Below, piece by piece: positions 1-64,000 of a DNA stretch of 64,000 bases. The notes under the pieces were generated by a model. It saw only the letters and a list, made by a program, of their open reading frames with translations. It did not search any database and was not told the DNA's origin. The translations under genes and the position numbers were made by a program. The first letter of the stretch is position 1. Each line of letters starts with the position of its first letter. Source of the DNA: a virus; IMG/VR virus record IMGVR_UViG_3300020477_001475, positions 1-64,000 of that record; one strand, written 5' to 3'.

Positions 1-3000
1 TGGAAAATTTCATAACCAGTAACATAATTTATACCATTTGCCATTCTACTGTCACATAATGTTTCTAAAATTTCATTAGAAGGACCCATTGGTTGCATAG
101 TATAAGCTGGACCAAGTCGTAAAGCGTTTTCATTATGAACTCCGACACACAACATCTTTTGTGCATCAGTTAAATCATTTCCATCATTAGGATACCAATA
201 CCACTGCATTTCTACATCAATATGACAAAACATTCCTTGAGTACCAGGTGCACAACTCGAATATGGATTATATTTACCTTCAGTATCCATACAAAGTACA
301 TGATTACCATAATCCATAATATCTACATTAGTAACAGGTGTTATACAATTACCTGTAGGGTTGGGATTACTACCGCTAAATCTATCATCACAAGGTCCTC
401 TTACATCCACACATTGCGAATAGTCACAATTACCAATATCATATGCCGCGGCTGGATTGTAATTAGAAGCATATTTATCCGTACAATCAAAAATAACTTC
501 ACAACAACAATCTTGACATGCATTCCATGGATTTTTACCAAATGGTCCTAGAGAACCATCATAATCAGCATGATCAGGTCCTATTTGAGTATCCCATAAT
601 GCAGTATTATAATTATCACATAACCATTCTCCAGCATCATAACAAGTTGAATTTTGTTCATCTGCGATAAATTGTTTCCAAGCATCTTCATCTGTTGCAT
701 GTATATAAAAATGAGGGGTATGAATACCATTCTCTGTATCCGGTGCATAATCATTCTCAATAAGAAAATTAAATGGATTTATAAATCCACTATAGTTATT
801 TTCCCTAGCTTTAAATAGTGTATTCATCTGCAACCAAGTACTGTCCGTCATAGATGCATAAAAACACCCAGAATTTTTACAAGTTGTTCTAAATTCTGGC
901 CATGTTACATTACATTCATTAGCTAAGTCTACACCACCAAATTCATATTGATAATAATTAATACTATCCGGATTACTACAACCCACTGCATAATAACAAG
1001 AACCATCGTCTATCTTTACATCCGGATCATAATTTAAAGCTTGTATATTTTTGTATGATTCCCATAAAAATGCAGAATATGGGTATTGAATATCAGGTAT
1101 ACCTGTACCAGCAAGTGGATCATTATCTTCACCTTCAGGACTAGGATTCCCAGTATAGTGATATGGATTACCCATCCAATAAAGGGCGTCCAACATACCA
1201 CTATCCTTACAACCTATAGTTTTTGGTGTAACTTCCACATCGAATGGATATTGATTAAAATTATTATTTATACCACTAGACCACCAACCATCTGGTGAAG
1301 TATAACTTGACAAACCTTCTTCAAATGTTTCCAAAATTTCACGTATATGATTATCTTCTTGATTATTTATATGAACTCCATCCAAATCTAAATTTGATCC
1401 ATACATTACATAATAATTATATAAGTCTACCCAATCTTTTATAGGTATACCATCTATATTACCCGTTACACCTTCAATAACATACTGACTTAAAGGGTAG
1501 TTTGAATTAGTTACAGAAGTTGGTATAGAATAAATACATGAAGAATTACATACAGAAATAAAAGGTCCATAATCATCATCATTCACATTTAAATAGTTAT
1601 ACGATTGACCATTGGGTAGAGTAGTTGATTGATTATTATCAACACTACAATCTGATTGTTCATAACATATATTACCAACATCAGACCATTGTGGTATACC
1701 AGAACTACCTATATTTGACCAATATCCACCAGCATCAAACCACTTTAGAATATCACAATTAATATCGTCACTATTATCTTCAAAACAATAAATTGGTGAT
1801 TTTGGACCAATACAATGAAAATCATCATTAACATTACATAAAGCAATATCATCAAATACACCCATACATTCATCATATGTCAAATCAGAATTAAAAATTC
1901 CATCTTCCCATACTTGAAACATACCACTTTGAAAATCTGAATTACATAATGCATGTCCTTCTTGAGGGAACTGAGATGATATATTAATGCCTTTGTTTGA
2001 AGGTTTCCACAATGTACATTTATCATATTGTGCTTCAGGATTATAATTTATTGCTCTATTATCCATACACCCAAATCCAGGACAAGTTGGATCTTGACCT
2101 TCACCAAAACAAACGCCAGCCGTAACACATGTATCATCATTAAAATCTGGATTATTTTGAGAATGAATCCAATAGTGTATACCATTAATTACAGCTTGAT
2201 ATTCCCAATGAGACCAATTAGTATTAAAATCACCACTATTCCAACCATCTGGATTAGGTTGTGTCCATGGAGGTGTTCCCCAACCATCATTATCAGAATT
2301 CCAAGCACCGTCGAATGGCCAATAATAACCATCCAATTGACAATCAGTATAGATATTTGTACCCCCGTAACTACCACAAGTATCATCCCCAGACCACATA
2401 TTACCTTCAGATGGTATAAAATTACCATAAGGTAAATAATCGACACTTGGTGGTGCACCACCCCAATTTCCTTCCGCGATATCAATACAAGTATAATTAT
2501 AATCACAATCACCAAATTGATTAATAGCATGTTGTAAACACCATGGTATAACATCACAAAATTTATTGTTATTGAAATTTAATGAAATACCTGTATTAGT
2601 TCCATCCCAATTATCACACAATTTAGTATCTATTATACCTTGAAATTCATTATTTTGCAAATGTAATAATTGTAACTTTTGATTAAAATCATCATCAAAA
2701 TCTAATCCATCAGCATGACTAGCCACTAAACTTAAAAGATTACCTGGTAAAATTCCACTAAACCAATTATCATTTAAATATAACCATTCAAGTTTAGTTT
2801 GATCCCAACCCACATCATCAGGTATTTCTCCATTTATGTTATTATTTGATAAATTTAAATAATATAAATTTGACATATATTGTATAGAATTGAATACATT
2901 TTGTGATATATTAGACAAATAATTATTATCTACTATCTTCACATATTCAAGACTATTGGATAATTTATCAATAGATGTAACACCGATATCCCTAACTACC

Positions 3001-5969
3001 AATAATTTTAAATCATCCAAACCTTGAGTATCAATGGCAGATGGAGATGCATTACCATCACCGTTGCCATATAAATGTAATCTTTTTAAATTATGTAACA
3101 ATTTTATATTTTGTGAAAAATTACCACTCATTCTAATAGGACCAATTTTATTTGGATCCACACTACTACCATCAGTATATTCAGCTTCACGATTAATGAA
3201 GGTATAACCATCCAATTTAAGAACTTCTAAAGCCTTAGCCATAAAAAATCCATCAGGTGCCCAATCGTCATGATATCCATACCACCAATTACCTATGGTA
3301 TTATTAAAATTTTGACTTGGGTAACTTTGACTACGGTAAGTGGAATTATGTCCATTACCAATCCAATTATCCAAGTTAAGCATTTTGTCTGTATTTTCAT
3401 ATTCCACCAAACCATCAATCCCTGTTATATTTGGACAACCTGCACCAGAACAAGCCACCTGATCAAGTGATAATGAAAATTGAACTAATCTACCATTCCT
3501 CCACAATTGCTTACCAAAGTTTAGAATTTTTTTCATATTATGATTACGAGTCCACATATCAGGATTAGTACCAGTATTACCATAACCAGTTCTCAATGAA
3601 CTCAGCGCAATCAAATCATCTACACATCTACCTAAACCATCTGGGTGAGGATTTCCTATGAAATCATTAAAATCATTTACATACATAGCATCTTCAGGTT
3701 CATGTACGCCACCATCGGCACAAATACCGTCAGGACAATTACCCACACTCCAACAATAAGTGTTATTCATATCACAACATTCATAAGGGAATGTACCAGG
3801 ATCACCAAAATCACAACCTTGACCACTTTTATCTATAAAATAATCATCTGGATGTACCCATACATTTGTAAACCCTAATTCACATGGAATTTCACCATAT
3901 GTATCAACTTGTTCATCCAATAAGAAAATTGGATTATCTTCACAAACAGAATCATCAGAACATTCATCTCCAGGATTAATTCCACCAATACACATACCAT
4001 CTTCGAGGTTACAATAACCAGTTCCACAAAAAGCTTGTATAGAAAAACCATTACCACTAAAGTCTGCATATTCCAAATTTTCTAAATTACATATAGAAGG
4101 AGGTATAGCACCATAATAATTAGATTCAGCCACATCTAAATGTTCTAAATTTGTCAGATTACCTATACAACTAGGTATTTGACCAGTCATTTGACGATTT
4201 TTATGTAATCTTAAAAATTTTAAATTTGTTAAATCACATATACATTCTGGTATTTCTCCAGTTAAATTTGGGTTGTTACTTAAATCTAAAACTTCCAAAT
4301 TTTCTAATTGACAAATTTCTTCACCCGGGAAATTATCACCATCATAATTGGTAATGGATGAAGGTGAAATATCTATACCACTCCCTTCAACTGGGATTCC
4401 ATCATGAAATACCAAATTACATTCATAATTTTCATTTCCTTCATCACCAGCACAACGCACTTCATCCAAACAACTCGAAACACTCATAGGATCACATGTA
4501 CAATGTATGTTGTTATCATAATCACATTCATATAACATAGAGCTATTTTTCCAATACCATTCATCATGAGTCAAAACAAATTCTGGTGTATCAGGTCTAC
4601 CATCCCATAAAGACCAATGTTGTGGTTCAGCCTGATTTTTTGCATTTGTTTCTAGACATAAATCTAATTCGTCACTACCTTCGAAATCTTCACCACTTGG
4701 TTCCCACTCCATTGGATTATTTATATCCCAACCTTTTTCCGTTTCTTCATCATAAGGATCATGTCTAGGACCAGTTCTACCATTCCATACAACTTGAGTC
4801 GTCAATTCTTTATCATAAACCCAATTCCATGGCATAGCAACTTGATTTTCATCTATAACTTGAGAAGGACAATCTTCGTATCTACATCTTTTAGCTTCCA
4901 AAGGTCCAGGACAAACTATACCCAAAGTTGCATCAGGACATACACAACATCTAGACGTCATACCAAATTCTTCACCACCATATGCAGTGAATATAGGGGG
5001 TGTTTGCCATTCACAATTGCTTTTAGGTTCACCTCTAGCCCATGAATCTGAAGACCATAAATCTGCTGCATCACTATAACCTTCATCCCATGTATAAGCT
5101 TTTTTGGGTATTAGTTTGTTCCTCAGATTGTAGCCAACTGGTTCGTTTGGATAATATTCAGCCACAACTTCTAGTGGTATATCACTTTGACAATATAACC
5201 CAGGAGCACACTGATTTGAATTTTGACAATGACCATCTCCCAGACCACATCTACCCTTACCATCAATGCCTATATCAACAAACATATCATAATAATCATA
5301 ACTATATGCGGGTTTTAAGGTATCTCCTGTACCACCACTAAAACCGTAACACATATAGACATTCCAAGAGTCGTTACCTTCATAATGTCGGTGACACTTA
5401 CCACCAGTAGTGATACCAGTACCACCACCACGATAATATGATTCATAAGGATCAAATAATGGTTCATCATCTTCACCTAACCATTCACCACCATAATCTT
5501 GTAATGGACCATTAGTTACTTCCAATAATGGCTGATATCCATGAGCTCCATATCGTTCATAAACACCATGAGAATTTAAATAACCACCCGGTACAAGACG
5601 TTCATCAGTACACTGATTTGGCATACCAAATTCAGCAAAATCCCAATCGTAACCTATATTACTTGATTTATGGGGAATGTTACCTTTAAGTAAATTTAAA
5701 TTATTTGGCCATGTACACCAACCCATGGAATGACCAGAACCTTCTTCACAATCAGCATGAGTTTGACAATGATCACCATCTGTACTACTACCTAAAGTTG
5801 ATGTCCAAGTATGTTCATGTTGATTATTCCATGATTGATGTACATCATCAAATCCTTGTGCCAAATCTAAATCACCTTCATACCAGTATCCTTCCGAAGA
5901 AACTGTTTCATAACGTTGAGTTTTTTCATTCCATTGAGATATAACCTCGGTGTTTATCCATCTTTTCAT
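1..5969 (-). CDS. Giant Cys/Asp/Gly-rich protein with plant-type leucine-rich repeats (>=1,989 aa, runs off the left edge); probable baseplate/tail-associated adhesin
   Basis: Not in the ORF track because it has no stop in the window. ATG at 5969 follows a GGAG RBS and reads MKRWINTEVISQWNEK...; the frame is still open at base 3 (...NYVTGYEIF). LRR blocks LENLEVLDLSNNPNLTGEIPECICDLTNL (~4050-4330) and NLYYLNLSNNNINGEIP (~2570-3240); GCMDNRAINYNP-type repeats. Confidence 0.85.
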   Translation of the reverse strand, partial: MKRWINTEVISQWNEKTQRYETVSSEGYWYEGDLDLAQGFDDVHQSWNNQHEHTWTSTLGSSTDGDHCQTHADCEEGSGHSMGWCTWPNNLNLLKGNIPHKSSNIGYDWDFAEFGMPNQCTDERLVPGGYLNSHGVYERYGAHGYQPLLEVTNGPLQDYGGEWLGEDDEPLFDPYESYYRGGGTGITTGGKCHRHYEGNDSWNVYMCYGFSGGTGDTLKPAYSYDYYDMFVDIGIDGKGRCGLGDGHCQNSNQCAPGLYCQSDIPLEVVAEYYPNEPVGYNLRNKLIPKKAYTWDEGYSDAADLWSSDSWARGEPKSNCEWQTPPIFTAYGGEEFGMTSRCCVCPDATLGIVCPGPLEAKRCRYEDCPSQVIDENQVAMPWNWVYDKELTTQVVWNGRTGPRHDPYDEETEKGWDINNPMEWEPSGEDFEGSDELDLCLETNAKNQAEPQHWSLWDGRPDTPEFVLTHDEWYWKNSSMLYECDYDNNIHCTCDPMSVSSCLDEVRCAGDEGNENYECNLVFHDGIPVEGSGIDISPSSITNYDGDNFPGEEICQLENLEVLDLSNNPNLTGEIPECICDLTNLKFLRLHKNRQMTGQIPSCIGNLTNLEHLDVAESNYYGAIPPSICNLENLEYADFSGNGFSIQAFCGTGYCNLEDGMCIGGINPGDECSDDSVCEDNPIFLLDEQVDTYGEIPCELGFTNVWVHPDDYFIDKSGQGCDFGDPGTFPYECCDMNNTYCWSVGNCPDGICADGGVHEPEDAMYVNDFNDFIGNPHPDGLGRCVDDLIALSSLRTGYGNTGTNPDMWTRNHNMKKILNFGKQLWRNGRLVQFSLSLDQVACSGAGCPNITGIDGLVEYENTDKMLNLDNWIGNGHNSTYRSQSYPSQNFNNTIGNWWYGYHDDWAPDGFFMAKALEVLKLDGYTFINREAEYTDGSSVDPNKIGPIRMSGNFSQNIKLLHNLKRLHLYGNGDGNASPSAIDTQGLDDLKLLVVRDIGVTSIDKLSNSLEYVKIVDNNYLSNISQNVFNSIQYMSNLYYLNLSNNNINGEIPDDVGWDQTKLEWLYLNDNWFSGILPGNLLSLVASHADGLDFDDDFNQKLQLLHLQNNEFQGIIDTKLCDNWDGTNTGISLNFNNNKFCDVIPWCLQHAINQFGDCDYNYTCIDIAEGNWGGAPPSVDYLPYGNFIPSEGNMWSGDDTCGSYGGTNIYTDCQLDGYYWPFDGAWNSDNDGWGTPPWTQPNPDGWNSGDFNTNWSHWEYQAVINGIHYWIHSQNNPDFNDDTCVTAGVCFGEGQDPTCPGFGCMDNRAINYNPEAQYDKCTLWKPSNKGINISSQFPQEGHALCNSDFQSGMFQVWEDGIFNSDLTYDECMGVFDDIALCNVNDDFHCIGPKSPIYCFEDNSDDINCDILKWFDAGGYWSNIGSSGIPQWSDVGNICYEQSDCSVDNNQSTTLPNGQSYNYLNVNDDDYGPFISVCNSSCIYSIPTSVTNSNYPLSQYVIEGVTGNIDGIPIKDWVDLYNYYVMYGSNLDLDGVHINNQEDNHIREILETFEEGLSSYTSPDGWWSSGINNNFNQYPFDVEVTPKTIGCKDSGMLDALYWMGNPYHYTGNPSPEGEDNDPLAGTGIPDIQYPYSAFLWESYKNIQALNYDPDVKIDDGSCYYAVGCSNPDSINYYQYEFGGVDLANECNVTWPEFRTTCKNSGCFYASMTDSTWLQMNTLFKARENNYSGFINPFNFLIENDYAPDTENGIHTPHFYIHATDEDAWKQFIADEQNSTCYDAGEWLCDNYNTALWDTQIGPDHADYDGSLGPFGKNPWNACQDCCCEVIFDCTDKYASNYNPAAAYDIGNCDYSQCVDVRGPCDDRFSGSNPNPTGNCITPVTNVDIMDYGNHVLCMDTEGKYNPYSSCAPGTQGMFCHIDVEMQWYWYPNDGNDLTDAQKMLCVGVHNENALRLGPAYTMQPMGPSNEILETLCDSRMANGINYVTGYEIF

Positions 5970-5986
5970 TACGGAAACTCCCCCCT

Positions 5987-6649
5987 TTAAGAGCTTTCTT
6001 GTGATATCTTAAAACCTCTCGCCATAACCAAATCACTTTTTGATATAATTTCAACTTTACATCTATTACCTAAACCAGACTTTGGAGTATAAGTGCCGTC
6101 TCCTAATACATTTCCCATCCAGAAATCACTATCATCAATTCCTTGCAAGTCGATATCGTGTGATGCATTTTCACTTACACCTAAAGGATCATAACTAGCA
6201 ACAATAAAGTACCACTCATTAAAATCTATTGGTACACGAGTATATGTGAACAAACCATCTGAATATTCATTATCTATTTGTGGTATTTCACCAGTAGCCT
6301 TCGTATCACTTCTTGATCTCCAATCTTTGCCCACTTGAGAATCTCGTATTGTTCCATCACCTTCTCTCACAACCAATCTTATAAATCTTTCTGCATTTTC
6401 GTTACCATAAAAATTTTCCCCATCAGAACCAACTGGTGCACTTTTTTCATCTTTATTAACAACAAATGTTTCTAATCTAAATCCATGTGGATCACTATTT
6501 CGTAAGGGACTCCCAAAATTAAATAAAGTTCCGGAATTAACCTTATCTAAAAATCTCACCCACATAGTTATAGTAAAACCTTGTGTTAAATATTTTGGTA
6601 GTGTCATTCCTTCATAAAAATTAGTCGCCATATAATTGCCCCCAATCAT
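5987..6649 (-). CDS. LamG/concanavalin-A-like lectin-fold virion protein
   Basis: GFTITMWVRF and FNEWYFIVASYD are typical LamG strand motifs; lies in the baseplate operon. Confidence 0.6.
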   Translation of the reverse strand: MIGGNYMATNFYEGMTLPKYLTQGFTITMWVRFLDKVNSGTLFNFGSPLRNSDPHGFRLETFVVNKDEKSAPVGSDGENFYGNENAERFIRLVVREGDGTIRDSQVGKDWRSRSDTKATGEIPQIDNEYSDGLFTYTRVPIDFNEWYFIVASYDPLGVSENASHDIDLQGIDDSDFWMGNVLGDGTYTPKSGLGNRCKVEIISKSDLVMARGFKISQESS

Positions 6650-7502
6650 CTTGAGTTATCTCAGTTTCTTTTGCCAATTCTTGTTCTCTACCTTCTTCTT
6701 GTTTAATAATTATAGCATGATTTAAATTTCTTATTTCTACATGACCACTTGATTGGTTATTATATTCAGGTCTTGTATCATCATCATCAGAAGTAGCAGT
6801 TGAATCAATATCTTTTAAATAATCATCCAATTTATTTCTTAACCATTCTAGGGATTGTACATAATCAGATTTTATATTATTTTCAGTTGCATCAGCCGAT
6901 GTACGAGTTATATAAGCACCTGGATTGGTGGGATTTAAAGATATATCATTTTGATTTAAATATGTTTCAGAAGCTCCGTTTAAAACCCAAAAATCAGATT
7001 CAGGTGGAGTTTCATCAAATGTTGGTATTTCACCAGTCAAATTAAAAAATTCAGTAAAAAAATTATCTATTCTTTCTTGCCGTGAAGTTTGTGTTGGTAA
7101 TAATTCAGTTATACTTGTATCCAAAACTTCCATAACTTTATTTGGATCTACAACACTCTGAGAAACTTGGAAATCTACAAATTGACTAACATTATCAGGA
7201 GATGATAAATGTACACCAGTTTGACTTTCCATAAATGTAGTAAATTGTTCAGTGTCACTTATACTATTAATCTGCCCTTCATCAATCTTATCAGTGAGTA
7301 TTGCCATAGCATCTTCAGAATGTGCCAATAAATCATCTTTATATAAGATTACAGAACCAGATTGACTAGTTCTACCAGTTTTAATATTACCATCTTTTAT
7401 TTCTTGTTGGATATCACTGATAGTTTCATATCCACTACCAGAATGTCTTAGAGTGGCTTTAGCTAATTTATCCGATAATATTTCGAAGTTACCTTTTGCC
7501 AT
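6621..7502 (-). CDS. Acidic hypothetical protein, probably structural
   Basis: 293-aa ORF translationally coupled within the baseplate operon. Confidence 0.55.
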   Translation of the reverse strand: MAKGNFEILSDKLAKATLRHSGSGYETISDIQQEIKDGNIKTGRTSQSGSVILYKDDLLAHSEDAMAILTDKIDEGQINSISDTEQFTTFMESQTGVHLSSPDNVSQFVDFQVSQSVVDPNKVMEVLDTSITELLPTQTSRQERIDNFFTEFFNLTGEIPTFDETPPESDFWVLNGASETYLNQNDISLNPTNPGAYITRTSADATENNIKSDYVQSLEWLRNKLDDYLKDIDSTATSDDDDTRPEYNNQSSGHVEIRNLNHAIIIKQEEGREQELAKETEITQDDWGQLYGD

Positions 7503-7503
7503 T

Positions 7504-8625
7504 TTAACTTACCACCTTAAATTCAAAATTATCATCATCATATATTATTTCTTGACCATCTTCATATTCAACCTTCAGAGATATTTTATAAAATCTATAT
7601 GGTTGAAATGTATTTAAATCTTGTAAAAAATAATTACTTGTAGAATCACAACTCATTGAAGTATAAGCACCAAATGGTATAATAGTTTCATTAGTACTCA
7701 AATCAGTTATAGAATAAGTACCACTACCAGATTGTATATATGATCCAGTTGCAGTTTGATATGATGTAGAAAATGTTTTTGTTATATTTCTTTCTCTACA
7801 TCCTATTCTGAATTTTACAGTTTCACTTTCTTTATAACTTGGTTTTATACCTCTAACATAAACATGATTATCTGTTGCACCTGATAAATCCAATTCACCC
7901 AAATCTCCGGCACTAAATGTACTGTCATCCCACTTGATTTCCAATTTAGGAAAATATATCGTATGTGTATTTCTTGAAAAGAATTTTAAATTACCTCTAT
8001 CATTAGAATCACCTGTTTCTGAACTACCACTATATTTAATCAATAAACCATTATTTGGTATACCATTTGGATGTGCATTACTTGAACCACTCATCCACTT
8101 ATTAAATATATCAGTTATATCCATATCAACATCAGCTGATTGATATGAAAATGTTTGTGTAGCTTCGAAGCCACTACCTGTAAAATAAACACCACCACCA
8201 GATGTTGATAAACTTCCAGATTCAACATTAAAACCAGATGTTAATTCCCATTGTGACGAAGTATATCTAGCATCACCATATTCCCATGTTATACCATCAC
8301 TTGTTATCGGATAGTCTTTATATTTTCCACTACCTTCTTCCCAAGATTGTGACATAGCATTTGCAGACAATGTATACGATGTTGGTAAAGCAGAAGCTTC
8401 AGTTGAATATAATCTCAAATTACATTTTGGATTGGTTATAGTACCATCATTTATAGATTTAGATACAGCTGTAATATCAAAATAAGATAATATACGAGTA
8501 GCACCTTTGAATGTATCACCATCATATACTTTTTCCAATTCTAATATTTCATCACCACCATAATTAGCAGATGATGTTAATTCTGTTATCCAAGTATCCT
8601 TATTGGGATAAATAAATTTATGCAT
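7504..8625 (-). CDS. Virion structural protein with DNRLRE-like beta-sandwich domain
   Basis: DTWI...NYG...RILSYFD...W.EG.G...P.LEIKWDD pattern; overlaps the stop of the baseplate wedge gene. Confidence 0.55.
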   Translation of the reverse strand: MHKFIYPNKDTWITELTSSANYGGDEILELEKVYDGDTFKGATRILSYFDITAVSKSINDGTITNPKCNLRLYSTEASALPTSYTLSANAMSQSWEEGSGKYKDYPITSDGITWEYGDARYTSSQWELTSGFNVESGSLSTSGGGVYFTGSGFEATQTFSYQSADVDMDITDIFNKWMSGSSNAHPNGIPNNGLLIKYSGSSETGDSNDRGNLKFFSRNTHTIYFPKLEIKWDDSTFSAGDLGELDLSGATDNHVYVRGIKPSYKESETVKFRIGCRERNITKTFSTSYQTATGSYIQSGSGTYSITDLSTNETIIPFGAYTSMSCDSTSNYFLQDLNTFQPYRFYKISLKVEYEDGQEIIYDDDNFEFKVVS

Positions 8626-10799
8626 TATTGTATCACTCCTCTTACATTGTCATAAGGGTTTTTAAGTTCAAATACCGCAGGTGATGTATCTATATGTGAT
8701 GGTAATATGACACCATTACCATTTTCAGAAACACCATTATCTGTATAAAAATCTGCAAATAGATTAGAAAAAGCCCACCCATATTCAGATGAATTTTCAC
8801 CACCAACACCATTAGTAGGTAAACCACCTGGATAAACTAAATGACTAGATAATCCCAATATATTAGCATCTTGTGTTAATTTTAATTCCTTCACAACTTT
8901 TACACCTTCCAACCCATATATTTTATTTTCTAAATCACTAGTGTAAATAATTTGATTAAATTTCATATCATCTATATTAAAATAATTAATTATTTCATCT
9001 ATAACTCTTAATTTTAATTCTGATTTATTAACATCATCGTGTGCAACAACATTAAATTTTACACCAAAATTAATAACCTTACCATCAGCAATCCTAACTT
9101 CATCAGATAATATTTTAAATTCATTTAAATAATTTGCTATATTTGTTTTAATAGAAGTTGGTGTTTGTACCAAATTTTTATTTTGATCATATGATAATAC
9201 ATAAATTTTTATATTTTTAAATGATAATAATTCGTCATTTGGTGTTTCAGGTATGTTTTCTATAAATGTTGATATTTGTTGCAACTTATCTATTTGATTT
9301 TGATTTATAGTTGGTGTATCGTTTGCACTACCATTAATAATACCAGAAAATAATGTATTAAATGCATCTGAATCCGCACTTCCACCAAAATTACCAGAAT
9401 TATCTATATCAAAAATACTCAAGTCAGCAACATCTTCAGTTGTACCAAATGTATTTCTATTAGCAAATACTTTAGCTATACTGCCGAATTTAGGAGGTAA
9501 TGATAATACTCTAGCTTCATAATCACTTTTAGTCACACATCTATCTTGTGATTTAAAAAATAATTTAGTTTTTTCTCGTATATCATCTACTGATTCCTTA
9601 TCCAACCCACCTCTAGCTGGCTGTTCATTGTCAGAAGATAATGTATTTAATACTGTAGCTTCATCTTCACCTTTAGATGCTAAATCATTTAAAACACTTT
9701 TATTGACTATCGTTGTTAAATCATTAACAGGTACATTCGATTTTATTCCACCACCAGTTCTGTATTTAATTGTAAGTGTTGTATTTGATGGTGATTCACC
9801 TAAAGATTTATATGTAACTTGACCAGAAGGATCTATAGAAGATGGTAAAGATCCTTGTATCAATGCATTTATTTCTTGGTTATCACCAAACACTTCTTCT
9901 ACATACCCACGAGTTATATCTTTTGTTATAGTACCATTACCAAATATCAAACTCGTTTTATTATCCGAATCAACATCAATAATAAATCTTTTATTCGTTG
10001 ACTTATAAGTATTTAATTGAAATGACGATGCAACTACATTACCACCATAAGGATCATTTCTTCTAACAAAATCAGATATTTTATCTTCTGCTAAATAATC
10101 AACTTCATGCCAATTCTTACCATTAGAATCAGTTACACTAATAATATTTATAACATTGGTATCAGGTAATGTTAGTTTTAAAAATTCTTGAGGAGTTGAT
10201 ACAGTAAAAGTTTTTTCTTTAGTTTTACCAGATACAGCTAAAACTTTTCTTTTAAGTTCATATGTTTCAACTAATCCTGAACTATCAGTACTCAAAACAG
10301 TAGGTGCAGAATAACCAGATCCACTAACAGAAAAATCAACTATATCTAATGTTTCAAAAAATACAGTAGAATCAGATGTAGATTGAACAGATAATCCACT
10401 ATCTAATACAAGGGTTTGATCATAATTTGGTCTAACATTAGAAACATCAGATGTAATAGCATCAACTGATTGTTTCAATACCAATTCAACTAAAGCTGGT
10501 ACAGTTGATTTAACTTTATATCCCAATGATTTGGCCAAGTTAATTATATTCCTTCTTTCTTCAGCAGTTGATAACGATGTTTCTTTAAATTGTTGATCAA
10601 TATAAAATGATAAAATATCCCCAACATAAGCAGACATTTCCATCATCATCATTCCAGGAGATGTTTCGTTAAAATCATTATATGTATCAGGAAAATAAGT
10701 TTTTGCATAATTAATTAAATCTTTCCTAAGAGAAGAAAAATCCTTACTTAAATAATTTATATTAATTTCCGATTCACTTTTATTCTTATAATTAGACAT
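8625..10799 (-). CDS. Baseplate wedge subunit (T4 gp6 / baseplate J-like)
   Basis: YLSKDFSSLRKDLINYAKTYFPDTYNDFNETSPG, SLIFGNG, GGLDKESVDDIR, QDRCVTKSDYE. Confidence 0.9.
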   Translation of the reverse strand: MSNYKNKSESEININYLSKDFSSLRKDLINYAKTYFPDTYNDFNETSPGMMMMEMSAYVGDILSFYIDQQFKETSLSTAEERRNIINLAKSLGYKVKSTVPALVELVLKQSVDAITSDVSNVRPNYDQTLVLDSGLSVQSTSDSTVFFETLDIVDFSVSGSGYSAPTVLSTDSSGLVETYELKRKVLAVSGKTKEKTFTVSTPQEFLKLTLPDTNVINIISVTDSNGKNWHEVDYLAEDKISDFVRRNDPYGGNVVASSFQLNTYKSTNKRFIIDVDSDNKTSLIFGNGTITKDITRGYVEEVFGDNQEINALIQGSLPSSIDPSGQVTYKSLGESPSNTTLTIKYRTGGGIKSNVPVNDLTTIVNKSVLNDLASKGEDEATVLNTLSSDNEQPARGGLDKESVDDIREKTKLFFKSQDRCVTKSDYEARVLSLPPKFGSIAKVFANRNTFGTTEDVADLSIFDIDNSGNFGGSADSDAFNTLFSGIINGSANDTPTINQNQIDKLQQISTFIENIPETPNDELLSFKNIKIYVLSYDQNKNLVQTPTSIKTNIANYLNEFKILSDEVRIADGKVINFGVKFNVVAHDDVNKSELKLRVIDEIINYFNIDDMKFNQIIYTSDLENKIYGLEGVKVVKELKLTQDANILGLSSHLVYPGGLPTNGVGGENSSEYGWAFSNLFADFYTDNGVSENGNGVILPSHIDTSPAVFELKNPYDNVRGVIQ

Positions 10800-10809
10800 T
10801 TATATTCTC

Positions 10810-11247
10810 CTAAGATATTTCAACAACAATATTGTCAGTCATTCTTGGATTTTGATTTATAAAAAATTCTATATTAACAGTCAATTTATTAGATCCTAGC
10901 ATAGGATCATTATCCGCCACATCAATTTCCAATTTAGTTATAGTAACAAATGGCAACCAAAAATTAAATGTATCTTTAATATCATTTTGTATTAAAAATT
11001 TAAGTTGATCACTTATAGGTTCAAATAAAAAAGATTTTAAATTAATACCCAAAGTTGGTTGAAAAACTCTTTCACCTCTATTGGTATTCAATAATATTTT
11101 AATATTTTGTTTAACAGCATCAACAGTTAAATCTGTAGATTTAAAATACCCATCAACTCCTTCAGATTTCCTGAATGGTAAATCTATACCAACAAATTTA
11201 TGTGTTTCACTATCTATTACATTTTTCTTATTTAATACTATTGCCAT
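10810..11247 (-). CDS. Baseplate wedge gp25/GpW-like protein
   Basis: NIKILLNTNRGERVFQPTLGINLKSFLFEP motif. Confidence 0.92.
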   Translation of the reverse strand: MAIVLNKKNVIDSETHKFVGIDLPFRKSEGVDGYFKSTDLTVDAVKQNIKILLNTNRGERVFQPTLGINLKSFLFEPISDQLKFLIQNDIKDTFNFWLPFVTITKLEIDVADNDPMLGSNKLTVNIEFFINQNPRMTDNIVVEIS

Positions 11248-11249
11248 TG

Positions 11250-11765
11250 TTATCTATCCTTAACTTCATTTTTAAAAAGTTTAACTTGAGTTTTTCTACT
11301 TCTTCCTTGTGACACAGTACCATTGGAAGCTTCATCAATAACACCATTACCAGAAACAATTAATGATCCACCTTGACCTTGATTTTTTTCAAGATTTAAA
11401 GCAGGTAAACTAGCCCCACCATCTTTAACTCTATTAATTATATTTTTTATTTTACTTTCAATTTCATTTATAAGAGTACCAACAACAGGTACATTTCTCA
11501 ACCCACTCAATATAGGTGCATATGGTCCTAATAATGTATCTTCTTTAACATCAGCAGGTAATGGTCCTGTAGTTTTTATACTTTCAACATCTAATTTACT
11601 TTCAAGTTTAGTTATTTTAAATTCTTGTTTCAATAAAAAATTAACAAACGCATTAGTCAAATCTTTAGATAATTGTTCCGCATTTTTTTTTAATTTACCA
11701 TCAAGTGGTTTACCACCACCCATTGACTTTTCAAAAGCTCCATATATATCACCTTGTAATCCCAT
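11250..11765 (-). CDS. Hypothetical protein (baseplate operon)
   Basis: 171-aa ORF, coupled to its neighbours. Confidence 0.6.
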   Translation of the reverse strand: MGLQGDIYGAFEKSMGGGKPLDGKLKKNAEQLSKDLTNAFVNFLLKQEFKITKLESKLDVESIKTTGPLPADVKEDTLLGPYAPILSGLRNVPVVGTLINEIESKIKNIINRVKDGGASLPALNLEKNQGQGGSLIVSGNGVIDEASNGTVSQGRSRKTQVKLFKNEVKDR

Positions 11766-12196
11766 TATCTATTACTCGATTTTTCCAATGATTTTTTTAA
11801 AATACCACTGAAATCTTTATCAAAAAGTTTTTTAGTAGCTTCTGGTGCATTATTACCTACTATAATATCAGCGTTAGATTGATTTGTATCCATCATATTA
11901 CCATATTGTGATGACATTACATCATTCATTCTATTGGAATCATAAACACCATTACCCATCATTGGATATTCTTCTGATTCTTTATTAGATTCTATAGCTT
12001 GTTTAGTTTCATTTAATATGTCATTCAATACAGTATTGTTAGTATAATTAGTTTTTTCAACAATTTTCTTTTTAGGTAATTGTTTGCCTATAGCGTTTAC
12101 TGGTTGTTTCAATTCAGTTATAACTTCTTGAATTGACATTGCAACCTCTTCTCTAACTATTTTTCTAATCATTAATCTTAACTGTGTTTTATTCAT
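11765..12196 (-). CDS. Conserved hypothetical phage protein
   Basis: 143-aa ORF with RBS; N-terminal LRLMIRKIVREEV helix. Confidence 0.6.
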   Translation of the reverse strand: MNKTQLRLMIRKIVREEVAMSIQEVITELKQPVNAIGKQLPKKKIVEKTNYTNNTVLNDILNETKQAIESNKESEEYPMMGNGVYDSNRMNDVMSSQYGNMMDTNQSNADIIVGNNAPEATKKLFDKDFSGILKKSLEKSSNR

Positions 12197-12208
12197 GATA
12201 ACCCCCTA

Positions 12209-13417
12209 TTAACTTGGTTTACTATTTCCAGAATTATTATCTTCTATAAAATGATAATAACTCTTTATATTCTTAATTTGTGCTTTTATATTTTGTTCTA
12301 ACATAATCCAACCTGGAGATCCAGCTGCATTAATTGGTGTAGATACACCACCCACAGTACCACCAACAAACATTTGACCTATAGCATCAATCATAGATGT
12401 GAGTATATCTTCCAAAGCTTTACCTAACACCATTGGTTGTATTTCATCTTCAGCATTTTTCCCTAAATAAATATTAGAAGATTCAATTGTTGTAGTACCT
12501 TTATTATAAATATTTATATTACCACCAGATCCCATATCAATACCAGAAAAACTGGATAATATAATTTTTTCCTTTTCTGCAGAAAAAATAATTCTATTAG
12601 ATTTTATTAATATTTGAGTAAAATCTTCATCCTTAAATTTTAATTTTCTGGGATTATTCAAATCTTTATGATGTGATGCCAAATTAAAATTGTTAAAAAA
12701 TAATTCAGATAATTTACCTTTCGATGATATGGAAATTAAGCCACCATCTTTCAAACTTTCAATTGTATTAGTGTCATTCCTACCATTAGATATAAATATG
12801 TTAGGATAACCAGATCTACTCCCTATTCTAATACTATTACCAAATCTACCTTCAAATAACATATCACCTATACCAAAATTCTTTTCCGCTGGATCAGAAT
12901 CTAATTTAGATGAATATGGTTTTTGTAACCTTTTTACTGCAGGTCTCCATGTAAATTGTGGATTGATATCCAACAATTCATTCATACTAATATTTTTTTT
13001 AGATTTCTTACTACTTTCCATTTTATATAAATGATCAGGGTTAAAGTTAGGATTATTTAAAGTATTCAACGGGCCTATATAATAGTTAATACCACCAAAA
13101 TCACATAATAACACTTGATCACCTTGTGTTGGTACATCAGTTATACCTCTCAACAACGGATAATATGTTTTAGATTTCAATGCTGATATATTTTTACTTA
13201 TAGTATCATCATTATATTCATATTTAACAGCTTTAATTGCATTAATATTACGATCAGAATTACCAAAAGAATCTGAATCAGAATTTATTATAGCTTCAAC
13301 TACATGACCAGGAGTAAATTGAACATAAACTCTATCCAAATTAGCTGTAGAAGAATTAGGTCCAAAAGAATACTTGGATTCTATATTATTATCTTTTACA
13401 TTTATCCATCCACCCAT
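12209..13417 (-). CDS. Baseplate hub/spike (gp5/VgrG-like) protein
   Basis: N-terminal OB-like P..GDQVL, then GDMLFEGRFGNSIRIGS, QILIKSNRIIFSA and QPMVLGKAL; sits upstream of gp25 and gp6. Confidence 0.7.
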   Translation of the reverse strand: MGGWINVKDNNIESKYSFGPNSSTANLDRVYVQFTPGHVVEAIINSDSDSFGNSDRNINAIKAVKYEYNDDTISKNISALKSKTYYPLLRGITDVPTQGDQVLLCDFGGINYYIGPLNTLNNPNFNPDHLYKMESSKKSKKNISMNELLDINPQFTWRPAVKRLQKPYSSKLDSDPAEKNFGIGDMLFEGRFGNSIRIGSRSGYPNIFISNGRNDTNTIESLKDGGLISISSKGKLSELFFNNFNLASHHKDLNNPRKLKFKDEDFTQILIKSNRIIFSAEKEKIILSSFSGIDMGSGGNINIYNKGTTTIESSNIYLGKNAEDEIQPMVLGKALEDILTSMIDAIGQMFVGGTVGGVSTPINAAGSPGWIMLEQNIKAQIKNIKSYYHFIEDNNSGNSKPS

Positions 13418-13431
13418 TATATTACCCCAAA

Positions 13432-13800
13432 TTAATTTTTAAATAAATTTTGTTTATCATCAGTAGTTTTTTGTATTTCATCGGCAGCATGTTTTAAAGT
13501 ATCCATTAAATCTTTCTTTTCCTTATCGGATAAAATAAATTCACTTTCGGAATCATTAGATTTAGTTACATACCTTTGCAATACAGCTATTAATTTAACT
13601 AAATGCTCATCATTCTTAACAGATACATCCAAAAACTCTTTTATAATGGGAGCTATTTGAAGTACATCACTAGAATTTTTAATAAATGAAGATAAATCTT
13701 TTATCAACACATCTATTTGTTTTCTCTTCTTAGCTGAATTATTATATATATCTTTGGATATATCTTCCAAAGTTTTTCCATCAAAAATTATATCTGACAT
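13432..13800 (-). CDS. Helical conserved hypothetical phage protein
   Basis: 122-aa ORF with GGAGG RBS and a late-type motif upstream. Confidence 0.6.
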   Translation of the reverse strand: MSDIIFDGKTLEDISKDIYNNSAKKRKQIDVLIKDLSSFIKNSSDVLQIAPIIKEFLDVSVKNDEHLVKLIAVLQRYVTKSNDSESEFILSDKEKKDLMDTLKHAADEIQKTTDDKQNLFKN

Positions 13801-13828
13801 TGGTTTCCTCCAAATATTTTATATCAGT

Positions 13829-13836
13829 TATAAATA
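13829..13836 (-). promoter_or_regulatory. Putative late promoter TATTTATA (coding strand) heading the structural operon
   Basis: The same octamer lies upstream of genes at 16651, 20232, 20904 and 27062 (minus) and at 24838 (plus, before the only plus-strand gene). Confidence 0.5.
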
Positions 13837-13867
13837 TAATAAAAAATAATTTGTAAACCAAAGCAAT

Positions 13868-13898
13868 AAAAAAGGGTAGAAATAATTTCTACCCCTTC
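13868..13898 (-). terminator. Rho-independent terminator
   Basis: AAGGGGTAGAAAT/TTTCTACCCTTT hairpin followed by a T-run on minus. Confidence 0.75.
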
Positions 13899-13922
13899 AA
13901 ACATATTACTATAATAATTTAT

Positions 13923-14681
13923 TTATTTAAAAAAAATAGTATCCCTCGATATCATACCAGTTTTAGTAAATTCAGTATTTAATTTATTATAATGTTTTCG
14001 TAATACATTCATTATTTTAGTTATATGTGATGTATTAACCCCCGTCATTTCACGTATCAACAAATATAAACTTTTCTTATTAAAGTTTTCTATTTCATCT
14101 TTTCTATATAATAATTCCAATATAGCATATGCTATATCAACATCACGTTTCTTTTTAAATATAATAGTTATATTACGTTCAAAATATTTAATCAATTCTG
14201 CGGTAAATTCATTAATATGACATTCTTTACTATCTTGATAATTATAGTATTTACCTTTACTATGAAATGCCAAACTATCTATAGGATCATGAATTTTTAA
14301 TTTTTTATAATTGTTATTATTATGGAGTATTAAATAATTCTTAGCTACTACAGAAAAATAACTAAAAGCTTTCGAACCTTTTGTATGATCATATTTATGC
14401 ATATTCATCACCATAAAGGCAACTACTTCATGTTTTATATCTTCAAATCCATAATCGAAATAAGTAAACTTAAAAGTATTAATTATATTTTCGGCTAACT
14501 TATCAAAAGCTTTGTGAATTCTATCCCTGTATATAGTATTTCGTTTTTCGTGATTACTACTACCATTATATTCAACAATAGCTTCCTGCACTTCCATACC
14601 AAAATATATTTTACTTTTTCTTTTTCTTCCTGGTTTTTTCTTTTGTTTGTTTTCTTTTTTCACTGCTACCTTCTCTTTCAA
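13923..14681 (-). CDS. Phage late-transcription sigma factor (T4 gp55-like)
   Basis: Sigma region-2-like KLAENII...KYDHTKGSKAFSYFSVVAKNYLI. Confidence 0.7.
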   Translation of the reverse strand: MKEKVAVKKENKQKKKPGRKRKSKIYFGMEVQEAIVEYNGSSNHEKRNTIYRDRIHKAFDKLAENIINTFKFTYFDYGFEDIKHEVVAFMVMNMHKYDHTKGSKAFSYFSVVAKNYLILHNNNNYKKLKIHDPIDSLAFHSKGKYYNYQDSKECHINEFTAELIKYFERNITIIFKKKRDVDIAYAILELLYRKDEIENFNKKSLYLLIREMTGVNTSHITKIMNVLRKHYNKLNTEFTKTGMISRDTIFFK

Positions 14682-14946
14682 TATATTCTCCTTCTTCCTG
14701 TTCGAATATAGAATTTAAAACCGATTGTATATTTTTTATTTCTTTAAAAATGAAACCTACTTCATCGTCAGATTCAAAGTGTCCTGTATTATCAACTATT
14801 TTTAATTTTTCAGACGCAGCATTAACAATATCATCTATATGCAAAATTATACCTTCAAATTGATTTATTCTCTTTAATGCTTGAAATAATGCAAAAGAAA
14901 TAAATCCACCATACAAAACCAATAATATAACAAATAACCACATCAT
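14611..14946 (-). CDS. Single-TM membrane protein
   Basis: N-terminal hydrophobic helix, then FESDDEVGFIF. Confidence 0.6.
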   Translation of the reverse strand: MMWLFVILLVLYGGFISFALFQALKRINQFEGIILHIDDIVNAASEKLKIVDNTGHFESDDEVGFIFKEIKNIQSVLNSIFEQEEGEYIEREGSSEKRKQTKEKTRKKKKK

Positions 14947-15668
14947 TACGAAAATAACTCATCAAATGTTTTTTTCATACTATCAACTTGTTTCTTATCA
15001 ACTTTAACTTGTACTTCTTCTTCTACATGTTCAATTTCTTGTTCTTGCATCCAATTTTGTTTTTCACATATAGTGGATAACCAATCACCGAAATGTACTA
15101 TTGAAGAAAGTATATGTCTGGTATCCACATAAGCTCTAAAATAAACTTCAGCTGCTTTATCAAATAACCCATCAGCACATAATATAGCTTTATAAACATG
15201 TTCATTAACACTAATATTATATTTTGAAAGTAACCATAAAGCTCTATCATGAACTGTCATGTATTCCATTTCTTTATTATGAGTATACCACTCATTGAGT
15301 TTATTTCTTCTCCAATCATCAGTTTGGTAAATATAGTATTTTTCTCTACCATTACCCAACTTACCTAAATCATGAAACATTGCAGCTAATACAACATCTG
15401 AATCTGAATGTATCACTTCCACACCATTTTCTTCATATTGTTTTTTAATCTTCAATGAATTGTTTATCACATGCAATATATGATCCAAATAACCACCTTT
15501 AAAACAATTGTGGTAATTTGGCCTACCTGATGCAGGTGCTGTTTTATATTCATCTTCAAAGTCACTATGTAACTTTAGAATATTATCTTTTTGGTCACCT
15601 TCAAAATGTTTGTCAATGATTGACATCAATTCTTTCCAGTTATTATCCATTTGTTCTTGGTTTATCAT
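14946..15668 (-). CDS. HD-domain phosphohydrolase (YhaM-like)
   Basis: APAS...HNCFKGGYLDH, FHDLGK, HFGD motifs. Confidence 0.85.
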   Translation of the reverse strand: MINQEQMDNNWKELMSIIDKHFEGDQKDNILKLHSDFEDEYKTAPASGRPNYHNCFKGGYLDHILHVINNSLKIKKQYEENGVEVIHSDSDVVLAAMFHDLGKLGNGREKYYIYQTDDWRRNKLNEWYTHNKEMEYMTVHDRALWLLSKYNISVNEHVYKAILCADGLFDKAAEVYFRAYVDTRHILSSIVHFGDWLSTICEKQNWMQEQEIEHVEEEVQVKVDKKQVDSMKKTFDELFS

Positions 15669-15733
15669 ATCTTATAATACCTATTTATATTGATATAATA
15701 TAAGAAATAATTACTATATAAAACAAGCTTTTT

Positions 15734-16621
15734 TTATTGTTTAAATTTATAAAAAGGTAAATCTTCCATAGAATTATTATCATTAGTATATAATGAACCA
15801 TCAGCAGGTGTTTCATTACCTTCTTCATCATGTACCCATCTAGATATTGTCATTTCAGCAGGTATATCATCTATAATATTGAATGAATCATGATATCGTT
15901 TCAACAATCTCCTTACCAATGAATGTCTAACTACATCTTTTTCTTTAAACATAGCTAAACCAACACCATGAACACCAGCAAATCTTTTTATAGCATCTTC
16001 TAAACCACTTTTGTGTTTTGCTATATCAGATTGTTCCAAATCACCAGTGATAATATATTTACTATTTTCACCAATTCTTGTCACAAACATTTTGATTTGT
16101 TCAGGTGTAGCATTTTGTGCTTCATCCAAGATTACTAATTTATTGGATAATGTTATACCCCGCATAAAGGCTAATGGCATAACTTCTATAACACCACTAT
16201 CCTTCAGTATTTGTAATCTTTGTTTACCAATAATTTGTTCCATATTATAATAAAAAGACATCATCCATGGTGCAGTTTTTTCTTCTACATCACCCGGAAG
16301 AAAACCAATCTTTTCACCAGCAGCTTCTACCAATGGTTTTACTATTACAATACCATCAACAGAATTATCTTTATCACCTAAATCTCTTAAAGCTCTATGA
16401 ACTGATAAATATGTTTTACCACAACCTGCAGGACCAATACAAAATGTTATATCCTTTTTTGATATAGTATTATAGAATCTTCGTTGTGCAGGATTTTTGA
16501 ATTGTAATGTATCAAAATCTAACATTTTAATGTCTTTCAATACTTGTCTTTTATTTGATATAGAATGATTATTTAACTCGGAAAGTGAAACCTTTTTTGG
16601 TGTAGACTTACTCTTTGACAT
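15734..16621 (-). CDS. phoH: PhoH-family ATPase
   Basis: GPAGCGKT, GFLPGD, MRGITL, ILDEAQN, ITGDLEQSD, VVRHSLV. Confidence 0.95.
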   Translation of the reverse strand: MSKSKSTPKKVSLSELNNHSISNKRQVLKDIKMLDFDTLQFKNPAQRRFYNTISKKDITFCIGPAGCGKTYLSVHRALRDLGDKDNSVDGIVIVKPLVEAAGEKIGFLPGDVEEKTAPWMMSFYYNMEQIIGKQRLQILKDSGVIEVMPLAFMRGITLSNKLVILDEAQNATPEQIKMFVTRIGENSKYIITGDLEQSDIAKHKSGLEDAIKRFAGVHGVGLAMFKEKDVVRHSLVRRLLKRYHDSFNIIDDIPAEMTISRWVHDEEGNETPADGSLYTNDNNSMEDLPFYKFKQ

Positions 16622-16691
16622 AAAACACCCCCATTTAAATAATATAATGTTATAAATAACTTGATTAATAAAAACTAATCATATATAAATA

Positions 16692-17777
16692 TCATCGACC
16701 CACTTCTTTTATAAACTTTTTTTTAGATTCTTCATAAGTCAATCCAAATAGTTTATCCCAAAAATGTAATTCTGATATTTCTCTTTTATCAGATTTTAAT
16801 TTATTAAATCTTTTTTCTGCCTTTGGTTTCCACCAATCCATCATATATTGATTATAATTTACGAACTTTTCTTGTAAAATTAAAGAATCTTGTTCAATAT
16901 CACCACATAAAAAATCATTTGTATTTTCGTAGAATGGACACCAATAAATTCCTCTCTGTATTCCATGTTCAAATTCACTTGTCTTTAATCCGCAAGTTCT
17001 ATATATCTTACCGAATGCACCCAATCTATCTTTACTCTTTTCACCAAAATATTCTTCCCATCTTTTAACTACAGGTCTGGGTAATTTAATTGGCATTTTA
17101 CCAGATGTTTTTCCCATCTTTTTAAATGTTGGTAATCTATTATATTGTGAGAAAGTTCCATATAAAGATGTAGTTGTCATCCCAACTAATTTGTCACCAT
17201 AACTGCATTCCCACACATTCCTAATTGTATCTGATGTTATAAGTAATGCCATCAGTTTACCACCAAGAAAATTAAACCCGAATGGTTGTATGGGTATTAT
17301 GGCCTGCCCACATGCAATATTATTCAACCTTTTATTTTTATATCTATCATCTCTCACCCAACCAATATATTTATCCCGTGCACCCAAGTCACCAAAATCA
17401 GAAGTTACTGTTAATGCACCAAGATACAAACCAGTTGATTCATCTTCAACCAAAAATTTAAGGTTTCTGCCGGGGTTCGACACATTTTTGAAACTTGAAG
17501 TGAATCGTATTAAGTAGCGCCAGTCATCTAATTGTTCTTTTGTTTTTACATGAATAACTTTTGGTTTTAAATTAGTAATATCCATGTTATTCCACAATTT
17601 ATTTTTTAAAGTATTTATTTTAAATTGTTCACCAATACAATCTTGTATTTCCAAATACTTTTCGTAAAATACTGCTTCCGATGAATCTTGATTTTTTTTC
17701 ATTTCTATATAATCAAGAACTTCTTGTTTTTCTTTTTCAAAATCAAATTTAGTATCAAAAAATTTATCTACCAACAT
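16692..17777 (-). CDS. DUF4338 / Druantia DruA-like protein (paralog 2)
   Basis: NPGRNLKFLV..., RDKYIGW, PIQPFGFNFLGGKLMA, TTTSLYG..SQYN. Confidence 0.75.
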   Translation of the reverse strand: MLVDKFFDTKFDFEKEKQEVLDYIEMKKNQDSSEAVFYEKYLEIQDCIGEQFKINTLKNKLWNNMDITNLKPKVIHVKTKEQLDDWRYLIRFTSSFKNVSNPGRNLKFLVEDESTGLYLGALTVTSDFGDLGARDKYIGWVRDDRYKNKRLNNIACGQAIIPIQPFGFNFLGGKLMALLITSDTIRNVWECSYGDKLVGMTTTSLYGTFSQYNRLPTFKKMGKTSGKMPIKLPRPVVKRWEEYFGEKSKDRLGAFGKIYRTCGLKTSEFEHGIQRGIYWCPFYENTNDFLCGDIEQDSLILQEKFVNYNQYMMDWWKPKAEKRFNKLKSDKREISELHFWDKLFGLTYEESKKKFIKEVGR

Positions 17778-18948
17778 CAGTTAAATACTTCTCCTTTGCT
17801 TCTTCATAAGTTATATCAAACATATCAATATAATATAATGTTTCATCTTTTATTCTATCTTGTTCCAAAAGTTTTGTATATCTTTTGATTGCTTTCTTTT
17901 TCCACCATCTGTTAATGTAATCATAATCTTCTACAAACTTTTTCTTCATAACCAGTTCACTATCATCAATTTCATTTCGTAGATATTCTAAACCATTATC
18001 ATACATGTTAGCAAAGAATACACCTCTCTTAAATCCATGTTCGTAATCTTTAGCTTTAATACCAAGATGTCTAAATATTCTATTTATTATATTTTGTTTA
18101 GGACCAGTGGCATGAATAGCTTTATCATATTCATCAAAGTGATTTTCTTTTAACCAATCACTCCAAACTTTATAAACTGAATCATCTGGTTTAATAGATA
18201 TTTTACCTGTGGATTCACCCAATGTTTTCCAGTGTGGAATACCATTGTATTGAGAATGCACACCATAAAGAGATGTAGTGGTTACACCAACTAAGATTTC
18301 ATTGTAATTTTCATACCATTTATCTCTGATAGTTGATGTTGTTACAAGTGCTGATAGTAATTTACCACCGAGAAAATTGAAACCTAATGGCTGGGTTGGA
18401 ACTATGGAAGTTCCTATACAGGTATGATTTAATTTGTGATCTACAAATTTATTATCTTTGGTCCATTTAATATAATCATCTCTAACTTTAATTGATGTTA
18501 CATCTGAACCAACTGATATTACACCAAGATATTTACCTGTAATACTATCTTTAGCGAAGAATTTAATATTTCTACCTGGGTTAGCTGTAAACTCCATAGA
18601 TGATATTAATGTTCTTAAAATAGTCCAGGTTTCATTATCATCTGTATATTCAACAATAGGATCCAATTTTTCTATTTCAGATATAGTAAGTTCTTTGTTG
18701 GTTATATCTGTTGGTTTCCATATTCGATTATACATCAATTCAGCTTTATGATGATTCTTTCTAAACTTTATTCTAATCTTTTCATCTTTATTAAATTCTT
18801 GCCATTTTTTATACAATGTTTGTTCTTGCACAGACATTGATTTTAACATATCAAGATTATCTATAAAGTTTTGTCTTTCGTCATCGAAATTGAATTCTTC
18901 TATTTCGAAAAAATTATTAATTATACTCATACCATAATATAACATCAT
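17764..18948 (-). CDS. DUF4338 / Druantia DruA-like protein (paralog 1)
   Basis: NPGRNIKFF..., RDDYIKW, PTQPLGFNFLGGKLLS, TTTSLYGVHSQYN; both paralogs end in VGR. Confidence 0.75.
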   Translation of the reverse strand: MMLYYGMSIINNFFEIEEFNFDDERQNFIDNLDMLKSMSVQEQTLYKKWQEFNKDEKIRIKFRKNHHKAELMYNRIWKPTDITNKELTISEIEKLDPIVEYTDDNETWTILRTLISSMEFTANPGRNIKFFAKDSITGKYLGVISVGSDVTSIKVRDDYIKWTKDNKFVDHKLNHTCIGTSIVPTQPLGFNFLGGKLLSALVTTSTIRDKWYENYNEILVGVTTTSLYGVHSQYNGIPHWKTLGESTGKISIKPDDSVYKVWSDWLKENHFDEYDKAIHATGPKQNIINRIFRHLGIKAKDYEHGFKRGVFFANMYDNGLEYLRNEIDDSELVMKKKFVEDYDYINRWWKKKAIKRYTKLLEQDRIKDETLYYIDMFDITYEEAKEKYLTDVGR

Positions 18949-18979
18949 TCAGTCATAAAATACAACAGTTTTTTTAAAA

Positions 18980-19012
18980 AAAAAATGCCCTCAAATAATA
19001 TGAGGGCATTTT
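18980..19012. terminator. Rho-independent terminator (possibly bidirectional)
   Basis: AAAATGCCCTCA...TGAGGGCATTTT flanked by A/T runs. Confidence 0.75.
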
Positions 19013-19050
19013 ATTAATGTTATAACACCTACCAAAGTGTTAAATAACTA

Positions 19051-19284
19051 CTACTTCTTACTCCATAATCCCACAAGAACAAGAAGTGCTAACAAACCAG
19101 CGAAACCGTTCTCTCCGAATGTTGATATAATAGCAACTAAGTTACCAACAACATTCATACCCCAAACGCCTTGTCCGAATATTACTTCAGAAATAACGCC
19201 AAGAGCTGCAAAACCTGCAAGTAGTTCAACTAAACCACTCACGAATTCGCCAATTGATGAAAATGCACTTTTTAAGTTAATCAT
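19051..19284 (-). CDS. Small two-helix membrane protein
   Basis: Two hydrophobic segments, GFAGLLALLVL; GGGAG RBS. Confidence 0.7.
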   Translation of the reverse strand: MINLKSAFSSIGEFVSGLVELLAGFAALGVISEVIFGQGVWGMNVVGNLVAIISTFGENGFAGLLALLVLVGLWSKK

Positions 19285-19314
19285 GATTTTCTCCCCTATT
19301 GTATTTGGTTAATA

Positions 19315-20079
19315 TTAAAAAGAATAACTGACTCTAATAAGTTTGTCACCTTCTACTGATAATTCAGTAGAAAGAAAACATTTATCAGAACATTTATACC
19401 TAAGCCCATATAAAAATTCATCATCAGAATTATAGCCTAATAAAAGACTAGCACCTTTAGCAAATTCTGGAGTTACGATACTTCGTAACCAGAAAGCACC
19501 ATCAGCATCTTCTGATAAATCATATTCTAGAGATGTTACAACTGGGAATCCGACTATATCCACAGTACTTGAAACATCTACAAACAAGGCTTCTTCACCA
19601 TCTACGGAGAGACCAAAATTTTGATCCCATAGACTATACGACAGCCTAGCTGCCCAATATTCGTCATTTCCATAAAAGGTCTGTATTCCTACACCATAAA
19701 CGGATGTACTAATTCCAACACCATCACCTACCGTGTGCTCTCGTGGCACTGAAACAAATGCATTTGATGCTGGTCTATGTAATCCCCATGCATTACCATA
19801 AGGTAAAGCTTGGCTACCAAATGTTGCAGTAACTTTTTCTGTAACAGCCCAGTTATACTTGGCTTCTTCAACAGTTACTAAACCATTTGATAGGTTTGTA
19901 CTCAATTCCCAATTATCTCCTAACAACACAATTCCGGTGTAGGGTGTGGTGAATGATACAGCATCACCAAAAGTTATATCAGATGAAAATTCACCAGATA
20001 CTTTTGTTGTGCTATTGCCAAACATCATCGCCGACAGAATTGCAACAGAGACCATTAGGTTTCTTGTAATCGTATTCAT
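19315..20079 (-). CDS. Outer-membrane beta-barrel (porin-like)
   Basis: Signal peptide, amphipathic beta-strands, C-terminal RVSYSF BAM-type signal. Confidence 0.7.
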   Translation of the reverse strand: MNTITRNLMVSVAILSAMMFGNSTTKVSGEFSSDITFGDAVSFTTPYTGIVLLGDNWELSTNLSNGLVTVEEAKYNWAVTEKVTATFGSQALPYGNAWGLHRPASNAFVSVPREHTVGDGVGISTSVYGVGIQTFYGNDEYWAARLSYSLWDQNFGLSVDGEEALFVDVSSTVDIVGFPVVTSLEYDLSEDADGAFWLRSIVTPEFAKGASLLLGYNSDDEFLYGLRYKCSDKCFLSTELSVEGDKLIRVSYSF

Positions 20080-20450
20080 ACTAATCTCCTATATTATATT
20101 ACGATTGTTTTGTTTATTATAGCCCAATGTGTATATTGCAAGGCACACACTTTGGATATAAATCTTTTTTGGTAGGTTTTCTTGAAACATTATAACCATT
20201 TATTAAATATAATCACATCACACATTCACTATATAAATATAACTATTTTCTAAAAGCATACACTTTTTTTACCAATTGGATATAAATTCATTATCCAATT
20301 TATTTTCATCTAACATATTTATCACTTCTTCAACTAATCTAAAATCATCTTCTTCTAAAGATTGTTTCAATAACATTTTAATGTTTTCTATGTATTCTTT
20401 ACTATAAACTACATTATCTTCCATACAAACCTTTTCATATTAAATAGAAG

Positions 20451-20873
20451 TTATGAATTACCAACTATTGTAGGTGTAAAACAATCTTTATATTTTTCCA
20501 ATAATCTTTCAAATTCCTTCAAATCTTCTTCCTGACCATTTAAAAATAATAAAGCATCAACTACATCAAACTTTCTATTATTTATTATTATATCATTAAT
20601 ATAATTATTATTAACAAATTCGTCTTGTAATTCATCAATGACATCCGATGCCAAAGATTCCGGTAAATCTTTATCAGAAGTATTTAAATTTGTCATATCA
20701 TCCATATCATCAAAAACAACATCATCTAACGTCTTATTAATTTTATTAATATTTTTAATTAATTGTAATAATAAATACCTATTCTTAACTATATCTTCTT
20801 CTATAAATTTAAATTTTTGTTCTATAGCTTTTATTATATTTTTCATTGAAGTGCTTTGTTTTTGATCATTCAT
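20451..20873 (-). CDS. Acidic hypothetical protein
   Basis: 140-aa ORF with GAGG RBS. Confidence 0.6.
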   Translation of the reverse strand: MNDQKQSTSMKNIIKAIEQKFKFIEEDIVKNRYLLLQLIKNINKINKTLDDVVFDDMDDMTNLNTSDKDLPESLASDVIDELQDEFVNNNYINDIIINNRKFDVVDALLFLNGQEEDLKEFERLLEKYKDCFTPTIVGNS

Positions 20874-20939
20874 ATTAATTACCTCATATATTATTGTTAT
20901 ATTTATAAATATAAATTTAATACACTAAAATTCATTATA

Positions 20940-21536
20940 TTATACACCAACTTCAACTTCCCATTCACCAGAATCAACTAATGCTTCAGCTTTCTTCCAT
21001 TTTAATGTCTTAGTTTCTTTGCCATTTGTTATTTCAACTTTTTCATTACGACCATATTTTTTACCAGTAGTAATAGGCTGTTGTTTATACATTCTATCAA
21101 ACATTGTTATACCATCGAGGTGATCTATTTCATGTTGTATACATACTGATTCAAGTAATTGTAATTCATCCTTATCTTTATTACCCATAAGTTCATTAGG
21201 ACCAAACATAACAGTACCTAAATTATCTGTTTTAATAGTTACCCATTTAGATCTTTTAGTTCTAATTTGTCTATTAGGAAAAGATAAACAACCTTCTACT
21301 GTATAAATATATCTGTTATCCAAATTAAGTATTTCTGGATTTATTAAAACTAAAGGTTCCGTAACATTAACAACACAAACTCTTTTATTAATACCAATTT
21401 GATTTGCAGCTAAACCAATACCATTTTTGGAATTAGATAATTCTTCAAGTAATTTAACACCTATCTCTTCACCCTCTTCTACCGAAGATACTGGTTCACA
21501 TATTTCCTTTAACTTATCCAATTCTTTTACAATCAT
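20940..21536 (-). CDS. def: Peptide deformylase with C-terminal extension
   Basis: GIGLAANQIG, EGCLS, QHEIDHLDG. Confidence 0.95.
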   Translation of the reverse strand: MIVKELDKLKEICEPVSSVEEGEEIGVKLLEELSNSKNGIGLAANQIGINKRVCVVNVTEPLVLINPEILNLDNRYIYTVEGCLSFPNRQIRTKRSKWVTIKTDNLGTVMFGPNELMGNKDKDELQLLESVCIQHEIDHLDGITMFDRMYKQQPITTGKKYGRNEKVEITNGKETKTLKWKKAEALVDSGEWEVEVGV

Positions 21537-21925
21537 ATTTTAAATTTTTCCTTTATTATTTCTTCCAATTGTTCTTCTGTTGGTGCACCTGGCATCATAG
21601 CAGGTTTATCATCTACAGGTAAAAATAACAATGTTGGTACACTCATAATACCCAATTCCACAGCAATCTTTTGTTCATCTTCTATATTCATTTTATAAAA
21701 TGCTATTTTATCTTTATATTTTTCTGCAAGTTTATCTATTACTGGTGATAATACTTTACAAGGACCACACCAAGTTGCATGAAAATCTACAACAGCGGGT
21801 ATCTTACCTAAAAACTTTGGTTCTTCCACATCAATATCCATAACCTTTTTCGTAAAGTTTTCTGTATTTAAATCTTCTACTTTAACAGGTAATTCAGATG
21901 CAGGCATTTTTACAACTATAGCCAT
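21533..21925 (-). CDS. trxA: Thioredoxin
   Basis: VDFHATWCGPCK active site, SVPTL cis-Pro motif. Confidence 0.92.
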   Translation of the reverse strand: MAIVVKMPASELPVKVEDLNTENFTKKVMDIDVEEPKFLGKIPAVVDFHATWCGPCKVLSPVIDKLAEKYKDKIAFYKMNIEDEQKIAVELGIMSVPTLLFLPVDDKPAMMPGAPTEEQLEEIIKEKFKI

Positions 21926-21927
21926 AA

Positions 21928-22125
21928 TTATTTATCCTCATTATCAAACAAGTTTAATTGCTTGTCGTTTATTTTATTTATATGTCTATCCAAATCAGTA
22001 TATAAAACTATTGATTTTTCTTCAAAGTAATTTAATATAGCTTTCGATATGTGTTCACGAGCTGCTTGACTCGACAAATTATGATCTGGATAATTTGATA
22101 ATACATAACTTATTTCTTCTATCAT
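21928..22125 (-). CDS. Small protein, NLxSxxxR family
   Basis: HNLSSQAAREHI; paralogs at 35391 and 57388. Confidence 0.55.
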   Translation of the reverse strand: MIEEISYVLSNYPDHNLSSQAAREHISKAILNYFEEKSIVLYTDLDRHINKINDKQLNLFDNEDK

Positions 22126-22568
22126 AATCCAACCTTCCCATTTAAGAAATCTTTTTGTTTTTGATAATCTCTTTTAAGTTTTTGTTTTTCCTTATAAGCC
22201 TTAGCTCTTTTTAAAAGTTTATCATCCTTATTAACTTTCTTTCTTTTCTTTGATGGTTTCACTTTAGTAGGTTCAAGAGTACCCTTTAAATCAGGTTGTT
22301 CTACACCTTTGTGAAATACATTTCCATCTTTATCTACAAATTCATTCATCCAATGCCATCCAGCAGGTCTACCTGTTGGTTTGTGTGTGTATGTCTTTGG
22401 CAACGAATCTGGAAATGAATTTAATAATGTTAGTGTTACACAAGTACTACAAGTAACTGATACTACATCATCAGATACAGATACATAATTACTTGAACAT
22501 TTTTTACATTGCATATAGGTTATCCCTTCTTCTTTGAATGTTATATACCAATCTTTTTGTTTTTTCAT
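22122..22568 (-). CDS. Zn-ribbon conserved hypothetical protein
   Basis: CKKC...CSTC, GRPAGWHWMNEFVDKDGNVFHKG, basic tail. Confidence 0.65.
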   Translation of the reverse strand: MKKQKDWYITFKEEGITYMQCKKCSSNYVSVSDDVVSVTCSTCVTLTLLNSFPDSLPKTYTHKPTGRPAGWHWMNEFVDKDGNVFHKGVEQPDLKGTLEPTKVKPSKKRKKVNKDDKLLKRAKAYKEKQKLKRDYQKQKDFLNGKVGL

Positions 22569-22583
22569 TTTTCATTACCTCAT

Positions 22584-22618
22584 ACGTTAATACTATTTAT
22601 ACATATGAGTCAACGTTT
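22584..22618 (-). promoter_or_regulatory. Early promoter (AAACG-TTGACT-N18-TAACGT)
   Basis: Member of a 10-copy promoter family. Confidence 0.7.
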
Positions 22619-22620
22619 TT

Positions 22621-22881
22621 TTATTTTTTATTTTTTTTTATCCGTTTACCCAATTTGGACTCATCTATACACATTTTATTATTACCATATGTCATTTTAT
22701 TTTTAAAATATACAGAATGGCAGTGGTCAACACCACAATATTCAGGACATTGATATTTTCTATCTACTATTACTATTGTCTTGTCATAATTATAAAAATA
22801 TTTCTGTGGACCTGTTTTATCTGAAATAAATCCTATAATTGATGCCAGTACCACTAATATTATATCCGATTGTGAAATCAC
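22621..22881 (-). CDS. Small membrane-anchored Cys/His protein
   Basis: TM helix, CPEYCGVDHCH; AGGAG RBS. Confidence 0.5.
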   Translation of the reverse strand: MISQSDIILVVLASIIGFISDKTGPQKYFYNYDKTIVIVDRKYQCPEYCGVDHCHSVYFKNKMTYGNNKMCIDESKLGKRIKKNKK

Positions 22882-22977
22882 CCTTTTCTCCTCTAGAAAT
22901 AGATATAATGGAGAAAAACAAAACCCTCTTATCCGAGGGTCTTGTGTTCAAAAAGTGATATGTGACATATAATCTAT

Positions 22978-23157
22978 TTATAATTCTTCAAATTCAGCAT
23001 CAATTACTTCATCTAACATATAAAATATATTTTGATTATTCTTTAAAACCAAGTCACACCCATAACTAGATTTAAGATTATTAGGGTCATTAACAAGATG
23101 AGCTTTCACCTTGTTAACAACTACCCACTTTTTTCCTTGAAACTCAAGAAATTCCAT
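22978..23157 (-). CDS. Small hypothetical protein (59 aa, below the track cutoff)
   Basis: MEFLEFQGKKWVVVNK...EVIDAEFEEL; ATG overlaps the hsp20 stop. Confidence 0.6.
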   Translation of the reverse strand: MEFLEFQGKKWVVVNKVKAHLVNDPNNLKSSYGCDLVLKNNQNIFYMLDEVIDAEFEEL

Positions 23158-23618
23158 TAACTTATTTTAACGAATTTCTTTTTTGGTTTTTCAGGTTCAA
23201 TCTTTGGTACTGATATAGATAACATACCATCTTTAAATGTAGCCGATACATTTTCACCATCTAAATATTCACCAAGATTAAAAGACCTTTTAAATGCAGA
23301 TTGTTTTAATTCTCGTGTAATACATTTACCACCATCAGAATCAAATCCATGTTTATCACCTGATATAATTAAAACTTGATCTTCCACTTCAACTGATACA
23401 TTCTTCTTATCCAATCCAGGAATTTCAGCTACGATACCTATTTTGTCATCGTACTCATAGACATTCACTTTTGGATAAGATCCTTTATTAAAAGATACTC
23501 CAGTTTCTTCTTGAAAAGTTGGAAATGTTTTATTTACAAGTTCATCGAATATTGCATCGAATGGGGTTAAAAATTCATCTCGGTTGAGATGCTTTGGATT
23601 TACTACTATTCTAGTCAT
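23157..23618 (-). CDS. Small heat-shock protein Hsp20
   Basis: YPKVNVYE, AEIPGLDK, FKRSFNL, ATFKDGMLSISVPK. Confidence 0.95.
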   Translation of the reverse strand: MTRIVVNPKHLNRDEFLTPFDAIFDELVNKTFPTFQEETGVSFNKGSYPKVNVYEYDDKIGIVAEIPGLDKKNVSVEVEDQVLIISGDKHGFDSDGGKCITRELKQSAFKRSFNLGEYLDGENVSATFKDGMLSISVPKIEPEKPKKKFVKIS

Positions 23619-23730
23619 TGTTTTTTCTCCTATTATTAATTAACTATTTAGTCTAACTAATTGAATTATCCTCCTTTGAGCTATAATTCAAACCTATACT
23701 ATATACTGTACAATAACTATACCAAACTAA

Positions 23731-24300
23731 TTATCCAAACACTCTTGTCATAATGTCTGACAATTTGTCAATAGGCATATAACCTTTTTTATGATTATTG
23801 ACATTCCAAGTTTGTTTGAAACAAATAGGTTGACCATTATTGATAGATTTCTTTTTGAATTGCCCTAATTTTGATGGTGAATCATCAATCAAAACATCAA
23901 CATCAACTAAATGTTTTTTATGTGTAAATATAATTTCATCAAATCCAACAAAGCCCCATCGTTGTAACCAAGCTTCCGTTGGTTCTTTACAATGTTCTCT
24001 TTGAGCTGATACTAATACTAATTCGTGACCATTCTCAATAGCCCACGCTCTTAGTTTAGGCCAATCTTCAAATGATGATTGTATTGGTGGACATTCTGGA
24101 CCAAACAAATCTAAAAAATTATCTTCAAAGACATATTTTTCAGTTTCATCTTCAGACCAAAATGGAAGCCATTGTTCCCAATCCCAAGAATGTGGTGTTA
24201 GGATTTGATCGACATATTCCGGATGATTTTCTTTAATGTGATTCGTTAGGTGTGGAATGAAATCTCGTAAGACACCATCACAATCTATTCCTATTCTCAT
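23731..24300 (-). CDS. HAD-family 5'(3')-deoxyribonucleotidase
   Basis: RIGIDCDGVLRDF, DVLIDDSP. Confidence 0.85.
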   Translation of the reverse strand: MRIGIDCDGVLRDFIPHLTNHIKENHPEYVDQILTPHSWDWEQWLPFWSEDETEKYVFEDNFLDLFGPECPPIQSSFEDWPKLRAWAIENGHELVLVSAQREHCKEPTEAWLQRWGFVGFDEIIFTHKKHLVDVDVLIDDSPSKLGQFKKKSINNGQPICFKQTWNVNNHKKGYMPIDKLSDIMTRVFG

Positions 24301-24326
24301 ATATATTACCTTTATCTTTACAGTAA

Positions 24327-24362
24327 ACGTTACGAAAGTAATTATATATAAGTCAACGTTTT
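24327..24362 (-). promoter_or_regulatory. Early promoter (AAACG-TTGACT-N18-TAACGT)
   Basis: Promoter family member upstream of the nucleotidase. Confidence 0.7.
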
Positions 24363-24780
24363 ATTTATTTTTATCGTCTGATGGGTATATTCCCATATTT
24401 TTCAATGATTTCATTAATGATTTGAATTCTTTATGTGCTTTATTTTTTTCTCTCTTTTGGTAATATTCTTCAAATAATTCTTCAGGTGTTTTCTTTTCAA
24501 CTTTTTTAGGTTTAGATGTACGTTTAGATTCTTTATCAAATTCAGTATATATCTTGTATAGATATTTTAAATTATTTTTAATATCTTTATTTATTTTAGT
24601 TAAATCTAATTCATGAACTGGTACATCTGTTATTTGATTGGCGTCCAATAATTCTCCAATAATATCTTGTAAAAAACCTATCAATTGTAAATTATTTTCT
24701 TCCAGAGCTTCATTTTGTAAATCATCCAGAAAATCTAATAACATACTTACTACATGTTCTTCAATTATTCTATATTTCAT
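24361..24780 (-). CDS. Hypothetical protein
   Basis: 139-aa ORF with GGAG RBS. Confidence 0.6.
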   Translation of the reverse strand: MKYRIIEEHVVSMLLDFLDDLQNEALEENNLQLIGFLQDIIGELLDANQITDVPVHELDLTKINKDIKNNLKYLYKIYTEFDKESKRTSKPKKVEKKTPEELFEEYYQKREKNKAHKEFKSLMKSLKNMGIYPSDDKNK

Positions 24781-24850
24781 ATCTACTCCATTTTAAAAAA
24801 ATATTTATCTTGTTACTAATAAATATAAAGTAATTTATATTTATACACAA

Positions 24851-25315
24851 ATGAGTACATATTCTACAAGAAAAAGAAGATTAAAATTAATCAATGAAAT
24901 GTTAAAATTTTATGGATTGAATACATCAGTGCAATTTACAAATAATATAGTAGATAATATCAACAGAAAAAAGTTTAAATACATGCCCAAAAAAATTATT
25001 ATAAGATATATGGGTCCACCAGATTCTATTCACAGAGAAACTATATACGCTGAATATATATTTGATACAGATACAATAAGATTAAATGAATCAGCTTTAA
25101 AAAATGATGATGAATTTTTAGTAACATTATTACATGAAATGGATCACGCTAGAATGTCAAGAAACCATGGTAATAACAAATTTAAACAAATGTATATAAC
25201 CGAAACAACAAATAAAGAAATGAGTGGTAACGACGGTTATTATTCTAATAAGTATGAATTACAAGCAGAAGAATGGGCTCATAGTGAATTATCAAGATGG
25301 CAAAATAAATTATAA
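24851..25315 (+). CDS. Zincin-like HExxH metallopeptidase
   Basis: LLHEMDH and NKYELQAEE; the only convincing plus-strand gene; paralog at 28950. Confidence 0.75.
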   Translation: MSTYSTRKRRLKLINEMLKFYGLNTSVQFTNNIVDNINRKKFKYMPKKIIIRYMGPPDSIHRETIYAEYIFDTDTIRLNESALKNDDEFLVTLLHEMDHARMSRNHGNNKFKQMYITETTNKEMSGNDGYYSNKYELQAEEWAHSELSRWQNKL

Positions 25316-25328
25316 AAATTTAACTAAC

Positions 25329-26414
25329 CTATTCACATTCCATAACATTAGTCTTTTTATTGAGTGTTCTATATCCATTAGGACATGTAGAATCTGCATG
25401 ACGAAATTGTTGTTTACCATATGTAGCTCTTGAAGCTGAACGTCTTTGTTTATTATTCCTTCTAGCAACTTTTCTATTTACAGTTCTATTATAATTTCTA
25501 CCACGTCTTCTAGCAACACCACGTCTTGAAGATTTACCTAATCTTCTAACTCTGTTGATTAAATTCTGACCTTGTGATGATTGTGGGCCTAAAATATCAT
25601 TTACCATTTGAACTAAATCAACAACATTGATTACACCATCTATATTATAATCAGCTAATTCCAATTGAAGTTCTGTAGCTGGTGTACCTGATAATACATG
25701 ATTTACTACTTGTACAACATCAACAACATTGACCACACCATCTTGATTCCAATCACCCATCATAGGACCAGGAGCAGAATTATTTGTTGTACCAGGAGTA
25801 GGAGGTATAAGATCTCCATCACATCTTTCTTCACCCCAATTACCACCATCAGTTATTCTAGCATAACTACAATTATCACTATCTACAAGATGTCCATCCC
25901 AATATATTTCATCAACTAAATTACCGTCTTGGTTAAATAATTGTATACCATCACTACCACCTAACTTTGTTGGTACATGTAAATAAGTTCCATCGAAACA
26001 AGGTGGACCTATATCTTCTACACATTGCTGGGTTATACATGGTACAGGAATTGGATCATCATTTTCATCATCACCATCTACACAATCGTTAAACATCACT
26101 AACAAAAATCCATTGGCGGGTACTGATACACCAGCTGGTATATCCATAAAATCATAATCACCATCATCAGTTATATTCCATCCAGCTAAACTAACATCAT
26201 ATGCATTTGGATTATACAATTCTACCCAATCAGATGAATCACCTAATCCAGGAAACAACCTATCTTTAGATGAAAATTCATTTATATATATTACATCATT
26301 ACGTCCTCTACCTCTACCTCTACCTCTTACATTACCACGAATTGTATTTCTATTTCGTGTATTTCTATTTCGTGTTCTTCCACCCATTCTATTACGATTG
26401 TTATATGTTGCCAT
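25329..26414 (-). CDS. Lamin-tail-domain + dockerin protein with Arg-rich termini
   Basis: IYINEF..DWVELYNP..SLAGWNITD..PTPGTTN (LTD); GDWNQDGVVNVVDVVQ..ADYNIDGVINVVDLVQ (dockerin). Confidence 0.85.
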   Translation of the reverse strand: MATYNNRNRMGGRTRNRNTRNRNTIRGNVRGRGRGRGRNDVIYINEFSSKDRLFPGLGDSSDWVELYNPNAYDVSLAGWNITDDGDYDFMDIPAGVSVPANGFLLVMFNDCVDGDDENDDPIPVPCITQQCVEDIGPPCFDGTYLHVPTKLGGSDGIQLFNQDGNLVDEIYWDGHLVDSDNCSYARITDGGNWGEERCDGDLIPPTPGTTNNSAPGPMMGDWNQDGVVNVVDVVQVVNHVLSGTPATELQLELADYNIDGVINVVDLVQMVNDILGPQSSQGQNLINRVRRLGKSSRRGVARRRGRNYNRTVNRKVARRNNKQRRSASRATYGKQQFRHADSTCPNGYRTLNKKTNVMECE

Positions 26415-26425
26415 TTAATTATCTC

Positions 26426-27046
26426 CTACTTACAAACCATTTTATTTTTGGTGTTGTCAAATATTCTAAATCCACTCTTACATGTAGTATCTTTAACTTC
26501 ATATGTAGTTCTCTTAGCCCTATTATTGTTTTTTAAATTTTTAGTATTACGTCGTCTATTAACCCTTCTATTATATTTCCTATTTGGATTAGAGTTGGTA
26601 ACTCTAGCTTTTCTATAACCTCCATTATTGGATCCACAAGTACAATTCATTGTATTTAATGTTTGTGTTGGAGGACAATTTACATTAGGACATTGTCTAC
26701 TAGCTCTCTTACTATTCTTCTTTCTTTTATATTTAGCATTTGTAGATTTTCTATAACTTGTATCTACAGGTCTAGTACTACTACCAGCTGCTGTATTAGT
26801 ACGTTGTGATATTACATGTGAATGACCTCTAGCATTTTGAACTACCCAATTAGTGACAGTATGAACATGACCATTTCTTGGTCCGGCATTAGTTCTACCA
26901 TTACCATTACTATCTACAGTATATGAATGTGAATGACCATTGTCGTAAGATGTACTACCAGACCTAGTTCTATCCATCGAAGTTCTTCGTATTCTATTGT
27001 AACTCCTATTGCCTGTTCTACGACGTATCTTTCTATTATTGGGCAT
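26426..27046 (-). CDS. Arg/Asn-rich basic protein with His-repeat (GHxH) module
   Basis: GHSH, GHVH and GHSH repeats; very high Arg content; GGAG RBS. Confidence 0.7.
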   Translation of the reverse strand: MPNNRKIRRRTGNRSYNRIRRTSMDRTRSGSTSYDNGHSHSYTVDSNGNGRTNAGPRNGHVHTVTNWVVQNARGHSHVISQRTNTAAGSSTRPVDTSYRKSTNAKYKRKKNSKRASRQCPNVNCPPTQTLNTMNCTCGSNNGGYRKARVTNSNPNRKYNRRVNRRRNTKNLKNNNRAKRTTYEVKDTTCKSGFRIFDNTKNKMVCK

Positions 27047-27087
27047 ATTAGTTCTCCATTATATAAATATAAATATATCGTGTGCAT

Positions 27088-27118
27088 AAAAAAACCCTTT
27101 TTTTACAAAGGGTTTTTC
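27088..27118 (-). terminator. Rho-independent terminator
   Basis: AAAAACCCTTT/AAAGGGTTTTT hairpin. Confidence 0.7.
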
Positions 27119-27142
27119 AAGATACTTAAAATATATTATTAA

Positions 27143-27625
27143 CTAAACACCAGCCATCTTATCATTGTTAAATTCTGGACTTTCACTATCGATTAATATA
27201 TCTTCAAATGCTTTAGCTAATAATGTATCATCTATACCAAACCAAGTAAATAACCAATTATCCAATTTAGAATCAAATTCATACATTCGTTGTGCACAAG
27301 GACTATGAAATGAAGTACCACCTGGTGCCACTATTGTTTTACCTTCATTTAAGAAAACTTTTTTATGACCAGATCTTCTATCAGAAACCTGTTTACTATG
27401 ACCTATATATTTAGTAGACATTGTAATACTACCAGTTTCATCAAATAAAGGTTTATATAAAAATCTATAAACTCCAGTTTTACCACTAGCACCTATCAAT
27501 CGATCATTAACAAGAATAGGATCCGACCATTTAACCTTACCACCCATTAGAATCTTTGTACGAGCTATAGATTCATATTGATGTTGTAAAAGTTTATGAC
27601 CAGCTTCAATTAATAATTTTTCCAT
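27143..27625 (-). CDS. GIY-YIG-like nuclease
   Basis: GVYRF...KYIGHS..V..RR..H, with later E and PEFN. Confidence 0.6.
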   Translation of the reverse strand: MEKLLIEAGHKLLQHQYESIARTKILMGGKVKWSDPILVNDRLIGASGKTGVYRFLYKPLFDETGSITMSTKYIGHSKQVSDRRSGHKKVFLNEGKTIVAPGGTSFHSPCAQRMYEFDSKLDNWLFTWFGIDDTLLAKAFEDILIDSESPEFNNDKMAGV

Positions 27626-27724
27626 TATATATACCTTTCATTTATTAAATAAGGAAAATTTCTCAATCCAAAAGAAAGAGAAAGAAAAGGGTTAATATGT
27701 ATGATGGTGATAACCATACAGTAT

Positions 27725-27784
27725 ACGTTAATACTTTCCAGCTTATCTTACAACGTTTTTTCAAAGTTGTTACATATTGTTACA
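27725..27784 (-). promoter_or_regulatory. Early promoter plus upstream TGTAACA-N3-TGTAACA box
   Basis: TTGTAA-N17-TAACGT; direct repeat at 27768-27784. Confidence 0.7.
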
Positions 27785-28360
27785 TTACAACTTAACACCA
27801 AAACCCACTTTAAATTGAAAATCTTCTTTTTCATTATAATATTCATGTTTATATAAAGCAAATACATTTACATTATCAGTAAACCATCTTTTCAATTCAC
27901 TTTTTACATTGAATATTTGATTGTCAGATAAATCACTTCTTGCACTTATGTCAACAAAATATTCAAATTTATCTTGTTTAACTTTCTTAATAAAACCGAA
28001 AGAAGCCAAAGCTGAAGATTCACCGTCATTTGTATTTTCTTTAGCTGATATACCAATATTCCAACCATCTTCACTATAAAATCCAAGATTGTAAAGACCG
28101 TAGTGAATACCTTTACTGTTTTTATCTACATAATCAACTCCACCATACATATTATTATGTAATTTGAATTTAAACTTTCCAACAAAATCTAAATATTTTT
28201 CACCATATTCTCTTTCCCAATCTCTTTTTAAAAGATAAGTGAAATCACCATCCGTTTTTTCCGCTTTAGCCATAAATTCATAATCCAATGGTTGTGTTGC
28301 ATCGTTAGGTGTTCTTACACTAAACGATAATCCTATTATTGTTGCTAATAATATATTCAT
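27785..28360 (-). CDS. Outer-membrane beta-barrel protein
   Basis: Short signal peptide, alternating beta pattern, C-terminal FQFKVGFGVKL. Confidence 0.65.
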   Translation of the reverse strand: MNILLATIIGLSFSVRTPNDATQPLDYEFMAKAEKTDGDFTYLLKRDWEREYGEKYLDFVGKFKFKLHNNMYGGVDYVDKNSKGIHYGLYNLGFYSEDGWNIGISAKENTNDGESSALASFGFIKKVKQDKFEYFVDISARSDLSDNQIFNVKSELKRWFTDNVNVFALYKHEYYNEKEDFQFKVGFGVKL

Positions 28361-28378
28361 TTATCATCTCCTATATAT

Positions 28379-28723
28379 CTATATCAATTGTATTAACATG
28401 ATTATAACTGCTAAAAAAATAGTAACTATAGTTTTTAATGTTAATGTTTCACCTAAATAAAAATAAGTTAATAGTGGGAAAGTAAGCATCGATGTAGCAA
28501 ATCCCATAAATCTTACAGGCCATAATGTACCAAAACCATCATAACCCCATTTGGTTGCCAACCAGAAGAAATAACTTATAGGAACTCCCATTAAACAAGA
28601 AAATATAAGTGCTACATTACCTTTAGCCCAATCCCAAACTAATTGACTATTTAATTGAAACCATATTAATACATTGTTTATTGTAAACAAAATAATAGTA
28701 AAAACTATTTCCTTGTTTATCAT
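28379..28723 (-). CDS. Four-TM SMR/DMT-like membrane protein
   Basis: Four hydrophobic helices, YFYLGETLTLKT motif. Confidence 0.6.
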   Translation of the reverse strand: MINKEIVFTIILFTINNVLIWFQLNSQLVWDWAKGNVALIFSCLMGVPISYFFWLATKWGYDGFGTLWPVRFMGFATSMLTFPLLTYFYLGETLTLKTIVTIFLAVIIMLIQLI

Positions 28724-28935
28724 TTACTTCTCCTTAAATGTCTTTTTGCAGATTTAGACATCTTATTTGATTTCGCTTTCATAGGTTTGTCTGATACAGG
28801 TTGTTCTGCATCTCTAACCTTTTCCTTCCACACTGATTTTTCAACATAATGAAAACCTTCGTATGCAAGAATTTCAGCTTTATCATTGCTGACTCGTATT
28901 ACTACAGATTCATCTTGATTTGCCATACATTTCAT
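28720..28935 (-). CDS. Small hypothetical protein
   Basis: 71-aa ORF with RBS, coupled to the next gene. Confidence 0.55.
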   Translation of the reverse strand: MKCMANQDESVVIRVSNDKAEILAYEGFHYVEKSVWKEKVRDAEQPVSDKPMKAKSNKMSKSAKRHLRRSK

Positions 28936-28949
28936 AACTTATATCCCCC

Positions 28950-29345
28950 TTATTTAAATTTATTATACCATTGCTTCCAATTCTTTTGACCAAATTCTTC
29001 AGCTTCTATTTCATATTTATTATCTTTATATTGATGTTTATCATTAGCTATCTGGTAATTCATTTCCATTTCATACATATGTTTAAATTTCTTCCAACCA
29101 TATTTCTTTGCATCCATAGCATGCCTTATTTCATGTAATATTGTTATCAAGAAATCTTTCATTTGCCGTGATTTAATAGATTTATATTTTGACGATAAAT
29201 CAAGTATACCTCTATCAACATCATAGTGAGCATAATCATTCATCATCTTATATCTAATTCTAATATTACCCACTTTGTAGTATTTTAACAAAGTGGATAT
29301 GATATTATCTTTTTCTACTTGTGATATGAATTCGTTAACTAACAT
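28950..29345 (-). CDS. Zincin-like HExxH metallopeptidase (paralog of 24851)
   Basis: ILHEIRH, NKYEIEAEE. Confidence 0.75.
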   Translation of the reverse strand: MLVNEFISQVEKDNIISTLLKYYKVGNIRIRYKMMNDYAHYDVDRGILDLSSKYKSIKSRQMKDFLITILHEIRHAMDAKKYGWKKFKHMYEMEMNYQIANDKHQYKDNKYEIEAEEFGQKNWKQWYNKFK

Positions 29346-29405
29346 AAACCTTAAAAAGATCCTCCTCGAAGTTGCCTCCTGTCAATTGAAATATCGGCGT
29401 AACCA

Positions 29406-29876
29406 TTAAGTTGTTTTGTTGGTGTCATAGATACTACTCCAACACTTACCGCATAATTGGCCAGCACCTTCTACATAATAACGCCTATTATAAATATTAT
29501 CATTTTTATTATATTCCGATTCTTTATTACATGATACACAATTATCTTTTTCAAGTTTATCATAATGTAAACCAGTATTGCCGTTTTGCCCTATCACATC
29601 CATTCTACTATCTTTATTATCAGTATCAACCCACTTGACATGTTCAACGCCATCAATATTTTCCATTACTCTTCGTCGCATATAATGTTCTGCAGATACA
29701 TCTTCATCTATATCGGGTGTAGGTATATCATCTTCAACACCAAAGGAATCAATATCATTCATAAGTAATGATATATCATCCATGGTGCCTTCAATTGCAT
29801 ATTCATCCATACCATCTCTATCAGCCAACGAATCTCTAATTGTTTCTAATCTATACAACAATTTCTTAATAGTCAT
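29406..29876 (-). CDS. Hypothetical protein with C-terminal Zn finger
   Basis: CVSC...YVEGAGQLCGKC. Confidence 0.65.
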   Translation of the reverse strand: MTIKKLLYRLETIRDSLADRDGMDEYAIEGTMDDISLLMNDIDSFGVEDDIPTPDIDEDVSAEHYMRRRVMENIDGVEHVKWVDTDNKDSRMDVIGQNGNTGLHYDKLEKDNCVSCNKESEYNKNDNIYNRRYYVEGAGQLCGKCWSSIYDTNKTT

Positions 29877-29879
29877 AAG

Positions 29880-30509
29880 TTACACTCCAATATCATTCTT
29901 ACTCAAATAAGCAGTTATCTTATTAACATACTTTGAACTATATATGTAGTCTTCTTTATACTTTCGTGTATATGTAGGTCCTTCATTATAAGCTACTAAC
30001 GCACTTTCCACATCAGGAAACTCTTTCAATAATTTAGATAAGTACATAATACCTACAGTTACATTGACATAAGGATCATACATTTCGGAATGTGGTGTAT
30101 TGAATTCTTTTGCACATATAGAACGAATTTGCATTAATCCATGTGCCTTAGCGTGGCTTCGTGCCTTATAATTCCAAGCACTTTCGATGGAAATAACTGA
30201 TTTAACTAAATTATAATTAACATCGTATTCTTTACACAAACCATTTATATAAATTAATAGATGTTTAATTTTAGATAAACTCATACCAGTCCTATACGTA
30301 GACCGTATCTGTTTAGCTTCCGTTATATAATACTGATCTTGATCTTGATCTTGATCAATATAATACCCAATCATATTATAACTTTCGGGTGATGATGTTA
30401 TTTCATCCTTTTCACCTACTATTATACCTACTTTAAAGAATATAATTGCCATACTAAAATATAGACAATACTTGATATACTTTACAAACGGTTTAATATA
30501 ATGTTTCAT
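29880..30509 (-). CDS. Membrane-anchored lytic transglycosylase (SLT domain)
   Basis: IESAWNYKARS..AHGLMQI, ALVAYNEGP; N-terminal TM helix. Confidence 0.9.
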   Translation of the reverse strand: MKHYIKPFVKYIKYCLYFSMAIIFFKVGIIVGEKDEITSSPESYNMIGYYIDQDQDQDQYYITEAKQIRSTYRTGMSLSKIKHLLIYINGLCKEYDVNYNLVKSVISIESAWNYKARSHAKAHGLMQIRSICAKEFNTPHSEMYDPYVNVTVGIMYLSKLLKEFPDVESALVAYNEGPTYTRKYKEDYIYSSKYVNKITAYLSKNDIGV

Positions 30510-30561
30510 TATTTGTTCCTTTTTATTGTTATTGTTATTATTAAAATGTTAAACTAACGAA

Positions 30562-30876
30562 TTATTGATACAACCACCCACCATGTGGACCAGCTTGTTT
30601 ATAAGTATCTGAATCGTATATAGAACCACGAACCGGTTTCTTTGTTTTTAATTGTGGTGCTTTCCAAGAAGCTGGTTTAAAGATAAAACCAGTATCCTTC
30701 TCAACGAAACAATAAACTGATGTATCTTTTACTATCTTATCGAACCTACGACCTTTATTAATCTTGACATCTTCAGGCTTTTCAACCAAATGTGTTAATC
30801 CTGTTTTTTTATAATATTCAAGAGAATTAACTCTTATTGTTTCAACGAATTTATTTATTGCTTCTGAATAATTCAT
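30562..30876 (-). CDS. Conserved phage early protein
   Basis: GRRFDKI..SVYCFVEKDTGFIFKPASWKAP..RGSI motif, recalled as common in large marine phages. Confidence 0.7.
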   Translation of the reverse strand: MNYSEAINKFVETIRVNSLEYYKKTGLTHLVEKPEDVKINKGRRFDKIVKDTSVYCFVEKDTGFIFKPASWKAPQLKTKKPVRGSIYDSDTYKQAGPHGGWLYQ

Positions 30877-31190
30877 TATATAGTCTCCATATTTTCAATC
30901 ATATAATTGTGATTAATAACATATTGAAGTCTTTCCATTCCCCAATCAACGAAACTAGTTTCCCATACTAAATCACCATTTAAAAAAAGTGGTGTTAAAA
31001 AACCCATTAAATTATTACTATCTTCAATACTCATATTATTCCACCAATCATCATCAGTATCTAATAAATGAACACCCATCATTTCATCTGCTTCACCAGC
31101 TGTTTCAGGTGCTTCTGATATATCTTGTGGGAATACTAAACCTTCGTTGGTAACTGTAGAACCAACACTATTTAATTCAATAAAATTCAT
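30876..31190 (-). CDS. Acidic early protein
   Basis: 104 aa, D/E-rich, AAGGA RBS. Confidence 0.6.
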   Translation of the reverse strand: MNFIELNSVGSTVTNEGLVFPQDISEAPETAGEADEMMGVHLLDTDDDWWNNMSIEDSNNLMGFLTPLFLNGDLVWETSFVDWGMERLQYVINHNYMIENMETI

Positions 31191-31206
31191 ATTTTTTTCC
31201 TTTTCT

Positions 31207-31407
31207 TTAATTACTTAAAAAACCTAAAACAGGATTATTGAATCCCCATTCACCAAGTGAACTTATTTCATCAAATCCATATAATACAACTGCTGATTCA
31301 AATGTTTCATTATCTACATCTGATGTTTCAACTGCTACTAAATCATAATCCGATGGGATACTACCTTCGAAGTCATCACTTATTGGTATAAAATCTAATT
31401 TTGTCAT
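31207..31407 (-). CDS. Acidic early protein
   Basis: 66 aa with a single basic residue; AAGGA RBS. Confidence 0.6.
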   Translation of the reverse strand: MTKLDFIPISDDFEGSIPSDYDLVAVETSDVDNETFESAVVLYGFDEISSLGEWGFNNPVLGFLSN

Positions 31408-31457
31408 TTGTTATCCTTTTCTTTTAATTGTTTATTTTAACGACCGACCGACAGATA

Positions 31458-31524
31458 ACGTTAACACAGAAAACTCACGTATGTCAACGTTTTTTTTTAA
31501 TTTTTTTTGTAACAGTTTGTAACA
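31458..31524 (-). promoter_or_regulatory. Early promoter (TTGACA-N18-TAACGT) plus direct-repeat box
   Basis: Perfect -35; TGTAACA repeat at 31508-31524 in inverted orientation. Confidence 0.75.
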
Positions 31525-31527
31525 GAA

Positions 31528-31818
31528 TTATTCATATGCTTCTTTGTAATATCGTCTGTCATCTGGTTCAAACCCTATCAAATAATTTTCATCTTCAAAA
31601 ACTATTTCATTTGATTTTTCTCTTATTAATCCAAATTCAAATTCATTGGAATATTTAGCTCCTTTATAAATTCTTCCATTTGGTATCGGTTCTTCTACTG
31701 TTTCAAAAAATTCATTAATAAGTTCTAAACCAGAAGAATCTGTGTTAAATTCATCATTAACAATGGATGAACCGAAATATAAATCATTTGGTTCAAAATT
31801 TAATTCACTAATATTCAT
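31528..31818 (-). CDS. Acidic early protein
   Basis: 96 aa, D/E-rich, AAGGA RBS. Confidence 0.6.
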   Translation of the reverse strand: MNISELNFEPNDLYFGSSIVNDEFNTDSSGLELINEFFETVEEPIPNGRIYKGAKYSNEFEFGLIREKSNEIVFEDENYLIGFEPDDRRYYKEAYE

Positions 31819-31834
31819 TTCTTTTCCTTTTTCT

Positions 31835-32047
31835 TTAATTAATTGACATTTCAGGGGTTACTATTATTTGTTCTTTATCAATTATTGTGTTTATCGGTGT
31901 TCCATAGTAGTTAGTAACACTAAGTCTAACACAACCATTCAATCTTTCATCAAAATCACACTTATAGTTAGTATCAAAAATTACTCCTTCTTTTGTATTA
32001 CCCCATTTATCAACGAAGGTTATTTTGTCGTTTACTTTTAAAGTCAT
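31835..32047 (-). CDS. Small beta-rich (SH3-like) early protein
   Basis: Likely start at MTLKVNDKITF, after an AAGGA RBS. Confidence 0.55.
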   Translation of the reverse strand: MTLKVNDKITFVDKWGNTKEGVIFDTNYKCDFDERLNGCVRLSVTNYYGTPINTIIDKEQIIVTPEMSIN

Positions 32048-32090
32048 ATTGTTTTCCTTTTCTTTTGTTTTTCCGTTAACCATACAGTAT

Positions 32091-32150
32091 ACGTTAAAGG
32101 TATTTGAGTGATCCTACAACGTTTATTTTAAATTGTTACATATTGTTACA
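32091..32150 (-). promoter_or_regulatory. Early promoter (TTGTAG-N17-TAACGT) plus direct-repeat box
   Basis: Promoter family member; box at 32134-32150. Confidence 0.75.
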
Positions 32151-32382
32151 TTTGATAGTCTTTTGTCAATCTTATTGACAAAAGGTTTGTTAATAGCTCC
32201 ATATGAAAAAAGCTACCTTGCGGCGTGCATCGATATGGGCTCCTTGGCAGGTTCTTTTTTAATAGCGAAAAACCAAATGAAGATGAATTAGTTTAGGTGT
32301 GGTGGCAATCAATTGCCCTGCCTATCATTGTGCTACGAAAATAATGATGGTGGCCAAATGAATGACCACCACCATCGTGGGA

Positions 32383-33552
32383 CTAGTTAGTTGAGGAACC
32401 CGCTTCGCTCATTTCTTCTTCCGAGAAGAGATTTTCATCAGTGCCGTCATTTATGAACTTTTGAACAATTTGTTTCACGAACGTTCTTTCAGAATCAACC
32501 CCACCAGCGTCATCATATTGAGGATAAATACTAACTTCAGCTGCTTCTTCTAACTTGAAACCATCGAATAGTAACCCAGATAATTCAACTGTCGTTCTTG
32601 TACTAATACCAAAAGGAACTCTTGCGGTTTCAGACTTTGATTCAGATCGCGTCATCGAGGCAATCTCAGAAACATTTTTCAGAATTTCACTATCTACGTG
32701 AGGAAACATATATGTAAGAAGTTCATATTCTTCTTCTTGAGACAATACATCCATTTCAACAATTGTGAAACGATCCATAAGAGCTTTGTCCATAACCCTA
32801 GTCGATGTATATTCATTACCTATATTAGCGGTGGCCACAAACGTAACCCCTTGAGCAACTTTTACAGTCGCTTGAGTATCTTGTTCATCCAACCTTAAAT
32901 ATCTTTGACCGTAATCTAATACTGTCATTAAAATATTCCAAGCGTCAGGATGAGCCCTGGATAATTCATCTAATAGTATCACCGCGTTTGGTGTTTGAAT
33001 TGCTTTAACAAAAAGTGCTTCTGAAAAGTATGTTCCAGAAGATTTTTCGAAATGTGTATTACCAATAAGAGTAGCTCGTGGATCTTGAGTCGCACCTAAG
33101 TTGAAATAAAAGTCAGGTCGATCAAGTGAGTTAACCAAAGCTTTAGCTGCCATAGTTTTACCACAACCTGCAGGCCCGGTCATCATAATATTTTTACCAC
33201 GAACAGCTGATCTTACTAAATACTTCCACTTTAATTCTTTCATCATCAACCCTTTAGGCTTCAATGAATATGAATTATGAATGAAGTTAAGTACTTCGGC
33301 GTGATCCGTTGGGATTTCCACACCCATAGTTGCCGTTTCAACAACTGGTGCAGATTCTACATTGTCAACCCTACGCCAGTAGGTCTTACCAGTAGTACCA
33401 ACAAATCTACCTAATAGATAATTCCCTTCGAAGGCTTTCCTACGGCAATTTGTGGTGATTTCAGAAGTACGCTTAATACCATCAGTATCCCAAGCGTTAA
33501 ACCGGTTACCCGATTTCTCAATCCTTACTATTAAATTTGGTGTCTTGTTCAT
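32383..33552 (-). CDS. MoxR/CbbQ/NirQ-type AAA+ ATPase
   Basis: GPAGCGKT, ILLDELSRA, FVATANIG, MDKALMDRF, ISTR. Confidence 0.9.
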   Translation of the reverse strand: MNKTPNLIVRIEKSGNRFNAWDTDGIKRTSEITTNCRRKAFEGNYLLGRFVGTTGKTYWRRVDNVESAPVVETATMGVEIPTDHAEVLNFIHNSYSLKPKGLMMKELKWKYLVRSAVRGKNIMMTGPAGCGKTMAAKALVNSLDRPDFYFNLGATQDPRATLIGNTHFEKSSGTYFSEALFVKAIQTPNAVILLDELSRAHPDAWNILMTVLDYGQRYLRLDEQDTQATVKVAQGVTFVATANIGNEYTSTRVMDKALMDRFTIVEMDVLSQEEEYELLTYMFPHVDSEILKNVSEIASMTRSESKSETARVPFGISTRTTVELSGLLFDGFKLEEAAEVSIYPQYDDAGGVDSERTFVKQIVQKFINDGTDENLFSEEEMSEAGSSTN

Positions 33553-33600
33553 TAAAAATCCTTTCTTAAAATGTTTAAATTATCGTCAACCATACACTAT

Positions 33601-33665
33601 ACGTTAATACATCCTGGCCGATCCTACAACGTTTTTGTCAAATTAAATTGTAACAATATGTAACA
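33601..33665 (-). promoter_or_regulatory. Early promoter (TTGTAG-N17-TAACGT) plus direct-repeat box
   Basis: Drives the AAA gene; box at 33649-33665. Confidence 0.75.
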
Positions 33666-33705
33666 AGATTGTGGGGGAATTTTTTTCCATATTCCTGCCC
33701 CCTCT

Positions 33706-33786
33706 AATTTAACACTGTTTGACAATACAAAACAACGTTAGTTACATATTGTTACAATTTAATGAGTGTTGATAATATGTTGATAA
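33706..33786 (-). promoter_or_regulatory. Early promoter, direct-repeat box and two DnaA-box-like 9-mers
   Basis: TTGTTT-N18-TAAATT; GTTACATATTGTTACA at 33741-33756; TGTTGATAA at 33767 and 33778. Confidence 0.6.
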
Positions 33787-33797
33787 GTATTAGGCAT

Positions 33798-33831
33798 AAA
33801 AAAAAGGCGAGAGGATTAAACTCGCCTTTTT
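33798..33831 (-). terminator. Terminator closing the non-coding transcription unit
   Basis: AAAAAGGCGAG...CTCGCCTTTTTTTT on minus. Confidence 0.8.
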
Positions 33832-33963
33832 ATAGTGTTGTAGGGGAAGAAAGGACTAAAGACCCCCACAACCGAGTGATAAACGAATAGTGAGGAGAGA
33901 ACCACGAGGGACTGGAAGTATTTCGCGACCGAACTACAATCAAGTATGGTGGTTGCTCTCTTG

Positions 33964-34036
33964 AGCGGAATCGTAGAACTGCCCTACGCTCTATACACTG
34001 GTATGTGTATCGTTTCTCTCTTGAAACCTATTCCGC
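33964..34036 (-). tRNA. Non-canonical tRNA-Gly-like RNA (anticodon-position ACC)
   Basis: GCGGAAT AG GTTTC AAGAGA GAAAC G ATACAC ATACCA GTGTAT AGAG CGTAG GGCAGTT CTACG ATTCCGC T; perfect cloverleaf, no encoded CCA. Confidence 0.75.
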
Positions 34037-34045
34037 AATTTTTTG

Positions 34046-34118
34046 AGCGGGATTTAGGAACTGCCCCTAACCCTTTACACTGGAATGTGTAACGAATCTC
34101 TCTTGATTCTTATCCCGC
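34046..34118 (-). tRNA. Non-canonical tRNA-Gly-like RNA (anticodon-position TCC)
   Basis: GCGGGAT AA GAATC AAGAGA GATTC G TTACAC ATTCCA GTGTAA AGGG TTAGG GGCAGTT CCTAA ATCCCGC T; covaries with the first copy in all four stems. Confidence 0.75.
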
Positions 34119-34417
34119 AAATGTATAACCTTTATTTAATTTTCCTGGCCCGCCGACGCCATACTTGTCGATGACAGATAAGTGACTCTTAATCCTAATC
34201 GGAGGAAATTAAATACTTTCTATGTCAAAAATCTTTTTCTAATTACTTCTGAAGTGACTTGCCCTCAGTCGAACCCCCATTGGTTACGAATTATAACCCC
34301 AGAAGCATCTCCTTAATGCCCTAACCTACTTATCAAACCGGAGAAGGCCAGTAAGTATCAAACGGGCGGTGTTACACGATTTTTAAATTCATATCATATC
34401 CTTTTCCATTATACTAT

Positions 34418-34452
34418 AATATACGGCTGATCTGCCATACAAAACAACGTTT
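34418..34452 (-). promoter_or_regulatory. Early promoter of the ncRNA unit
   Basis: AAACG-TTGTTT-N18-TATATT. Confidence 0.7.
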
Positions 34453-34460
34453 ATTTTAAA

Positions 34461-34616
34461 TTAATCTAAATAAAATTCATTTTCTATTAGGTATTCAATC
34501 TCTGCCAATTCGGCATCTGTAGGTTCTTCCACCACCATTTCTTCTTCAGTAGGTTCAGGCGTAGAAATTAAACCCAAGTTTTCTAATTCTTGAAAATATT
34601 CTTTAACTTTTGCCAT
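34461..34616 (-). CDS. Very acidic 51-aa early protein (below the track cutoff)
   Basis: MAKVKEYFQELENLGLISTPEPTEEEMVVEEPTDAELAEIEYLIENEFYLD; AAGGGA RBS; has its own promoter. Confidence 0.65.
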   Translation of the reverse strand: MAKVKEYFQELENLGLISTPEPTEEEMVVEEPTDAELAEIEYLIENEFYLD

Positions 34617-34655
34617 TCTTCAAATCCCTTTATTTATTAATTAACTTAACGATCA

Positions 34656-34715
34656 AATATACGGCGGTTCGGCCGATCCTACAACGTTTTTGTGCGATTG
34701 TTACAAATTGTTACA
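34656..34715 (-). promoter_or_regulatory. Early promoter (TTGTAG-N17-TATATT) plus direct-repeat box
   Basis: Box at 34699-34715. Confidence 0.7.
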
Positions 34716-34785
34716 TTTCAGGGCTCTTTTTATGGGTGTGCCACGCTCCAAATCCATGAAATTTACACGATTTTTACAAAATGTA

Positions 34786-34829
34786 TGTGGATAAGTGTGT
34801 GGATAACGTTATCAACAATGTTATCAACA
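34786..34829. promoter_or_regulatory. Cluster of four DnaA boxes
   Basis: TGTGGATAA at 34786 and 34798 (perfect); TTATCAACA at 34809 and 34821 (one mismatch to TTATCCACA). Confidence 0.75.
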
Positions 34830-34938
34830 GTTGAATACGCCACCCAGAAAATTTTTTTTGCGGTGTGTATATCCTTGGTCCCTCAGTAATCTCTACTAGA
34901 CACTAAAATCACTAAAAATAATTTAATGTCTGTTATCT

Positions 34939-34980
34939 AACCACTTTAAACCACTTTAAACCACCCTTCACCATTTTATA
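34939..34980. repeat. Four tandem 10-bp iteron-like repeats
   Basis: CCACTTTAAA CCACTTTAAA CCACCCTTCA CCATTTTATA. Confidence 0.55.
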
Positions 34981-35000
34981 TCTTGTAAAGTGTGTATTAT

Positions 35001-35189
35001 TTAATCTTCGTTTGGTGTTTTTACCGCGAATGTCACAACCCTAATAAATTCGTCTTCGTTGACCAAATCATTCTTTATTAGGTAGTCTTCTACTTGGAAA
35101 TCGTGGAACATCAATCTATCTGATGTAAATTCAAATCGTTTTTCCTTCGCTTCGAAGAACTCGCTCTTAACCATGTAAGTGTACGTCAT
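35001..35189 (-). CDS. Small hypothetical protein
   Basis: 62 aa, overlapping-stop coupling. Confidence 0.5.
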   Translation of the reverse strand: MTYTYMVKSEFFEAKEKRFEFTSDRLMFHDFQVEDYLIKNDLVNEDEFIRVVTFAVKTPNED

Positions 35190-35398
35190 TGCTTGGTTTC
35201 TTTCTCTTTGTTATATAAATGCCGTAGTTTTCCACCCAAACTCATATCATTGGGATTATCATAAACTAATTTTTTAATTTCTCTTTCTTTATCTTGATAT
35301 TTAGCAACTAATATCTGTAACCTACTTACTTCTTTTTCTGTTGTACTTAACGCTGATATGTAATCAGCTAGTAATTCTTTGTAATTTTGTTTATCCAT
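35186..35398 (-). CDS. Small coiled-coil protein
   Basis: Carries a PNDMSLGGKLR motif. Confidence 0.55.
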   Translation of the reverse strand: MDKQNYKELLADYISALSTTEKEVSRLQILVAKYQDKEREIKKLVYDNPNDMSLGGKLRHLYNKEKETKQ

Positions 35399-35534
35399 TG
35401 TAGTTTATATCCCTTGGATCATTGCCCATAATTTTCATTATATCTTCTGTTAATTGTTCTCTTAATGCTTCAGAAGATAGATTGGCTTGATTGTCTGCGT
35501 ATTCTTTTAATAGTTCCATTATATTACTTTTCAT
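35391..35534 (-). CDS. Small protein, NLxSxxxR family (47 aa)
   Basis: MKSNIMELLKEYADNQANLSSEALREQLTEDI. Confidence 0.55.
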   Translation of the reverse strand: MKSNIMELLKEYADNQANLSSEALREQLTEDIMKIMGNDPRDINYNG

Positions 35535-35537
35535 ATC

Positions 35538-35753
35538 TTAATACTCTCCATCGTCTTCTTGTTCTACACTAACTATAATATCATCCTTTAATACAGGACT
35601 ATTCATATGTACTTGAACAATAGAGCCACTTGCTTCAGACTCTGGAGGATTATTTTTATAATCTTCTACAACCTTTTTTGCATGTTTCTTTATCTCTTTA
35701 TTATGTTCATCATAAAATTCTAATATTTCATCTGGTAAATCAGCCTTAGTCAT
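35538..35753 (-). CDS. Small acidic hypothetical protein
   Basis: 71 aa, AAGGAG RBS. Confidence 0.55.
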   Translation of the reverse strand: MTKADLPDEILEFYDEHNKEIKKHAKKVVEDYKNNPPESEASGSIVQVHMNSPVLKDDIIVSVEQEDDGEY

Positions 35754-35837
35754 TTTTAAAACTCCTTACTAACCAGACTATAGTTGCTACTGCACCCATA
35801 CTAAATAGTCCAGTCATTATTATTGTATATAATGCTA

Positions 35838-36038
35838 TTAATATTTCTTCCATAATTTATTACACTCTTTCATTTCGTTTACAGTTAATTTAACTCTATT
35901 GAAATTTTTTATTTTATTTATAAGTTCTTCTACATAGTCCATTTCTTCAAGCTTACTACCAAAATTATTAGATGCCTTGTCTGTTTCTGATATTAGTTTT
36001 AATAATTTTTCTAATCTTTCTAATATACTTTCACTCAT
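35838..36038 (-). CDS. Small protein, tandem paralog A
   Basis: LEKL..LI...EMKECNKLWKKY. Confidence 0.6.
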   Translation of the reverse strand: MSESILERLEKLLKLISETDKASNNFGSKLEEMDYVEELINKIKNFNRVKLTVNEMKECNKLWKKY

Positions 36039-36289
36039 TTATATTTCTTCCATAAACCATTACAATGTTCCATTTCTAATTTTGTAATTCTATGATGTGG
36101 GTTAACTTTTAAATCTGCCCTTAAATCATCTACAAATTCTAAATCTTCTGTATGCCGAGGTGTAATATTACCTATCAATTTTCGTAATTTTTCTAACTTA
36201 GGTAGTATATTTTTTCGATAGTGAAAGTTTTCATTCATTCCATCGATTTTGTCCTTATCTTCTAATATATCAATCAATCTATTTGACAT
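36035..36289 (-). CDS. Small protein, tandem paralog B
   Basis: LEKLRKLI...EMEHCNGLWKKYK. Confidence 0.6.
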   Translation of the reverse strand: MSNRLIDILEDKDKIDGMNENFHYRKNILPKLEKLRKLIGNITPRHTEDLEFVDDLRADLKVNPHHRITKLEMEHCNGLWKKYK

Positions 36290-36424
36290 TTAGTGTTTTC
36301 CTCATTGTGTAAATAATACATATATAATAAATAAAATTACTCCCACACATATAGTCATTGTAATTTTTTCGATAGTACTCATAATTGACCAATATGATGG
36401 AGGGGGTTGATTCTTTTTCATATC

Positions 36425-36586
36425 TTATTCACCTAATTCTTTTAATCTATCCTTTAATTCTGCATTTTCCATTGATAATGCAACTAATTCCATTTGTCTA
36501 TCCACATTACTTGAAGCACTTAATATCGCAGTCAACATAAATCCCATAGGTGCTCCTACCATCATTCCAAATATAAATTCTAACAT
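36425..36586 (-). CDS. Small TM + coiled-coil protein (53 aa)
   Basis: MLEFIFGMMVGAPMGFMLTAILSA...; directly follows an early promoter. Confidence 0.5.
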   Translation of the reverse strand: MLEFIFGMMVGAPMGFMLTAILSASSNVDRQMELVALSMENAELKDRLKELGE

Positions 36587-36615
36587 ATTCTATTTTCCTG
36601 TTTTACTTGTATGTT

Positions 36616-36650
36616 AATATACAACTATTATTTTATATACTACAACGTTT
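36616..36650 (-). promoter_or_regulatory. Early promoter (TTGTAG-N18-TATATT)
   Basis: Promoter family member. Confidence 0.65.
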
Positions 36651-36819
36651 TTCTTCACTTGCCATATTATAAATATGTATAGGCGTATAGATAATAAATT
36701 CGATGTGGTTGTCTACGCTAATCATAAAATTTTAATTTTATGATCCACGAATGTTATATCTTTTATCCTAATCATATTTTTACAATGCGAGGAGGCGTTA
36801 TCCAAAATTTTTTTCTTCA

Positions 36820-39800
36820 TCAACAATTTTCAAGTGTAAGACAATCATCTTGTTCAGCTGATATATCCACCATCGATGATAATCCTCCAAAATCACCAGT
36901 AACATTTGTACCATCAGCAGAATAAAAACCTTCTTCAGTTAATCTTAATTCTTGACATGATTGAAAATCTAAATAGTGTATCGGGTAATGTGATGCCCAA
37001 TTAGGAACATGACCTCCTGGTGTATTAGAAACCCCATCACCAATAAAAGTAAATGGTGGGTTATCAGCATTCAAATCATGCATAGCAATTAAACCACCAG
37101 AATGACTTTCACCAAAATGATCATACCACATACCTTCATGGCTCGTTGTTAAATCTACGCACCCGTGAGTAAAAGGTACATCTACATATTGCTCCATACC
37201 AGCTACACCTCTCATACCCATGGTATATTTAGCTATATTAAATGCATACGCATCATCTCCACCATGATAATTTGCAAATGCCACATCTGTATCTATAGTT
37301 TTCTTTACAGTTAATGCATCAGTGAGGCTAGGATAAAATATATCATAAGTGCTTGGATTATCAGCACCAAGAAATTGATATATAGGAGTTGTGTTAGAAA
37401 ATTGTTTCATTCTAGTAATATCAGGATAATCAGGAGCCATTGTATTTACTGGTTGATAATTACCGTCACTAAATTGGGAATAATTATAAATTATATTTTC
37501 GCAATCATTATCTTCAAGTTCTTCATACGTATCACAGTTATCAGCAGTTGTTAATGTCCAGGTTCCATTTGGATAGTCCGCACCATCACTTTCACAATGT
37601 TCGTTACTGTCTGTACAATACCAATACCAATCTCCCACAGCTGTTCTATATGTATGGTATGCATCAGGATCATAATAAGTTTCCGTCCAATTACCATTTT
37701 CCGGAACTGGATCTAATTCCCGATTGGCTATAACAGCATCACATGAAGGACCTTCACCATCTATCAAGTTTTGTATTGAATAACCTCCATCAGGTCCATC
37801 TACAAAAAATCCAGGTTGTGTTAATATAGTTGCTATATTACCACATAATGCTGAATAATCAAGAAAACCTGCTCCTGCAATAGCAGATGTTGATATCATA
37901 TTTGGTTCAATTCTAAAATTTTCAACATACTCCACATCACCTTCAGCTATACCACCTATTTTACCCATCGTGACATCATATGTATTTGGATTATAATAAT
38001 TTGGTGTACCAGTTGCCATTGGTGCAGGAGGCCAGTTAGAACACATATTATTATTAAAACCAAAACCTTGATTATGAAGCCCATCACTACAATCAGTCAT
38101 ATCCCACCAACCCCAAAATTTAGAAGGGTAACCTTTCAAAGATCCCACACCAAATGCATTAACTTGATATGGGTAACCGCCTTTATTAGGAGCTATGTGC
38201 AATTCATTCATAAAATGACCTTTATAACCCCATTTATTAGGTAAAAATTTAGGTACCCATATTTTTGGATTTCTCATCATACCATATTTTGGGAATTCAG
38301 TAGCAGGTTGTTTTGTCAGCTTTATACCTATTTCAAATTTTACTTTTGTACCTTTGGGAATTATACCAGTTCCAACTAATTTATGCCAATAAGATCCATC
38401 AGTATAATCTCCACCTGGATTTAGACGACCTGCAGCGCCAGTAGGATCACCACCTGAATCATAATCCACAAAATTCATTAAATCACTCATAGGTCCACCA
38501 CCTACAGACCATTCACTATAACCCCATGCTTGTTCTCTATCACCCATTGAATCACCACTATACAAATGTAAAGTACTTGGATTATCTGATTGTATATGAG
38601 GAGTAGTACCATAATCACTTCCAGGAATATTACGTTCACCTGGTTGATTAAAACTGTGAGAAGCACCTTCGTGATGTATCCAGCCAGTATCTATATCACC
38701 CCAAGAAACTCTATATACCAATGAATGAACTCCCCTATTACCTGCACCAGACCTAATAGATTTAGATTCAGCAGACATCATTATATTATAAATGGGTACA
38801 TCTTTATCGAATACAATAGTTTTTTGAAAAAGTTTATTAAGACTACCATATCCTGAATTTGTGGAGCCCCATGGTATTTGAGTGTCCCACCAATCAGGAT
38901 CCATAGATGAAGGGTTATTATGATGTTGCATACACCCAGTATAACAATCAGGACATTCTTCTCCCCATCTATCGATGTAACCCTTACCACCTGAATATTT
39001 ATCACTTACTTCATGCATACCAGAAGTTGTAGTTCCTAAAGTTGGACAAAGTACAGGCTCACAACAGCTTCCATTATTGCATATTGAATTAGAAACGGTG
39101 AATCCAGGTTGAAGTCCTGTAAGCATTTGTGAAAAATCTTCTAGGAATTCCCAAAACCATCCAGGTTGTTGTCCTTCAGCATTACCCCATCCAACACAAT
39201 AAGAAGAACCTTGTGCAGGATCCATACCAAATGGCCATGGTTTTTGATGTACATCACCATTAGGATAACTTTCATCAGGAATATATCCTGTATCAGCACA
39301 ACCATCATCATAATAACCATTATGCCAAGTACCTATATCACTCACAGTGTTGTCATTTACATCAAAATAACCACAACAATCTGCAGAACAAAATTGAGAT
39401 TCTGAATAAGGATCCACATTACTTGTATGATATAAATTAGTATCAGTCATTCCTAATATATAACCTCTTTCACCATCAGACATTTCAAGTTCACCACTAA
39501 TAGAATTATCTATAAATGTATCTCCAACAACAACTTGACCTGCCAATGAATTATCGTGAGTACTATTAGGACAAAATCCACCACATATAGCTCTACCACC
39601 ACAAGCATTATTATATTGATAACCTTCATCAGTACTTGTTGTTGGGTGAGATTTTAATTCTTCTCGAACCGACCAACCTTGATCGATTATTTGACGACAT
39701 TGAATTTGACCTGGATAAGTATAATTACCATCAGGATCATAAGCAGGATACCATTCACTATAACAATCATGGCTTCTCGTATCTCCACAATAAGGATCAC

Positions 39801-42800
39801 AACAACTGTAAAATTCTTCTTTATTAGCGACTAAATCAATAGAATCTTGATCATTAGTAAGGTATTTACTACAACCATAACTACCATCACCAAAATAATT
39901 TATAAAACAAGCATTTAAATCATTAGGCCATTCATACTCTAAGTCTTTACATAAACTACCTTGAAATCCTTCAGTCGCAAGTGGTGAAATTCCCAAACAT
40001 TCTCCATCCGGACAATCACTATTATCAAGTGAAGGTATACATGCTACTCCATGATTAGATCCACCATGACAATAACCTGCATCTTCACCTACTGCCATAT
40101 CAAACATAGCACATTCAAATATACAACCAACATTCGATTGGTCTGTAAATTCAATTATACTATTTGGATCAGCACAACCATGTTTATTATAAATACAGTC
40201 ACTTGGTTTATGTATAGTTATGTCATCACTTTCTTCATAATTACCGTAAGGAGGTATAGCCCCAGGATCTTTACAACCCAAACAATCTTTATGATCATGA
40301 GAATAAACTTTACAACCACAATGTAAATCCAACATGTCACCAGTATCTTCAGGATAATCAGTTGTTATATTAACTTGATGTATAGGATCATATGGCCATA
40401 TTGGAATATCATGAGTTTTTAAATCCCATACAACACTTTGCCAATAAAAATTATCTTCCCAATCCAAATCACCATTAGAATCTATTGGTTTCCTACCGTG
40501 TATATTTGTATCACCAAACCTAAATCCACCATAATAATTTGAAAATAATAATGGATATAAAACATCATCATTATGATAATTGGCACTACATTCACCAGTT
40601 TTAGAATATAAAGGTTTACACTGACCACTACAATCAATATCAGGTCCACCATATATAAATTCACCTAAATCATAATTTGTAGTAAGTCTTGGGAAATTGC
40701 CTATAAATGTATCACCGTCATCCAAACAAACACCACCATTTTGATCACATGTAAAGACTTCCACAATATCACCTTCAAAATCGGCGGGTTTAGAAGTTCC
40801 TCTCCAATGCGGTGAATTTAAATGTGTTATTTCACCTATATCATTTTTTATATTTGGGCAATTACGAATTGTATAAGGACTATTACATATACCACATTCA
40901 TCCAATTCACCATATTCAGTAAATGGATCTAAATTATCAATTCCAGTATCATCAGGATAAGTATCACAGTTACAATCCATTCTACGAACACCGGAACCAC
41001 CGTCATCAGCTCCAAAACTTTCTAAAGGACCCATACCAACCACACATGTTTTTATTCTCTCTGAACTATCGTCTTGTGGTCCAGGTACACAAACTTCATT
41101 TTTATTTTCCCATAATTTAAATAACCCACCAGGATCATCTGCACCATATGGGCCTATAGGATGATGAGGATTAACATCATTTACACCATCTTCACCCCTC
41201 ATATGTTTATTATCGGGATGTGTAATTATTTTTAAAGCCTTCAAAAATGGTATGTCTAATAATGCATTGTCTAATGGTATATACTGACCATCTTCATTTT
41301 CTTCAATCGTTTCACCATAATCAGACAAGGAATCGTTACAAAATTCATCGTATCTATAAACATACCCATAATTTAAACCTGCACATTGATTTAAATCATC
41401 TAAAACATTAATCCTGGCTGTCAAAGATCCAGCTGGTACACAATTTCCATGACAATCAGTAAAATTATATTCACATTGACACGCTGATAAAGTTGGTTCA
41501 TAACAACCGACTTGATAAGGATTACTACAATCTACTTCACCCATGTCTATAAATTCACCATTTTCTTCATCATAATAACCACATACAGGATGTAGTTCAT
41601 TTCCCGTAGGCCAATCTACTGGTTCACCTTCATAATCTGGAACACACTCCCAATCTTCACCAATACATGAAGAAAGTTGTTCACATTCATCATAATCTTC
41701 ATGATTTCCTAAACCTAAACAATTACATTTTCTAACAGCATCTTCAATTAATTCATCACCAACAAAAGGACCCATCCAACCAGGATGAATTCCACCGTTA
41801 GCCCACCATACATTATTATCATCACAACATTCTGGATTTGTATGATCAAAATTAGAATCCCTAAAACAAGGATACCCTCCAAAATTCTGATTATCTTCAG
41901 TATATGCTCCACCACTAACATCATCAGGATTCTTACAAATAGAGTTCTGATTTATATAACCAGTAATAGGTGAATAACAAGCATTTATACCAGTATGATT
42001 TGAATATGGATCATCAACTTCCCAGTGATAATCCCATCCCAAACATTTTATATCACCCCAATAACCTGTACCAGTAGAAGGAAGATTATTAGAGCTATTT
42101 CCAGTTGTTGGGAAAGTACAATAGTCCATTTCACATTGTATTTCTTCAAATAAATCATACCCAGCTTCAGCAGCAATTTGTTGACATCTATTATCAAGTT
42201 GAATTCTTCCAGAATTATTACCACTATAATTCATTAAAAATTCTATATTGGGTGCATCACATGTTGTATCAAAATCATTAAATGCTTGTTTCGAAGAAAA
42301 ATCAGACCAATTACCATCATTTAAACCTATGCATGCACCACGAAGTGGGTTACATCCTGAACATTGATATTTGCCAGTTTTTTCATCAAAGCATGTAAGA
42401 TTTGTATCATTTTCACAATAACCATAATTATCAGGTTTATTATTTTGAAAATTGGTATGATCAAATTTTAAAAATTCAGCTTGGTATATCCATTCACCAC
42501 CTTCATCAATACAATCAGACTCTGAAATATCATCACTCAAACCACCTTCACCTAAGTCACAATAATTTTCAAGATTTGGACAAGGTCTTCCATCAGAATC
42601 CCATCCGTCACCCTCACCATCACGTTTCCAAGTTAATGGCATAACACCACTTCTGCCGTTATCGGTTGGTAAATTAGGAGATCCAGCTAAAGAATGTTGT
42701 CCTTTATCCGGTATATAATTCCAACAACCACAACCATTATTTCCATAAAGATCTTCATCTGATCTAGTACCACCTTCACCCGAGAAAACATATTGACTAT

Positions 42801-45800
42801 TAACACAAGCTCCACAACTACCACCATGAAAGAATCCACTACCAAATCTAAGACCAGCACAATCGTATCTATATTCACAACAATAATTTTCATTTACTGT
42901 TGTACCATTATTACTACAATTGGTATCATCGTCATCCCACTCTTCATATTCACCACTATTTGGTCCGGTGATATATCCTCTTGAAATTTCAAAATCATAA
43001 CTTTTTAGAACAACATCTTCCCAACCTTCATCCAATCTTTGAAATACCAACTTAAATCCTCTACCATAAATTGGTAATTTAGATGGAACATCCCATTGAA
43101 ATACACCGGATCCCATAGCATCAGGAGATAAACTAGTTATAAACTTATGATTAAAATGATATTCACTATCTTCATCTAAATTAAACATAGGGTCTATAGA
43201 AAGACCTAAATTTGGGTGATAAAGATAAACATCAAAATTTCCAAGCCATAATTCATCTATGGATATTGTCCATTCAACAGATTGTGTGCTACCCGGTTTA
43301 AAAATACTACAATATGATGGAACATCTATTCTACCATCATCAACCCAACCATCTATAACATATGATTCATATTCAGCTATACATTCTACTACTGGTGGAT
43401 GATTTGGTATATCATAAACACCATCTCCATCTTCATCTGATTGGCAATAGAAATTATCCACGACACCAAAATTATAATCACCCCAACAATAATAATTTTC
43501 CGCGTTTGAATCAGTACAAGCTTTTATTGGTTCGTAAACACAACATTTTAAATAATTACAATCACTGGATGTATTCCACAATCTAGCACAAGATGAAGGG
43601 TTTCCTTCACCACCATCACAATCTTCGACATTAAAAACAGGTAAAACTTGAGAGTTAGTACCAAATAAACCTCTTCTAATTGTAACATAAAATTCACCAG
43701 AGTAATTAATATCTTCTGTTGATATACTCAAAACTTCAAAAACATCTAAATCATTACTATTATTATAATTTATAAAATCAGTATCAAGTATATCACCTGG
43801 TGTATGTGTTATATAAGAACCTACACTTAAATTCCATGGTCTTTCAGTCCATTTTTTAACAGTTAAAATCAATTGATCTGCTTCACCATCTACAGTAGAT
43901 TGATTAACAACCATTATATCAGTTTCTACAGGTGGTGAACCTGCAAATAAACAATCGTGTAATAAATTATTTTCACAATCACGAGTAGCATCAGGGTCAA
44001 AATTGAGAGCTCTATCATCTTTACACCCATAATCAAATCCAAATTCACAACAAGAATTATATCCATGTGAAGTTGGGTGAGATGTATTATTACATACATC
44101 ACCAACTACAGTTTCTTGAGCATCATGATAATATTCAGGACAAGGTTTTAATCCATTTCCACCAAAATCAGAATCACAAGATATAGCAATACCATACCAC
44201 CAATGTATATTAAAACATATACCTTGACCAGAATAACCACCTTCATCACAACCATATCCATTCGATAAACATTCTACACCGTCATCTCCCACTTCTTCAT
44301 TACTATTATAACCAAATGCTTCTAAACCTAGTCCAGTTGCATTTGTCATATTCCAATCACCTGTACAAGAAAAATCACAATCTTCACAATTAAAAACAGA
44401 TAAATTATTTCTACAACCAGTACAAGATTTATTCCAGGATTTATCAGATGGTACTTTAGTATTATCATCAAAAGTTGTTTCATATGGTGCCGATGAATGT
44501 AAATTATATATACAATTCCTGGCACCAGTATCACAATTACTTCTTTTAAATGGGTTCAATCCTACACCATTGGGATCGGGATATTCATCTGGTAGTTTAA
44601 TAGAAAATCCATCACACGATTCTTTTATACAATAATTTTCATCACCATCACATTCATCATTACAATTATTATTATCATAAATCGTACCATTAATATCATC
44701 AGAACATACATAAGAAATATCACCTTCACCATTTGTATATTCACATACACCTTGTAAAGCTATACCATTTAATGCAAAACCATCTTGTGCAGGCCAACAA
44801 TAACCTGAACATAATGATTCATCACCACTACAATCTACACCGAAATTATCATAATTTCTACAATACGAATTACCTACTGTTGCTGATGCTGATGATCGAC
44901 ATTCACCACAGTCATCATACAAATTTGAATAACAAAGACAAGATATACCTTGCTCATCAGCATTGTTCACATGAGGGAAATTACATATATTACCAGCAAC
45001 ATCACAACCATCGTCTTCACAGTTACAATTTTGACAAGTACCGCCCGAATCTGTACAATGTCCACTGTATGCTATTTGTCCTTGTCTATGTAATCCAATA
45101 TTATCACATCGGAATTCTTCATATTCATGATAACCAGTTTCCCAACAACCTATCCCATCACCATCTACATCTGGATACCACTTCTTTCTATATTCACAAC
45201 TACTGTTATGATGTGTTGCATCCGAATTATAATTACACACATAATCACTATTTTCATATTCTTGACATAAACCTATACAATCATTATCAATTTCAAATTG
45301 AGTAGTATCTACATTGAATATATCTTCTTCACTATCGTATTTACAATTTATCCACTTCATACCACCAGCTAAATCATCAACTTCACATCTGGTTAAAGGT
45401 CTATCATCCATACAACCATATACTGCAGAGTTTACTGTAAATTGTTCAGATTTTTTTATTAAACAATCATCATCTTGATAACATCCCGCTGGATAATATA
45501 CAGTTATTTCATAATCACCAGGCGAATAATCTGATAACCCATAAGTAACATCATTATTTTCATCACCAAGAGTTATTTTATTGAAGTCATCACCAGATGT
45601 ATTTAAAAGAAATATAGAACCACCTGGCTGTAATTCTACACAATCACCACTACACACACTGTTATCCCATATACCATCAATAAAATTCCAACATAAGGGA
45701 GGATCAGAATCATCATCACTAACGCATCTAAACCCACCAGGCAATCCATCAAATGTATTACAATTATTGAAACCATTATCATAATAGATTCCAACAGTAC

Positions 45801-48800
45801 AATCCACTTTCTTCACAGAATAAGAAAAAGTTTCATTTGTATAATCATCATCTGGATTTGTATTACGAATACAATGATATCCACCATCATAATATGAACT
45901 TATATCTTGATATATACTGTCATTTTCACTTACATCATTTAAATAAAAATAAAAAGGATAACCTTCGTATATAGTTGGTGCTCCATTTTCATTAGCATAA
46001 CTTGGTTCTATTATATCCAAATTAACACAAGAACCAACACAACCTTCTGGGTCAACATCATCAAAATTATCTATAAAACTTGGATATGTTAATACATCAC
46101 ATTCTTCAAAAGTACAATCTACATAATTTTGACATAATTCATCACTATATTGGCCAACTAAATCGGCGTCAACCAAACTCATACAATAATTGTGATATTC
46201 CTGACATACACAAGAATTATCTTTACATATATAGTTATCCGCTTGAGCTTCTACACAAGCTTGGTGATCATTATTATCACCATAATATGGAGGTTCAACC
46301 CACCAACCACATGTATCTCCTTCAATATTATGTGGTGCAGTAGGTATTTGCCAATAATATCCATTTTCATCATAAAAAGTTTGATTAACAATTCTTAATG
46401 GCCAATTATTTGAAAAATCTGAATCATTTGGGCAAAAGAACACACCACCATCACATTGTGCATTATTCCAAACCCATATTTCAATGGCCGTAGAATCAAA
46501 ACCTAAAACATCATATGGAAATGGATCCCATGTACAAGCTCCACCATAACCATAACCATCACCATCCCAATCTAAATAGTAAGCAGTTGGTGCTGGTCCA
46601 CCACAACCACATCCATAATCTAATATTTGACTATCAATATCACCCATATCACCAAAATTTTCATCTTCCCAACACATACCCATACAATTTTCTATAGGTA
46701 CATAATCAGAATTTATAGCTAATTGAACAAGTGATGGCCAATTATCCCAATTATTTATCAATACTGTATCCCATTCATCTGGAGTATTAGAACAATCAGG
46801 ATTAAATTGATCATCCAAACACATGAATCCGAAGGTAATATCTGTCACTCCACATCCAGGAATTAAATCTTCGGCATCCATTTCATCATCAGTTACAACA
46901 TCATACCAATTGATATAATATGGTATCCAAGCATCTACACCATCTAAATAAGGTTCTACATAACAAGGCTCAGATCCACCACCAACGATATATGTTAAAA
47001 ATTGATTTTCATCTACATTGTAATAGCAATCCAATTGATATACCCAACCAGGTATATGATAAAAAATACCATCTATGTCCTTTTCACCACAAAGATAATG
47101 AACCATACCACTCGCCAAACCATCACCATCTGTATCTTCCCACCATGTGTACTGACCACAACTGTCATTACCGGGTAAATCTTGACAAGATGTTAAACAA
47201 GCACAACACATATCTGTGTCTGGATTATTACATTGTACCCAATCATCTACGACACAACAATGTTCAACTTCATATTGACCAGTAGAATCTATAGTATGAT
47301 AACAATACTCTTTCATTTGAGTCCAATTAGGATCATTTATAGGATTATCATTACCATCATAACAAGGAATACCTTTACAATCACTACAACTCGTATTCCA
47401 ATCTTGATTATTAGGTATTTTATAAACACCATCTTCTAAATTTGGATTATCCATACAAGGGTTATTATTTTTATTAAAATAAAATACATTGTTTACATCC
47501 AAGTCATTTTTATACCATACTTGATTGTTATAACTAATCGCTGTATCTGTAAAATCAATATGACTCACATCACCAGAACAATTCAATTGCATACAAACAC
47601 CACAATCATCTGATTTTAAACGGCTGTTATTACCACTACAAGTATTGGTTAAATCCACCGTACATAAATTACTGTCATCATAACCATACTCCAATGGATC
47701 ACATCCATATGTTATACCATTTATAGAACTACATTCTTTGTCTGGTGTAACTGCTAGAGTATTACACACATTATCGGTACAAGGTTCACCTGTAACATTA
47801 TCACATATCGTAGTAGGTTCATTATTACATACCCAAGTATCTTGACAATAACCTTCCAATTTACATTCTTTTCTCCAATCCCTATAAACATCATCATCAG
47901 CAAAACAATCTCCACAATAATCACGACAATCATTATCATTCATGTAATCACAATATATGCATGTATCATCGTCATCATCATAACACCTGTTTTCATCTGT
48001 ACTAATACAATAACCACCCACCACCAATGGATCAGATTCATCTAATACATTAATACAAGCATTTTCTAAACAATTTTCATCTTCACTACCAAAATAACAA
48101 TTAAATCCCCAAGGCTGATAGTTTCCATCACCTATATGTTCACATGTAACACAACCTTCATCGTCCCAATCACCCAAACATATTTCATCTCGAGGCATAC
48201 CAGATGAATAACCATCACCATCTTCATCAGAATAACAAGTTTCTACATACCCATCACCACCACATTGATCACAAGTATCACAATCAGTACCATCATTACA
48301 CACACCATTACAACCTTGTGTCGCACAACCCAAAGACAACCCATTTTCACATCCAATTGGACCTTTACATTCATATTCACCATCACCATCACCAAGATCA
48401 AAACAAGTACCATTTGGACATTCTGGACAATTTTGTACACTACCATCATCAGGTATAATATAACCATCTGGATGTATTTGTATACATGTATGTGATGCAT
48501 CTAAAATATTACCATCTTGATCTCTACAAAAACTCATACATTCATCTTCATGACCTTCTTCCACACAATTACCACAAGAATCATAATAATCAGTATCACA
48601 TTCACAATAAGCATCACCAACAATAGATTCACACATACCAGCATTTTGTGATTCACAATAAACATCACCACTTGATAAAATACCATTCAATTGGTAAACT
48701 TTATCACTAGGATCACATTGTATATTTGTACCATAACATATACCACCTAATATAAAATCATTACCACACATTGAATCTAAACTTCCATCTTCAATCAATT

Positions 48801-51800
48801 CACCAGCAATATCATAACAATACTTAACCCATGGAAAGTCACACGCTGCACCATCACCATCACAATCAGAATAAAAAGTTAATCTTGTATCAACTAAATT
48901 AGCTATACATTCATTATTATTTCCACTAAATCCAATAGGAGGTGGACAATTTTCACCTATTTGGACATCATTAGGACATGATGGTCTAAAACAATTATTA
49001 GGACTACCACATAATGCTGTAGTATTAGTACGTGGATTACATTCTATACCACCAGATTCACCACCACAAGTATATTCATTACAAATTCTATCATAACCAT
49101 CTGTATCATCCCAAACAACTGGATAACAAAATTCACCACATGTTATAGTAGAATAACTTGGATCACTACCATCATATTTAAATTTACACGAACCATCTTC
49201 TTCGGTTGCAAATGGATTATAATTACAAGCTTCTGAATTAGTACAACCCCATACTTGACAATTCCAGTAAATATTACCTTCACTACTTTGACATACTTCT
49301 GGATTAGCAACGAATCTTATATAAGATGGATTAGTATCAGAACCAGATGCACCATAACCATATTCAAAATAATTGGACCCCTCTTCTTTACTTGCGGTAA
49401 ATTGTGCCAATATATATATGTTACCGTCATCAGGATTAAAAATTCTTATAGTATATTCATTTAAACCAACACCATCATATTTAATATTCTCTGGAAAATC
49501 ATATAGAGGTTTACCTTGAGCTCCTCTAGATAAACAATATTCATCACCTTCACAATCAGTAACTTCAGGATACCATGTATTGTCATGTGTACTTAATAAA
49601 TAATGCCAATCCCAATTTTCAGCAGTTTCTTCAAATATATCATCATAATGTGGATCGGTATCATTTAACAAATATTGAAATACTAATGGTGAAATATTTT
49701 CAGTCGACCATAATCCATCCCAAATATATAAACAAGGATCATTCTGATTATTGTCACAATACACAGAACAATCAGGATTACTGTCAGGACATTCACTATT
49801 ATCATCTGAAGGTAAACATGGTTTTTCTTCACCTGTTTGGCAGAAATAACCAGCTTCAGGATATAAACTATACCAGGTTTCATCTTCAGTACCTGTTAGT
49901 TCATTTACAAGATACGGTGGTTCAATATTACCAATATAATTTATATTAAAAGGAAAATGTCTGAATGTAGGCATAATACCTTTTATTTCACAATCTTCAA
50001 CACTTGTACAAGAATGGTTTGGATTGGGTAACCCAGATTGTAATGCAAATCCTTTGAATATACCAACCACATGATTGTCATAAGGAGATATATCACCATT
50101 ATCAAAATAACCTACATCTGGTACAGGTTGTCCTAACCAATCACCACCTTCTAAAGTTTCACCTTCAATTAAATTGACATTCATATAGAATACATCACCA
50201 TTAGGACCGTGAGAATCACTTACATTATAATAAGAAGTATACCAATTAAAAGGGAAATTTTCTATACAACTACCATCATCGTCTTCACATCTAGCAGGAT
50301 ATCCACCATTGTCCGGTAATGCTGCATCAACATTTACTTCACATTCACCAGCACTCAAATAAGATAGTTTATTTCCAGAAGTAATCCATTCATTTGAAGT
50401 ACTTGCATCAAAATGAGAAAGTGATTTCCATTCATAACTTTTCCATTCCGGAGTTAACCATTTTGCATATATCCATTCCCATTCATGACCACTCCACCCA
50501 TTTGCGTGATTACAATAATCATTATAATCTCTTCTACTACTACTGGAATAACCAATACCATGATGATCTTTATGTCCTGGTCCAGCACTTCCTATGGGAT
50601 ATGGTATATTACCCCTTATATCAGTTTCTTCTCCATCAGATGCATCAAAAAATTCTCTACCATTATCTGTATGATGATAACCTCTAGCTTCACCATAATG
50701 TATTGCTGCATTTTTACGATCCCAACATATACCATATTTATTATCACACCTATCACCACCACTATTATCAAGTCTTTCATCCAAAAACCAGTAATATGTT
50801 CTAATTTCACTTTCATCATCTTCCCATTCCCATGGAGGTCCAGTAGGAGTACAATCACCACCATATAAGCAACCATCAGTATCATAATCACCCATTAAAT
50901 TACTAAAGCCAGCTGGCCAATAATTAAGATTACCACCATCTTCATAATAATGTTTATCATATTTTTGCCAATGATAACCCCAGTCACAACCCACAGGACA
51001 GCCATCGTATTCTTCAGGATTACCAGTTTGTCTAATTATAGAACCATCATCAGGATTACTTAAACAATCATTAGATAAACCCTGATAAAAAGTATCTACA
51101 CTCCAAGAAACATATTTATAACATTCTCTTTGTGGAGTTAAAGCCCACAACTCAGTTGGACCACCCATTATAAAAGTTATTCTGTTTTCTTCATTTAAAG
51201 GTGCATTACCATCCCAAGGCCATTGTGCATAATCATCTTCGTGTAAACCACCTAGTGGTAAGGTAGCTCTTGGTAAATAACCACCTTCTGCCGACAATAG
51301 TATTTCGTCGCCTTCAAACCATTCACCATCATCTGTTTCATCACAATCATCTTCATTATCAATATCAGGATAACCATCACAATATGATTCACCTCTATAC
51401 CACCAATTTTCGTCATCCATTAAATCAAATACACAAAATCCTGTAGATTCACATTCATCTTGATCAGCTGCAACTAGTGTTTCACCTGTTAAGGGATTAA
51501 CACAAATTCCCATATCTTCACAAGTACTGTCATCTTCATACAAATCTGTAAACCATTCCAACACATTATCATCATCATCGTATAATACACAATAACCATA
51601 ATCTGTATCACCACAATATGTTTCCACATCAAAAGTTTCGGTGCACCCTTCACCTGTATTTGGATCACTCCCATCACCACAAGATTCTACTATATAACAA
51701 TTATTAAAACCTTCACATTCAGCTTGGTCCATAGTATCAGTTAAAATAACTATTGGGTCACAACATTGAGAACTATTATCACATTCATGAATAGTACCAA

Positions 51801-52179
51801 AATACTCATTATTATAATTCATAACTTGCATTTCACATTCAGTGTTCCAACAAGTATTTTCAACTAATGTATTTCCAATATAAACACAATTTAAATCATT
51901 TTCATAACAACTATAAGCAGCCATTTGATAGTAAGATGTTTCGTAGGGATCATATGTTGAATAACCAGTATCATCAATTTCCCATGGTTGATGGCCACTT
52001 GCAGGTGATTGTCTAATGATAGAATTACATTCAGCTTCTTCACACAATGATGCAGGATCCGAATACCAATCAGCACAATGATAAAATGGTTGTCCACCAT
52101 CTTCTATATCAGATTGCCAACAATTCCAATGAGAATTGACTTTTGTTGAATCTGTACATCCTGTTTTCCAACTGCTCAC
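36820..52179 (-). CDS. 5,119-aa Cys/Asp/Gly-rich giant protein with Ca-binding DxDGDG and GCxDxxAxNY repeats
   Basis: Uninterrupted 15.4-kb ORF, GTG start after GGAG. Repeats include YLDWDGDGYG, YPDVDGDGIGC, GCTNSEACNYNPFAT and GCKDDRALNFDPDAT; an Ig-like segment contains GVFQWDVP. Confidence 0.9.
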   Translation of the reverse strand: MSSWKTGCTDSTKVNSHWNCWQSDIEDGGQPFYHCADWYSDPASLCEEAECNSIIRQSPASGHQPWEIDDTGYSTYDPYETSYYQMAAYSCYENDLNCVYIGNTLVENTCWNTECEMQVMNYNNEYFGTIHECDNSSQCCDPIVILTDTMDQAECEGFNNCYIVESCGDGSDPNTGEGCTETFDVETYCGDTDYGYCVLYDDDDNVLEWFTDLYEDDSTCEDMGICVNPLTGETLVAADQDECESTGFCVFDLMDDENWWYRGESYCDGYPDIDNEDDCDETDDGEWFEGDEILLSAEGGYLPRATLPLGGLHEDDYAQWPWDGNAPLNEENRITFIMGGPTELWALTPQRECYKYVSWSVDTFYQGLSNDCLSNPDDGSIIRQTGNPEEYDGCPVGCDWGYHWQKYDKHYYEDGGNLNYWPAGFSNLMGDYDTDGCLYGGDCTPTGPPWEWEDDESEIRTYYWFLDERLDNSGGDRCDNKYGICWDRKNAAIHYGEARGYHHTDNGREFFDASDGEETDIRGNIPYPIGSAGPGHKDHHGIGYSSSSRRDYNDYCNHANGWSGHEWEWIYAKWLTPEWKSYEWKSLSHFDASTSNEWITSGNKLSYLSAGECEVNVDAALPDNGGYPARCEDDDGSCIENFPFNWYTSYYNVSDSHGPNGDVFYMNVNLIEGETLEGGDWLGQPVPDVGYFDNGDISPYDNHVVGIFKGFALQSGLPNPNHSCTSVEDCEIKGIMPTFRHFPFNINYIGNIEPPYLVNELTGTEDETWYSLYPEAGYFCQTGEEKPCLPSDDNSECPDSNPDCSVYCDNNQNDPCLYIWDGLWSTENISPLVFQYLLNDTDPHYDDIFEETAENWDWHYLLSTHDNTWYPEVTDCEGDEYCLSRGAQGKPLYDFPENIKYDGVGLNEYTIRIFNPDDGNIYILAQFTASKEEGSNYFEYGYGASGSDTNPSYIRFVANPEVCQSSEGNIYWNCQVWGCTNSEACNYNPFATEEDGSCKFKYDGSDPSYSTITCGEFCYPVVWDDTDGYDRICNEYTCGGESGGIECNPRTNTTALCGSPNNCFRPSCPNDVQIGENCPPPIGFSGNNNECIANLVDTRLTFYSDCDGDGAACDFPWVKYCYDIAGELIEDGSLDSMCGNDFILGGICYGTNIQCDPSDKVYQLNGILSSGDVYCESQNAGMCESIVGDAYCECDTDYYDSCGNCVEEGHEDECMSFCRDQDGNILDASHTCIQIHPDGYIIPDDGSVQNCPECPNGTCFDLGDGDGEYECKGPIGCENGLSLGCATQGCNGVCNDGTDCDTCDQCGGDGYVETCYSDEDGDGYSSGMPRDEICLGDWDDEGCVTCEHIGDGNYQPWGFNCYFGSEDENCLENACINVLDESDPLVVGGYCISTDENRCYDDDDDTCIYCDYMNDNDCRDYCGDCFADDDVYRDWRKECKLEGYCQDTWVCNNEPTTICDNVTGEPCTDNVCNTLAVTPDKECSSINGITYGCDPLEYGYDDSNLCTVDLTNTCSGNNSRLKSDDCGVCMQLNCSGDVSHIDFTDTAISYNNQVWYKNDLDVNNVFYFNKNNNPCMDNPNLEDGVYKIPNNQDWNTSCSDCKGIPCYDGNDNPINDPNWTQMKEYCYHTIDSTGQYEVEHCCVVDDWVQCNNPDTDMCCACLTSCQDLPGNDSCGQYTWWEDTDGDGLASGMVHYLCGEKDIDGIFYHIPGWVYQLDCYYNVDENQFLTYIVGGGSEPCYVEPYLDGVDAWIPYYINWYDVVTDDEMDAEDLIPGCGVTDITFGFMCLDDQFNPDCSNTPDEWDTVLINNWDNWPSLVQLAINSDYVPIENCMGMCWEDENFGDMGDIDSQILDYGCGCGGPAPTAYYLDWDGDGYGYGGACTWDPFPYDVLGFDSTAIEIWVWNNAQCDGGVFFCPNDSDFSNNWPLRIVNQTFYDENGYYWQIPTAPHNIEGDTCGWWVEPPYYGDNNDHQACVEAQADNYICKDNSCVCQEYHNYCMSLVDADLVGQYSDELCQNYVDCTFEECDVLTYPSFIDNFDDVDPEGCVGSCVNLDIIEPSYANENGAPTIYEGYPFYFYLNDVSENDSIYQDISSYYDGGYHCIRNTNPDDDYTNETFSYSVKKVDCTVGIYYDNGFNNCNTFDGLPGGFRCVSDDDSDPPLCWNFIDGIWDNSVCSGDCVELQPGGSIFLLNTSGDDFNKITLGDENNDVTYGLSDYSPGDYEITVYYPAGCYQDDDCLIKKSEQFTVNSAVYGCMDDRPLTRCEVDDLAGGMKWINCKYDSEEDIFNVDTTQFEIDNDCIGLCQEYENSDYVCNYNSDATHHNSSCEYRKKWYPDVDGDGIGCWETGYHEYEEFRCDNIGLHRQGQIAYSGHCTDSGGTCQNCNCEDDGCDVAGNICNFPHVNNADEQGISCLCYSNLYDDCGECRSSASATVGNSYCRNYDNFGVDCSGDESLCSGYCWPAQDGFALNGIALQGVCEYTNGEGDISYVCSDDINGTIYDNNNCNDECDGDENYCIKESCDGFSIKLPDEYPDPNGVGLNPFKRSNCDTGARNCIYNLHSSAPYETTFDDNTKVPSDKSWNKSCTGCRNNLSVFNCEDCDFSCTGDWNMTNATGLGLEAFGYNSNEEVGDDGVECLSNGYGCDEGGYSGQGICFNIHWWYGIAISCDSDFGGNGLKPCPEYYHDAQETVVGDVCNNTSHPTSHGYNSCCEFGFDYGCKDDRALNFDPDATRDCENNLLHDCLFAGSPPVETDIMVVNQSTVDGEADQLILTVKKWTERPWNLSVGSYITHTPGDILDTDFINYNNSNDLDVFEVLSISTEDINYSGEFYVTIRRGLFGTNSQVLPVFNVEDCDGGEGNPSSCARLWNTSSDCNYLKCCVYEPIKACTDSNAENYYCWGDYNFGVVDNFYCQSDEDGDGVYDIPNHPPVVECIAEYESYVIDGWVDDGRIDVPSYCSIFKPGSTQSVEWTISIDELWLGNFDVYLYHPNLGLSIDPMFNLDEDSEYHFNHKFITSLSPDAMGSGVFQWDVPSKLPIYGRGFKLVFQRLDEGWEDVVLKSYDFEISRGYITGPNSGEYEEWDDDDTNCSNNGTTVNENYCCEYRYDCAGLRFGSGFFHGGSCGACVNSQYVFSGEGGTRSDEDLYGNNGCGCWNYIPDKGQHSLAGSPNLPTDNGRSGVMPLTWKRDGEGDGWDSDGRPCPNLENYCDLGEGGLSDDISESDCIDEGGEWIYQAEFLKFDHTNFQNNKPDNYGYCENDTNLTCFDEKTGKYQCSGCNPLRGACIGLNDGNWSDFSSKQAFNDFDTTCDAPNIEFLMNYSGNNSGRIQLDNRCQQIAAEAGYDLFEEIQCEMDYCTFPTTGNSSNNLPSTGTGYWGDIKCLGWDYHWEVDDPYSNHTGINACYSPITGYINQNSICKNPDDVSGGAYTEDNQNFGGYPCFRDSNFDHTNPECCDDNNVWWANGGIHPGWMGPFVGDELIEDAVRKCNCLGLGNHEDYDECEQLSSCIGEDWECVPDYEGEPVDWPTGNELHPVCGYYDEENGEFIDMGEVDCSNPYQVGCYEPTLSACQCEYNFTDCHGNCVPAGSLTARINVLDDLNQCAGLNYGYVYRYDEFCNDSLSDYGETIEENEDGQYIPLDNALLDIPFLKALKIITHPDNKHMRGEDGVNDVNPHHPIGPYGADDPGGLFKLWENKNEVCVPGPQDDSSERIKTCVVGMGPLESFGADDGGSGVRRMDCNCDTYPDDTGIDNLDPFTEYGELDECGICNSPYTIRNCPNIKNDIGEITHLNSPHWRGTSKPADFEGDIVEVFTCDQNGGVCLDDGDTFIGNFPRLTTNYDLGEFIYGGPDIDCSGQCKPLYSKTGECSANYHNDDVLYPLLFSNYYGGFRFGDTNIHGRKPIDSNGDLDWEDNFYWQSVVWDLKTHDIPIWPYDPIHQVNITTDYPEDTGDMLDLHCGCKVYSHDHKDCLGCKDPGAIPPYGNYEESDDITIHKPSDCIYNKHGCADPNSIIEFTDQSNVGCIFECAMFDMAVGEDAGYCHGGSNHGVACIPSLDNSDCPDGECLGISPLATEGFQGSLCKDLEYEWPNDLNACFINYFGDGSYGCSKYLTNDQDSIDLVANKEEFYSCCDPYCGDTRSHDCYSEWYPAYDPDGNYTYPGQIQCRQIIDQGWSVREELKSHPTTSTDEGYQYNNACGGRAICGGFCPNSTHDNSLAGQVVVGDTFIDNSISGELEMSDGERGYILGMTDTNLYHTSNVDPYSESQFCSADCCGYFDVNDNTVSDIGTWHNGYYDDGCADTGYIPDESYPNGDVHQKPWPFGMDPAQGSSYCVGWGNAEGQQPGWFWEFLEDFSQMLTGLQPGFTVSNSICNNGSCCEPVLCPTLGTTTSGMHEVSDKYSGGKGYIDRWGEECPDCYTGCMQHHNNPSSMDPDWWDTQIPWGSTNSGYGSLNKLFQKTIVFDKDVPIYNIMMSAESKSIRSGAGNRGVHSLVYRVSWGDIDTGWIHHEGASHSFNQPGERNIPGSDYGTTPHIQSDNPSTLHLYSGDSMGDREQAWGYSEWSVGGGPMSDLMNFVDYDSGGDPTGAAGRLNPGGDYTDGSYWHKLVGTGIIPKGTKVKFEIGIKLTKQPATEFPKYGMMRNPKIWVPKFLPNKWGYKGHFMNELHIAPNKGGYPYQVNAFGVGSLKGYPSKFWGWWDMTDCSDGLHNQGFGFNNNMCSNWPPAPMATGTPNYYNPNTYDVTMGKIGGIAEGDVEYVENFRIEPNMISTSAIAGAGFLDYSALCGNIATILTQPGFFVDGPDGGYSIQNLIDGEGPSCDAVIANRELDPVPENGNWTETYYDPDAYHTYRTAVGDWYWYCTDSNEHCESDGADYPNGTWTLTTADNCDTYEELEDNDCENIIYNYSQFSDGNYQPVNTMAPDYPDITRMKQFSNTTPIYQFLGADNPSTYDIFYPSLTDALTVKKTIDTDVAFANYHGGDDAYAFNIAKYTMGMRGVAGMEQYVDVPFTHGCVDLTTSHEGMWYDHFGESHSGGLIAMHDLNADNPPFTFIGDGVSNTPGGHVPNWASHYPIHYLDFQSCQELRLTEEGFYSADGTNVTGDFGGLSSMVDISAEQDDCLTLENC

Positions 52180-52190
52180 TATAAGACTCC

Positions 52191-55100
52191 TTAATTACCT
52201 AAAATCATATTTACTATGCTTACTATGTCAGTTACATTAACTTGACCATCACCATTAACATCAGAACATTCTGTTAAATCATTTCCTACAGCACTTTCTA
52301 AACTTAAATCCACACCACTCAAAACAAAATTAACAATACTTACGACATCAGAAACATTAACATCACCAGTACCATTTACATCACCCGGAATACATGACAC
52401 AACATCTTCGACAGTACCACTGAATAAATATCCAAAAACATAATCTATTTTATCATTTAATTCTTGTTCTTTTTGTGTTATCCTTTCACTCTTTAACTTT
52501 ACATTCTTCTTATTAGAAAATGTTTTAACTTTAGTGTGAAGACTTCCAATTTGATCAGAAAATGAAATTATATTTGATGTTCTGTATTTAGTTGGTATTA
52601 TATTAGTAACAATAACTTCAACTACATCAGAACCTATCATTTCTTGTTCAGGTAATCCAAATGTTTCACCTAAAACTTCCAACTTAAATTTAAGAACAAT
52701 TTCATCATAACCTTGTGGTAATTCTGGTGCTTCCCATTCCAAATATGGAGATTCAGACCAAGGCAGTATATGTTCTGGTGTTCTTCTTTGTGGGTTAATA
52801 GGGTTATCTGTAATTGGATTTCCTATAAAAACCCATTCGTTACCATTCCAACGATACCATCTATATTTCAATGATTCAGTACTACCATCACATATAGAAT
52901 TAGCAGCTTGAAATGAATTACTACCATCTAACACAAATTTTCTCAATGGTTTAACCCAAAAATCTTCATTAACTATTGCTACAACTGGTGGTATTATAGA
53001 TGTAGAAACTTTAAACCCAGGTTCAAGTCTATGTACATACTCCCAACTACAACCATTTTGTTCACAATCTTCTTGATTTGTAATTGACAAATCACATTCA
53101 CAAAATTCACTATACCATTGTCCTCCTGATGAATCTTGTTCCCATTCAAATACTCTATGGTCATCGTCAATAATATTATCCGTATATGCTTCTATTTTAA
53201 ATAAGAAGTCAGTATCATAAGGTTCTTCTGAATTGTTATATGGATAACTACCACCATATCTTATCCATTCCCTACAAGATAAATTTTGCCAATCATATAT
53301 GGAATTATATCCAATAGAATATGAAGTATCATTTATATTAAAACCAGAATTAGTAATTCTTATATCAAAGGGTATTTGATATAAATCATCAATACCTTGT
53401 ACAGTACCAGGATTAGAAACTGTAAACCAACCATCTCTAGGAATTTCAAATAAGTGTCCATATTGGTCGTGTACCCTTGATACAATTCTCAATCTAACAT
53501 CAGTTATAGTTTGTGTACTATATACTTGTGCACGAAATTTTATAATATCATCTAAAATTACAGATGGAGTATCATAATCACAATCACTTGGGTTATGATA
53601 ATACCAATCAAAATCATAATTACCAGCATTAGGATCACTACAACCTGTACAAACATCCCAAAAATCTAAACAACAATTACCCTCATCATACATACATTCT
53701 AATATATCACAAGAACAGTAATCACCACCAACATTAGAATTCCCACATTCATCTACACATGACCCTCTAAATGAACAACAAATTTCATCAGTACCAGATG
53801 AAGGGAAAGTTTCATAAATATTACCACCACAATCTACCCACACAGATTCACCATCATAAATACCTGTTGGATATGGATCAAAATTAATAGCTTCTTGATT
53901 TAAACATTCAGCACATACAGTATTATCACCATCACAAATATTACAAACATCAATTTCTGAATCACAGTAACATAATGCTTCATTATCTTCATAATCATTA
54001 GTATCAATAAATTCGTAACCATCAGGACAACCACCATCTATGACAAGATTTTCATCACCTTCACATGCAATTAAAATTTGGTTATCTTGGAAATTACACC
54101 CAATACCATCACAATCATAATCCAAATAATAACATTTAGGTGTTATACAACAACCATCTAACCCGTGAGTTTCAGTACATTGAGTATTAGGTATACCTTC
54201 TTCCCAATTAGTTGTCCAAAAATTATAAATTACATTTTTATTACAATAATCGCCACTTCCACTTATCATACCATTAGCAACACCAACACAACCAAAATCA
54301 ACTGCATCTTGGTCAAGATTGTCAACACAACCCACAAATTCACAATCACCAGAATCTACTGTACAAGTTTCACAATAATTGAAAGCTCCTTGATCTGTAC
54401 AACCATAACAATAATCATCATCTTCAAAACCATTTGGAACACAACCACAATGTTCAGTGAGATATTCTTGATTTGTACAACAACATTCACAATGTTCTTC
54501 ACCATCTTGATGCCCTAAATGATTTTGACATTCACAAGGACCATCACCATTACAGATACCACATTCATCTTCTAATGCACTACCATTACATGAACCTTCA
54601 CAATCAAAATAATTTTCTTCACAATCACAATATTCATCCGCTTCACCACAATCTTCTGTAGTAGGGTATTCAGTACATTCTTCAAATCCTGGACACCAAT
54701 ATTGTAAATCGTCACAACATCCTATACCATCACCATCTGAATCATAATAACGAATATTTTCATAATATGGATTACACAAATCTGGGTTGTGATGTACTCC
54801 ATCTAAATCTTCAGCACAATCTACTACATTAACTTCATCACAATTATAATTACCATTATATATACCTTTAGCTTTAGGATTCAAACTACTAATATGATGG
54901 ACATGTTCCTCATATAAAACTTCATAATCACCAAAAGTTGGATTATCTATACCTGAAATAGCTGGACAAGGACATTTATCTATACCTTCAGGACAATCTA
55001 CACCATTAACACCATCGTCACAATAAAATAAACATCCAGAAAAGATACAACAACAATTCTCATATTCACAATCAGGACATTGAGCACCAGCATTATCTGC

Positions 55101-55775
55101 ACCAGAATCTTCATCACATTCATATGTAAGATCACATTGTAAATCGAACAAATCACTTCCATCTAGATAACAGTCCCAATTCGGATTAACAATATCTCCA
55201 GGATACTCCCAATTTTCAGTACAAGGATTTGCCATTAGCATTCCAATTGAATTACCAGAAATATCTGAACACATATCACCAAATACATCTGTATTACAAG
55301 AACAATGACCCCAAAGATTTGGATCAACAGTTTCATCTTCCCATACATAAAAATAAGCATCATGGGATAGACCATCATTACCATCGGTGTTATACCAACA
55401 ACCATATGGATGTGAGTTACCATTGCTATCATTACAAGCACCACCTTCAAATGCATTTAGTACTGGTACTGCTGTCAAATTAACACAAGGCCATTCACAA
55501 GTTTCTAATGTATCTTCTATATTTCCAGGAGTTGTTGTTTCTACTGCAATAGGTGATGTTACATTTTTAGAAGCTTCTATTGCATCTTGAAATTTTTGTA
55601 TATTAATCCGTTTTTGAATTTCTGGTTTTAATTTAGGGTTTGTTGTAATTAAAACTTTATCCTTTTCTTTTTGGGATAATTTAGTCTTTTGTTTTGGTGG
55701 AGTTTTAGGTTTAGTTGATTTCTTTGACTTGTCAACATCCACTATACCCACATTAATTTCAAAATTACCACTCAT
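52191..55775 (-). CDS. Cys-rich protein with somatomedin-B-like, PKD-like and C-terminal dockerin domains
   Basis: GSCVDECG..CSCD..C...GNCCLDFWDVC; FVLDGSNSF..LKYRW; PGDVNGTGDVNVSDVVSIVN..SDVNGDGQVNVTDIVSIVN. Confidence 0.85.
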   Translation of the reverse strand: MSGNFEINVGIVDVDKSKKSTKPKTPPKQKTKLSQKEKDKVLITTNPKLKPEIQKRINIQKFQDAIEASKNVTSPIAVETTTPGNIEDTLETCEWPCVNLTAVPVLNAFEGGACNDSNGNSHPYGCWYNTDGNDGLSHDAYFYVWEDETVDPNLWGHCSCNTDVFGDMCSDISGNSIGMLMANPCTENWEYPGDIVNPNWDCYLDGSDLFDLQCDLTYECDEDSGADNAGAQCPDCEYENCCCIFSGCLFYCDDGVNGVDCPEGIDKCPCPAISGIDNPTFGDYEVLYEEHVHHISSLNPKAKGIYNGNYNCDEVNVVDCAEDLDGVHHNPDLCNPYYENIRYYDSDGDGIGCCDDLQYWCPGFEECTEYPTTEDCGEADEYCDCEENYFDCEGSCNGSALEDECGICNGDGPCECQNHLGHQDGEEHCECCCTNQEYLTEHCGCVPNGFEDDDYCYGCTDQGAFNYCETCTVDSGDCEFVGCVDNLDQDAVDFGCVGVANGMISGSGDYCNKNVIYNFWTTNWEEGIPNTQCTETHGLDGCCITPKCYYLDYDCDGIGCNFQDNQILIACEGDENLVIDGGCPDGYEFIDTNDYEDNEALCYCDSEIDVCNICDGDNTVCAECLNQEAINFDPYPTGIYDGESVWVDCGGNIYETFPSSGTDEICCSFRGSCVDECGNSNVGGDYCSCDILECMYDEGNCCLDFWDVCTGCSDPNAGNYDFDWYYHNPSDCDYDTPSVILDDIIKFRAQVYSTQTITDVRLRIVSRVHDQYGHLFEIPRDGWFTVSNPGTVQGIDDLYQIPFDIRITNSGFNINDTSYSIGYNSIYDWQNLSCREWIRYGGSYPYNNSEEPYDTDFLFKIEAYTDNIIDDDHRVFEWEQDSSGGQWYSEFCECDLSITNQEDCEQNGCSWEYVHRLEPGFKVSTSIIPPVVAIVNEDFWVKPLRKFVLDGSNSFQAANSICDGSTESLKYRWYRWNGNEWVFIGNPITDNPINPQRRTPEHILPWSESPYLEWEAPELPQGYDEIVLKFKLEVLGETFGLPEQEMIGSDVVEVIVTNIIPTKYRTSNIISFSDQIGSLHTKVKTFSNKKNVKLKSERITQKEQELNDKIDYVFGYLFSGTVEDVVSCIPGDVNGTGDVNVSDVVSIVNFVLSGVDLSLESAVGNDLTECSDVNGDGQVNVTDIVSIVNMILGN

Positions 55776-55778
55776 AAC

Positions 55779-56501
55779 TTAATTTTCCAACGAATAATCA
55801 TTTGGATAATTGATTATTATTCTATTATGATTTTCTGATTCAGGTGGACAATCCAAATAATCGTGACAACAATTATAATTATTCTTACATAATGAATTAC
55901 AATAACAAGTAGCACCACTTGTAATTGGTGTATAAGTTCCACAACTTTCTACACAAGTATTACCATCATCATAACCATTAAAATTATTAAAACCTGGAGT
56001 TATCCAAAAAGTTTCGGGTGTATCTTTGTAAATCCAATCACCACCATAAACATCATTTCCTCCCATTCCATCAACAATCCGTTTCCAAACTGTATCAACT
56101 CCATTATCTTGGGAACTAAATTCATAATTAACAAAATTTATTTCTACATCATCACTGTCATTCAATGATATCCAGTCACTTGGATCACTTCCCCAACTGT
56201 AATCACAACCAATATGCCCATTACAATTGTCATAAGGTAAAAATATAATTTTATACCCACCCTTTTTTATAATATAATCATCTAAAATAAGAGGATTTGG
56301 AAATGTAGATGCATTTAATACCCAACCACCCAATTGTATATTATAATTACTTCTATTATAAAGTTCAACATATCTATTCTGGGTTTCTTGTAAATCTGGA
56401 AGAATTTCTGATCCATAGTAAAATTCTGTAAGTGAAAAGTCTACATCACCACCCATCCAATTATATATTTCGTTTACAACTACATCACCTAAATTAGCCA
56501 T
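55779..56501 (-). CDS. Lamin-tail-domain + somatomedin-B protein
   Basis: VVVNEIY..YVELYN..IQLGGWVL..TPG..N; CVESCG..CYCNSLC....NCCHDY. Confidence 0.8.
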   Translation of the reverse strand: MANLGDVVVNEIYNWMGGDVDFSLTEFYYGSEILPDLQETQNRYVELYNRSNYNIQLGGWVLNASTFPNPLILDDYIIKKGGYKIIFLPYDNCNGHIGCDYSWGSDPSDWISLNDSDDVEINFVNYEFSSQDNGVDTVWKRIVDGMGGNDVYGGDWIYKDTPETFWITPGFNNFNGYDDGNTCVESCGTYTPITSGATCYCNSLCKNNYNCCHDYLDCPPESENHNRIIINYPNDYSLEN

Positions 56502-56937
56502 TTATAAGCTCCATTTTAGAATCTACTATGTTTTTACCATTTTTACCAACACATATCAATTCATCAAACTTTATATATTTCATATCTACATTCTTTTCCA
56601 TATCCAATTTAAATAAAAATGTCTTTTTTTCGGCTCTTGGTAATAAATTACCACCCATATTAAATGAAAGAATACGAAAGTTACCAACTAACAAGTTAAA
56701 TTTACTATCCGTCAATATACTTTTAACAGCATTTTTACTGAATACATTATCAGCCTTCTCAGAATCATATGTTCTATATAATTCCTTTTCGTTTGGGGCA
56801 TTATGTTTCCTCTGTTTAACATCCAAATTTAAATTACGCAAATTGTGTTTAAACTGAAAACCCCTCATAACTTCTGTCGAAATGTATGAAAAATCTAAAG
56901 ATATTCCTAACTTTCTTTCTACATAAAATCTTACCAT
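56494..56937 (-). CDS. Cohesin-like beta-sandwich protein (tentative)
   Basis: Y.S...M.GFQF ... ILSFNMGGNLLP ... L ... FDELICVGKNG pattern resembles cohesin-type domains of marine FCB bacteria. Confidence 0.45.
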   Translation of the reverse strand: MVRFYVERKLGISLDFSYISTEVMRGFQFKHNLRNLNLDVKQRKHNAPNEKELYRTYDSEKADNVFSKNAVKSILTDSKFNLLVGNFRILSFNMGGNLLPRAEKKTFLFKLDMEKNVDMKYIKFDELICVGKNGKNIVDSKMELING

Positions 56938-56994
56938 ATTAATTTAAATCCTTATTGAAAAATAAAACAATATATACATAAATATTTAATCCTA

Positions 56995-57022
56995 AAAAAA
57001 ATACCCCTGTTGTTGGGGTATT
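56995..57022 (-). terminator. Rho-independent terminator
   Basis: AATACCCC...GGGGTATT followed by a T-run. Confidence 0.75.
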
Positions 57023-57051
57023 ATATAAAAATATTGATTTTATTTATGATA

Positions 57052-57240
57052 TTATCTTTCTATATCTGAATAATTAACATACCATATCTTTCCTAAATCA
57101 TCTTTAACTCTGAGGTCTTTATCAGGAAAACCTACTTCATCAATTTTAACCTTTTCACCTTCACGGAGCATTCCATCTACCGTAGGAATATTTCTTATTA
57201 CTATAACCCGTTCACCAATTTTAAAATTACTTTTTATCAT
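57052..57240 (-). CDS. Small SH3-like protein
   Basis: FKIGERV...GEKVKI...LRVKDDLGKIWYV. Confidence 0.55.
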   Translation of the reverse strand: MIKSNFKIGERVIVIRNIPTVDGMLREGEKVKIDEVGFPDKDLRVKDDLGKIWYVNYSDIER

Positions 57241-57387
57241 TAGAATCACCTTCCATTTTTTCCATAGCCGATTCCAATTCTTTCAATTCTTTTTTAAAGC
57301 CATCTAATGTCCAACCATCATGATAACCTGCGTGGGCTAATTCTGTTTTCAAATACTTTATTCTTTTTTTCATCTGTTCTTTATCCA

Positions 57388-57666
57388 TCATCTTATAGAC
57401 TTTTTAGTTCTTTTTTTGGATTTAACAGATTTTTTAATAGAATCACCTATAACATCTGGTTTTTTATTTTTTTTAGATGTTTTTGGTTTAGTTTTAACAG
57501 CTTTTGGTTTTTCTTCGACCTTTTCTGTTGAAATAGTTGTACCAACTTTATCATCATTTAATAATTCTGATATAGTTCTCGATAAAAAAGCTCTATCTTG
57601 AGATGAAAATAAATTTAACCTATAATGTTCATCTAAAACTCTTCTTATTTTTTCTTTAATTTCCAT
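57388..57666 (-). CDS. NLxSxxxR family protein with Lys-rich tail
   Basis: LNLFSSQDRAFLSRTI; AGGAG RBS. Confidence 0.6.
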   Translation of the reverse strand: MEIKEKIRRVLDEHYRLNLFSSQDRAFLSRTISELLNDDKVGTTISTEKVEEKPKAVKTKPKTSKKNKKPDVIGDSIKKSVKSKKRTKKSIR

Positions 57667-57680
57667 ATGTAACTCCTATT

Positions 57681-58202
57681 TTATTTACAAAATCTTTTTG
57701 AACCAAAAAAATCACCAACATTAGTAAAATAACAATTTGGACACAATAACCTTAAATTATCATAAGTATAATTATCAGTATTACCATCTATAAAATCCAA
57801 CGATAAACATATCTTATCATCTGTTATCCTCTTTTCATTCCATTTACACAAACTACACTCTTCAACCATATAACCAGCATTTATCAATCGTGTTTTTAAT
57901 TTCGAAGATGAATAACCTTTATACTTGTTTGCTAAAATTTCATCCAAATCGTAGGAAGAATAAACAAATTTCTTTTCTATACCCTTCCCACTTTGATTTT
58001 TATGTTGTTCAAATATGTCATAATATTTAGCCCATTTTTTGTAAGTATTGTAATTAACACCTAACCATCTAGCAGCTTCAGAATTAGACCTTGTATTTTC
58101 TACAGCATCTTCGATCATCTTTTTAGTTAATACAAATCTTTTTCCTGGTATCTTGACATATTTTTTAACAGAACCCATTAATAATCTTTTTGATATACCC
58201 AT
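57681..58202 (-). CDS. HTH + degenerate HNH domain protein
   Basis: SNSEAARWLGVNYNTYKKW (HTH); CSLC...LDFIDGNTDN....NLRLLCPNCY. Confidence 0.75.
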   Translation of the reverse strand: MGISKRLLMGSVKKYVKIPGKRFVLTKKMIEDAVENTRSNSEAARWLGVNYNTYKKWAKYYDIFEQHKNQSGKGIEKKFVYSSYDLDEILANKYKGYSSSKLKTRLINAGYMVEECSLCKWNEKRITDDKICLSLDFIDGNTDNYTYDNLRLLCPNCYFTNVGDFFGSKRFCK

Positions 58203-58390
58203 GAATTAGGATCAATATTTACAACCTTTTGTTCACGTAAATGTGTAGCAGTTTGATTGTCTATCTTCCTATGAGGTGAATTATTATTACTCAAAGATTG
58301 TTCTACCCAAAATAATTCACTTGGTTCTATATCTTTATATCTATAAGAAAGCCAATCTATATGACCTTTTTCCTTTGGAAAATCCGGCAT
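58178..58390 (-). CDS. Small hypothetical protein
   Basis: 70 aa, operon-coupled. Confidence 0.45.
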   Translation of the reverse strand: MPDFPKEKGHIDWLSYRYKDIEPSELFWVEQSLSNNNSPHRKIDNQTATHLREQKVVNIDPNSWVYQKDY

Positions 58391-58391
58391 A

Positions 58392-58565
58392 TTATTTCCC
58401 CTTCTTGTCGTTGCAGTAACATTCAGGTACTGGTTTTGATGCTATAATTTCCAAAGAATTTGCTATTCTTTGTAAAACTTCTAATGTAATCGCATCCTTT
58501 GATTTAATTTCAACATTGGTGTAACCTTGTGCATTCACTTTAAATGGTATTTTAATATCAGACAT
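58392..58565 (-). CDS. Small hypothetical protein
   Basis: Likely start at MSDIKIPF, after an AGGAGG RBS. Confidence 0.5.
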   Translation of the reverse strand: MSDIKIPFKVNAQGYTNVEIKSKDAITLEVLQRIANSLEIIASKPVPECYCNDKKGK

Positions 58566-58773
58566 TGTTTTCTTCCTCCTGTAACAATTGTTTTTTAGTT
58601 TGTTGTTTGTCTTCTTCAGGTACATCTCCTTTAGTATGTTTCCTGAGAAATTCTTCTATATCAATATTTAACCTATTCAATTCATTATAGGCTAAATCAT
58701 GAACAAATTCATCTGCATCTTTATCCAAAATAGTAGTCATCAACTTTTGAATATATGGTCCAAGTTTATTCAT
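58558..58773 (-). CDS. Small hypothetical protein
   Basis: 71 aa, AGGAG RBS. Confidence 0.55.
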   Translation of the reverse strand: MNKLGPYIQKLMTTILDKDADEFVHDLAYNELNRLNIDIEEFLRKHTKGDVPEEDKQQTKKQLLQEEENNV

Positions 58774-58943
58774 AATATTCTCCTCATATATATATATTTA
58801 CTTTTTTCGTTTTTTGGCAATTTTACGATATTCTGATTGTTTCATTTTTCTATTCTTATGTTTCTTATTACCATTTTTCCTTTTAGTTTTTTGGTAATTG
58901 TTAGAATATTCATCCAAATCATATAATTCATCATACTTCATTT

Positions 58944-60155
58944 TTAAGCAAAACGCCTCCTTTTATTAACTTTCAAATTAGATTCAATTCTATTCATCAC
59001 TCTTATATTTAAGTGAAATATATCATATTCCATTTCACCTATCTCTCCACTTTCATCAATAATTTTTTGTATGTCAAAAATAAATTGTAATTTTTCTTGT
59101 ACATTATTTTCTGTAATTTCTCTACCACTAAATCTTAAAATTATATCATTATCTTTTTTATAATCATATAACTTAATTTTTTCAGATAATAAAATCATCG
59201 TATTTGGTTGTTCATTGGAAATATATTTAGATATTAATTCTTTACTACTATTAAACAAATGATTGTGTTTAACATAAATGGTAGAAGCCCATGGTTCTAA
59301 AGCGTGTAATTTACCCAAATCACATTCATCTACAACCAATCCTATATCATATTTGGGTGGTACAGTCATATCTCTATTTTCATCCCAAACACCACTTGGC
59401 CAACACCCCCATTTCCTAACAAAGTTTCTTATGGACTTATTATATTGATTATCTATGTCTATATGACCTTCTTCTCTTTGCCGAACACTTTTGCTTGGCA
59501 TATGATAAACAGCAGTTTCAAATAATTGACAATACTTCGCACCACTCATCTTTATTCTTAAATAAAAGTCATCGTCATCCACCATATATTTCAAAAACAA
59601 TAAGTCATTTCCACCAACTTTATCATAAAGTGTTTTTTTGATCATCCATGGAAAAAACATTCTTTGTTCTACTCTACCTTTACTATCTTCAATGTTCTTT
59701 TCATGCCAATTAATAAATTTATTTTCTTTAAATTCTTCAGATCTTGTACCAAAATCAATTAAAAATTTATCAATCGATTCTGGATAACCTATATTTGGTT
59801 CAACTCTTAAAGGTGTAATGAAATCATATTCTTTCATATACTTTAACATAATTTCATCAAACTTGGGTGGTACATACATATCTGAATGCAACATACACAC
59901 AATTTCATTAGAAGCCAATTCAACCATTTTATTATAAGAATAGGCTATTCCAATATTTTCTTCATTTCTATGAATAACCATGTTTATATCTTGTGATTTC
60001 AATTCTTGTAATAATTCCCAAGTACCATCTTTAGAACCATCATCCATCATAACTATTTCATGTCTATAACCAAGATTTTTCCTAATAGAGTTGTAACACC
60101 ATTTAGTATATTTCTTAGTATTAAAATTGGATATTATGAAACTAATAGTTTTCAT
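58944..60155 (-). CDS. Glycosyltransferase family 2
   Basis: ISFIISNFN, DDGSKDGT, LHSDM, DDDDFYLR, VYH. Confidence 0.9.
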   Translation of the reverse strand: MKTISFIISNFNTKKYTKWCYNSIRKNLGYRHEIVMMDDGSKDGTWELLQELKSQDINMVIHRNEENIGIAYSYNKMVELASNEIVCMLHSDMYVPPKFDEIMLKYMKEYDFITPLRVEPNIGYPESIDKFLIDFGTRSEEFKENKFINWHEKNIEDSKGRVEQRMFFPWMIKKTLYDKVGGNDLLFLKYMVDDDDFYLRIKMSGAKYCQLFETAVYHMPSKSVRQREEGHIDIDNQYNKSIRNFVRKWGCWPSGVWDENRDMTVPPKYDIGLVVDECDLGKLHALEPWASTIYVKHNHLFNSSKELISKYISNEQPNTMILLSEKIKLYDYKKDNDIILRFSGREITENNVQEKLQFIFDIQKIIDESGEIGEMEYDIFHLNIRVMNRIESNLKVNKRRRFA

Positions 60156-60883
60156 TTATTAAATTCCTTTATTTCTTCTAACTGAATTTTAATATTTGGT
60201 GTTTCTATAGTTGGTACAAGACATTTATCTATTTTCAAAGAATCATTTTTATTTATTTCAACATCTTTTCCATAAACATCCTTCATTATATTTAATAATT
60301 CATATTTAGAAATACATTCAGTTGCTGGTATATTTAAATCTTTATAGTTATCCCAATTAGACATCATATCATAGGCAACTTTAGCCCATTGTAGTGTGGT
60401 ATTACCATTCCAATAACATTCACTATAACCACCTATACTATCATCTTCAACATTCAAAAACCATTCTAATAAACTTGCTTCAGTATTTAATTCTGGTCCA
60501 ATGATAGATGTTTTTATAATTTTAGTCATCCTACCATCTTCTAAAATATATTCGGCAGCTTTTCTTTTAGAATTTCCATAATCATCATCATCTATTTCAC
60601 AATCAGTTCCTGGGTGTATTATATAACAACCTATATTTTCATCTAACCATATAGGTAAATCTACATTAACATCAAAATCATTTGTTCTTTGGTGTATAGC
60701 ACCTATACAATTTATTATATAACCACCATTTTCACTCCACCAAAAATCTGTAACGAAATCCTTAAATTCCCTTGTAGGCCACCTTAAATCTGTAGTAACT
60801 ACTTTGCAGTCACCTTTAGTAGATAGATACTTGTAAACCATATGTCCTAACATACCTTTATGTCCTAAAATTAAAACTTTCAT
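60152..60883 (-). CDS. RmlD-like NDP-sugar reductase
   Basis: VLILGHKGMLG, YGNSK, SLLEWFL. Confidence 0.8.
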   Translation of the reverse strand: MKVLILGHKGMLGHMVYKYLSTKGDCKVVTTDLRWPTREFKDFVTDFWWSENGGYIINCIGAIHQRTNDFDVNVDLPIWLDENIGCYIIHPGTDCEIDDDDYGNSKRKAAEYILEDGRMTKIIKTSIIGPELNTEASLLEWFLNVEDDSIGGYSECYWNGNTTLQWAKVAYDMMSNWDNYKDLNIPATECISKYELLNIMKDVYGKDVEINKNDSLKIDKCLVPTIETPNIKIQLEEIKEFNK

Positions 60884-60887
60884 ATGA

Positions 60888-61301
60888 CTATCTCCTCTCT
60901 ATATTCCAAATGTTCCATTTATCCCATTCAAATCTAATATCATCACCCATACTATCTTCTAATGTAGATGTTGAAAAGAATAAAACTTTTGTATTATCTT
61001 GCAAATTCATAAAACCATTAGCATATCCTGGAGGTATATACAAAATTTGTGGTTTACTTGATGACAATACGAATCTATCTATTTCTTCAGTTTTCATATT
61101 AACAGCACCTATTAAAATAGCACCATTGGGAACAAAAACATACTTGCCTTCATTTTCATGTCCATGCCAAGCTCTGATAAATCCTTTTTCATGATTTTCA
61201 ACCATATAAAATCTCTTAACATTTTTAAAATCAAAATCATTAACAAATGATAATTGACCTCTATCATCTACGGCAACACCACCATTCATAACTTTTACCA
61301 T
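60888..61301 (-). CDS. RmlC/FdtA-like cupin sugar epimerase/isomerase
   Basis: DDRG, RAWHGH, LYIPPGYANGF. Confidence 0.85.
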   Translation of the reverse strand: MVKVMNGGVAVDDRGQLSFVNDFDFKNVKRFYMVENHEKGFIRAWHGHENEGKYVFVPNGAILIGAVNMKTEEIDRFVLSSSKPQILYIPPGYANGFMNLQDNTKVLFFSTSTLEDSMGDDIRFEWDKWNIWNIERR

Positions 61302-61588
61302 ATTCTTAACCTCCCTAATATTATATCCTTAAACATTAACCAGTCTGACAATTTAGCATATAATGGATTTACAAATGCAGCTGGTTTATTACCTTCAAAA
61401 AAATAATGACCACTCCAAGCAAATGGGTATATTACAAATGGAATCAATGGAATTAAAAACCAATACCAATTATACAATACAAATATTGTAAATGATATTG
61501 TAACCCATTGGCCAATGAAATGTAATAACCTACACTTTGGATGTTCGTGTAATGTTAAATAGTATTTATAATATTCTTTAATTCCCAT
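61295..61588 (-). CDS. DUF962/Mpo1-like membrane protein
   Basis: YLTLH....R.LHFIG, FAWSGHYFFEGNKPAAF. Confidence 0.85.
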   Translation of the reverse strand: MGIKEYYKYYLTLHEHPKCRLLHFIGQWVTISFTIFVLYNWYWFLIPLIPFVIYPFAWSGHYFFEGNKPAAFVNPLYAKLSDWLMFKDIILGRLRIW

Positions 61589-62537
61589 TTTGTTCTCCTA
61601 TATATTTAGCATTACTATAAAGGTTACTATAAGGATTTCTTATTCTATTACTTTCAAATATATCTGCTAATTCTTTGATACTATCTTCTAAACTAATATG
61701 TGGTGACCATCCAGTAGCATCTACATATTTTTTAGAACTTACATGATAATCTCTCAAATCTTCATATTTCATATCTATATATTCAATATCAACATCACCC
61801 AAAACCTTATATATAGTTTCACCCAAATCTTTTATTTCTACATTTTTATCAGAAACATTATATATACCATTCAACGATTTCATATTACTCATATTCAAAT
61901 TAGTTTGATATAAAATATCAGCTACATCTCTAACATGTATTATTGGTCTCCATTGAGATCCACCAAAAACAGTTAATTTTTCACCCCTAATTGCCTTCAA
62001 TGTAAGTATATTGATTACCAAATCTAATCTAGGTCTACTAAATCTATCACCAAATCCGTGTACTGTACCTAATCTGTATATAACAGAATTTCCTCTATCC
62101 AATAACATCTTTTCAGCTTCCAACTTTGTGGATGCATATATAGACAAAGGATTTGTAGGTGATTTTTCATTGAGGTTTCTTTTTCTATTTGCACCATAAA
62201 CAGAACAAGTACTTGTAAAAATAATTCTACCATTATAATTATCACATAACCACTTAACTGGTTCTTGATTTATATTTATCGTAGTTTCAGGATCCACAGC
62301 ACATGCCCCATCACCTACTAAAGCAGCTAACCATATAACAGTATCATAATTATTTATAATTTTACCCAATTTTTTATAATCCCTGATATCACCATATATT
62401 AAATTTATATCTTTCAAATATAAATCTTCATACACTAATGAATCATAAACATCCACATCAAACATAGTTTTTCTAAATCTATCAGTCAATGCACCACCTA
62501 TATAACCTGCACCACCAACTATTAATATTTTTTTCAT
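61578..62537 (-). CDS. NAD-dependent epimerase/dehydratase
   Basis: GGAGYIG, STCSVYG, YASTK, WRPIIHVRD. Confidence 0.92.
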   Translation of the reverse strand: MKKILIVGGAGYIGGALTDRFRKTMFDVDVYDSLVYEDLYLKDINLIYGDIRDYKKLGKIINNYDTVIWLAALVGDGACAVDPETTININQEPVKWLCDNYNGRIIFTSTCSVYGANRKRNLNEKSPTNPLSIYASTKLEAEKMLLDRGNSVIYRLGTVHGFGDRFSRPRLDLVINILTLKAIRGEKLTVFGGSQWRPIIHVRDVADILYQTNLNMSNMKSLNGIYNVSDKNVEIKDLGETIYKVLGDVDIEYIDMKYEDLRDYHVSSKKYVDATGWSPHISLEDSIKELADIFESNRIRNPYSNLYSNAKYIGEQNGN

Positions 62538-63101
62538 CTAATTATTCCCCTTTTTTTCAGTATATAAAATTATTCTTATAGCAGAATCCGCTGAATTACT
62601 TCTATGTGATGATGATTGTTTAATAATATTAAAATATTTTTCCACAGTTTCTTTTTGGTCTGGATTTATTTCAAATACAGCATAATCACAATTCATTTTA
62701 GATAAAGTCAAGTCTTGATTTTCACAATGATGTAACATATTCAAACACAAAGCTATATCACATTCAGGGGTATCTTCACCTCCAACCCATTCTAAAAATT
62801 CCATATCAACACCAGAAAATTCAGTTATTAATTTAGCTGTTGGTATAACAGGTGGTGTTGCATCCAAACCAATTACTTTTTTGGCTCCTTTTTTCATAAC
62901 TTGTATACCAAAATAAGCATGAAAACATCCTAAATCACATACTGTTTTATCTATCCAATCTATTCCAAGTTCGTTTATAGTTTTCCAAGATTCGTAAGAT
63001 TTAGAATAACCAATAAAATCTAATATTTCAATATCTTGGTAATACTTATCATAATCTTGAGAATCTAAATATTGTCTAAGTTGTTCTTTATTTTCAATCA
63101 T
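62538..63101 (-). CDS. Class I SAM-dependent methyltransferase
   Basis: VCDLGCFHAYFG, VIGLD, CLNMLHH. Confidence 0.8.
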   Translation of the reverse strand: MIENKEQLRQYLDSQDYDKYYQDIEILDFIGYSKSYESWKTINELGIDWIDKTVCDLGCFHAYFGIQVMKKGAKKVIGLDATPPVIPTAKLITEFSGVDMEFLEWVGGEDTPECDIALCLNMLHHCENQDLTLSKMNCDYAVFEINPDQKETVEKYFNIIKQSSSHRSNSADSAIRIILYTEKKGNN

Positions 63102-63111
63102 ATTATTTCCC

Positions 63112-63618
63112 TCATGGTACTATTGGTTCATTATCAATACTGTTATCATAAATATAAAAATCACCACGTATATGTGAATTTACCAAATTATCATCCACCC
63201 ATTTACTATAAAAATCTTTATAATTTTTTTTATATTCATCTAAATTTTCTTCTTTATAAAAATATTTTGATTTTAATCTACCCAACCACACATCAATATC
63301 ACCACATTCCACTAAAATAATAGTACAATTATTATTCAAATAATAATCTTCAAATGATTTTATTGGATTTTCTGGTGGTACAGCATCCATTATTAATTTA
63401 TCACCATTTTCAATCAGTTTAAAAATATTTTTTATACCTTTGTCAGGATCATGATAAGGATAATTTTTATCAAAACTAATAAATTTATAATCTCCATTCT
63501 TTTCTACAAATTTTTTAGAAAAATGTGTTTTCCCTGAACCGAATAAACCAGTTACAAATATTTTAGATTTAAAATTACTACTGCCCATACTTTTTAGTTT
63601 CTGCATTAAAACCTCCAA
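63112..63618 (-). CDS. P-loop small-molecule kinase
   Basis: IFVTGLFGSGKT. Confidence 0.7.
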   Translation of the reverse strand: MEVLMQKLKSMGSSNFKSKIFVTGLFGSGKTHFSKKFVEKNGDYKFISFDKNYPYHDPDKGIKNIFKLIENGDKLIMDAVPPENPIKSFEDYYLNNNCTIILVECGDIDVWLGRLKSKYFYKEENLDEYKKNYKDFYSKWVDDNLVNSHIRGDFYIYDNSIDNEPIVP

Positions 63619-63928
63619 TATCTATTTTTTCTATATTTCTTTTTATTGTTGTTGATAACTTTTCATCTATACATCTTTTCAACCTAGCCCGTTCTTCAAC
63701 TAACCTAACATCCTCAACAGACGCCCAAGAACAGAATTCAGAATCATTCTTATTGTCCATTACTCTATCTTTTAATGTAAATAATTTGAAATTAACAATC
63801 GATAATCTATCAACCAATTCACCCATACTTAAAAGTTGTTCAAAACTGTTATCACAATCATAACTACCATCATAATTATCCACTGAATCCTTTATAATCA
63901 AATCTATATTTTCACTAAACTTATTCAT
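63578..63928 (-). CDS. Helical protein of glycosylation loci (DUF4254/DUF6165-like)
   Basis: SMGELVDRLSIVNFKLF...ERARLKRCID. Confidence 0.55.
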   Translation of the reverse strand: MNKFSENIDLIIKDSVDNYDGSYDCDNSFEQLLSMGELVDRLSIVNFKLFTLKDRVMDNKNDSEFCSWASVEDVRLVEERARLKRCIDEKLSTTIKRNIEKIDIGGFNAETKKYGQ

Positions 63929-64000
63929 ATATTTAAATTCCTATACCAATTATGTATTTCCTCTACACCATAATATAATACAGTTTCAGCTTCAAATCCT
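63925..64000 (-). CDS. 3' end of a probable NAD-dependent epimerase (partial)
   Basis: GFEAETVLYYGVEEIHNWY resembles an extended-SDR C-terminus; TGA overlaps the next ATG. Confidence 0.4.
   Translation of the reverse strand, partial: GFEAETVLYYGVEEIHNWYRNLNI

Follow-up and report, generated by a model that had tools for sequence, protein, structure and literature searches.

Two tRNA-like units lie in tandem on the minus strand of the window, the 64,000-nucleotide stretch of a 108-kb viral record that was analyzed, and two Mom genes are encoded farther along the same record. The features that enter the argument are as follows, with window positions unless stated otherwise.

34409..34450, minus strand: promoter-like block, TTGTTT, 18 nt, TATATT, then TAGTATAA (conservation, five upstream regions aligned)
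34119..34408, minus strand: non-coding leader of ~290 nt between the promoter-like block and copy A (no ORF, alignment, fold)
34046..34118, minus strand: copy A, 73 nt, loop AUUCCA, "anticodon" UCC, discriminator U (sequence)
34037..34045, minus strand: spacer between copies A and B, 9 nt, CAAAAAAUU (sequence)
33964..34036, minus strand: copy B, 73 nt, loop AUACCA, "anticodon" ACC, discriminator U (sequence)
33890..33963, minus strand: downstream hairpin module, 5′ strand AGAGAGCAACCAC, 3′ strand GUGGUUCUCUCCUCAC (fold, alignment)
33798..33830, minus strand: terminator-like hairpin, GGCGAG / CUCGCC, then eight U (sequence, fold)
16692-18948, minus strand: two tandem DruA/DUF4338 paralogues (PF14236, E 4e-25 and 2e-21)
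84825-85502 and 85514-86272, positions in the 108-kb record: two tandem Mom genes (PF25680, E 1e-50)

A sequence-only reading of this locus had described two 73-nt cloverleaves on the minus strand, 9 nt apart, and the coordinates, strand, and folds were all confirmed. Copy A folds at -25.5 kcal/mol (z = -4.9) and copy B at -24.9 kcal/mol (z = -5.2), with 0 of 200 shuffles folding as well. Each copy, folded alone, adopts an identical cloverleaf layout: a 7-bp acceptor stem, 2 nt, a 5-bp D-stem closing a 6-nt loop, 1 nt, a 6-bp anticodon stem closing a 6-nt loop, 4 nt of variable region, and a 5-bp T-stem closing a 7-nt loop. The copies differ at 19 of 73 positions, and the compensatory swaps reported for the stems account for 16 of these, in eight compensated pairs (5:68; 11:24 and 12:23 in the D-stem; 27:44; four in the T-stem). 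The three remaining differences are unpaired, at position 9, the wobble base, and one base of the variable loop. As had also been read, the D-loop AAGAGA and the T-loop GGCAGUU are the same in both copies, and the anticodon loop differs at the wobble base only. CCA is not encoded 3′ of either copy; in a census of 3′ trailers, CAA follows both.

The bacterial GlyRS identity elements, previously described as complete, are present in both copies (G1:C72, C2:G71, G3:C70, U73, and C35 and C36 within NCC). In the core of the units, A8, C14, A18, G54, G55, and G58 replace U8, A14, G18, T54, psi55, and A58 of tRNA, and of the canonical tertiary core positions checked, the elbow retains G19, C56, G53, and C61 only. 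The earlier reading that the copies lack U8, A58, the D-loop GG, and TPsiC holds, but the outer elbow pair G19:C56 and also G53:C61 are kept, so that the elbow is altered rather than lost. The best explanation for the two units is that they are paralogous copies of a phage-borne RNA descended from tRNAGly.

Standard detectors pass over this RNA. ARAGORN reported 0 genes at default and nothing at the site of the units at relaxed settings; low or pseudo scores had been expected, and the units are not called at all. Rfam returned neither a high-scoring nor a weak match to a described family at the position of the units (1.1-kb search, gathering threshold and E<=10, RF00005 for tRNA included); weak Rfam sRNA matches all land on the terminator-like hairpin. 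A blastn search with the 691-nt non-coding region found no match among 50,697 phage records. A check of public runs for expression listed no RNA holder. Two other readings of this region, as a Ro60/Y-RNA-like RNA and as a group I intron, were dropped for want of Rfam support, and the AAA gene is full length relative to its close relatives.

Related jumbo-phage contigs conserve the promoter-like block ahead of the element, with TTGACT as its first hexamer, and in contigs L004, L140, and L124 it lies 10-25 nt upstream of the RNA. A consensus promoter scan at the locus did not rise above shuffles, and the assignment thus rests on conservation instead. The ~290-nt leader is partly common to contig L123 and absent from L004, L140, and L124, and the CAGUCCCUC...GUUCUCUCCUCAC part of the downstream hairpin module is kept in L123 and L140. 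The terminator-like hairpin is the probable end of the non-coding transcription unit. A terminator scan called no terminator at the locus, which is attributed to the 9-nt loop of this hairpin, the limit of the scan being 8. The AAA_5/CbbQ-like gene next to the units appears to be a positional neighbor only, because the RNA is located elsewhere in other relatives.

A family of tRNAGly look-alikes

Copies A and B are confirmed as real members of a large, unpublished family of tRNAGly look-alikes, which comprises 109 distinct sequences from viral contigs, metagenomes, and bacterial or archaeal MAGs. Against two covariance models (R1 and R2), copy A scores 94.7-100.6 bits and copy B 91.8-99.4 bits, and both align to the family without gaps except for one extra base in the anticodon loop. 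The hallmarks of the family, all of which are found in both copies, are the D-loop CAAGAGAG, G53, T-loop, and C61 as GGGCAGUUC, A8, a 5-bp D-stem, a 6-bp anticodon stem, a loop ending in CCA, and a 4-nt variable region. The loops are base-identical in genomes of 30% and 70% GC and in free-standing copies, an invariance of the D- and T-loops that is partly by construction, since the search pattern behind most members demanded them. Judged from this identity of the loops, it is the RNA level and not the protein level that is under selection. The first fixed-spacing patterns retrieved L004 only, because a 73-nt form was assumed. Contigs L005 and L006 proved to be chance pattern matches lacking a cloverleaf. 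Matches outside the marine lineage to a pattern with a 31-nt gap were likewise due to chance and have no model match.

An alignment of 47 distinct homologues has 96.6% of its cells paired, and both sides have changed in 17 of 23 pairs. The covariation score for these sequences is 0.749, against 0.16 for shuffled and no more than 0.12 for slid controls, which bears out the proposal that the structure is under selection. No member departs from G1:C72 or C2:G71, and 98 of 108 sequences have G-C at 3:70. C35-C36-A37 is essentially invariant, and only two sequences lack CCA in the loop. The discriminator position carries U in 106 sequences; it carries A in two, which are the sole members from archaeal MAG contigs, and A73 fits archaeal tRNAGly identity. 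The family spans viruses of bacteria and probably of archaea. CCA is encoded directly after the discriminator in 31 of 110 cases (28%), against 1.6% expected by chance.

In the anticodon arm, position 33 is U, C, A, or G across the family. Positions 32 and 38 covary and form a Watson-Crick pair in 103 of 108 sequences, which reduces the loop to 5 or 6 bases and accounts for the loss of U33 and the 7-nt loop. The 6-bp anticodon stem with a 6-nt loop that had been read from the pair is true of these copies, but the loop has 5 nt in most relatives, and the 6-nt form marks a marine sub-lineage of 25 distinct sequences. The extra loop base in copies A and B is an A that lies 5′ of U33, outside the anticodon. 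A tandem pair of UCC and ACC units is also kept in the related metagenome contig L289. In the elbow, positions 18, 20, 54, 55, 57, and 58 form a switch that occurs in just two all-or-none versions, and a bridging form (L094, L251) combines the body plan of the family with a canonical elbow. The sequence-only reading had proposed RNAs chargeable with glycine yet unfit for decoding, and this fits the comparative data, with identity kept, position 33 variable, and 32:38 paired. The T-stem free-energy rule for EF-Tu (PMC3239215) fails to separate the family from ordinary phage tRNAGly of relatives: the copies give +0.9 and +1.0 kcal/mol, the family mean is +0.87, and the ordinary tRNAs give +0.7.

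Association with Mom

The partner enzyme, left unnamed by the sequence-only reading, is most likely Mom (PF25680), because this genome holds two copies and the RNA is fused or adjacent to Mom elsewhere. The linkage emerged from the RNA side, with a search pattern that is blind to Mom. All IMG/VR records with a true RNA match hold PF25680 but one, in which the RNA match is cut at the contig end and its first 6 nt are missing. The RNA of small phages and prophages is embedded, in frame, within the 3′ end of the Mom coding sequence; base 1 of the element always falls on codon position 1, and 208-332 open codons precede it. This arrangement was found in 20 of 20 GTDB-genome matches and in 27 metagenome contigs, and in some low-GC embedded mom frames the stop codon is U7-A8-A9 of the element. 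In marine jumbo phages, including the present one, the RNA is free-standing behind the conserved promoter-like block, often as a tandem pair. Within a set of 49 contigs anchored on the AAA gene, Mom occurs in 7 of 7 with the RNA family and in 5 of 42 without it (Fisher p = 9e-6, uncorrected for relatedness). In G009 and G010, a distance of 2.2 kb separates the RNA from two Mom genes, and in G050 a variant RNA is found ~60 nt upstream of one Mom gene.

Mom also occurs in phages where the RNA was not found. These include five complete genomes of cultured Mom phages (Polaribacter P12002L, Microbacterium LeeroyJenkins, Proteus P2-71, Synechococcus S-SSM7, and Pseudanabaena Pan3), the surroundings of Mom in Bacillus SerPounce (1.5 kb per side), and those in Melnitz, Edwardsiella ET-ABTNL-9, Psychrobacter Y8A, and an unverified fecal-metagenome phage record (1.2-1.5 kb per side). 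A 35-bit match in Melnitz was rejected as an ordinary tRNA-Trp.

In the present genome, copies A and B lie ~50 kb from the Mom genes, beside the unrelated AAA ATPase, and the Mom genes belong to a different Mom clade from those with embedded RNAs. MomB aligns to the Mu Mom structure (PDB 8bv8, E 7e-13) with most catalytic residues kept, and retains H58, Y59, R111, S124, D149, and Y159 of Mu Mom. Beside the Mom genes is a third unusual tRNA-like RNA (GUC), which adjoins a class-II synthetase core.

Proposed role and alternatives

Mom disguises DNA by transferring glycine from Gly-tRNAGly to N6 of adenine in double-stranded DNA, an activity shown for Mu Mom only (Silva et al., Nat Commun 2026, PMC13219725). 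From the comparative evidence, it is reasonably probable that copies A and B serve Mom as dedicated glycyl donors and do not decode, instead of acting as tRNAs in protein synthesis. The pair would be transcribed from the promoter-like block within a non-coding unit of ~650 nt, and the units would be excised by RNase P and 3′ processing and receive an added CCA end. Host GlyRS would then glycylate them via G1:C72, C2:G71, G3:C70, U73, C35, and C36, and the Mom-family enzymes of the phage would take them as private glycyl donors. The RNA would thus have been rebuilt so that production and charging as a tRNA are retained while decoding is lost. The rebuilt elbow (A18, G54, G55, and G58, with G19:C56 kept), together with the 6-bp anticodon stem and short loop, would avoid EF-Tu and the ribosome, and the altered elbow and anticodon arm may also provide a specific handle for Mom. 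Mu Mom accepts all host tRNAGly isoacceptors (PMC13219725), and a private donor is therefore not required by the chemistry.

A fuller version of this proposal is tentative, and rather doubtful when its parts are taken jointly: the elbow would be the recognition handle, RNA and Mom would be a naturally orthogonal pair, wholly shielded from translation, enzyme and carrier would come from one transcript, and isoforms would be matched to paralogues. In small phages, one transcript would give both Mom and its substrate carrier, and a mom mRNA from which the RNA had been excised would be left without a stop codon, an inherent brake on a toxic enzyme. In the present phage, the UCC and ACC isoforms might serve the two Mom paralogues respectively. 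Mom paralogues may also attach different amino acids to DNA, as hinted at by the GUC RNA and the class-II synthetase core beside the Mom genes.

The embedded arrangement can also be read in terms of regulation. The RNA lies in frame within mom in most small phages, its excision would cut the mRNA before or at the stop codon, and Mom expression in Mu is tightly controlled. A regulatory or inhibitory mimic, either bound uncharged to Mom or GlyRS or acting on the mom transcript in cis, would curb the toxic enzyme or tie its synthesis to RNase P cleavage instead of donating glycine. This is unlikely. The free-standing copies of jumbo phages lie far from mom, have their own promoter-like block, and are often tandem, so that a purely cis role fails for them. 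Furthermore, a charged 3′ end is indicated by the acceptor identity set, which is retained in full, by the change of discriminator from U to A in the two archaeal MAG contigs, and by the CCA encoded in 28% of cases.

An anticodon loop of 5 or 6 bases, closed by a covarying 32:38 pair and with all four bases at position 33, is hard to reconcile with working elongator tRNAs, whether as UCC and ACC isoacceptors that read all GGN codons or as +1 frameshifters via the extra loop base. ARAGORN finds no other tRNA in the 108-kb record, and related jumbo-phage contigs hold ordinary tRNAGly (UCC/ACC) with C32 that ARAGORN does call and that has its acceptor stem and NCC in common with copies A and B. 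An elongator role nonetheless remains improbable, since U8, A14, G18, T54, psi55, and A58 are all substituted, the units go unscored by ARAGORN and the Rfam tRNA model, and the association of the family is with Mom and not with tRNA clusters. The frameshifting role raised by the sequence-only reading finds no support: the extra base lies 5′ of position 33, not in the anticodon, and the covarying pair closes the loop.

Phage tRNAs that defeat tRNA-targeting defenses are known, and the altered loops could block recognition by a host factor with tRNAGly or Gly-tRNAGly as its target. Such a factor could be an anticodon nuclease or a TacT-like GNAT toxin, and GNAT toxins specific for Gly-tRNAGly have been mentioned (PMC13219725). 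A counter-defense role, as decoy or as resistant substitute, has a very low probability. A substitute must decode, contrary to the loop; a decoy for an anticodon nuclease, as had also been suggested, should retain a native anticodon loop, and this one is not tRNA-like; and the fusion to the mom gene in well over 70 independent contigs would be left unexplained. A glycyl donor for another enzyme, instead of or besides Mom, has an equally slim chance even with the two DruA-family genes in the window as candidates, given that BLASTP finds no similarity between the DruA paralogue and Mom and that the RNA family is unlinked to DruA in the loci examined, while its linkage to PF25680 is near-universal.

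Comparison with known systems

The closest ordinary counterparts of copies A and B are the phage tRNAGly (UCC/ACC) of related contigs L096-L099. They are alike in the GCGG...CCGCU acceptor, NCC, C32, the 4-nt variable region, and overall length, but the ordinary tRNAs have U8, a TTC-type T-loop (UUCGAUU, UUCAACU, or UUCAAUU), and an anticodon loop of 7 nt that includes U33, and are called by ARAGORN. Frameshift-suppressor tRNAGly of the sufD type have an 8-nt anticodon loop, and a single extra base in the anticodon-loop region of a glycine tRNA is common to both. In copies A and B, however, the extra A lies 5′ of U33, the C32:G38 pair covaries, and the loop has six bases (five in most relatives). 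The aminoacylatable tRNA-like structures that end plant-virus RNAs at the 3′ side and the tRNA-like domain of tmRNA mimic the acceptor and T arms only, or use pseudoknots, and act in replication or ribosome rescue. The embedded arrangement of small phages resembles these in placing a putatively chargeable tRNA mimic within a longer protein-coding RNA, whereas the family has a full cloverleaf and a tRNA-sized body, and is a separate gene in jumbo phages.

The second comparison is with Mu Mom (PF25680; PDB 8bv8). Two PF25680 proteins are encoded here, and the RNA carries glycine-specific tRNA marks. Mu, in contrast, is without a tRNA and uses any host isoacceptor, whereas a putative non-decoding carrier is phage-encoded here and in >100 other contigs. 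A Mom-associated tRNA is not mentioned in the Mu Mom paper (PMC13219725). If the donor reading is true, it extends the 2026 finding that Mom uses charged tRNA, in that many phages supply their own carrier, sometimes written into the Mom coding sequence itself. It would also offer a natural ribosome-excluded tRNA scaffold for synthetic biology and a simple sequence marker of glycine-type adenine modification in metagenomic phages. Functional tRNA derivatives of this kind would escape tRNA finders.

The nearest functional parallel is found in staphylococci, where the NP1-3 tRNAGly of S. aureus and S. epidermidis are donors for FmhB/FemA/FemB (Rietmeyer et al. 2021, PMC7826273). Such extra non-proteogenic tRNAs for peptidoglycan synthesis have so far been detected in these two species only, the NP clade is confined to staphylococci, and discrimination lies in the D and T arms (PMC7826273). 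The NP tRNAGly have G55 and, as drawn, a 6-bp anticodon stem with a 5-nt loop (PMC7826273). The analogy had been drawn in the sequence-only reading, and several details agree. Both are dedicated glycine carriers, proposed in the present case, for a tRNA-dependent transferase outside translation; in both, GlyRS identity marks are kept, G55 replaces the U of psi55, the D-loop GG is gone, and the 6-bp stem with a 5-nt loop is seen (in most family members). Unlike the staphylococcal tRNAs, the family has the T-loop GGCAGUU and D-loop AAGAGA, does not keep U33, and is phage-encoded, often embedded in the frame of its own enzyme, with a putative partner that is the DNA-modifying Mom and not a peptidoglycan Fem transferase. 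Because the loop sequences and hosts differ and the NP clade is confined to staphylococci, the family is an independent lineage, and the resemblance is one of analogy, not homology of specialized features. If the donor reading is true, this is a second, independent, and far more widespread case of non-proteogenic tRNAGly, a viral one, tied to DNA hypermodification rather than to cell-wall synthesis.

The tandem pair and its setting

The source of the window is a 108,474-bp IMG/VR virus record (estimated 55% complete), of which it forms the first 64 kb; GC content is ~30%, almost every gene is on the same strand, and the sequencing runs containing window DNA are marine metagenomes. The RNA pair is free-standing here, as in the jumbo-phage relatives, and lies beside an ATPase gene whose homologues delimit a sizeable set of jumbo-phage contigs of marine origin.

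Features at the RNA pair (window positions)
34046-34118, minus strand: copy A, 73-nt unit, from sequence
33964-34036, minus strand: copy B, 73-nt unit, from sequence
32383-33552, minus strand: AAA_5/CbbQ-like ATPase gene; the pair is in the ~900-nt non-coding gap upstream of it
Upstream of the RNA: conserved promoter-like block, TTGACT or TTGTTT, 18 nt, TATATT, then TAGTATAA

The sequence-only reading described the pair correctly in its coordinates, minus-strand orientation, 9-nt spacing, cloverleaves and compensatory swaps. Folded alone, each copy gives the same cloverleaf, at -25.5 (A) and -24.9 kcal/mol (B) against shuffle means of -13.6 and -12.2 kcal/mol (z = -4.9 and -5.2; 0 of 200 shuffles as good), and both cloverleaves are retained when the whole 691-nt non-coding region is folded. 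Of the 19 positions at which the copies differ, 16 make up eight compensated pairs and three are unpaired (position 9, the wobble base and a single base of the variable loop). ARAGORN, for which a low or pseudo score had been expected, finds no tRNA anywhere in the 108-kb record, window included, even when its threshold is relaxed. Rfam 15 yields no match to a described family at gathering scores and no tRNA match at E<=10.

In three relatives the promoter-like block is separated from the RNA by 10-25 nt, compared with about 290 nt in the window, and a conserved hairpin module and a terminator-like hairpin follow the pair on its 3′ side. Modules 3′ of copy B, at 33890-33963 and about 33840-33876 (both minus strand), contain the CU-rich stretches GUUCUCUCCUCAC and GGGGUCUUUAGUCCUUUCUUCCCC; they are conserved in three relatives (L123, L140 and L004) and may represent either a small co-transcribed RNA or an element for processing. 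The D-loop octamer CAAGAGAG is also seen again directly after copy B. Tandem pairs occur on five other contigs (L272, L274, L289, L300 and L323), with that of L289 combining UCC and ACC as in the window. An ORF of 5,119 codons (36820-52179, minus strand) is located ~2.7 kb upstream of the pair. Tandem DruA/DUF4338 (PF14236) paralogues lie beside a PhoH gene at 16692-17777 and 17764-18948 (minus strand); no further Druantia genes were noticed among the ORFs scanned, and BLASTP found no similarity between a paralogue and Mom. Ordinary tRNA-Gly genes are found on related jumbo-phage contigs (L096-L099); their anticodon is ACC (A34), and they have C32. An ACC anticodon in tRNA-Gly is unusual for bacteria.

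A conserved RNA family with glycine identity marks

A first covariance model, built from the window pair and one IMG/VR relative, located the RNA once in each of four related contigs, upstream of the same ATPase, and a second found more diverged members at other sites in other relatives. A pattern made from the two odd loops alone (CAAGAGAG, a gap of 30-31 nt, GGGCAGTTC) matched 51 loci in IMG/VR (42 model-confirmed), 83 among one genome per prokaryote species (20 model-confirmed) and at least 120 in metagenomes, where the 80 loci fetched gave 77 model matches. In total, the family comprises 142 instances and 109 distinct sequences, from genomes of about 27% to 69% GC.

Across 47 distinct aligned sequences, standard pairs fill 96.6% of pair cells (67% when shuffled), 17 of 23 pairs have changed on both sides, and the covariation score is 0.749 against 0.16 for shuffled alignments and <=0.12 for slid registers. 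The cloverleaf is therefore under selection, as the earlier reading had proposed. Because the pattern requires both the D and the T loop, their exact invariance is in part built into the search. Model-only searches return either the exact odd loops or an elbow that is canonical as a whole (T loop UUCGAUU, with AAGGGU or AAAGGC as the D loop, in L094 and L251) and no mixtures, as expected if the D and T loops are co-adapted through their contact.

The family keeps G1:C72, C2:G71, A8, a 5-bp D stem, G19, G53:C61, C56, a 4-nt variable region, C35-C36-A37 on the 3′ side of the loop, and the discriminator. The latter is U in 106 sequences and A in exactly two, on contigs binned as Methanosarcinales and Woesearchaeota. 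Archaeal tRNAGly has A73 and bacterial tRNAGly U73; the switch, in two cases only, would thus fit selection for charging by the host GlyRS. In 31 of 110 distinct cases (1.6% expected) an encoded CCA directly follows the discriminator, and C stands at position 74 in 69 of 71 low-GC members, which points to a tRNA-type 3′ end.

Lost are U8, A14, G18, T54, psi55, A58 and the 7-nt anticodon loop. Positions 32 and 38 form a covarying C-G, U-A or A-U pair in 103 of the 108 sequences, leaving a 5-nt loop NNCCA in most members; a 6-nt loop AU[A/U]CCA marks a marine sub-lineage of 25 distinct sequences that includes both window copies. U33 is gone as well, with all four bases found there (UCCCA, CCCCA, ACCCA, GCCCA). 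These losses argue against ribosomal decoding, for which the pair had been judged poorly suited, and against frameshifting, an alternative raised at that stage that the covarying 32:38, short loop and variable position 33 disfavour.

Association with Mom

The phage encodes two Mom genes that are 39% identical. Aligned to the Mu Mom structure 8bv8, one of them (MomB) keeps H58, Y59, R111, S124, D149 and Y159 and has R151 replaced.

Features at the Mom genes (genome positions; L088 is a piece of the same genome outside the window)
84825-85502 and 85514-86272: two tandem PF25680/phrog_1384 genes, E about 1e-50
86273-86471 (L088:2273-2471), minus strand: tRNA-like sequence directly upstream of MomB
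86472-89260 (L088:2472-5260), minus strand: cytidylyltransferase-like, synthetase-core and glutamine-synthetase-like genes, just upstream of the Mom genes

Approached from the RNA side, the link between the family and Mom is strong. PF25680 is present in 37 of 46 pattern-bearing IMG/VR records; eight of the other nine have no model match, and the ninth match is cut at a contig end with its first 6 nt missing. Among 49 ATPase-anchored contigs, Mom occurs in 7 of 7 with the RNA and 5 of 42 without, a Fisher p of 9e-6 that is indicative only, since these contigs are fragments and mutually related. The RNA lies ~60 nt from Mom in G050, 2.2 kb in G009 and G010, and ~50 kb in the window phage.

In small phages and prophages, the RNA is inside the Mom stop-to-stop frame, ~9 codons past the Pfam domain end. 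The element's first base always falls on a first codon position, and 208-332 codons are open upstream of it; in several low-GC cases U7-A8-A9 is the mom stop codon, and in others the frame reads through. This arrangement is seen in 20 of 20 genome matches, mostly Planctomycetota, and in 27 metagenome contigs. Judging from the loops, the embedded stretch is conserved as RNA rather than as protein: their bases are identical in 30% and 70% GC genomes, codon third positions included, and identical to those of free-standing copies. AGA and TCA codons, expected to be rare at high GC, occur within these loops in high-GC genomes too. On the Mom tree, embedded genes are placed in two supported clades (56 and 10 sequences), and the window phage's genes fall in a third, mixed clade with RNA-less cultured phages. 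One Planctomycetota MAG has separate Mom genes with embedded RNA on different contigs (L163, L173, L183, L197 and L222), and further single-MAG sets are L168 with L171, L176 with L208, and L204 with L223; each such MAG holds two to five of these genes, whose loops vary only at position 33 or 34.

In the tRNA-like sequence by MomB, the T arm is canonical, the D arm is of class-II type and the anticodon loop contains GUC; a very long insert stands where the variable arm belongs. Neither ARAGORN nor Rfam recognises this sequence, and it folds no better than shuffles do (z = -0.2). The neighbouring synthetase core is class II (275 aa, tRNA-synt_2, E 8e-17), and no anticodon-binding domain was detected in it. 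Together, the upstream gene set and this RNA suggest that a second Mom paralogue could depend on a different amino acid, charged by the phage itself.

A probable glycyl-carrier role and known systems

In the work of Silva et al. (Nat Commun 2026, PMC13219725), Mu Mom proved selective for tRNAGly and, with Gly-tRNAGly as donor, attached glycine to adenine N6 in double-stranded DNA. This analysis establishes the structure and its conservation, and shows that identity marks are retained, that decoding marks are lost and that the RNAs physically accompany Mom genes. The interpretation offered at the outset is supported, and on the best explanation the pair probably serves the phage's Mom enzymes as private, non-decoding glycyl carriers. 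The pair would be transcribed, processed by RNase P and at the 3′ end, given CCA, glycylated by host GlyRS, kept off EF-Tu and the ribosome, and used by Mom as donor. Under the T-stem rule for EF-Tu binding strength (PMC3239215), the two copies come out at +0.9 and +1.0 kcal/mol; ordinary phage tRNAGly scores similarly, so the rule is not decisive. A private donor is not obligatory: Mu Mom draws on host tRNAs (PMC13219725), and the RNA was found in none of nine Mom-bearing phage records (the complete genomes of five cultured phages, plus the regions surrounding Mom in three more cultured phages and one unverified metagenomic record). The main rival, that the RNA is a regulatory or inhibitory mimic, is rather improbable.

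A dedicated non-proteogenic tRNAGly serving a tRNA-dependent transferase is known in kind. The staphylococcal example has G55, a 6-bp stem with a 5-nt loop and poor EF-Tu binding, and Fem transferases prefer it via its D and T arms (PMC7826273). A Mom-associated tRNA is not mentioned in the literature searched, including the 2026 Mom paper (PMC13219725; term search). The family RNA is viral, its probable partner modifies DNA and its elbow is rebuilt; these aspects, along with in-frame embedding in the enzyme gene and a wide distribution, appear new.
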